DNA of 26,560 nt from Campylobacterota bacterium (GCA_015488875.1 WFMX01000233.1:1-26560); one strand, 5' to 3'; counted from the stretch's first letter, positions 1 through 26,560 are shown. Numbers and translations: made by a program. The notes: generated by a model from the sequence alone, not told the origin.

Positions 1-73
1 ATAGAATAGTAGCATATTTTTCTTTAAAATATATCAATATGAAATATAAATATCAATATTGTACCTATTTGAC

Positions 74-79
74 TATAAT
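74..79 (+). promoter_or_regulatory. Putative sigma70 -10 box (TATAAT) for the small ORF at 107-217
   Basis: TATAAT at 74-79, followed by an AAGGAG RBS (95-100) and ATG at 107. Two ATATCAATAT direct repeats lie upstream (31-40, 50-59). Confidence 0.5.
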
Positions 80-106
80 GTGAAATATAAATTAAAGGAG
101 AAGAGT

Positions 107-217
107 ATGGACTATAAGAAAAATAGAAAGATTATGACTGAAGCGGTAAATTCAGGATGTAAAACTATGGCAGAGCTAGCACTCTACCTTCGCATCAGAG
201 TACAGATATCAATCTAG
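107..217 (+). CDS. Small hypothetical protein, 36 aa (MDYKKNRKIMTEAVNSGCKTMAELALYLRIRVQISI); below the ORF-track cutoff
   Basis: Translated by hand from ATG 107 to TAG 215-217. It has a strong AAGGAG RBS 6 nt upstream and an upstream TATAAT. Its 3' end overlaps the moeA 3' end by 9 nt. Confidence 0.65.
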   Translation: MDYKKNRKIMTEAVNSGCKTMAELALYLRIRVQISI

Positions 218-1408
218 TAGCAGTAGGGTCACGCTGTCACCCACACTCTTGCTAGTATCATCTTCGTCTGTCACGAGCAGTGCTACATCTCCTAGCATAT
301 TGGTCAAGATAGCACTTGAACCGACCTTTTTGCCATCAAAATCTACGATATATTCACCATCTACTATAGAGTAGTTACATGCAGTAAATTCTGCTTTTTT
401 GGCTCTCTTGATAAATGGCTCTTTTAGTTTCGCTTTTACTCTTGTGAGTGGGCATTTAGCCTTTTGTAATTTGGCTATGAGTGGCACTAGATACAGCAGA
501 GCTGTTACAGTAGATGAGTAAGCAAATCCTGGCAATCCTATGATAAATTTATCCCCTTTTTGTGCTACCATGATATGCTGACCAGGCTTGACTCTGACAC
601 CCTTAAATATCACATCGCATCCTAGCTCTCTGATGACATCTTTGACGAAATCGAAATCACCTACGCTGACTCCACCTGTAGTGACTACTATATCACTCTG
701 TGCCAATGCTGAGTCTATAGCGGATGTGATACTACCTTTATCATCTTTTATACAGCCCAATTGATGTGGTATACCATCGTACTTTTTGACGATCGCTTCC
801 AATATATAGTTATTGGAGCTTCTTATTTGCGATGGATTTGTCTGGCTCTCGCCCAACTCTAGTAGCTCACTACCTGTAGATATGATGGAGACAGTAGGCT
901 TACCATAGACTAAAGGTGTCACGATATTGAGACTAGCCATGACACCTATCTGAGCTATATCTATCTTGGTTCCACTAGCTATAAGTAGGTCATCTTTGCT
1001 ATAGTTTTCACCTACAGCACGGACTGAAAAGCCTTTAGGTACGCTCTCTTTGATGACGATCTCATCTCCGTCTACCTCTACATATTCTATGGGGATGAGT
1101 GTATCACTCCCATCTGGCATAAGCGAGCCTGTGAATGTCTTGATACAGCATCCATCTTTTACGCTATCGCTTAGCTTCGAACCTGCTGGGTTGATGCTGG
1201 ACACCTTTAATCTTCCTAGAGAAGTATCTTTATGTTTAAAAGCATATCCATCCATAGCAGATGTAGGATACTCTGGAGAGTTGTGATCTGCTACTATATC
1301 TTCTGCGAGTATATAACCTAAGGCATCTACTAAATATAACTTTTTCTTTTTGTATGTTGAAATGCTTATATCTTCAATCTTCGATATAGAGTCATCAAAA
1401 TGTAACAT
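209..1408 (-). CDS. moeA: Molybdopterin molybdotransferase MoeA
   Basis: 399 aa with the motifs SAMDGYA, TGSELL, TTGGVSVGDFDFV, VKPG and GLPG. It lies downstream of moaD-moaE. Confidence 0.95.
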   Translation of the reverse strand: MLHFDDSISKIEDISISTYKKKKLYLVDALGYILAEDIVADHNSPEYPTSAMDGYAFKHKDTSLGRLKVSSINPAGSKLSDSVKDGCCIKTFTGSLMPDGSDTLIPIEYVEVDGDEIVIKESVPKGFSVRAVGENYSKDDLLIASGTKIDIAQIGVMASLNIVTPLVYGKPTVSIISTGSELLELGESQTNPSQIRSSNNYILEAIVKKYDGIPHQLGCIKDDKGSITSAIDSALAQSDIVVTTGGVSVGDFDFVKDVIRELGCDVIFKGVRVKPGQHIMVAQKGDKFIIGLPGFAYSSTVTALLYLVPLIAKLQKAKCPLTRVKAKLKEPFIKRAKKAEFTACNYSIVDGEYIVDFDGKKVGSSAILTNMLGDVALLVTDEDDTSKSVGDSVTLLLLD

Positions 1409-1440
1409 TTATTTCCTTTTTTATTGTTTTTTGGATAGAC

Positions 1441-1586
1441 AGTAATGACTGAGTCTGGTTGTAGCAACATTATCTTTCAGCCGAGGTAAAACGATTACTA
1501 TGCGGGGACACAGGTTTCATTCGCTACGCTCACAAAACCAATGTCCCCTAGTTGCGGCTATCTCTCAGCCGAGGTCTGCCAACTAA
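1441..1586. repeat. Structured intergenic element: a 45-bp GC-rich hairpin flanked by two 17-bp direct repeats (REP/MITE-like, or a cis-regulatory RNA)
   Basis: TATCT(T/C)TCAGCCGAGGT occurs at 1471-1487 and 1559-1575 (16/17 identical). The hairpin GGGGACA..GGTTT/AAACC..TGTCCCC spans 1504-1548. Outer stems are AGTAAT/ATTACT (1441-1499) and TAGTTG/CAACTA (1549-1585). Confidence 0.6.
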
Positions 1587-1593
1587 GAAGCTC

Positions 1594-2031
1594 TTACGAC
1601 AATAGTCCTGCACCATCCATCGGTGTGCTTCTGTCTGCTGCATATACTCTACTGCCATTTATCACATCATATTTCCATATGGGTGCATTGGCTTTGAAGT
1701 CTTCTACAAACTCATCTATCAGTTCAAGTGCTACTCTTCGTTTTGGTGAAAATACTGCTGAGATATATGATGAAGTGTGTATAGGTACATCACCTATGGC
1801 ATGTGCCATCTTTACTATAGCACCTCTCTTTGCTGCCCTATCCTGCCACTCGTCAAACCATCTCTTTAGTATAGGCTCATAGATATCAAAACTCAATGCT
1901 TCTATCTCATCTTCTGCACGAATAGTGCCTACAAATGGGATATATGCTCCATAATTGGATGAAGCTTCTTCATCTAGCCATCTGCCAAATATCTCTTTGG
2001 TGTCCAATGCTCCTTGGTGTAGCTCCATCAT
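1594..2031 (-). CDS. moaE: Molybdopterin synthase catalytic subunit MoaE
   Basis: Motifs GAYIPFVGTIR, HAIGDVPIHTSS, PKRRVAL and KANAPIWKYD. The start was moved from the track's 2043 to the ATG overlapping the moaD stop (TGATG). Confidence 0.92.
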   Translation of the reverse strand: MMELHQGALDTKEIFGRWLDEEASSNYGAYIPFVGTIRAEDEIEALSFDIYEPILKRWFDEWQDRAAKRGAIVKMAHAIGDVPIHTSSYISAVFSPKRRVALELIDEFVEDFKANAPIWKYDVINGSRVYAADRSTPMDGAGLLS

Positions 2032-2252
2032 CACCCACCACATACAGGAGGCAATATGGTCACTCTATCACCATCTTTTAGCTCTATAGACAAATCCGAT
2101 ATCATCTCATCATTGAGAGCTACGGCACATTTAGGTAGCCACTCTCGTAGAGTCTCATCTTCTCTCAATCTATCTGCTATCTCTTGCACGCTACTAGCAT
2201 CTATCTCTAATGCTTCTCTAGCTATGGGACCCAAAAACTCTACTCTTACCAT
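2031..2252 (-). CDS. moaD: Molybdopterin synthase sulfur carrier subunit MoaD
   Basis: 73-aa ubiquitin-like protein ending ILPPVCGG, with the C-terminal di-Gly; directly upstream of moaE. Confidence 0.95.
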   Translation of the reverse strand: MVRVEFLGPIAREALEIDASSVQEIADRLREDETLREWLPKCAVALNDEMISDLSIELKDGDRVTILPPVCGG

Positions 2253-2326
2253 ATATTCTCACTTTGTCAAAAATAAAACATTTTGGGGTGATTATAAAAG
2301 TTATTCTCTATAATCATGCTTACTTC

Positions 2327-2335
2327 TGCTATAAT
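2327..2335 (+). promoter_or_regulatory. Putative extended -10 promoter (TGcTATAAT) for mqnA
   Basis: TGCTATAAT lies 20 nt before the mqnA ATG. TGnTATAAT is the typical Campylobacterota sigma70 motif. Confidence 0.5.
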
Positions 2336-2355
2336 TTTCAAAAAAAAGGCTTCTT

Positions 2356-3003
2356 ATGATATTTGGCTCGATTAGCTACCTAAATCTACTGCCATTTCAG
2401 ACATTTCTCAAGCGATACAAGCCAAATAGCCAATTTCAACACTCTCTACGATACAGAAGAGATGTGCCAAGTCAGATCAACTCTGCTTTCAAATCTAGGA
2501 GAGTAAACGCTGCATTTATATCTAGTGTCGCATCAAAAGGGTGTAGATGTACAGATGTTGGCATAGTGGCAGATGGTGCTGTATATAGTGTATTTGTAGT
2601 AGATGGCAAAGATGAGATAGATAGTGAGTCTGCTACTTCCAATGCACTAGCGAGAGTCTTGGGATTGAGAGGTAGAGTTATCATAGGTGATAAAGCACTC
2701 AAATACTACCTAGAGGGCAACGACACCACGGATCTCTCACAAAAGTGGAAAGATGACACAGACTTGCCATTTGTATTTGCTAGATTGTGCTACAACAGAT
2801 ATGGCACAGAGATAGAGTCTTTAGCAGAGATGTTTGTCAAATCACCTATCAAAATACCACAAAGCGTACTTAAAAGAGAGGCAAAAAAGAGAGGTATAAA
2901 AGCAAGTGAACTTAGATGGTATCTGAAGTATATTCATTATCGTATAGACCAAAGATCTAAAAGATCCCTGAAGATGTTTTTGAAAAAAACTAAAATGCAG
3001 TAG
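2356..3003 (+). CDS. mqnA: Chorismate dehydratase MqnA (futalosine menaquinone pathway), MqnA/MqnD/SBP family
   Basis: N-terminus MIFGSISYLNLLP resembles Campylobacterales MqnA. Motifs AFISS, AVYSV, ESATSNAL, IIGDKAL and LPFVFAR. Confidence 0.82.
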   Translation: MIFGSISYLNLLPFQTFLKRYKPNSQFQHSLRYRRDVPSQINSAFKSRRVNAAFISSVASKGCRCTDVGIVADGAVYSVFVVDGKDEIDSESATSNALARVLGLRGRVIIGDKALKYYLEGNDTTDLSQKWKDDTDLPFVFARLCYNRYGTEIESLAEMFVKSPIKIPQSVLKREAKKRGIKASELRWYLKYIHYRIDQRSKRSLKMFLKKTKMQ

Positions 3004-3313
3004 TTGTTGCTAGAAGGCGACCTAGCCAAATAGCTATATTCATCATACCAAACGCCGTTGCAAGGAAAACACAAGACGAATAATAATACTTAAAGATTTT
3101 GTGGCATTTGGTATAATCGAAGAGATTGTTTTTTCATACTTCATCTTCAGTTGTAATTATAATAGAGAAATGTCACGCAATTGTTATTCAAATCTAGTCG
3201 TAATGAAGATAAATGAAATTTTTGCCAATAAATAGGAGTTGCAAAGACAGAATTTGAAGCAATAAAATAGTCTGCAAAATACTCAAATATATGGAAAATA
3301 GGGGGTTTCTAAG

Positions 3314-3390
3314 TGGTAGCAAGAGGGGAACTCGAATCCCCGACCTCCGGCTTATGAGACCAGCGCTCTAACCAGCTGAGCTACCTTGCC
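3314..3390 (-). tRNA. tRNA-Met (anticodon CAT), probably elongator; CCA encoded
   Basis: The 77-nt minus-strand sequence GGCAAGGTAGCTCAGCTGGTTAGAGCGCTGGTCTCATAAGCCGGAGGTCGGGGATTCGAGTTCCCCTCTTGCTACCA folds as a cloverleaf. It lacks the initiator GGG/CCC anticodon stem. tRNA-Ile2 is not fully excluded. Confidence 0.93.
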
Positions 3391-3406
3391 ACTTTTGAAG
3401 ATTGGC

Positions 3407-3435
3407 ATTATACTAGAAAATGACTTTAATGTCAA
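3407..3435 (-). promoter_or_regulatory. Perfect-consensus sigma70 promoter for the tRNA gene
   Basis: Minus strand reads TTGACA (3435-3430)-N17-TATAAT (3412-3407), 16 nt upstream of the mature tRNA 5' end. Confidence 0.85.
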
Positions 3436-3490
3436 TAGAAAATCCAATCTTTTCAAAAAAATATCATGTTGAACAAATCAGATAATGATA

Positions 3491-3511
3491 GTTTAGTCAT
3501 ATAGACTCATA
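3491..3511. promoter_or_regulatory. HAIR-like inverted repeat (candidate HspR operator) upstream of groES
   Basis: GTTTAGT-N7-ACTCATA matches 10/14 positions of the HAIR consensus CTTGAGT-N7-ACTCAAG, with an AGTC-N5-GACT core palindrome. HspR is known to repress groESL in Helicobacter and Campylobacter. Confidence 0.55.
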
Positions 3512-3537
3512 TTTATTGAATAATTTTTAGTATACTC

Positions 3538-3566
3538 TTGACAAATCTTCAAAAATTCATTACAAT
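3538..3566 (+). promoter_or_regulatory. sigma70 promoter of groESL
   Basis: TTGACA (3538-3543)-N17-TACAAT (3561-3566), with an AAGGAG RBS before ATG 3605. Confidence 0.8.
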
Positions 3567-3604
3567 ACGCTCACAAAAATGATAACAAATTAAAGGAGTC
3601 TAAA

Positions 3605-3871
3605 ATGGCATTTAAACCATTAGCAAATAGAGTATTGATCGAACGAGAAGAGGAGATCACGACCACAGCGACAGGCATCATCATCCCAGACAATGCAAAA
3701 GAGAAACCTTTGACAGGTAAAGTTTTGGCAGTGGGTGTTGATGCTACTGATGAGGGTATAAGCGAAGGTGATATAGTAGTCTTTGGCAAGTATACTGGGA
3801 CAGAGATCACACTAGATGGCAAAGAGTTATTGATCCTGACAAGTGACGATATACTTGGCATCATTGGCTAA
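3605..3871 (+). CDS. groES: Co-chaperonin GroES
   Basis: [10 protein letters not shown], mobile loop [16 protein letters not shown], and ending DDILGII; directly upstream of groEL. Confidence 0.98.
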
Positions 3872-3925
3872 CAGAACAAAACTAAATCAATTTAACAAAA
3901 AACAAAATATTAAAAAAAGGATTGA

Positions 3926-5566
<1,641 letters not shown>

Positions 5567-5581
5567 ATCTCTACCACTCTT

Positions 5582-5622
5582 CCATCAACCCCTCAAGCGG
5601 GGGGTATGGTTCTCTTCTTTTC
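5582..5622 (+). terminator. Rho-independent terminator after groEL
   Basis: ACCCCTC-AAGC-GGGGGGT stem-loop, extended by CCAT/ATGG and followed by a T-rich tail (TTCTCTTCTTTT). Confidence 0.7.
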
Positions 5623-5753
5623 ATTTCCAACTCTCATTCTATTGGGTTAATATTGCCATATCTCTTTATTTTTGATATATTTATGTTTCAAAGAGTTTGC
5701 TTGATCTACACAAACACACCCTATCGGGAATTACATCTTTAATCGTAATATTT

Positions 5754-7526
5754 TTACTTGCCTTTCAATAATGCCTGAAACTCTAATGCGGGAGCAGGCT
5801 TGGAAAATATATGCCCTTGGGCTCTGTCGCATCCTAGATTTTGTAATACTTCATACTGCTCTTTAGTCTCTATGCCCTCTGCTACGACTTTCATACTGAG
5901 TGCATGTGCCAATACCACTATGGCTTTGAATGTCTCTTGATGATAGTAGTTTCGATCTATATTTTTCAGTATAGATCTATCGACCTTTAGTGTGTGTATA
6001 GGGAGTTTTTGTAGCTGGTCTATAGATGAGCCACTGGTGCCAAAGTGATCTAGTGAAAGATTGACACCTATATCTTGAAGTATGGAGAACTCGTAATCTG
6101 TCTTGACCATATCTTTCATAGCGTCCTCCTCGGACATATCTAGATTGAAAAAGCTAGGATTTACGCTACTCTCCTTAAAAAGCTGTTCGAGTTTCTCTGC
6201 TAGTTGATACTCTAGTAGCTCTCTGGCAGATAAATTTACCGATATCTCTACGCTTTCCAGCCCCTCCTCTAGCCACTTCTTGTGCTGAGATATCACTTCC
6301 TCTATGACGAACTCTCCTATGCCCACTATGAGTCCAGACTCCTCTGCAAGACGGATAAATCTATTGGGCATAAGTAGTCCTAGCTCTGGATGATTCCATC
6401 GCACCAAGGCTTCTGCACCAACAATACTTGTGCTTCTGAGATCAATAATTGGCTGGTAGTATACTTCAAATTCTCTATTTTTCAATCCACTTTTGATCTC
6501 CTCTACCAATTTTTTCTCATTGTCTCTCACGCCGAATTGCTCTTTTTTGAAGAGTGCTATCGAACTCTTTGGGTCTTTTTTTGACTCCATCAGTGCTATA
6601 TATGCATGATCTATGAGCTTGCTAGAGTTCCTTCCATGGTCTGGGAATATAACGCTACCTATAGAGAAGCTCAGCTCCCTATCTTTGCTCCTTGATGAGA
6701 AAAAACTTACTAGGTTTTTATTGAGCTCATACCCTATCTCTATCACTTCATCTTCGCTTATAATATCCTCTACTATGTATAAAAAATTATCACTCTCTAG
6801 CCTATAACTACTTCTTTTGTCATTATCTAGATTTTTTAAAAATTCTGCAAAATTCTTCAGTAGACTATTTGTATAACCAAATCCAAACGATGATTTCATA
6901 TTTTCAAAATTGTCGATACCAAATAGAAAAAAAGATATCTTTTTATTTTCTCTCTGTGCCGTGATCACTAGTTGATTTATATCTCTGCTTGCCTGAAATT
7001 GACTAGGAAGATTTGTGAGGAAATCGACCTCTCCAAACTGCTTTTTTAGCTCACTCTCCAAAAGCTCACTGCTTATATCCTGAAATACACATATGTATGA
7101 ATCTTGCGAGTTCCACTTGGAGTGATCTATATATACATTGACACTCTTCTTGTGATCTTCGATCAGCATGGATATATTGTCGAGTCGTATAGTCCCTTTG
7201 GTTATCTGTGTATATTTATCTATGATCTCGGAAAGTGTAAATATCTCTGATTTGCCTTCCTGGAATTTGATAGCTTTATCTGCTACTTCACCCTGTCTAT
7301 ATGGCTCCAACTGTAGTAATTTTTTGGCTGATCTATTGGCAGAGAGTACTTCAAAATTCTCTGAAAATATGACCACAGCCTCCTCTTGATACTCGTTTGA
7401 ATTTTTGAATACCTTGATCTCTTCCCTCAAATGAGTAATCTTTTTGAGATAATGCTTTCGCATCATGACCAATATCACCACCATCAACAGCGTCGCGACA
7501 ATAACTATACCTATAAGCATATTCAT
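5754..7526 (-). CDS. Membrane-anchored PAS-like/degenerate GGDEF/EAL protein with a degenerate EAL active site (putative c-di-GMP receptor or pseudo-phosphodiesterase)
   Basis: N-terminal TM (LIGIVIVATLLMVVILVMM). The GGDEF position reads ESDNF. The EAL domain has EAL, N, KVD, EGIE and QG, but DMSE replaces EITE and DHFGTSGSS replaces DDFGTGYSS. The start was moved from 7604 to ATG 7526 to avoid overlap with the upstream gene. Confidence 0.85.
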   Translation of the reverse strand: MNMLIGIVIVATLLMVVILVMMRKHYLKKITHLREEIKVFKNSNEYQEEAVVIFSENFEVLSANRSAKKLLQLEPYRQGEVADKAIKFQEGKSEIFTLSEIIDKYTQITKGTIRLDNISMLIEDHKKSVNVYIDHSKWNSQDSYICVFQDISSELLESELKKQFGEVDFLTNLPSQFQASRDINQLVITAQRENKKISFFLFGIDNFENMKSSFGFGYTNSLLKNFAEFLKNLDNDKRSSYRLESDNFLYIVEDIISEDEVIEIGYELNKNLVSFFSSRSKDRELSFSIGSVIFPDHGRNSSKLIDHAYIALMESKKDPKSSIALFKKEQFGVRDNEKKLVEEIKSGLKNREFEVYYQPIIDLRSTSIVGAEALVRWNHPELGLLMPNRFIRLAEESGLIVGIGEFVIEEVISQHKKWLEEGLESVEISVNLSARELLEYQLAEKLEQLFKESSVNPSFFNLDMSEEDAMKDMVKTDYEFSILQDIGVNLSLDHFGTSGSSIDQLQKLPIHTLKVDRSILKNIDRNYYHQETFKAIVVLAHALSMKVVAEGIETKEQYEVLQNLGCDRAQGHIFSKPAPALEFQALLKGK

Positions 7527-7566
7527 ATCTCTATCTTTGCATCGTAGGATTCTTTGGTGTGATATA

Positions 7567-9360
7567 TCATTTATCCATCTCTCGAACCAAGTTTTGAAAT
7601 TCAAAGACTGGTAGAGGTCTAGAGAAGTAATACCCCTGTGCTATATCACAACCAAAACCTTGAAGCATTTCGTAGGTCTCTTTGTTTTCTATCCCCTCAG
7701 CTGTCACCTGAAGATCAAATGTATGACCTATGCCTATCATGGCTCGTACGATCTTTTGGTGTTCAGGATTGCTCCTCATATTCATCACAAATGATTGATC
7801 TATCTTGATAGTATCTAGTGAAAAATCCTTCAGATAACCAAATGATGAGTACCCTGTACCGAAATCATCAAGTGCCAACTCAACACCTAGATTTTTCAGG
7901 GATTCAAACTCTTTCTTCGCCAAATCAGCCTTGGTCATTGCAACATTTTCTGTGATCTCAAATTTGACAGATTCTGGTGCTACTTGATGATGATTTAGCA
8001 TCTCTTCTATGTAGTTCACAACATTACCACTCTCTATCTCTCTAAGAGTGAGATTGATAGATATTTGAAGCTTGTTGAATTTGAATATCTCCCATCTCTT
8101 CTGCTGTTTGATCGCCTCTTCTATGACGAACTTACCTATATCAACTATGATACCACTCTTTTCGGCTATCGGGATAAAGAGACCTGGCGGTACAAGTCCT
8201 CTCTCTGGATGGTTCCATCTGATGAGTGCCTCTGCCCCTACTATGCTATCTGTCTTCATATCTATAAATGGCTGATAATAGAGTTCAAACTCCTTCCGCT
8301 TCAGCCCCTCATACATCTCATTGTACAATTCTGCTTCATAGTGCTTGCCTTTGGAGAAGTCACCATTGTCATCTATGACTATGTAGCCTCTACCTTTGCT
8401 CTCCGCTTCCGATAGTGCCTTATATGCACTATCTATCATATGATCTACGCTATTGCCACTTTGAGGATATAGGCTAACTCCTGTAGAGAATGTGAGGTGC
8501 ATTTGGGAATTTGAGTACTCTTGTAGACCCCTAAATATCTCTTCCATATTTTTGACTACACCCTCTGCCTCTTTAGAGGTTTTGATATCTGGAACCATCA
8601 TGAGAAAATTGTTTCGTGCTATCTGATACAAGGAGCTATCCATCTTTTTGCTGATATCCAATAGGTATTCAGATATATCGCTTATGAGCCTATCTGTCTT
8701 TTGGTACCCTAGCATTGCTCGGATATCAGTGAAGTTGTCTAAAGATGTCAATATAAGTGCAAAGTGTCTACCCTCTGAGTGCATCTTGCTCATCTCTACA
8801 CCTATCTCATGTATGGCTCTGTTTTGATTTGGTAAACTTGTCAATTGATCTTTTTCGCGTGATTCAGATATCTCCAACTCATCGCTAAGGTCTGTGAATG
8901 AGATGACATAAAATGACTTTGACTTACCTATCAAACCGATCAAGATCTTGATCGGTATATCTTTATCACCTTGTGCAATCTTGGCTCTAAGAACATACTC
9001 TTTTGATTTTTTGACCTCATCTTTATACTCTTTTAGTATACTGAGTATATCTGTAGGTTCTCTGTTTGGTAGAGTTATGACTGATCTATCTTTGAGTCTT
9101 TTCTTGGTCGCTTCTCCATCAAGACCCAATAGCTCTAGTGTTGATTTACTATAATATAGTATCTCATTTGAAGGTGAGAGTACTAACACACCACCCTTAT
9201 ACGCCTCCGAACTCTTTTTGATCTCTTCAAGCGGTGAACTGTTTGGGTCTAGCTTGATATTTTTGGAACGAAATTTTCCATATAGGTGCGATAGTATGAA
9301 ATATGCTATCAAGAGACCAAAAACGATCTCCACAACTATCATGTCAGATGCCATGACCAT
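7567..9360 (-). CDS. Membrane-anchored PAS-like/degenerate GGDEF/EAL c-di-GMP phosphodiesterase
   Basis: N-terminal TM. The GGDEF position reads ARNNF. The EAL domain is intact (EALIRW, INLT, EITE, DDFGTGYSS, KID, EGIE, QGY). AAGGAG lies 5 nt before ATG 9360. Confidence 0.9.
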   Translation of the reverse strand: MVMASDMIVVEIVFGLLIAYFILSHLYGKFRSKNIKLDPNSSPLEEIKKSSEAYKGGVLVLSPSNEILYYSKSTLELLGLDGEATKKRLKDRSVITLPNREPTDILSILKEYKDEVKKSKEYVLRAKIAQGDKDIPIKILIGLIGKSKSFYVISFTDLSDELEISESREKDQLTSLPNQNRAIHEIGVEMSKMHSEGRHFALILTSLDNFTDIRAMLGYQKTDRLISDISEYLLDISKKMDSSLYQIARNNFLMMVPDIKTSKEAEGVVKNMEEIFRGLQEYSNSQMHLTFSTGVSLYPQSGNSVDHMIDSAYKALSEAESKGRGYIVIDDNGDFSKGKHYEAELYNEMYEGLKRKEFELYYQPFIDMKTDSIVGAEALIRWNHPERGLVPPGLFIPIAEKSGIIVDIGKFVIEEAIKQQKRWEIFKFNKLQISINLTLREIESGNVVNYIEEMLNHHQVAPESVKFEITENVAMTKADLAKKEFESLKNLGVELALDDFGTGYSSFGYLKDFSLDTIKIDQSFVMNMRSNPEHQKIVRAMIGIGHTFDLQVTAEGIENKETYEMLQGFGCDIAQGYYFSRPLPVFEFQNLVREMDK

Positions 9361-9394
9361 CACTTCTCCTTAGTGTTACTATTTGATTGGTGCT

Positions 9395-9400
9395 ATTATA
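9395..9400 (-). promoter_or_regulatory. Putative -10 box (TATAAT) for the GGDEF/EAL gene pair, immediately after the xseA stop
   Basis: Minus strand reads TAGgTATAAT...TAAGGAG...ATG. Confidence 0.4.
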
Positions 9401-9401
9401 C

Positions 9402-10661
9402 CTAAAAGTTTATTTTCTGTTGGCAGATAGCTTCTATTTTTGTATCTGAATCTTCGATAATAAAATGCTCGCCTACATTTATGGATTGCAACATAGTGCT
9501 TTTAGCATCCCTTGAGACCTTTGCCCAGCCTTTTTTGGCTCTATCTCTTGGATTGTTCAGAGCCATAGCTTCTCTCATCATACTCTCTTGCTCTTTCGCC
9601 CTAGATAATATGAAATCCATCTGTTGTTTCAAATAGCTCTTTTGTCTAGGTATATGAGATGAGTATTGATCAAGTTTTAGTCCTATCCTTGCTCTATATT
9701 CATCTTCGAGGTATCTAAACTCACTGAGTATCTTTTGAACTTGTCTACTTATGGAGTGCTGATGAAGTAGCTCTAATCTAGTTTTCAGGCTTTCTCGCTT
9801 GATATATAGCAATTGATTCGCTCTAGCTTTGAACCTATCTATATACTCATCTAGCATATATAGCATCTCCTGCTTATCGGGGAGTATCATCTCTATGGCG
9901 GCACTAGGTGTAGGGGCTCTCAGATCTGCCACAAAATCGCTGATCATCACATCTACTTCATGTCCTACTGCACTCACCACAGGTGTATCGAGTCTATATA
10001 TAGCATCTGCCACTATCTCTTCGTTGAAAGCCCATAGATCTTCAGCACTACCTCCACCTCTGCCTACGACGATGACATCAGCACCTAAGCTTTCTGCATA
10101 GTAGAGTGCATCTGCTATCTCACGAGAGGCTCTCTCGCCTTGGACTAGTGTATCTACGATAGTCACCTCGACTAGAGGATAACGCTTCTCTATGATCTTT
10201 ATCATGTCATGCAGTGCAGCACTATCTTTGGCTGTGACAAGTGCTATATGCTGGATATTTGACGGTATAGGTTTTTTCTTCTCTTTGTCGAAATAGCCCT
10301 TGTCTTTGAGTCTGCTTTTGAGCTGTTCGTACGCCAAAGCTAAAGCACCTTTGCCATATGGCTCTATCGTAGTGGCATAGAACTGATACTCTCCTCTAGG
10401 GGTGTAGACTCCTACAGAGCCATCCACTACTATATGCTCACCCTTCTCTAACCTAAACTTAAGTCTTTGTGCATTTGATCTAAACATTACACACTTGATG
10501 CTACTCTTGTCGTCTTTGATAGAGAAATATATATGACCGCTTGACTGGTGGTATGTAATGGACGCTATCTCACCCTCTACTTTGATGTGCATAAAGGTAG
10601 CTTCAAGCAGTGACTTGATCTTGATATTGAGAGCATTTACACCTATCATGGAGCTACTCAT
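9402..10661 (-). CDS. xseA: Exodeoxyribonuclease VII large subunit
   Basis: VEGEIAS..HQSSGHIYFSIKD OB-fold, VVGRGGGSAEDLWAFNEE, VSAVGHEVD and RAPTPSAA. The ubiE-xseA adjacency is typical of Campylobacterales. Confidence 0.96.
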   Translation of the reverse strand: MSSSMIGVNALNIKIKSLLEATFMHIKVEGEIASITYHQSSGHIYFSIKDDKSSIKCVMFRSNAQRLKFRLEKGEHIVVDGSVGVYTPRGEYQFYATTIEPYGKGALALAYEQLKSRLKDKGYFDKEKKKPIPSNIQHIALVTAKDSAALHDMIKIIEKRYPLVEVTIVDTLVQGERASREIADALYYAESLGADVIVVGRGGGSAEDLWAFNEEIVADAIYRLDTPVVSAVGHEVDVMISDFVADLRAPTPSAAIEMILPDKQEMLYMLDEYIDRFKARANQLLYIKRESLKTRLELLHQHSISRQVQKILSEFRYLEDEYRARIGLKLDQYSSHIPRQKSYLKQQMDFILSRAKEQESMMREAMALNNPRDRAKKGWAKVSRDAKSTMLQSINVGEHFIIEDSDTKIEAICQQKINF

Positions 10662-10662
10662 G

Positions 10663-11424
10663 CTAACTATTTGGCTTTTGTGCTACTAGTAGTGTAGATA
10701 TACCCATAGAGAATGATTTGCTATATCTCATCTCGAACCCTACCTCTTCCAACTCCTTAGATAGCATCTCTGTCGTCAAAAACTCCTCTATGGACTCGGG
10801 TAGATACTTATAAGCCTCATAATTATTAGATATGATGCCCCCTACCTTTGGTAGTACCTTTTTCATCCCAAAGTCTACTACCTTGTCTATCATACCGCTT
10901 CGATCTTGCTTTGTAAACTCTAGTATCACCACTATGCCGCCTGGTTTCAATGCTCTGTAGAACTCGCCTAGTGCCTCTACTCTATCTACGACATTTCGTA
11001 TGCCATAAGATATGGAAATAATATCTGTACTCTCATCGTCTACAGGTAGTTCTTGTGCTTTACCCTCTATGAAGTCAGCGAAATCAACTTTACTTTTGGC
11101 TACTTCCAACATGCCAACAGATGGATCAATACCTACAAACTTATCTATCTCTATCCCTCTATCTTTGGCTATGTCTCTCCAATAGATCAAGAGATCACCA
11201 GTGCCTGTAGCCACATCTGTGATCTGCGTAAGTCTATCGCTATCTAGTATATCATATGCTTTGTTACATCCTTTTTTACGCCACTGCTTATCTATACCCA
11301 TGCTTAGTACTCTATTTGCAAGATCATATGTCGATGCTATATCATCAAACATTGTTACTATCTTGTCTTGCTTCACTTTTTTATTCTGCTTGTCTTGTTT
11401 TGACTCTATGCTACCACTATCCAT
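10663..11424 (-). CDS. ubiE: UbiE/MenG-family (demethylmenaquinone) methyltransferase
   Basis: MFDDIASTYDLANRVLSMGIDKQWR, SAM motif DVATGTGD, ISYGIRNV, LKPGG..VILEF and YKYLPESI. Confidence 0.93.
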   Translation of the reverse strand: MDSGSIESKQDKQNKKVKQDKIVTMFDDIASTYDLANRVLSMGIDKQWRKKGCNKAYDILDSDRLTQITDVATGTGDLLIYWRDIAKDRGIEIDKFVGIDPSVGMLEVAKSKVDFADFIEGKAQELPVDDESTDIISISYGIRNVVDRVEALGEFYRALKPGGIVVILEFTKQDRSGMIDKVVDFGMKKVLPKVGGIISNNYEAYKYLPESIEEFLTTEMLSKELEEVGFEMRYSKSFSMGISTLLVAQKPNS

Positions 11425-11452
11425 ATATCACTCCATATTTTTTATTGTGTTA

Positions 11453-13162
11453 TTATATCTCAATAATCCTATCAACTCCATCAAGCGTAGAGAGTCGGTG
11501 CGTGATGATAATCATCGTCAGCCCTTCAAGCGATAGCGAACCTATGGCATTTGATATCTCTCTCTGTGTCTCTCCATCCAAAGAAGAGGTAGCCTCATCA
11601 AAAAATAGTATCTCAGAGTCATAATACAATGCCCTAGCTATACCGACTCTCTGCCTCTGCCCGCCCGACAGCCTAGTCCCTCTCTCGCCTATATTTGTAT
11701 CTAGACCATTCGGCAAGATATCTACAAGCTCTTCTAATGATGCCAATGATATCACTCTATTTAATTTATCTACATCTATCTCATCTCTGCTCAATCCAAA
11801 AGCTATATTTTCACCAAGTGAGGCATCCAACAAAAAAACCTCTTGTGCTACATACCCTATCTTGGATCTCCATGATTTTATACTACTCTCATCCAACTCA
11901 ATATCATCAATAGTCACTGAGCCTCTGTATGGTTTCAAAAACCCCAATAGTATATTCATAAGAGTTGTTTTTCCATTTCCTGATTTGCCAACTATACCTA
12001 AAGTTTCACCTTTTTTTATCGTGAGTGTGAAGTTTTCCAAGATATCACTCTGCATCTTTGGATATCGAAAAGATATATCTCTGATGGCTATCTCATCATT
12101 GAACTCTATCTCTGTTGACTCCCTAGATATCTCATCAGACTTATCTAGCTCACCTATCACATCAAAAACATATTGTGTCTCTATAAGTCCATTGATCGCT
12201 ATCATTATCCTATTGATAGATGGTATGATACGATATGCAGATAGTATGTAGATACCCAATAGAGCCAATAGAGTCTCCCTGTCTGGCAAAAAATATATAC
12301 CATAAATGATCACTACAAATATAGCCAATACCATAGAACTCTCTATGATTTTGGTAGGCATCAACTGTAGGACTATCTGCTTTGCACTTATATTTTTATA
12401 GAGAGATACATATGTTTTGAGTCTATTAGAGAATTGATCTATTGTGCCAGTGATCTCTATATCTTGATAGCCAAAAAAACTCTGATATATTGTAGAAGAT
12501 AATTTGGGATGAAGTATATGCAACTCTTCGCCATAGATCTTCAATCTCTCCTTTGTCAATATATAAAAGAGAGAGAAGACAGGAGTTACGGTAAGGAGAA
12601 GAAGGAGGACTATAGTGGGATCGTAGAGTAATATAGCTAATAGTATAAACGATAGTATCATCAGTTCACTGATAAGGGTCAGGATCCCAAATAGTGTAGT
12701 GTGTGCAAATCTTTCGGGTATCATTGCACTGTTACGATAAAACTCTGTGGAGTTGATATCTTTTAAATACAGATAGCCTTTTGAGTAGAAGAGTTTATAA
12801 AGTCGTATAGTCAAGTAGCCCATGATGTCATATGAAAATCTTGATTGATAGCTACTGATCATCAGGCTTATGATATTTTTTGAGACTATCACAAGCAACA
12901 TAATGGCACTAAGCGTTATTATGAACTGCTCGTCAGAAGCAAAACCCATATAGTTGTATATAGCCGAGAGTGTACTGTTGTCATGTATCATATTGTCTTT
13001 GAATAGTAGTCCAAATATTGGTATAAGCGTAGCTAAGCCAAATAGCTCCAATGTCGAATTGAGCAGAAGTAGTGCCAGAACTATATACGATCTCTTTCTA
13101 TACTCTTTTGGTAGAATTTTAGATATACCTATGAGAGTTTTGATGATAATATTTGATTGCAT
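11453..13162 (-). CDS. ABC transporter ATP-binding/permease, PglK/WlaB-like lipid-linked oligosaccharide flippase family
   Basis: TMD-NBD fusion with Walker A GKSGNGKTT, LSGGQRQR, Walker B ILFFDE and H-loop THR. The TMD carries the PglK-like YRIIPSINRI motif and an external helix after TM1. The start is uncertain (ATG 13162 or TTG 13168), with no clear RBS. Confidence 0.85.
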   Translation of the reverse strand: MQSNIIIKTLIGISKILPKEYRKRSYIVLALLLLNSTLELFGLATLIPIFGLLFKDNMIHDNSTLSAIYNYMGFASDEQFIITLSAIMLLVIVSKNIISLMISSYQSRFSYDIMGYLTIRLYKLFYSKGYLYLKDINSTEFYRNSAMIPERFAHTTLFGILTLISELMILSFILLAILLYDPTIVLLLLLTVTPVFSLFYILTKERLKIYGEELHILHPKLSSTIYQSFFGYQDIEITGTIDQFSNRLKTYVSLYKNISAKQIVLQLMPTKIIESSMVLAIFVVIIYGIYFLPDRETLLALLGIYILSAYRIIPSINRIMIAINGLIETQYVFDVIGELDKSDEISRESTEIEFNDEIAIRDISFRYPKMQSDILENFTLTIKKGETLGIVGKSGNGKTTLMNILLGFLKPYRGSVTIDDIELDESSIKSWRSKIGYVAQEVFLLDASLGENIAFGLSRDEIDVDKLNRVISLASLEELVDILPNGLDTNIGERGTRLSGGQRQRVGIARALYYDSEILFFDEATSSLDGETQREISNAIGSLSLEGLTMIIITHRLSTLDGVDRIIEI

Positions 13163-13194
13163 GGACAAAGATAAAGCTTGGAGTGAAGATAGAC

Positions 13195-13215
13195 TAGAGG
13201 TAGTATATACCCCTA
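13195..13215 (-). terminator. Possible stem-loop/terminator after nuoN
   Basis: Minus strand TAGGGGTA-TATAC-TACCTCTA gives an 8-bp stem with one G-U pair. The U-tract is weak. Confidence 0.35.
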
Positions 13216-13227
13216 ATCTTTGATGTT

Positions 13228-14718
13228 TTAGTAGCCGCTAGCACTTACCATATAGTAGATATATGATATGAGTGGCTGCATGATAAATACCGAACCGATA
13301 GTCGCTGCTACAGCTATACCAACTATGGTGATAAGTGGTTTAGTTAAGTTGTATGTCACAGTACCATCATTCTCTTCAGGCTTCATAAGGAACATATATA
13401 CTATTAGCTTCAAATAGTAATACGCCGCTATAGCTGAGTTGAGACCCATTATGATCGCCAACCATACATAGCCAGCATCAATTGCTGCACTCATGATGTA
13501 AATCTTGCCCCAAAATACCGAAAATGGAGGTACACCTGCTAGTGAAAGCATAAATAGTGCCATTATGACTGCTGCCATTGGCATGATTTTGATAAGTCCA
13601 GCAAACTTCTCATATGGATGGTCATATCTCTCATGAAATACTCTGTTTTTATGTCTACTTATCCAAAGCATAGTAAATGCACCGAGGTTTGTAAACATAA
13701 AGAGACCATAATATAGGAATATACCTGTGTTTCCTTTGGTAGTGTCTAGTGCCAACGCTGCCATGACAAAGCCAGCATGTGATATGGAACTATACGCCAA
13801 CATTCTCTTGACATCCTCTTGGACTAGTGCCATTATATTGGCTAGTGTCATCGTAGTCACCGCAAGAACCAATATCGCTATTCTCACCCACTCTATGCCT
13901 AAATCTATATACATACCAAATATTCTCATAGCCACAACAAAAGCAGCTATCTTTGGCACTACAGACATATATCCAGCCAATGGAGCAGAAGCACCCTCGT
14001 ATACATCAGGTGCCCATGTGTGGAATGGAAATAGTGAAAGCTTGAATGCAAATGCTGACAACAAGAGTACCGAGCCACCCAATATAGCTATCATTATCCC
14101 TGGTTCAGCCATACGACTCTGAAGTATATCAGCTATCTGATACAACTCCACACTACCAGTAAGTGCATAGACTACAGCAGAACCCATCGCATACAATCCA
14201 GCTGACAATGCACCCATAGTAAAGTACTTGATTGCTGCCTCATAAGAGTTGTTTCTGTTGTGCAGTGCTATGAGTGTGTATAGTGACAGTGATGCAGTCT
14301 CTATACCTACAAATATGAGTATGAGATTGTCTGTTGCTACCATAAACTGAAAGCCTGCTATCATAAACAAAAAGAGTGCAAAGAACTCAGGGTATGAGTA
14401 CTCATGAAATCTCTTTGATGTCAAAGCAAGCGGTATGAATAGCATTGATGCAGCCAATATTAGTAACTGCGATACGATAGCGATACCATCGATCAACATT
14501 ACATCAAAAAAGCCTCGCTCATTCAAGTTTAGCCCCAAGACAGAACCAAAATCTATAAACAATATCAATATCGTCAACATCACATATAGTGATTTGTGTA
14601 GCTCTGCCTTAATCAAATCAATGACTAAGATGATCAATCCACCAGCAATCGCTATCAACATAGGTGCTAGTGTGATCATGTTCAGTGAAGTGAAACTTAT
14701 ATTAATAGGTTCAAACAT
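13228..14718 (-). CDS. nuoN: NADH-quinone oxidoreductase (complex I) subunit N
   Basis: Hydrophobic antiporter-like subunit with EAAIKYF, FKLSLFPFHTWAPDVYEGA, KRMLAYSSISHAG and LAGVPPFSVFWGK; last gene of the nuo run. Confidence 0.95.
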   Translation of the reverse strand: MFEPINISFTSLNMITLAPMLIAIAGGLIILVIDLIKAELHKSLYVMLTILILFIDFGSVLGLNLNERGFFDVMLIDGIAIVSQLLILAASMLFIPLALTSKRFHEYSYPEFFALFLFMIAGFQFMVATDNLILIFVGIETASLSLYTLIALHNRNNSYEAAIKYFTMGALSAGLYAMGSAVVYALTGSVELYQIADILQSRMAEPGIMIAILGGSVLLLSAFAFKLSLFPFHTWAPDVYEGASAPLAGYMSVVPKIAAFVVAMRIFGMYIDLGIEWVRIAILVLAVTTMTLANIMALVQEDVKRMLAYSSISHAGFVMAALALDTTKGNTGIFLYYGLFMFTNLGAFTMLWISRHKNRVFHERYDHPYEKFAGLIKIMPMAAVIMALFMLSLAGVPPFSVFWGKIYIMSAAIDAGYVWLAIIMGLNSAIAAYYYLKLIVYMFLMKPEENDGTVTYNLTKPLITIVGIAVAATIGSVFIMQPLISYIYYMVSASGY

Positions 14719-16247
14719 TATTTTGCCTCCTTAGTTATACTACTTACGATTATTCTCTCTTTTGCTTCAGGAGTACGCGCTTTATCTTCCATAAAACTCA
14801 ACATCGCCTTGACACTATTGTCTATAGGAGTCAAGATTGGCTTAGGGTATACACCCAACCAAATGACAATGATAACTAGTGGGACCAATGAGACCATCTC
14901 TCTACCATTCAAATCAAACAATTTTTTGTTCTCATCATTTGTGACTGGACCAAAAAATGTTCTCTTGTATAGGGTCAGCATATACACCGCACCCAACACT
15001 ATTGTACTACCTGCAAGTATTGCACCTATAGCAGAGACTTTGTAAAACCCTAGAAGTACAAGGAACTCACCTACGAAACCTATCGTGAGAGGCAATCCTA
15101 CAGATGCCATCAACATGATACCAAATATCACTGCATACTTAGGCATCACCGATGCCAGACCACCAAACTCACTCATCAGCTTAGTGTGTCGTCTATCATA
15201 TATGACACCCACGAGCATAAATAGTGCTCCTGATACTATACCATGTGATAACATCAAAAATATAGAACCACTGATAGCCTCAGCATTCATAGCGAATGTA
15301 CCCAACACTATAACACCCATATGGGATACAGAGGAGTATGCTATCACTTGCTTGATATCCTCTTGTGCATATGCTACCATCGCCGCATATATGATCATAA
15401 TGATAGATATTACCATAATCGGCTCTATCATCATCACAGATGCATCAGGAAATAGCGGAAGTGAAAATCTCACGAAACCATATGTACCCATCTTGAGTAG
15501 CACGGCTGCTAGTATGACTGAACCGATAGTCGGTGCCTGTCCGTGAGCATAAGGCAACCAAGTATGAAATGGAAACATCGGTACCTTGATTGCAAATCCG
15601 ATAAAGAACGCCAAAAATAACCATATCTGGTAGTTAACTGGAAGAACCATCATATACCAATCAGTAATTGAAAAGCTCCATATGCCATCTGAGACACCAT
15701 GATAGAGATGCGCCATAAACAACATTCCTACAAGCATTATCAAAGATCCTGTAAATGTATACAAGAAAAATTTGATAGATGCGTAGATTCTGAGAGGTCC
15801 TCCCCAAGCACCAATGATATACAACATAGGTACAAGAGATAGCTCCCAAAATAGATAAAATATAATCGCATCCAAAGATACAAATACACCTATCATAGTC
15901 ATCTCAAGAAAGAGGAGAGAGATGATCATGTTTTTGATATCTTTCTCAACACTCATACCTATCATACCGAGCAGGGTCATCAAAGCAGCCATGATAACAA
16001 TAAATATACTGATACCATCAACACCAAGATAGTAGCTAATACCAAAATCAGGTACTAACGGTATAGATTCTACAAACTGCATACCTGCATTTGTACCATC
16101 AAAACTCATCCAGAGCCATACAGCAAGTAGCATCTCTACAGTAGCAACACTTATACCATAAACTCTTATACTATTTTTGTCAACAACAAAACCCAACAAT
16201 CCAGCGACCGCAGGGAAAAATACTAAAACACTTAATATATTATCCAT
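14718..16247 (-). CDS. nuoM: Complex I subunit M
   Basis: YYLGVDGIS, FWELSLVPM, AIKVPMFPFHTWLPYAHGQAPT, LLKMGTYGF and AYSSVSHMG. Confidence 0.96.
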   Translation of the reverse strand: MDNILSVLVFFPAVAGLLGFVVDKNSIRVYGISVATVEMLLAVWLWMSFDGTNAGMQFVESIPLVPDFGISYYLGVDGISIFIVIMAALMTLLGMIGMSVEKDIKNMIISLLFLEMTMIGVFVSLDAIIFYLFWELSLVPMLYIIGAWGGPLRIYASIKFFLYTFTGSLIMLVGMLFMAHLYHGVSDGIWSFSITDWYMMVLPVNYQIWLFLAFFIGFAIKVPMFPFHTWLPYAHGQAPTIGSVILAAVLLKMGTYGFVRFSLPLFPDASVMMIEPIMVISIIMIIYAAMVAYAQEDIKQVIAYSSVSHMGVIVLGTFAMNAEAISGSIFLMLSHGIVSGALFMLVGVIYDRRHTKLMSEFGGLASVMPKYAVIFGIMLMASVGLPLTIGFVGEFLVLLGFYKVSAIGAILAGSTIVLGAVYMLTLYKRTFFGPVTNDENKKLFDLNGREMVSLVPLVIIVIWLGVYPKPILTPIDNSVKAMLSFMEDKARTPEAKERIIVSSITKEAK

Positions 16248-16258
16248 CTACCTACTCC

Positions 16259-18166
16259 TTAACCTATTACCGATGAGATAGCTGCCACGATCAATAGTGC
16301 AACCAAACCAAAACTCATCCAATTTAGATAATTGGACAAATTTCCAGTCTGCATCTTTCTTGTATCGTCACCACTAGAATAGATGAATTTAGCTATGCCA
16401 TCAACTGTTATATCAATTATCTTCATATCGACTGTTTTCCACATCTTTTCAGATATCATCGCGTATGGCTTCGATATAAACTCAGCATAGAACTGAGGTA
16501 CATAGTATTGATTTTTCAGCAATTGATATATGAAGCTATTTTCACATTTCATCTCTCTCTTTAAGCCACTTGCATACTTATATCTAGCAAGCAAGACACC
16601 ACCTACAGCAAACGCGAGAACGATAGAGCCAAGTATCCAAACCAAATGATGAGTATGCTCACTCATCGCATAATTTGGCATGACATCACCACTAGTGATA
16701 AATGTCTGGAATCCACCTTGGAAAAATCCTGCTATAACAGCCAATAGAGCCAAAGGAGACATTGCAACAAGTACATATTTATACATCTCATGTGGATGTA
16801 TGCCAAACTCTTTGTATCTCTCGTCACCTTCAAATGTCAAGAATACTTGTCTAAAGCTATAAAATGCTGTCATTCCTGCTGTCACTACAAGTATAGCCCA
16901 CAAGACTATAGTACCCTCATTGAACGCTGTTTCTATAATAGCATCCTTTGAGAAGAACCCTGCTAGTGGTGGTATGCCTGCAAGTGCTAGTGAAGCGACA
17001 CCCATATAGATATATGTCCATCTCATAGACTTTTTGAGTCCACCCATTTTGAAGATATCTAGCTCATCATCCATTGCGTGCATCACATTACCTGCACCCA
17101 AGAACAGAAGTGCTTTAAAGAACGCATGAGCTGCGAGATGAAATAGTGCTATCCAATAAGCCCCAAGTCCAGCTGCTGCAAACATATATCCTAGTTGTGA
17201 GAGAGTTGAGTAGGCGATAATTCGCTTCAAGTCTCTATTGACTAGTGCCATTGATGCAGCGAAGAATGCTACGAATGTACCAAGTGCGGCTATGAAGTAG
17301 CTAACTTCACCAACTTCAGGCATAGAGTATAGCGGATTGGCACGAATGACCAAAAAGACACCCGCTGTCACCATAGTAGCTGCGTGAATTAGAGCAGATA
17401 CAGGCGTAGGACCTTCCATAGCATCAGTCAGCCATGTATGTAGTGGAAACTGTGCTGATTTACCCATCGCACCTATAAATAGTGCTATAGCGGCTGTAGT
17501 AAGTACTGTTTGATTTAAATATGGAAGATTTGCAAATACTACATCGTATTGAAGCGAACCTGTGTTCCAATATAGAACAAATATACCTACAAGCATAGCA
17601 AGGTCAGCTATACGGTTGACTATAAATGCTTCATTTGCTGCCCAAGATGGCGATATGGATGGATTCTCCTCTGGAGATACATCTTCCTTGTGATACCAAA
17701 ATCCGATAAGCAACCAAGAACAGACTCCAACGCCTTCCCAACCTATAAAAAGACCAGCAAAGTTGTCACTCATCACGAGTACCATCATAGAGAATACAAA
17801 TGCTGATAGATATGAAAAGAATCTATTGAAACTCTTGTCATGATCCATATAGCCTATAGAGTAGATATGAACTACCGTGGATACTAGTGTAACCACTGTC
17901 ATCATAGTGACACTTATCTGATCTACTACAAAACCAAATGGTATGCTCAAATCACCAGCACCTATCCAATCCATCATCGTCACATGGATAGTTCCGCCCG
18001 TCTGATAGACAAACATTGCCAAAAGTGCCGATGCCAAAAATGAGGTCGCCAACAATAGTGAAGCGATCACTCCTACAAATGTCTTTTTGGGGCTCATACC
18101 AAAAAGAGCAGCAAAAATAGAACTAACAAACGGTGCAAAAAGTGCAATATATACAAACTTTTCCAT
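16259..18166 (-). CDS. nuoL: Complex I subunit L
   Basis: VHIYSIGYM, GWEGVGVCSWLLIGFW, NRIAD, GKSAQFPLHTWLTDAMEGPTPVSALIHAATMV and HAFFKALLFL. Confidence 0.97.
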   Translation of the reverse strand: MEKFVYIALFAPFVSSIFAALFGMSPKKTFVGVIASLLLATSFLASALLAMFVYQTGGTIHVTMMDWIGAGDLSIPFGFVVDQISVTMMTVVTLVSTVVHIYSIGYMDHDKSFNRFFSYLSAFVFSMMVLVMSDNFAGLFIGWEGVGVCSWLLIGFWYHKEDVSPEENPSISPSWAANEAFIVNRIADLAMLVGIFVLYWNTGSLQYDVVFANLPYLNQTVLTTAAIALFIGAMGKSAQFPLHTWLTDAMEGPTPVSALIHAATMVTAGVFLVIRANPLYSMPEVGEVSYFIAALGTFVAFFAASMALVNRDLKRIIAYSTLSQLGYMFAAAGLGAYWIALFHLAAHAFFKALLFLGAGNVMHAMDDELDIFKMGGLKKSMRWTYIYMGVASLALAGIPPLAGFFSKDAIIETAFNEGTIVLWAILVVTAGMTAFYSFRQVFLTFEGDERYKEFGIHPHEMYKYVLVAMSPLALLAVIAGFFQGGFQTFITSGDVMPNYAMSEHTHHLVWILGSIVLAFAVGGVLLARYKYASGLKREMKCENSFIYQLLKNQYYVPQFYAEFISKPYAMISEKMWKTVDMKIIDITVDGIAKFIYSSGDDTRKMQTGNLSNYLNWMSFGLVALLIVAAISSVIG

Positions 18167-18168
18167 TA

Positions 18169-18471
18169 CTACCCTTTCATTGACGCTAGGTTATCAAGAT
18201 CAAGCGTTCCATGTCTTTTGTAAAGGACAATCAAAAGTCCCAACCCTACTGCCACTTCACTAGCTGCTACAGCGATGATAAAAAAGGCAAACATTTGCCC
18301 TGATAGATCATTGTAGTAGTGTGAAGTCGCTGCGAATGCGATATTGGCAGCGTTCAACATAACTTCTGTTGCAAAAAATAGCATCAAAAGATTTTTTCTT
18401 CTCAATACACCCACAAGACCTATCGTAAAGAGTAGCCCTGAGAGTATAAGATAGTCATTGAGTTCTATCAT
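18169..18471 (-). CDS. nuoK: Complex I subunit K
   Basis: 100 aa, GLVGVLRRKN, EVMLNAANI and AVAASEVAVGL. Confidence 0.96.
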   Translation of the reverse strand: MIELNDYLILSGLLFTIGLVGVLRRKNLLMLFFATEVMLNAANIAFAATSHYYNDLSGQMFAFFIIAVAASEVAVGLGLLIVLYKRHGTLDLDNLASMKG

Positions 18472-19034
18472 TTTTCATCCTCCTCCAAAATATCTATTTC
18501 CACTATCACATCATCCTCTGTAGTAAGACTCTGATCCATCTTTTTGCCTGCTAAAATAATACCTGCAATCATCGCAACAAGTAGCATAACAGCTGCAACC
18601 TCAAATGGGACAAGATACTTTGTAAATAGCACCATTCCTACCGCCTGTGGATTAGTAACTCCAGCCATAGGTGGATATAGTGCTTGTATGTTTTCACTCA
18701 TTATAGGTGCTGACATTATGATGACAAACATCAACGCGGTCAAGCCACCTAATAAAAATATCAATGATCCATTTGTATTATTCTCTTTGACATCTTTCGT
18801 GACATCAAAAAACATCATAGCAAATGCATAGAGTGCCATTATCGCACCTACATAGACTATCAACTGAACTACACCCAAGAAGTCTGCACCAAGCGTAAAG
18901 AATATCCCCGCTATCAATACCATACCTGCTGCCAATGATGTCATAGAATATAAGACATTTTTAGTCAATACTGTCACTAAAAAGAGCCCTATTATCAAGA
19001 CTGAAAATAGATAAAAAGCTATTTGTTCATACAT
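18468..19034 (-). CDS. nuoJ: Complex I subunit J
   Basis: ADFLGVVQLIVYVGAI and YLVPFEVAAVMLLVAMIAGI. Confidence 0.95.
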   Translation of the reverse strand: MYEQIAFYLFSVLIIGLFLVTVLTKNVLYSMTSLAAGMVLIAGIFFTLGADFLGVVQLIVYVGAIMALYAFAMMFFDVTKDVKENNTNGSLIFLLGGLTALMFVIIMSAPIMSENIQALYPPMAGVTNPQAVGMVLFTKYLVPFEVAAVMLLVAMIAGIILAGKKMDQSLTTEDDVIVEIDILEEDEK

Positions 19035-19045
19035 TTTCTCTCCTT

Positions 19046-19669
19046 TTAGTACGCTAGTGGCGTTTTTTTGATATTGTCGTCAGCATTTGGTGAAACTGCA
19101 CCAAATCCATCAAACTCTTGCTGTTGCCCTAAAGCATCTTTAGGTGTCAACATATCATCAAAGATAGAGAAACTAGCTCTCTGCTCTGATGCAGTTTCGT
19201 ACCGCTGTCCATGGACTATCGCAAGCTCTGGACAAACCTCTGCACAATATCCGCAGAAGATACATCTACCGAAGTTGATCGTATACTCTGTCACCTCTTT
19301 TCTCTGATTTTCATCATATCTTGTATCCATTTTGATACAATCAGAGATACATATCTTTTCACAAAGTCCACATCCGATGCAGCGATAGTGTCCACTCTCA
19401 AGAAGTCTCAACATATCATGTATAGCTCTATATCTAGGAGATATAGGGAGCTTTTCAAATGGATACTTAGTAGTATGCATCCCTCCTCCAAAGAGGGCAT
19501 TTATCATCTCTCTCATCGTCACATAGAGACCTACAAATAGTTCACCTCTAAATGTACGGCTCACTACTCGTTGAAATCTACCCATACCTGTATCAGGAGT
19601 AGGTTCATAATCAACCATCTTGTAGGTTTGTGTTCCTACACTTCTATTTTTAAACTGCTCTAAACTCAT
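19046..19669 (-). CDS. nuoI: Complex I subunit I (2x[4Fe-4S])
   Basis: TKYPFEK, CIGCGLCEKIC and INFGRCIFCGYCAEVCP. Confidence 0.96.
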   Translation of the reverse strand: MSLEQFKNRSVGTQTYKMVDYEPTPDTGMGRFQRVVSRTFRGELFVGLYVTMREMINALFGGGMHTTKYPFEKLPISPRYRAIHDMLRLLESGHYRCIGCGLCEKICISDCIKMDTRYDENQRKEVTEYTINFGRCIFCGYCAEVCPELAIVHGQRYETASEQRASFSIFDDMLTPKDALGQQQEFDGFGAVSPNADDNIKKTPLAY

Positions 19670-19678
19670 ATCTACTCC

Positions 19679-20707
19679 TTACACCATCATCACAAAGCCA
19701 GTGATGACGATATTGATAACTGCTATAGGCATCAAAACTTTCCAACATAGCCACATCAATTGATCTGGTCTAATATGTGGCCAAGATGCTCTCACCCACA
19801 ACATCAAAAAGAATATAAATGCTATCTTCAAAATCACTATAAGCCAACCAGCAATAAAGCCAAGATCATTATACCCACCCATGAACATGACTGCTGCTAT
19901 GACAGAGACTGTGATCATATTGGCATACTCGCCGATAAAAAACATACCCCATCTCATACCAGAGTACTCCGTAGCATATCCAGATATCACCTCTGCTTCA
20001 TTCTCTAGTAGATCAAATGGTGTTCTATTGGTCTCTGCAAAACCTGCTATAAGAAATAGTATGAATGCTACAGGCTGTTGCCAGACCATCCAAGATGCAA
20101 ATCCACCAGTTTGATACTCATTGAAATCCACTAAAGATAGAGAGCCTACCAGCATAATAGGTGCGAGTATAGATAGACCAGTCACAACTTCATAGCTGAG
20201 AAACTGTATAGCCGTTCTAGCACTACCGATGATACCCCACTTATTTGCTTGTGCCATACCAGCTAGTAGCGGACCATATAGCCCTGCTGCCATCATACCA
20301 AGTATAAATAACACACCTACATTGATATCTGCCGCTATAGATGGCACAAAGACACCACCTAGAAGTGGTATCCATTCAGGTATAGTAAAGTCAGGAAATA
20401 CAGGAACTGCTGCCAATGCTATAAAGGCTGTAGCTGCTGTAATAGACGGAGCTATTTGAAATATCAACTTATTGGCATTTTGAGGGACGATATCCTCTTT
20501 GGTGAAGAGTTTGATACCATCTGCTGCAATCTGCAAGAGTCCAAAGGGACCGACATGCATTGGCCCTAGTCGTCTCTGCATAAATGCCAAAACTTTTCTC
20601 TCAAGATAGGTACCAAAACCCGCTACTGCTGAGATAATGGCTAGGATGATAATCGCTTTGATTATCACACCAGCACTTGTCACTTCAGGTAATACTGCTA
20701 TTTCCAT
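19679..20707 (-). CDS. nuoH: Complex I subunit H
   Basis: ERKVLAFMQRRLGP, QIAADGIKLFTKE, ETNRTPFDL and GYATEYSGMRW. Confidence 0.97.
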   Translation of the reverse strand: MEIAVLPEVTSAGVIIKAIIILAIISAVAGFGTYLERKVLAFMQRRLGPMHVGPFGLLQIAADGIKLFTKEDIVPQNANKLIFQIAPSITAATAFIALAAVPVFPDFTIPEWIPLLGGVFVPSIAADINVGVLFILGMMAAGLYGPLLAGMAQANKWGIIGSARTAIQFLSYEVVTGLSILAPIMLVGSLSLVDFNEYQTGGFASWMVWQQPVAFILFLIAGFAETNRTPFDLLENEAEVISGYATEYSGMRWGMFFIGEYANMITVSVIAAVMFMGGYNDLGFIAGWLIVILKIAFIFFLMLWVRASWPHIRPDQLMWLCWKVLMPIAVINIVITGFVMMV

Positions 20708-20709
20708 AT

Positions 20710-23166
20710 CTACACCTCTCTTATTGTTACTGTTTTAAATCTATCTCTACCAAATAGCGAATAGATATCTTTTGTGCTTTTGAAGTCAGGAATCTTGACG
20801 ATATCGCCACCCATCCTCTCATCTACAACTACGCCACACACTAAAACCTCACCACCGAAATCTATCTCTACCTTCTCTCCGAGGAGTTGGGCTTTTGATG
20901 GACTAGCATAGAGAGAGAATGTCTCAAATATCTGATGTGCCTTATCTGTGAAATCACTAAACTGTCTTTGTGGATTGCATCTATACGCTATTTCACCATC
21001 AAGACTAAGTGTCTCATCAAATTTTTCTACTTTTACAGATCCAGCTCTCTTGCCAATATTTTTGAGTAGATAGCCCCTGTTTTCTTCTCCGCTATTTGTG
21101 TATCCATTTGGTAGAGCGTCAAATTCGATCGCTTGGAAGCCTTTTTTGTTGCCTAACATCTCTGTCCAATGAATTGTAAGTTTTCTACCTGACTTCAACG
21201 CACTCATAAGGTCGTTTAATTCATAGCCGTTATACTCAAGTGCTGCATTTGTAGGTACTACTCTTTTATTCATATTGGTGAGTGTACCCTCTTGCTGATT
21301 CATAGCTGGCATATCCAAATCACCATCACCCAATGCACTAAGTCTAAAGTCGCCTGCTTCATTGTATCCTACAGTATAACCATTGGCACTCTCATCGAGG
21401 TCACATATGAGAGCGACACCTAGAGAGTTGGTCTTTGGTGGTATCATCGCCACCTTCATACCACAAGCACTCTCTATGAGAGATACTAGAGTAGCCAAAT
21501 TTGTAGCTTTTGGATGGAAATATAGATCTTCGCCTACTATAAGGGCAAAATCCTCTTTCTTTTTCATCATTTTTGCAAATTTGTCAGCAAAATCGTCAGC
21601 ACCACCGAGGAGAGTCACTAGAGCATTTTCATTTACCTCTACCTCTTTCTCTACCATCTTAGGTATTTTTTTGCTGACCTCTTTACTCTCTCCTGTCTCA
21701 GAGTCTATTACTGTCTCTGTGACACTCTCCATAACCTTCTCTTTGACTATCTTTGTCCCTTTAGTATGGAACGACTCTATATAATCGATAGTCTCTTGAG
21801 GTAGCTTATCTCTATCTGCAAAAAGATCAAGTATGAGATATAATGCTGCCTCTTCAAGTCCTGCTTTGTGATAGAAGCACTCTACACTCTTGCCCAATCC
21901 CTCTATGACTTTGTCACCTACTGGGTGGAAGTAGAGTCCTGCACCTTTGTTCATCTTTTGGATATTGTTGAATGCATATCTTGCATTTGGATTATCATTT
22001 CTCAGAGATGCACCGACACTTATGACAAAGTCAGAACTCATTATCTCTTTGAAATCACTACCATAAAGGAGTTTACCTGCTGGTCTTCCATATGCTCTCA
22101 AGAAGTTTTGAAATGCGTAAGCATCTGGATTGACAAGCTTAGTGCCAAACTTCTCTTTGAGAGTCTGTAGCATCAACGCCTCTTCATTGGTGATGACAGA
22201 GTTAAATCTGATACTATCAGCTTTTTGAAGTGCTTCTACTGCTCTATCAAATGCCTCTATATCTTTGCCCTCAACTCTATTTTCAAAATCATAGCCAAAT
22301 CTACCTGCACCGCATAGAGATACATAGTTCCACTCATTGGTGACACGATATATCTTCTCTGTAGAGTCTTCTATAGATGTCGGCTTAGTCTCATAGTATA
22401 TTTGACAACCACTACTACAGTGAGCACAGGTGGCAGGTGTCCGCTTCAAATCCCATGCATTTGTAGTGTAGACAAAATCTCGACTCACCAAGGCACCCAC
22501 AGGACATACAGCTACACACTCACCGCAATCACTACAATTTGTCTCACCTGTACCATTGCTAGGCACTATGACAGATTTTTGTAGTTTGTTCCACATAGAG
22601 TAGGCATCTTTTGGCATAGACTCTTTGAGACCTTTATCGAGAGTCGCTCCACCTCTAGGTCCTGTTTTGATGGCAGCATCACCTATCATGTCTTTACAGA
22701 CCGTAGTACATCTCTCACATACGATACATAGACCTGCATCATAGTGAAGTACGCTACTCCAATTGGTTGACTCTCTTTTGCTGTCTGGTATCATGTAGCT
22801 TTGAGAGTCTACACCCATCTCTAAGGTATAGTTCTGTAGCTCACACTCACCACTCTGGTCACAAACGCCACATTGAAGCGGATGATTTACATCATACACT
22901 TCCATAATGGCTCGACGCTCTTCGAGGATCTCCTCTGTAGTCGTCGTGACATCCATCCCATCTTTTGCTTTGGCATTACAAGCGTATACTCTCTTGCCAT
23001 CTGCCTCTACAAGACATATGCGACAAGCTAGTGTTGGCGAACAACGCGTTAGATAGCAGATAGCTGGAATGAAGATATCGTTTGCTCTAGCAGCATTGAG
23101 TATATATTCACCCTCTTGGGTCTTATACTCAACACCATCGATTTTGATTGTTATTTCGTTACTCAT
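20710..23166 (-). CDS. nuoG: Complex I subunit G, copy 1 (Campylobacterales-type, adjacent to nuoH)
   Basis: [2Fe-2S] motif (ICY...CRIC...C), HPLQCGVCDQSGEC, two CxxCxxCxxxC motifs, CAHCSSGC...C, and a degenerate molybdopterin-binding-fold C-terminus. It carries the SMPKDAYSMW insert that I recognise from Helicobacter/Campylobacter NuoG. Confidence 0.92.
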   Translation of the reverse strand: MSNEITIKIDGVEYKTQEGEYILNAARANDIFIPAICYLTRCSPTLACRICLVEADGKRVYACNAKAKDGMDVTTTTEEILEERRAIMEVYDVNHPLQCGVCDQSGECELQNYTLEMGVDSQSYMIPDSKRESTNWSSVLHYDAGLCIVCERCTTVCKDMIGDAAIKTGPRGGATLDKGLKESMPKDAYSMWNKLQKSVIVPSNGTGETNCSDCGECVAVCPVGALVSRDFVYTTNAWDLKRTPATCAHCSSGCQIYYETKPTSIEDSTEKIYRVTNEWNYVSLCGAGRFGYDFENRVEGKDIEAFDRAVEALQKADSIRFNSVITNEEALMLQTLKEKFGTKLVNPDAYAFQNFLRAYGRPAGKLLYGSDFKEIMSSDFVISVGASLRNDNPNARYAFNNIQKMNKGAGLYFHPVGDKVIEGLGKSVECFYHKAGLEEAALYLILDLFADRDKLPQETIDYIESFHTKGTKIVKEKVMESVTETVIDSETGESKEVSKKIPKMVEKEVEVNENALVTLLGGADDFADKFAKMMKKKEDFALIVGEDLYFHPKATNLATLVSLIESACGMKVAMIPPKTNSLGVALICDLDESANGYTVGYNEAGDFRLSALGDGDLDMPAMNQQEGTLTNMNKRVVPTNAALEYNGYELNDLMSALKSGRKLTIHWTEMLGNKKGFQAIEFDALPNGYTNSGEENRGYLLKNIGKRAGSVKVEKFDETLSLDGEIAYRCNPQRQFSDFTDKAHQIFETFSLYASPSKAQLLGEKVEIDFGGEVLVCGVVVDERMGGDIVKIPDFKSTKDIYSLFGRDRFKTVTIREV

Positions 23167-23167
23167 C

Positions 23168-25441
23168 TTAACTGTCCATTTTTTCTAGTTTGGATTTACT
23201 AAATCTATAATAGGATACCGAAGTGCTACTTAAGCCCATATCATAAGTAGGGTTTATAGCAACGGTCCCTTTCATAGATGTGTCAATCTTAAACACTCTC
23301 TGATACTCAGTACCATCAATCTCAAAAATTACTCTATCACCATCATCCAATTTTGCGACCGTTGCGAACTGTGAAGAACCTCTCAAGGAAGCTTCTCTAT
23401 TTAGCTGCTCTGTCATATTTGTAAATGGAGAAAATTGACTCCCTGTATCACATCTATATATGACTACACCATCATAGGTAGGTAGATCAGAGATATCAGC
23501 CAACTCTACTCTCTTTGGAACTTTTTCATTTTCTAGTAGATACCCCCTATGCTCGCTTCCATCTATGTCAAAGTAGTCAGGTAGAGAGTCAAACTCTATT
23601 TGGCTGTAACCTTTAGCTATAGGTAGTTGTTTTGTATAGCTGATAGTATACTTCTTCTTCAGCCCCAAGCTATTCATAATATCGTTGAGTACATATCCAC
23701 CATAAGGTAGTGCCACATGTGTAGGGACTAGCCTCTTGTCTATGGAGGTGAAGCTACCCTCCTGCTGATTGAGTGCTGGCATATCCATATCACCACCACC
23801 CATGGAGCTAAGTATATAATCACCTTTTGTATTGTAACCTATCGTATATCCTAATGCCTCATCATCAAGCTCGCATATGAGTGATACACCCAAGGCATTG
23901 GTGGCTGGTGGTACTACTATCAATTCAAAATCACTGTGGGTCTCTATGACACCCAAAAGTCTCGCTATATTCTCAGCTTTAGGATGCTCATATAGATCAG
24001 CACCCACTACTAGAGTGAAGTCTGATTTTTTGAGTAGACCTTTAGCTAATTGCTCTAACTCCTCTTCACCTATGTTACTCTCTGCACTTAGATTACCTAC
24101 ATCAAGATCAGATAGATATTTGGATATCTTGACTGGCAACTCTCTACCATCTAGTAGAGTCTTTGCAAGTAATGCCACTACACCCTCTTCGCTCCCAACC
24201 TCGTACTTCATAAATTGCGTTATGATATTTGAGATAGATGGATCCTCTATAGGGTGCATATATGTGATCTTGGCTCTCTTTCGTTTACTAGCCATAGTGA
24301 TATGATATTTGACCATCGGAGCATCGTCATTGACTCTGCTACCTAGGACTATAATACCTTTAGAGTGACTCAGTTTTTTGAGATCTCCACTATAGAGGGA
24401 GTGACCTGTAGTAGTAGCTAGGGCATTCATAAACTTTTGATAAGCTCTAGCTTCACTACAGATTAGCTTTACTCCACTTCTCTCTCTAAATTTCTGGAAT
24501 ATAAGAGCCTCTTCATTGGTGATGTTCGCAGAGAAGCTGATAGTTTCAGATTTTCTAAAGGCGTTTAGTGTCTCTTCAAACTTCTCTATATCTTTTTCAA
24601 CGCCTCTATTTCCAAAATCATATCCAAATCTACCTGCCCCACACAGTGAACTAAACTCATAGTTGTTTGTAACTCTGTAGATTTTAGTGTCATGGTTTGC
24701 TATAGACTCTGGCTTGACCTCGTAGCTCATTTGGCATGCTGCACTACAGTGACTACAAGAGGCTGGTATCTTCTCTAGCTCCCAAGCATTGGCACTATAT
24801 TTGAAATCTGTGCTTACCAATGCTCCCACAGGACAGACAGACATACACTCACCGCAGTTACTGCACTCTTGACCCTGTTTTGTGTTGATGATAGTAGAGT
24901 TGTATCCGCCTACAGATATAGCCAATACATTGTCGCCGACTATCTCATTGCACACATGGACACACTTTTCACACATGATACATAGTGCAGGATCGTATGA
25001 TATGAAACCCCAATCTTGCACTGGTCTATGCTGATCCCTAGCGGTAAAATCTTGTTGATTTATACCAAACTCCATAGTCTTGTTTTGGAGGTCACACTCC
25101 CCACTCTTGTCGCATACCCCACACTCAAGTGGGTGATTGACATCATAGAGTTTCATGATGTTCTCTCTCTGCTCATGTATCTCATCGTTTGTAGTAGTGA
25201 TGACTGCACCATCAGTAGCTTTCTCTTGACAAGAGAGTATCATACCCTCTACGCCCTCTACGGCTACTACACACATACGACAAGATGCTATAGGCTCTAC
25301 CTTTGTGAGATAACACATAGTAGGTATATATATGCTATTTGCCCTAGCTATATCTAGTATAGTCTGACCAAATTGTGCTTCACATCTCTTGCCATCTATG
25401 GTCACTGTAATCGTTTTGGTTTTGTTGTTTCGTGCTGTCAT
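23168..25441 (-). CDS. nuoG: Second NuoG-like multi-Fe-S protein (tandem paralogue)
   Basis: Same cluster set as copy 1 (MCY...CRMC...C; HPLECGVCDKSGEC; CIMCEKCVHVC; CSNCGECMSVCP; CSHCSAAC...C). The start was moved from 25498 to ATG 25441, immediately after the upstream TGA (25443-25445). Confidence 0.88.
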   Translation of the reverse strand: MTARNNKTKTITVTIDGKRCEAQFGQTILDIARANSIYIPTMCYLTKVEPIASCRMCVVAVEGVEGMILSCQEKATDGAVITTTNDEIHEQRENIMKLYDVNHPLECGVCDKSGECDLQNKTMEFGINQQDFTARDQHRPVQDWGFISYDPALCIMCEKCVHVCNEIVGDNVLAISVGGYNSTIINTKQGQECSNCGECMSVCPVGALVSTDFKYSANAWELEKIPASCSHCSAACQMSYEVKPESIANHDTKIYRVTNNYEFSSLCGAGRFGYDFGNRGVEKDIEKFEETLNAFRKSETISFSANITNEEALIFQKFRERSGVKLICSEARAYQKFMNALATTTGHSLYSGDLKKLSHSKGIIVLGSRVNDDAPMVKYHITMASKRKRAKITYMHPIEDPSISNIITQFMKYEVGSEEGVVALLAKTLLDGRELPVKISKYLSDLDVGNLSAESNIGEEELEQLAKGLLKKSDFTLVVGADLYEHPKAENIARLLGVIETHSDFELIVVPPATNALGVSLICELDDEALGYTIGYNTKGDYILSSMGGGDMDMPALNQQEGSFTSIDKRLVPTHVALPYGGYVLNDIMNSLGLKKKYTISYTKQLPIAKGYSQIEFDSLPDYFDIDGSEHRGYLLENEKVPKRVELADISDLPTYDGVVIYRCDTGSQFSPFTNMTEQLNREASLRGSSQFATVAKLDDGDRVIFEIDGTEYQRVFKIDTSMKGTVAINPTYDMGLSSTSVSYYRFSKSKLEKMDS

Positions 25442-25442
25442 A

Positions 25443-26560
25443 TCACACCGCCACCATTGATATATAGTAGCACCGCATGCATCTCTCAGCTTCTGCAAGT
25501 GCCTCTTCTCCAGTAAACCCTAGATTTACCTCTCTGTTATTATCTTTTCTCTCATCTACTCCGAGCTTCTCACTCTCTGCTCTAGGCAAGCCAGGCATCC
25601 ATCCAGTGATTTTCTCGTTTTTGTCATAGACTTTCAACGCCTCTAAGTGATCCTCCATGATCTCATCATCAGTGAGCGACACCTTTCCATCATATATATA
25701 TCTGCTTATGACAGATGATGCTCTCTTGGCTTGACCGACCGCATTGACTATCGTCATAGGACCATATTCACAATCACCCGCAGCGAAGAGTCCTGCTCTA
25801 CTGGTCATAAAATCCTTGCCGTTTGTAAGGATGGTACTCCACGATGTCATCTTGATATCCCACTCTTCAGGTATGAGCTGAAGGTCGGCTGCTTGCGATA
25901 CAGCAGGTATGAGGTAGTCACACTCTATCTCGAAATCGCCATCATCTATCTTGACGAGTTGAGCTCTACCACCATTTGGATCTGGCACTAGTTCGAACTT
26001 ATTTACAAGCAATTTCTCTAACTGATTGTCAGTATCATATATCTTCTCTACAGCAGAGTGAAATATAAACTCTACTCCCTCCTCTACTGCTTCGTGATAC
26101 TCTTCATAGGTGGTATTTCTGATGATAGTTTTTTCATCTCTACGATATATCATTATCACCTTTTTAGCACCATCACGGATAGCACATCGCACTACATCCA
26201 TGGAAGTAAATCCACCACCTACGCAGACCACAACTTTATCTTTGAGTTCGTTGGAAGCTGGTGAGCCTATGCCATATTTCGTCCATAAATTTACTTTGTC
26301 AAGCATATCTATAGCACCCCAATATCCATCCATGTCTGGTCGCTCATTTTCAGCTCTGACCTTCTTGGATAGTCTAGTACCAAATGATAGTAGCGTAGCA
26401 TCATACTCTCTATCTATCTCTTTGAGTCTAGTAGAGTCTACTCTATGGTTGCTATATACTGTCACCGCATCCATAGATGTGACCAACTCTATATCTTTGT
26501 TGTATCTATCTATAGGCATTCGATACTCTGGTACACCCACTGCAACTTCACCACCCAAAA
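25443..26560 (-). CDS. GltD/SfrB/NfnB-like FAD-dependent NAD(P)H oxidoreductase; 5' part lies outside the window
   Basis: GVPEYRMP, second Rossmann VGGGFTSMD, the YRR NADPH-type motif, GLFAAGD..GP.TIVNAVGQAK, and C-terminal EAERCMRC. The ORF is open to the window edge. Confidence 0.88.
   Translation of the reverse strand, partial: LGGEVAVGVPEYRMPIDRYNKDIELVTSMDAVTVYSNHRVDSTRLKEIDREYDATLLSFGTRLSKKVRAENERPDMDGYWGAIDMLDKVNLWTKYGIGSPASNELKDKVVVCVGGGFTSMDVVRCAIRDGAKKVIMIYRRDEKTIIRNTTYEEYHEAVEEGVEFIFHSAVEKIYDTDNQLEKLLVNKFELVPDPNGGRAQLVKIDDGDFEIECDYLIPAVSQAADLQLIPEEWDIKMTSWSTILTNGKDFMTSRAGLFAAGDCEYGPMTIVNAVGQAKRASSVISRYIYDGKVSLTDDEIMEDHLEALKVYDKNEKITGWMPGLPRAESEKLGVDERKDNNREVNLGFTGEEALAEAERCMRCYYISMVAV

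Follow-up and report, generated by a model that had tools for sequence, protein, structure and literature searches.

The window (the whole 26,560-nt stretch of DNA that was analysed) is an entire contig of a Sulfurovum metagenome-assembled genome (MAG) from a hydrothermal vent, which is 81% complete. On the minus strand it carries most of a respiratory complex I (nuo) operon, in which a flavoprotein gene occupies the place of nuoF and is followed by two paralogous nuoG genes and nuoH-nuoN:

25443-26558, minus strand: last 371 codons and stop of the flavoprotein gene in the NuoF slot, covering the FAD/NADPH (GltD/NfnB-like) domain and a C-terminal tail; Pyr_redox_2, PRK12771/PRK12814/gltA
23168-25441, minus strand: nuoG2 (757 aa), the shorter of the two NuoG paralogues; PRK08493, 900 bits
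20710-23166, minus strand: nuoG1, the longer NuoG (818 aa); PRK08493, 1085 bits, end to end
19679-20707, minus strand: nuoH, starting 2 nt past the nuoG1 stop; PF00146, E 8e-107
19046-19669, minus strand: nuoI, two 4Fe-4S clusters; Fer4/Fer4_7 and operon position
18468-19034, minus strand: nuoJ; PF00499
18169-18471, minus strand: nuoK; PF00420
16259-18166, minus strand: nuoL; PF00361 and PF00662
14718-16247, minus strand: nuoM; PF00361
13228-14718, minus strand: nuoN, the operon's final gene (the next gene follows after a 59-nt gap); PF00361

Both NuoG scores lie above the curated 591-bit threshold of PRK08493, the NCBIfam model of epsilon-type NuoG. Read directly from the sequence, the flavoprotein/nuoG2 junction is GTG-TGA-t-ATG (stop 25445-25443, ATG 25441) and the nuoG2/nuoG1 junction is AGT-TAA-g-ATG (stop 23170-23168, ATG 23166); nuoG1 and nuoH are joined as TAG-at-ATG (nuoH start 20707), and the gaps between nuoH and nuoN, identified by Pfam, range from -4 to 11 nt. 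Based on the ORF table and Pfam, nuoH-nuoN are continuous with the flavoprotein-nuoG2-nuoG1 block in one operon, and the ORFs and 1-2 nt gaps are those on which the original prediction had based its claim of tight coupling. The runs listed as containing the locus sequence were all of vent-metagenome DNA, with no RNA run among them.

Given that the window is the whole contig, the first 298 codons of the flavoprotein gene (encoding a NuoF C-terminal domain and a two-cluster Fer4_20 domain) and everything upstream are missing and were read from relatives. The missing part, including nuoABCD and the PF16514 gene nuoX, was not found elsewhere in the 81%-complete MAG but is present in all same-genus and other related loci. 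Matches to nuoA/B/C/D and nuoF on three other contigs (C261, C91 and C97) were rejected as the missing part, as they are only 27-52% identical and thus belong to other nuo sets. A further nuo set, this one including a canonical NuoF, occurs in the MAG and in its genus.

Operon organisation and distribution

In same-genus relatives the full gene order is nuoABCD, PF16514 NuoX, a 669-aa flavoprotein, nuoG2, nuoG1 and nuoHIJKLMN, and the order was identical in all 26 loci bearing the flavoprotein (a domain fusion; see below), which span at least 10 families. In these 26 loci the flavoprotein-G2 pair lies between nuoD/nuoX and nuoG1/nuoH, with ORFs overlapping or 1 nt apart. Canonical nuoEF was found upstream of nuoG in none of the 26, the slot being held by nuoD, the PF16514 gene and the flavoprotein gene; this bears out the prediction of a rebuilt electron-input module. 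NuoX, which takes the NuoE slot, contains no cysteine; it was found in 163 of 200 genomes and is also part of the Campylobacter enzyme.

Full-length NuoG2 was present in every locus with the flavoprotein (26/26) and in none without it (0/13), an association recovered in 5/5 independent contrasts on the tree. The tie between the fusion and autotrophy is imperfect: a marker for ATP-citrate lyase (ACL) was present in 31 of 36 fusion-bearing genomes and missing from 5, and 9 further genomes had the marker without the fusion, while in one family (f9) marker and fusion occurred in the same 2 of 9 genomes.

By its sequence and gene order the locus is a Sulfurovum copy of the known chemolithoautotroph-type Campylobacterota complex I operon (the Suden_1824-1822 type). 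In a preprint by McNichol & Sievert (bioRxiv 10.1101/717884), with reference to Weerakoon & Olson 2008 for the two NuoG copies, the Sulfurimonas denitrificans genes are described as a NuoF replacement (Suden_1824), a short NuoG (Suden_1823) and a long NuoG (Suden_1822), the arrangement is stated to be conserved in Sulfurimonas and Sulfurovum, both nuoG copies are reported as equally expressed, and the proton motive force (pmf) is proposed to drive electrons in reverse to NAD(P)H and ferredoxin. The suspicion that similar gene orders had already appeared in genome reports for these genera was therefore correct. The S. denitrificans operon matches ours in gene order, in its NfnB-like flavoprotein with a Tyr-Arg-Arg NADPH motif, and in its short and long NuoG (36-39% identity), the same two regions being absent from the short copy; there is no essential difference, beyond the other species and the contig end that cuts our operon. 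The layout is genuine and common but known from print; two electron inputs, reverse transport and bifurcation are hypotheses, and these too have been published. The available preprint text makes no mention of three points described below, namely the C-terminal NuoF domain, the absent N3 cysteine and the relation to Cj1574c, and we found no biochemistry of a flavoprotein/two-NuoG complex I in the literature.

The flavoprotein in the NuoF slot

The part of the flavoprotein encoded in the window matched only Pyr_redox_2 and GltD/NfnB-type models (Pfam, NCBIfam), in agreement with the claim that the gene upstream of nuoG is not a canonical NuoF. It is 90% identical to residues 299-669 of a 669-aa same-genus orthologue (P0004), which contains PF10589 (NuoF C-terminal), PF14691 and PF07992. 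The protein is thus a fusion of the C-terminal (N3) domain of NuoF with a GltD/NfnB-type module that has two 4Fe-4S clusters, FAD and a predicted NADPH site; of NuoF it retains only the C-terminal helical domain (PF10589), the FMN/NADH-binding domain being absent. In canonical complex I this helical domain carries cluster N3 and contacts NuoG. The four-cysteine N3 site of canonical NuoEFG is not retained here: in 26/26 orthologues Gly replaces the third Cys of the Cys-x-x-Cys-x-x-Cys motif, leaving three of four N3 cysteines, and the connection of FAD to NuoG may therefore not be the canonical one.

Tyr436-Arg437-Arg438 (the 2'-phosphate motif) is invariant among orthologues, and so are the glycine motifs for FAD and NADPH and the Arg-Cys-Met-Arg-Cys-Tyr-Tyr motif at the end of the C-terminal tail. 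In the AlphaFold model of the flavoprotein, pLDDT is <50 for the Fe-S loops and for this tail, including the invariant Cys-x-x-Cys, which was considered as a possible source of the missing N3 ligand. Homology and motifs place the flavoprotein among NADPH-type GltD/NfnB homologues, in the FdhB/SfrB-type family, as the original prediction of an NADPH-type GltD-like protein had it. A 962-aa relative (P0247) considered as an intermediate with a full NuoF-GltD fusion proved to have the same architecture plus an insertion; its operon also encodes NuoX and two NuoGs of increased size.

Colinear relatives of the flavoprotein are 640-685 aa long and 30-40% identical, and one is named 'formate dehydrogenase (NADP+) beta subunit' by a source. 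FdhB/SfrB-type beta subunits, a type that would include those of the NADP+-dependent formate dehydrogenase of acetogens and of Geobacter SfrAB, share the NuoF-C-terminal, Fer4_20 and FAD/NADPH architecture, a length of about 650-670 aa and the C-terminal Cys-x-x-Cys-Tyr tail, and have a NuoG-like partner encoded directly downstream. The nearest relative outside Campylobacterota adjoins an FdhA/SfrA-like gene as a stand-alone pair and also has Gly for the third N3 cysteine; because of this FdhA-like pairing the SfrAB analogy is a fair one. SfrAB and FdhAB are, in contrast to the pair embedded in the nuo operon in 26 loci, stand-alone and soluble, and the stand-alone FdhA-like partner in L057 has both PF00384 and PF01568, unlike NuoG2 (see below).

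A parallel in gene context is the nuo operon of a deltaproteobacterial MAG (L060/L061, MBW2146430.1), where the gene for a flavoprotein of the same family (36% identity) is flanked by nuoD and a NuoG-like gene. That operon encodes one 868-aa NuoG/FdhA-like subunit with molybdopterin domains and has no NuoX, and its flavoprotein, unlike the type found here, keeps the canonical four-Cys N3 motif.

Among solved structures, the GltD part of the flavoprotein matched NfnA, StnC and NfnB modules (E 1e-62 to 4e-77; NfnB-type large subunits 4ylf_B at E 1.2e-62 and 5jca_L at E 8.5e-61) and the NuoF C-terminal part matched the C-termini of HydB, NfnB and StnB (E about 1e-15 to 1e-19), so that NfnABC (9n5u), Stn (8oh5) and NfnAB/NfnSL (4ylf, 5jca) are the best solved matches to both halves. 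The locus differs from NfnAB in lacking the NfnA-type small subunit (ferredoxin-NADP reductase-like, with FAD and 2Fe-2S), all nuoA-nuoJ genes being accounted for in the 26 loci, and from Bfu-type NfnABC/Stn in lacking the FMN/NADH domain and a 2Fe-2S NuoE. In both groups the domains are divided differently among polypeptides, and the locus adds a proton-pumping membrane arm.

Origin of the two NuoG copies

NuoG1 and NuoG2 are 39% identical, with three segments found only in NuoG1 (residues 173-195, 471-490 and 498-522). NuoG2 has ligand sets for one 2Fe-2S cluster (N1b) and four 4Fe-4S clusters (N5, N4, an extra cluster and N7), N4 and the extra cluster coming from an 8-Cys ferredoxin motif; the Cys/His ligands are kept in 23-26 of 26 orthologues, and NuoG1 carries the same sets. 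Single NuoGs of the Campylobacter/Helicobacter type keep the N7 ligands in just 5 of 13. In Pfam searches, PF00384 reached 22 bits in NuoG2 against a cut-off of 24 and PF01568 gave no match, and both molybdopterin domains are absent from NuoG1.

In the phylogeny, NuoG2 sequences form one clade (100% SH-aLRT), and NuoG1 groups with the single NuoGs of Campylobacter/Helicobacter-type operons in another (100% support), which identifies NuoG1 at the sequence level as the orthologue of the single NuoG. NuoG1 and NuoG2 score 575-588 bits with each other versus 190-260 bits to FdhA-like outgroups, and the nearest Atlas clusters to NuoG2 beyond its own type are Campylobacterota NuoG1 types. These comparisons mark NuoG2 as an in-phylum NuoG duplicate and rule out an imported SfrA/FdhA. 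A Cj1574c-like gene recombined with the NuoG1 N-terminus was also rejected, as the N-terminal 300 residues alone gave a single NuoG2 clade. The predicted SfrAB-like module therefore holds for the flavoprotein, which is of FdhB/SfrB type with an FdhA-paired relative, but not for NuoG2, an in-phylum paralogue with no molybdopterin domain above threshold.

Relation to the Campylobacter/Helicobacter enzyme

The flavodoxin-fed complex I of Campylobacter jejuni and Helicobacter pylori (NuoX/NuoY = Cj1575c/Cj1574c, HP1264/HP1265) has PF16514 NuoX, an orthologous NuoG1 and the membrane arm in common with the locus, and in the literature Cj1574c/Cj1575c are taken to be the route by which flavodoxin feeds the complex (PMC4178425). 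Its operons lack the flavoprotein and the Fe-S half of NuoG2, and the protein in the NuoF slot corresponds by homology to the C-terminal half of NuoG2: the Cj1574c-type subunit aligned with NuoG2 residues ~359-761 (hhalign, E 1.7e-56), and Cj1574c-type proteins nest inside the NuoG2 clade. Alignment and tree thus identify the Cj1574c-type slot proteins as truncated NuoG2. Consequently the two-NuoG form looks ancestral and the flavodoxin-type form is probably derived, so that the proposed grafting of an NADPH module onto a flavodoxin-type enzyme probably runs the wrong way round. We found no statement in the literature that Cj1574c, HP1265 or NuoX/NuoY derive from NuoG.

Proposed function and alternatives

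The reading we favour, and consider rather probable, is a chemolithoautotroph-type complex I that would act as a reversible NADP(H):menaquinone oxidoreductase, running mostly backwards. NuoG1 would take the normal NuoG position on NuoCD/I/B, while the C-terminal half of NuoG2 and NuoX would form a cap, kept in Campylobacter as Cj1574c/Cj1575c; the N-terminal Fe-S half of NuoG2 would bind the flavoprotein via its NuoF-type domain, a contact that would extend the electron wire to FAD and NADP(H). In a sulfur/hydrogen oxidiser with the reverse TCA cycle, the pmf would push quinol electrons to NADP+, and the Campylobacter-like flavodoxin/ferredoxin site may also be kept. Several lines of evidence point to this reading: the gene order with 1-2 nt coupling repeated in 26 loci, the flavoprotein's domains, solved relatives and invariant Tyr-Arg-Arg and glycine motifs, the complete N1b-N5-N4(+1)-N7 ligands in each NuoG, the constant co-occurrence of flavoprotein and full-length NuoG2, the identity of the flavodoxin-linked Cj1574c type as part of NuoG2, the ACL marker in 31/36 fusion-bearing genomes, the deltaproteobacterial operon with the same flavoprotein family, and the hypothesis and equal nuoG expression given for S. 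denitrificans in the preprint. Against it stand the N3 site with three of four cysteines, the imperfect ACL tie and the second, NuoF-containing nuo set. A variant to which we give only a low probability is a pmf-driven complex with two exits, one from a NuoG chain through the FdhB/SfrB-type flavoprotein to NADP+ and the other from the NuoX/NuoG2 C-terminal cap to ferredoxin or flavodoxin, of which the pathogens' flavodoxin-only enzyme would be a repeatedly reduced remnant; if true, a single membrane machine would provide the two reductants that the reverse TCA cycle needs.

Other explanations were considered. McNichol & Sievert (bioRxiv 10.1101/717884) propose a bifurcating or confurcating complex I, in which pmf-driven quinol electrons would be split in a fixed ratio between NADP+ at the flavoprotein and ferredoxin near one NuoG. 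The closest solved relatives of the flavoprotein are all subunits of flavin-based bifurcating enzymes (NfnB 4ylf_B, NfnA 9n5u_A, StnC 8oh5_C), two branches could be offered by the two full NuoG chains, both of which have an additional 4Fe-4S cluster, and the Cj1574c-like half of NuoG2 is tied to flavodoxin input in Campylobacter; yet the defining partners (an NfnA-type small subunit and the FMN-bearing NuoF domain) are absent and no ferredoxin site is identifiable from sequence, which makes the proposal unlikely. That the flavoprotein and NuoG2 form a separate, SfrAB/FdhAB-like soluble NADPH oxidoreductase, merely co-transcribed and passing electrons to a soluble carrier, would suit the stand-alone FdhA-paired relative and the formate dehydrogenase name given to a relative. 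We regard it as very improbable, given the pair's invariable place between nuoD/nuoX and nuoG1/nuoH, the origin of NuoG2 as a NuoG duplicate with molybdopterin domains below threshold, and the persistence of its C-terminal half as the Cj1574c type where the flavoprotein was lost.

There is similarly little to recommend feeding by flavodoxin or ferredoxin only, as in C. jejuni, with the flavoprotein as an accessory (e.g., a regulatory or protective NADPH side path): NuoX is common to the Campylobacter enzyme, the N3 site is incomplete and NADH has its own NuoF-type complex in this genus, but every cofactor ligand in the flavoprotein and in the NuoG2 Fe-S half is strictly conserved across at least 10 families, which argues for a working electron path. 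The complete ligand sets in both copies would also allow NuoG1 and NuoG2 to be alternative isoforms, one per complex according to growth condition. This is extremely unlikely for genes that are adjacent, 1 nt apart in the same operon and, as the preprint reports for S. denitrificans, equally expressed; moreover, only NuoG1 is orthologous to the single NuoG of related operons, where the NuoG2 remnant coexists with it.

Implications

The operon bears on the source of low-potential reductant for CO2 fixation in sulfur- and hydrogen-oxidising Campylobacterota, which are dominant at vents and in dark sulfidic habitats; it is the leading candidate, and has been named so in print. The locus is one more instance of this known operon type. 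What our comparisons add is a flavoprotein of FdhB/SfrB type with a three-Cys N3, never found without full-length NuoG2 (26/26 loci), and the identity of Cj1574c/HP1265, an essential and so far unexplained subunit in Campylobacter and Helicobacter, as a NuoG2 remnant. Together these findings predict a site for NuoG2 on the complex and point to an NADPH-linked ancestor for the flavodoxin-fed enzyme of the pathogens.

The operon in the window

The window is an entire contig (C233) of a metagenome-assembled genome (MAG) that is 81% complete and comprises 343 contigs; homologues of its genes carry the names Sulfurovum or Sulfurovaceae, and its DNA is present in hydrothermal-vent metagenome runs. 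On the minus strand, from 26558 to 13228, we found a single gene string:

25443-26558, minus strand: flavoprotein ORF, open at the contig end (371 codons)
23168-25441, minus strand: nuoG2 (757 aa; product henceforth G2)
20710-23166, minus strand: nuoG1 (818 aa; henceforth G1)
continuing down to 13228, minus strand: nuoH, I, J, K, L, M and N (Pfam)

The junctions from the open ORF onwards read TGA-t-ATG, TAA-g-ATG and TAG-at-ATG (the last one into nuoH), and gaps after the nuoH start range from -4 to 11 nt. The two NuoG copies are 39% identical; with PRK08493, the model for epsilon-type NuoG (curated cut-off 591), G1 scored 1085 bits and G2 900 bits, and the truncated ORF matched solely pyridine-nucleotide-disulfide oxidoreductase and GltD/NfnB-type models. 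ORFs, junction reads, PRK08493 and Pfam thus bear out the gene layout and the 1-2 nt junctions of the original prediction.

Menaquinone-related genes flank the nuo operon, namely a VitK2_biosynth gene of the futalosine-pathway type (2356-3003, plus) and a UbiE/MenG-type methyltransferase (10663-11424, minus). The same contig carries the molybdenum-cofactor genes MoeA (209-1408, minus) and MoaE-like (1594-2043, minus), groES-groEL (3605-5566, plus), two tandem, slightly overlapping GGDEF-EAL genes of cyclic-di-GMP turnover (5754-7604 and 7567-9363, both minus; 616 and 598 aa), xseA (9402-10661, minus) and an ABC-transporter ATPase gene (11453-13168, minus).

A NuoF-GltD hybrid in the NuoF slot

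An orthologue of the truncated gene is present in 28 of 31 relatives, with open frames of ~670-690 aa within the genus. One same-genus contig (L015; product 90% identical) supplies the whole operon, in the order nuoA, B, C, D, a PF16514 protein, a 669-aa flavoprotein, G2, G1 and nuoH onward. The PF16514 protein (101 aa, without cysteine), a 'putative NADH-ubiquinone oxidoreductase chain E', is of the HP1264/Cj1575c 'NuoX' type. The flavoprotein has three parts:

residues 73-145: PF10589, the NuoF C-terminal iron-sulfur domain
residues 168-247: Fer4_20, the two-cluster domain of GltD, DPD and NfnB
residues 265-575: FAD/NAD(P)H domain

This make-up indicates that nuoG is preceded by something other than a canonical NuoF, but by a gene that retains the NuoF segment which, in the canonical enzyme, bears cluster N3 and touches NuoG. 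The claim that no canonical NuoF directly precedes nuoG holds across the relatives, as none of the 26 fetched loci has a canonical nuoE or nuoF upstream; a search of this MAG's own assembly for the operon's 5' part did not find it.

Among solved structures, the N-terminal part is closest to the C-termini of the NuoF-like HydB, NfnB and StnB. The GltD part with its C-terminal extension is closest to the GltD modules of 9bov_A, NfnA of archaeal NfnABC (9n5u_A) and StnC (8oh5_C), followed by NfnB (4ylf_B, 5jca_L). In the NuoF motif Cys-x-x-Cys-x-x-Cys the third cysteine is replaced by glycine in 26/26 orthologues (L015:7560-9569, minus strand, and 25 others), and the structure model of the flavoprotein is of poor quality at this three-cysteine N3 site. 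A Tyr-Arg-Arg motif is invariant in the alignment, as is an Arg-Cys-Met-Arg-Cys-Tyr-Tyr tail among the 26 orthologues; the C-terminal Cys-x-x-Cys-Tyr is common, and invariant, throughout the flavoprotein family. One family member, P0247, is enlarged to 962 aa by an insertion that separates the NuoF-type part from the GltD-type part, and its contig holds a Campylobacterota-type nuo operon with enlarged subunits (NuoG copies of 1046 and 1012 aa); the flavoprotein of locus L036 (724 aa) has a smaller version of the insertion.

NuoG2 and its probable truncated descendants

In a maximum-likelihood tree a branch with 100% SH-aLRT support separated all G2 sequences from G1. The single NuoGs of Campylobacter/Helicobacter-type operons fell on the G1 side, where they are interspersed at five or more points. 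The same split was obtained from the N-terminal 300 residues alone, and when FdhA-like and NuoG-like outgroups were included, G1 and the single NuoGs stayed one clade (100% support). Bit scores were 575-588 between G1 and G2 and 190-260 between either and the outgroups, and the nearest ESM-Atlas clusters to G2 beyond its own type were Campylobacterota NuoG1 types. Together, these trees, scores and Atlas neighbours identify G2, at the sequence level, as an old duplicate of the NuoG native to this phylum, and they rule out an imported SfrA or FdhA. G1 and G2 both retain all ligands of N1b (four Cys), N5 (His and three Cys) and N7, as well as the eight-Cys ferredoxin motif (N4 and one extra cluster); two segments, residues 173-195 and 471-522, are found only in G1.

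We then considered how the module is distributed, using 200 Campylobacterota genomes, each at least 90% complete, a sample strongly skewed to Campylobacter- and Helicobacter-like genera. NuoX was present in 163/200 and the flavoprotein in 36/200, including all sampled members of families f1, f4, f7, f10, f15, f16, f17 and f18 and a few of f9 and f14. From these relatives, 26 loci with and 13 without the flavoprotein were fetched. Wherever the downstream region was on the contig, the flavoprotein was followed by a full-length G2 and then G1 (contig L037 stops within G2), and all 13 loci without it had just one NuoG, with a protein of 230-340 aa that belongs to no Pfam family encoded ahead of it. 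On the G1 tree we count at least five changes in the state of the module, and in 5/5 independent contrasts the flavoprotein covaries with the Fe-S half of G2 (p 0.06, the lowest value that five pairs can yield).

In the 13 operons with one NuoG, the NuoF slot is filled by proteins encoded at:

L038:8247-8987, minus strand
L042:7593-8444, minus strand
L041:6065-6910, plus strand
L045:5533-6552, plus strand
nine further loci

The L038 protein, named 'hypothetical', 'NADH dehydrogenase' or 'NuoF' in its sources, belongs to the Campylobacter concisus group and is therefore of the Cj1574c type. By BLASTP the NuoF-slot proteins match window NuoG2 at residues ~350-510 and 635-757 (best match 41% identity, 119 bits, E 1e-33), with far weaker matches to G1. 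Profile-profile alignment (hhalign) gave a probability of 100% and E 1.7e-56 against G2 (columns 359-761), versus E 1e-24 against G1 and single NuoGs, and in a tree of shared columns these proteins nest within the G2 clade. Cj1574c/HP1265-type proteins thus look like NuoG2 copies without the Fe-S N-terminus, the direction being truncation because G2 is a full-length NuoG paralogue. In lineages without the flavoprotein, the Fe-S half of G2 would also have disappeared, leaving the C-terminal half. In C. jejuni, Cj1574c is taken to mediate flavodoxin input together with Cj1575c (PMC4178425), and FMN binding has been reported for HP1264 (PMC6269979). We found no statement of a NuoG origin of Cj1574c/HP1265 in the literature searched, which excludes Weerakoon & Olson 2008.

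Relatives of the flavoprotein outside the phylum

An exhaustive search returned colinear relatives of the flavoprotein of 640-685 aa at 30-40% identity, and the same three-domain architecture occurs in the Atlas in Pseudomonadota, Bacillota, Deferribacterota, Thermodesulfobacteriota and Actinomycetota. We take SfrB and Moorella FdhB to be named members of this family. The nearest relative outside the phylum (P0248, L057:6001-7956; 40% identity), named 'formate dehydrogenase (NADP+) beta subunit', has the same glycine at the third N3 position and the same Cys-x-x-Cys-Tyr tail, and forms a stand-alone pair with an adjoining FdhA-like gene (855-859 aa) with molybdopterin domains. In a deltaproteobacterial MAG (L060:3455-13992 and L061), the relative P0251 is part of a nuo operon, with nuoD on one side and the only NuoG/FdhA-like gene (868 aa, molybdopterin domains retained) on the other; this operon has neither NuoE nor NuoX, and P0251, unlike the Campylobacterota flavoprotein, shows all four cysteines of the canonical N3 motif. 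These two contexts argue that an FdhB/SfrB-type flavoprotein module, judged by sequence, was incorporated into complex I in at least two lineages. The SfrAB-like NADPH module originally proposed is therefore a sound analogy for the flavoprotein, given the P0248 pair and the FdhB-type architecture, but not for NuoG2, an in-phylum NuoG duplicate.

Autotrophy marker and a second nuo set

The citrate-binding domain of ATP-citrate lyase (PF16114), which is present in the MAG itself, served as our marker of the reverse TCA cycle. It was found in 31/36 flavoprotein-bearing genomes (five lack it), and the flavoprotein in 31/40 marker-bearing genomes (nine lack it); in family f9 both occur in the same 2/9 genomes. 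The association is inflated by kinship of the genomes.

Elsewhere in the MAG, contig C97 (L054) carries, at a contig end, the 3' 291 codons of a canonical NuoF (TIGR01959 positions 122-410), followed by a short 466-aa NuoG and nuoH to nuoL; nuoB, C and D lie on C91 (L055) and nuoA and B on C261 (L056). A full-length NuoF-family gene is present in 12/13 other genomes of the genus and was not found in the five other sampled genera of the family. This second nuo set probably gives the organism an additional, NADH-type complex I, and the NADPH-type enzyme likely has a role of its own.

Precedent and proposed mechanism

The original prediction allowed that the arrangement might already appear in Sulfurimonas/Sulfurovum genome reports, and it does. 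A 2019 preprint (bioRxiv 10.1101/717884) describes Suden_1824 of Sulfurimonas denitrificans as an NfnB-like NuoF replacement with conserved NADPH-phosphate residues, followed by a short (Suden_1823) and a long (Suden_1822) NuoG of 36% identity. It names two regions that the short copy lacks, calls the composition universally conserved across Sulfurimonas and Sulfurovum, and credits Weerakoon & Olson 2008 with first noting non-canonical NuoEF and two NuoG copies in chemoautotrophs. Our alignment of the window shows the features described there, including the G1-only segments and Tyr-Arg-Arg. The finding is real; as an observation on genomes it was already known, and a hypothesis for it is in print. 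Our literature search found no later biochemical or structural work on this complex, and there is no Campylobacterota complex I among solved structures, the best NuoG match being the Aquifex NuoEFG subcomplex 7q5y.

The sequence itself shows how the genes are ordered and coupled, their domains, the conserved cofactor ligands, and a flavoprotein that strictly accompanies the Fe-S half of G2. On the reading we lean towards, with somewhat better than even confidence, G1 would occupy the normal NuoG place, the C-terminal half of G2 and NuoX would form the cap retained by Campylobacter, and the Fe-S half of G2 would bind the flavoprotein through its NuoF-type domain. The extended cluster chain would then carry electrons reversibly between NADP(H)/FAD and menaquinone.

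The preprint proposes reverse electron transport driven by proton-motive force, with bifurcation to NAD(P)H and ferredoxin; we consider this bifurcating version rather unlikely, though the strongest competitor. Smaller weight goes to a soluble SfrAB-like enzyme, which has the stand-alone P0248 pair on its side and the in-phylum origin of NuoG2 against it, to a flavodoxin-only complex with an accessory flavoprotein, and to alternative NuoG isoforms.

To the published picture we add that the flavoprotein is assigned to the FdhB/SfrB family, has an altered N3 site and is obligatorily paired with full-length G2, that the Cj1574c-type subunit originates from NuoG2, and that a NuoF-type complex probably coexists with this one. 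These additions are incremental, yet they yield concrete structural predictions, among them that Cj1574c would sit at the site taken by the C-terminal half of G2. Under the reversible NADP(H)-menaquinone reading, a sulfur oxidiser would run the enzyme mostly in reverse, paid for by proton-motive force.
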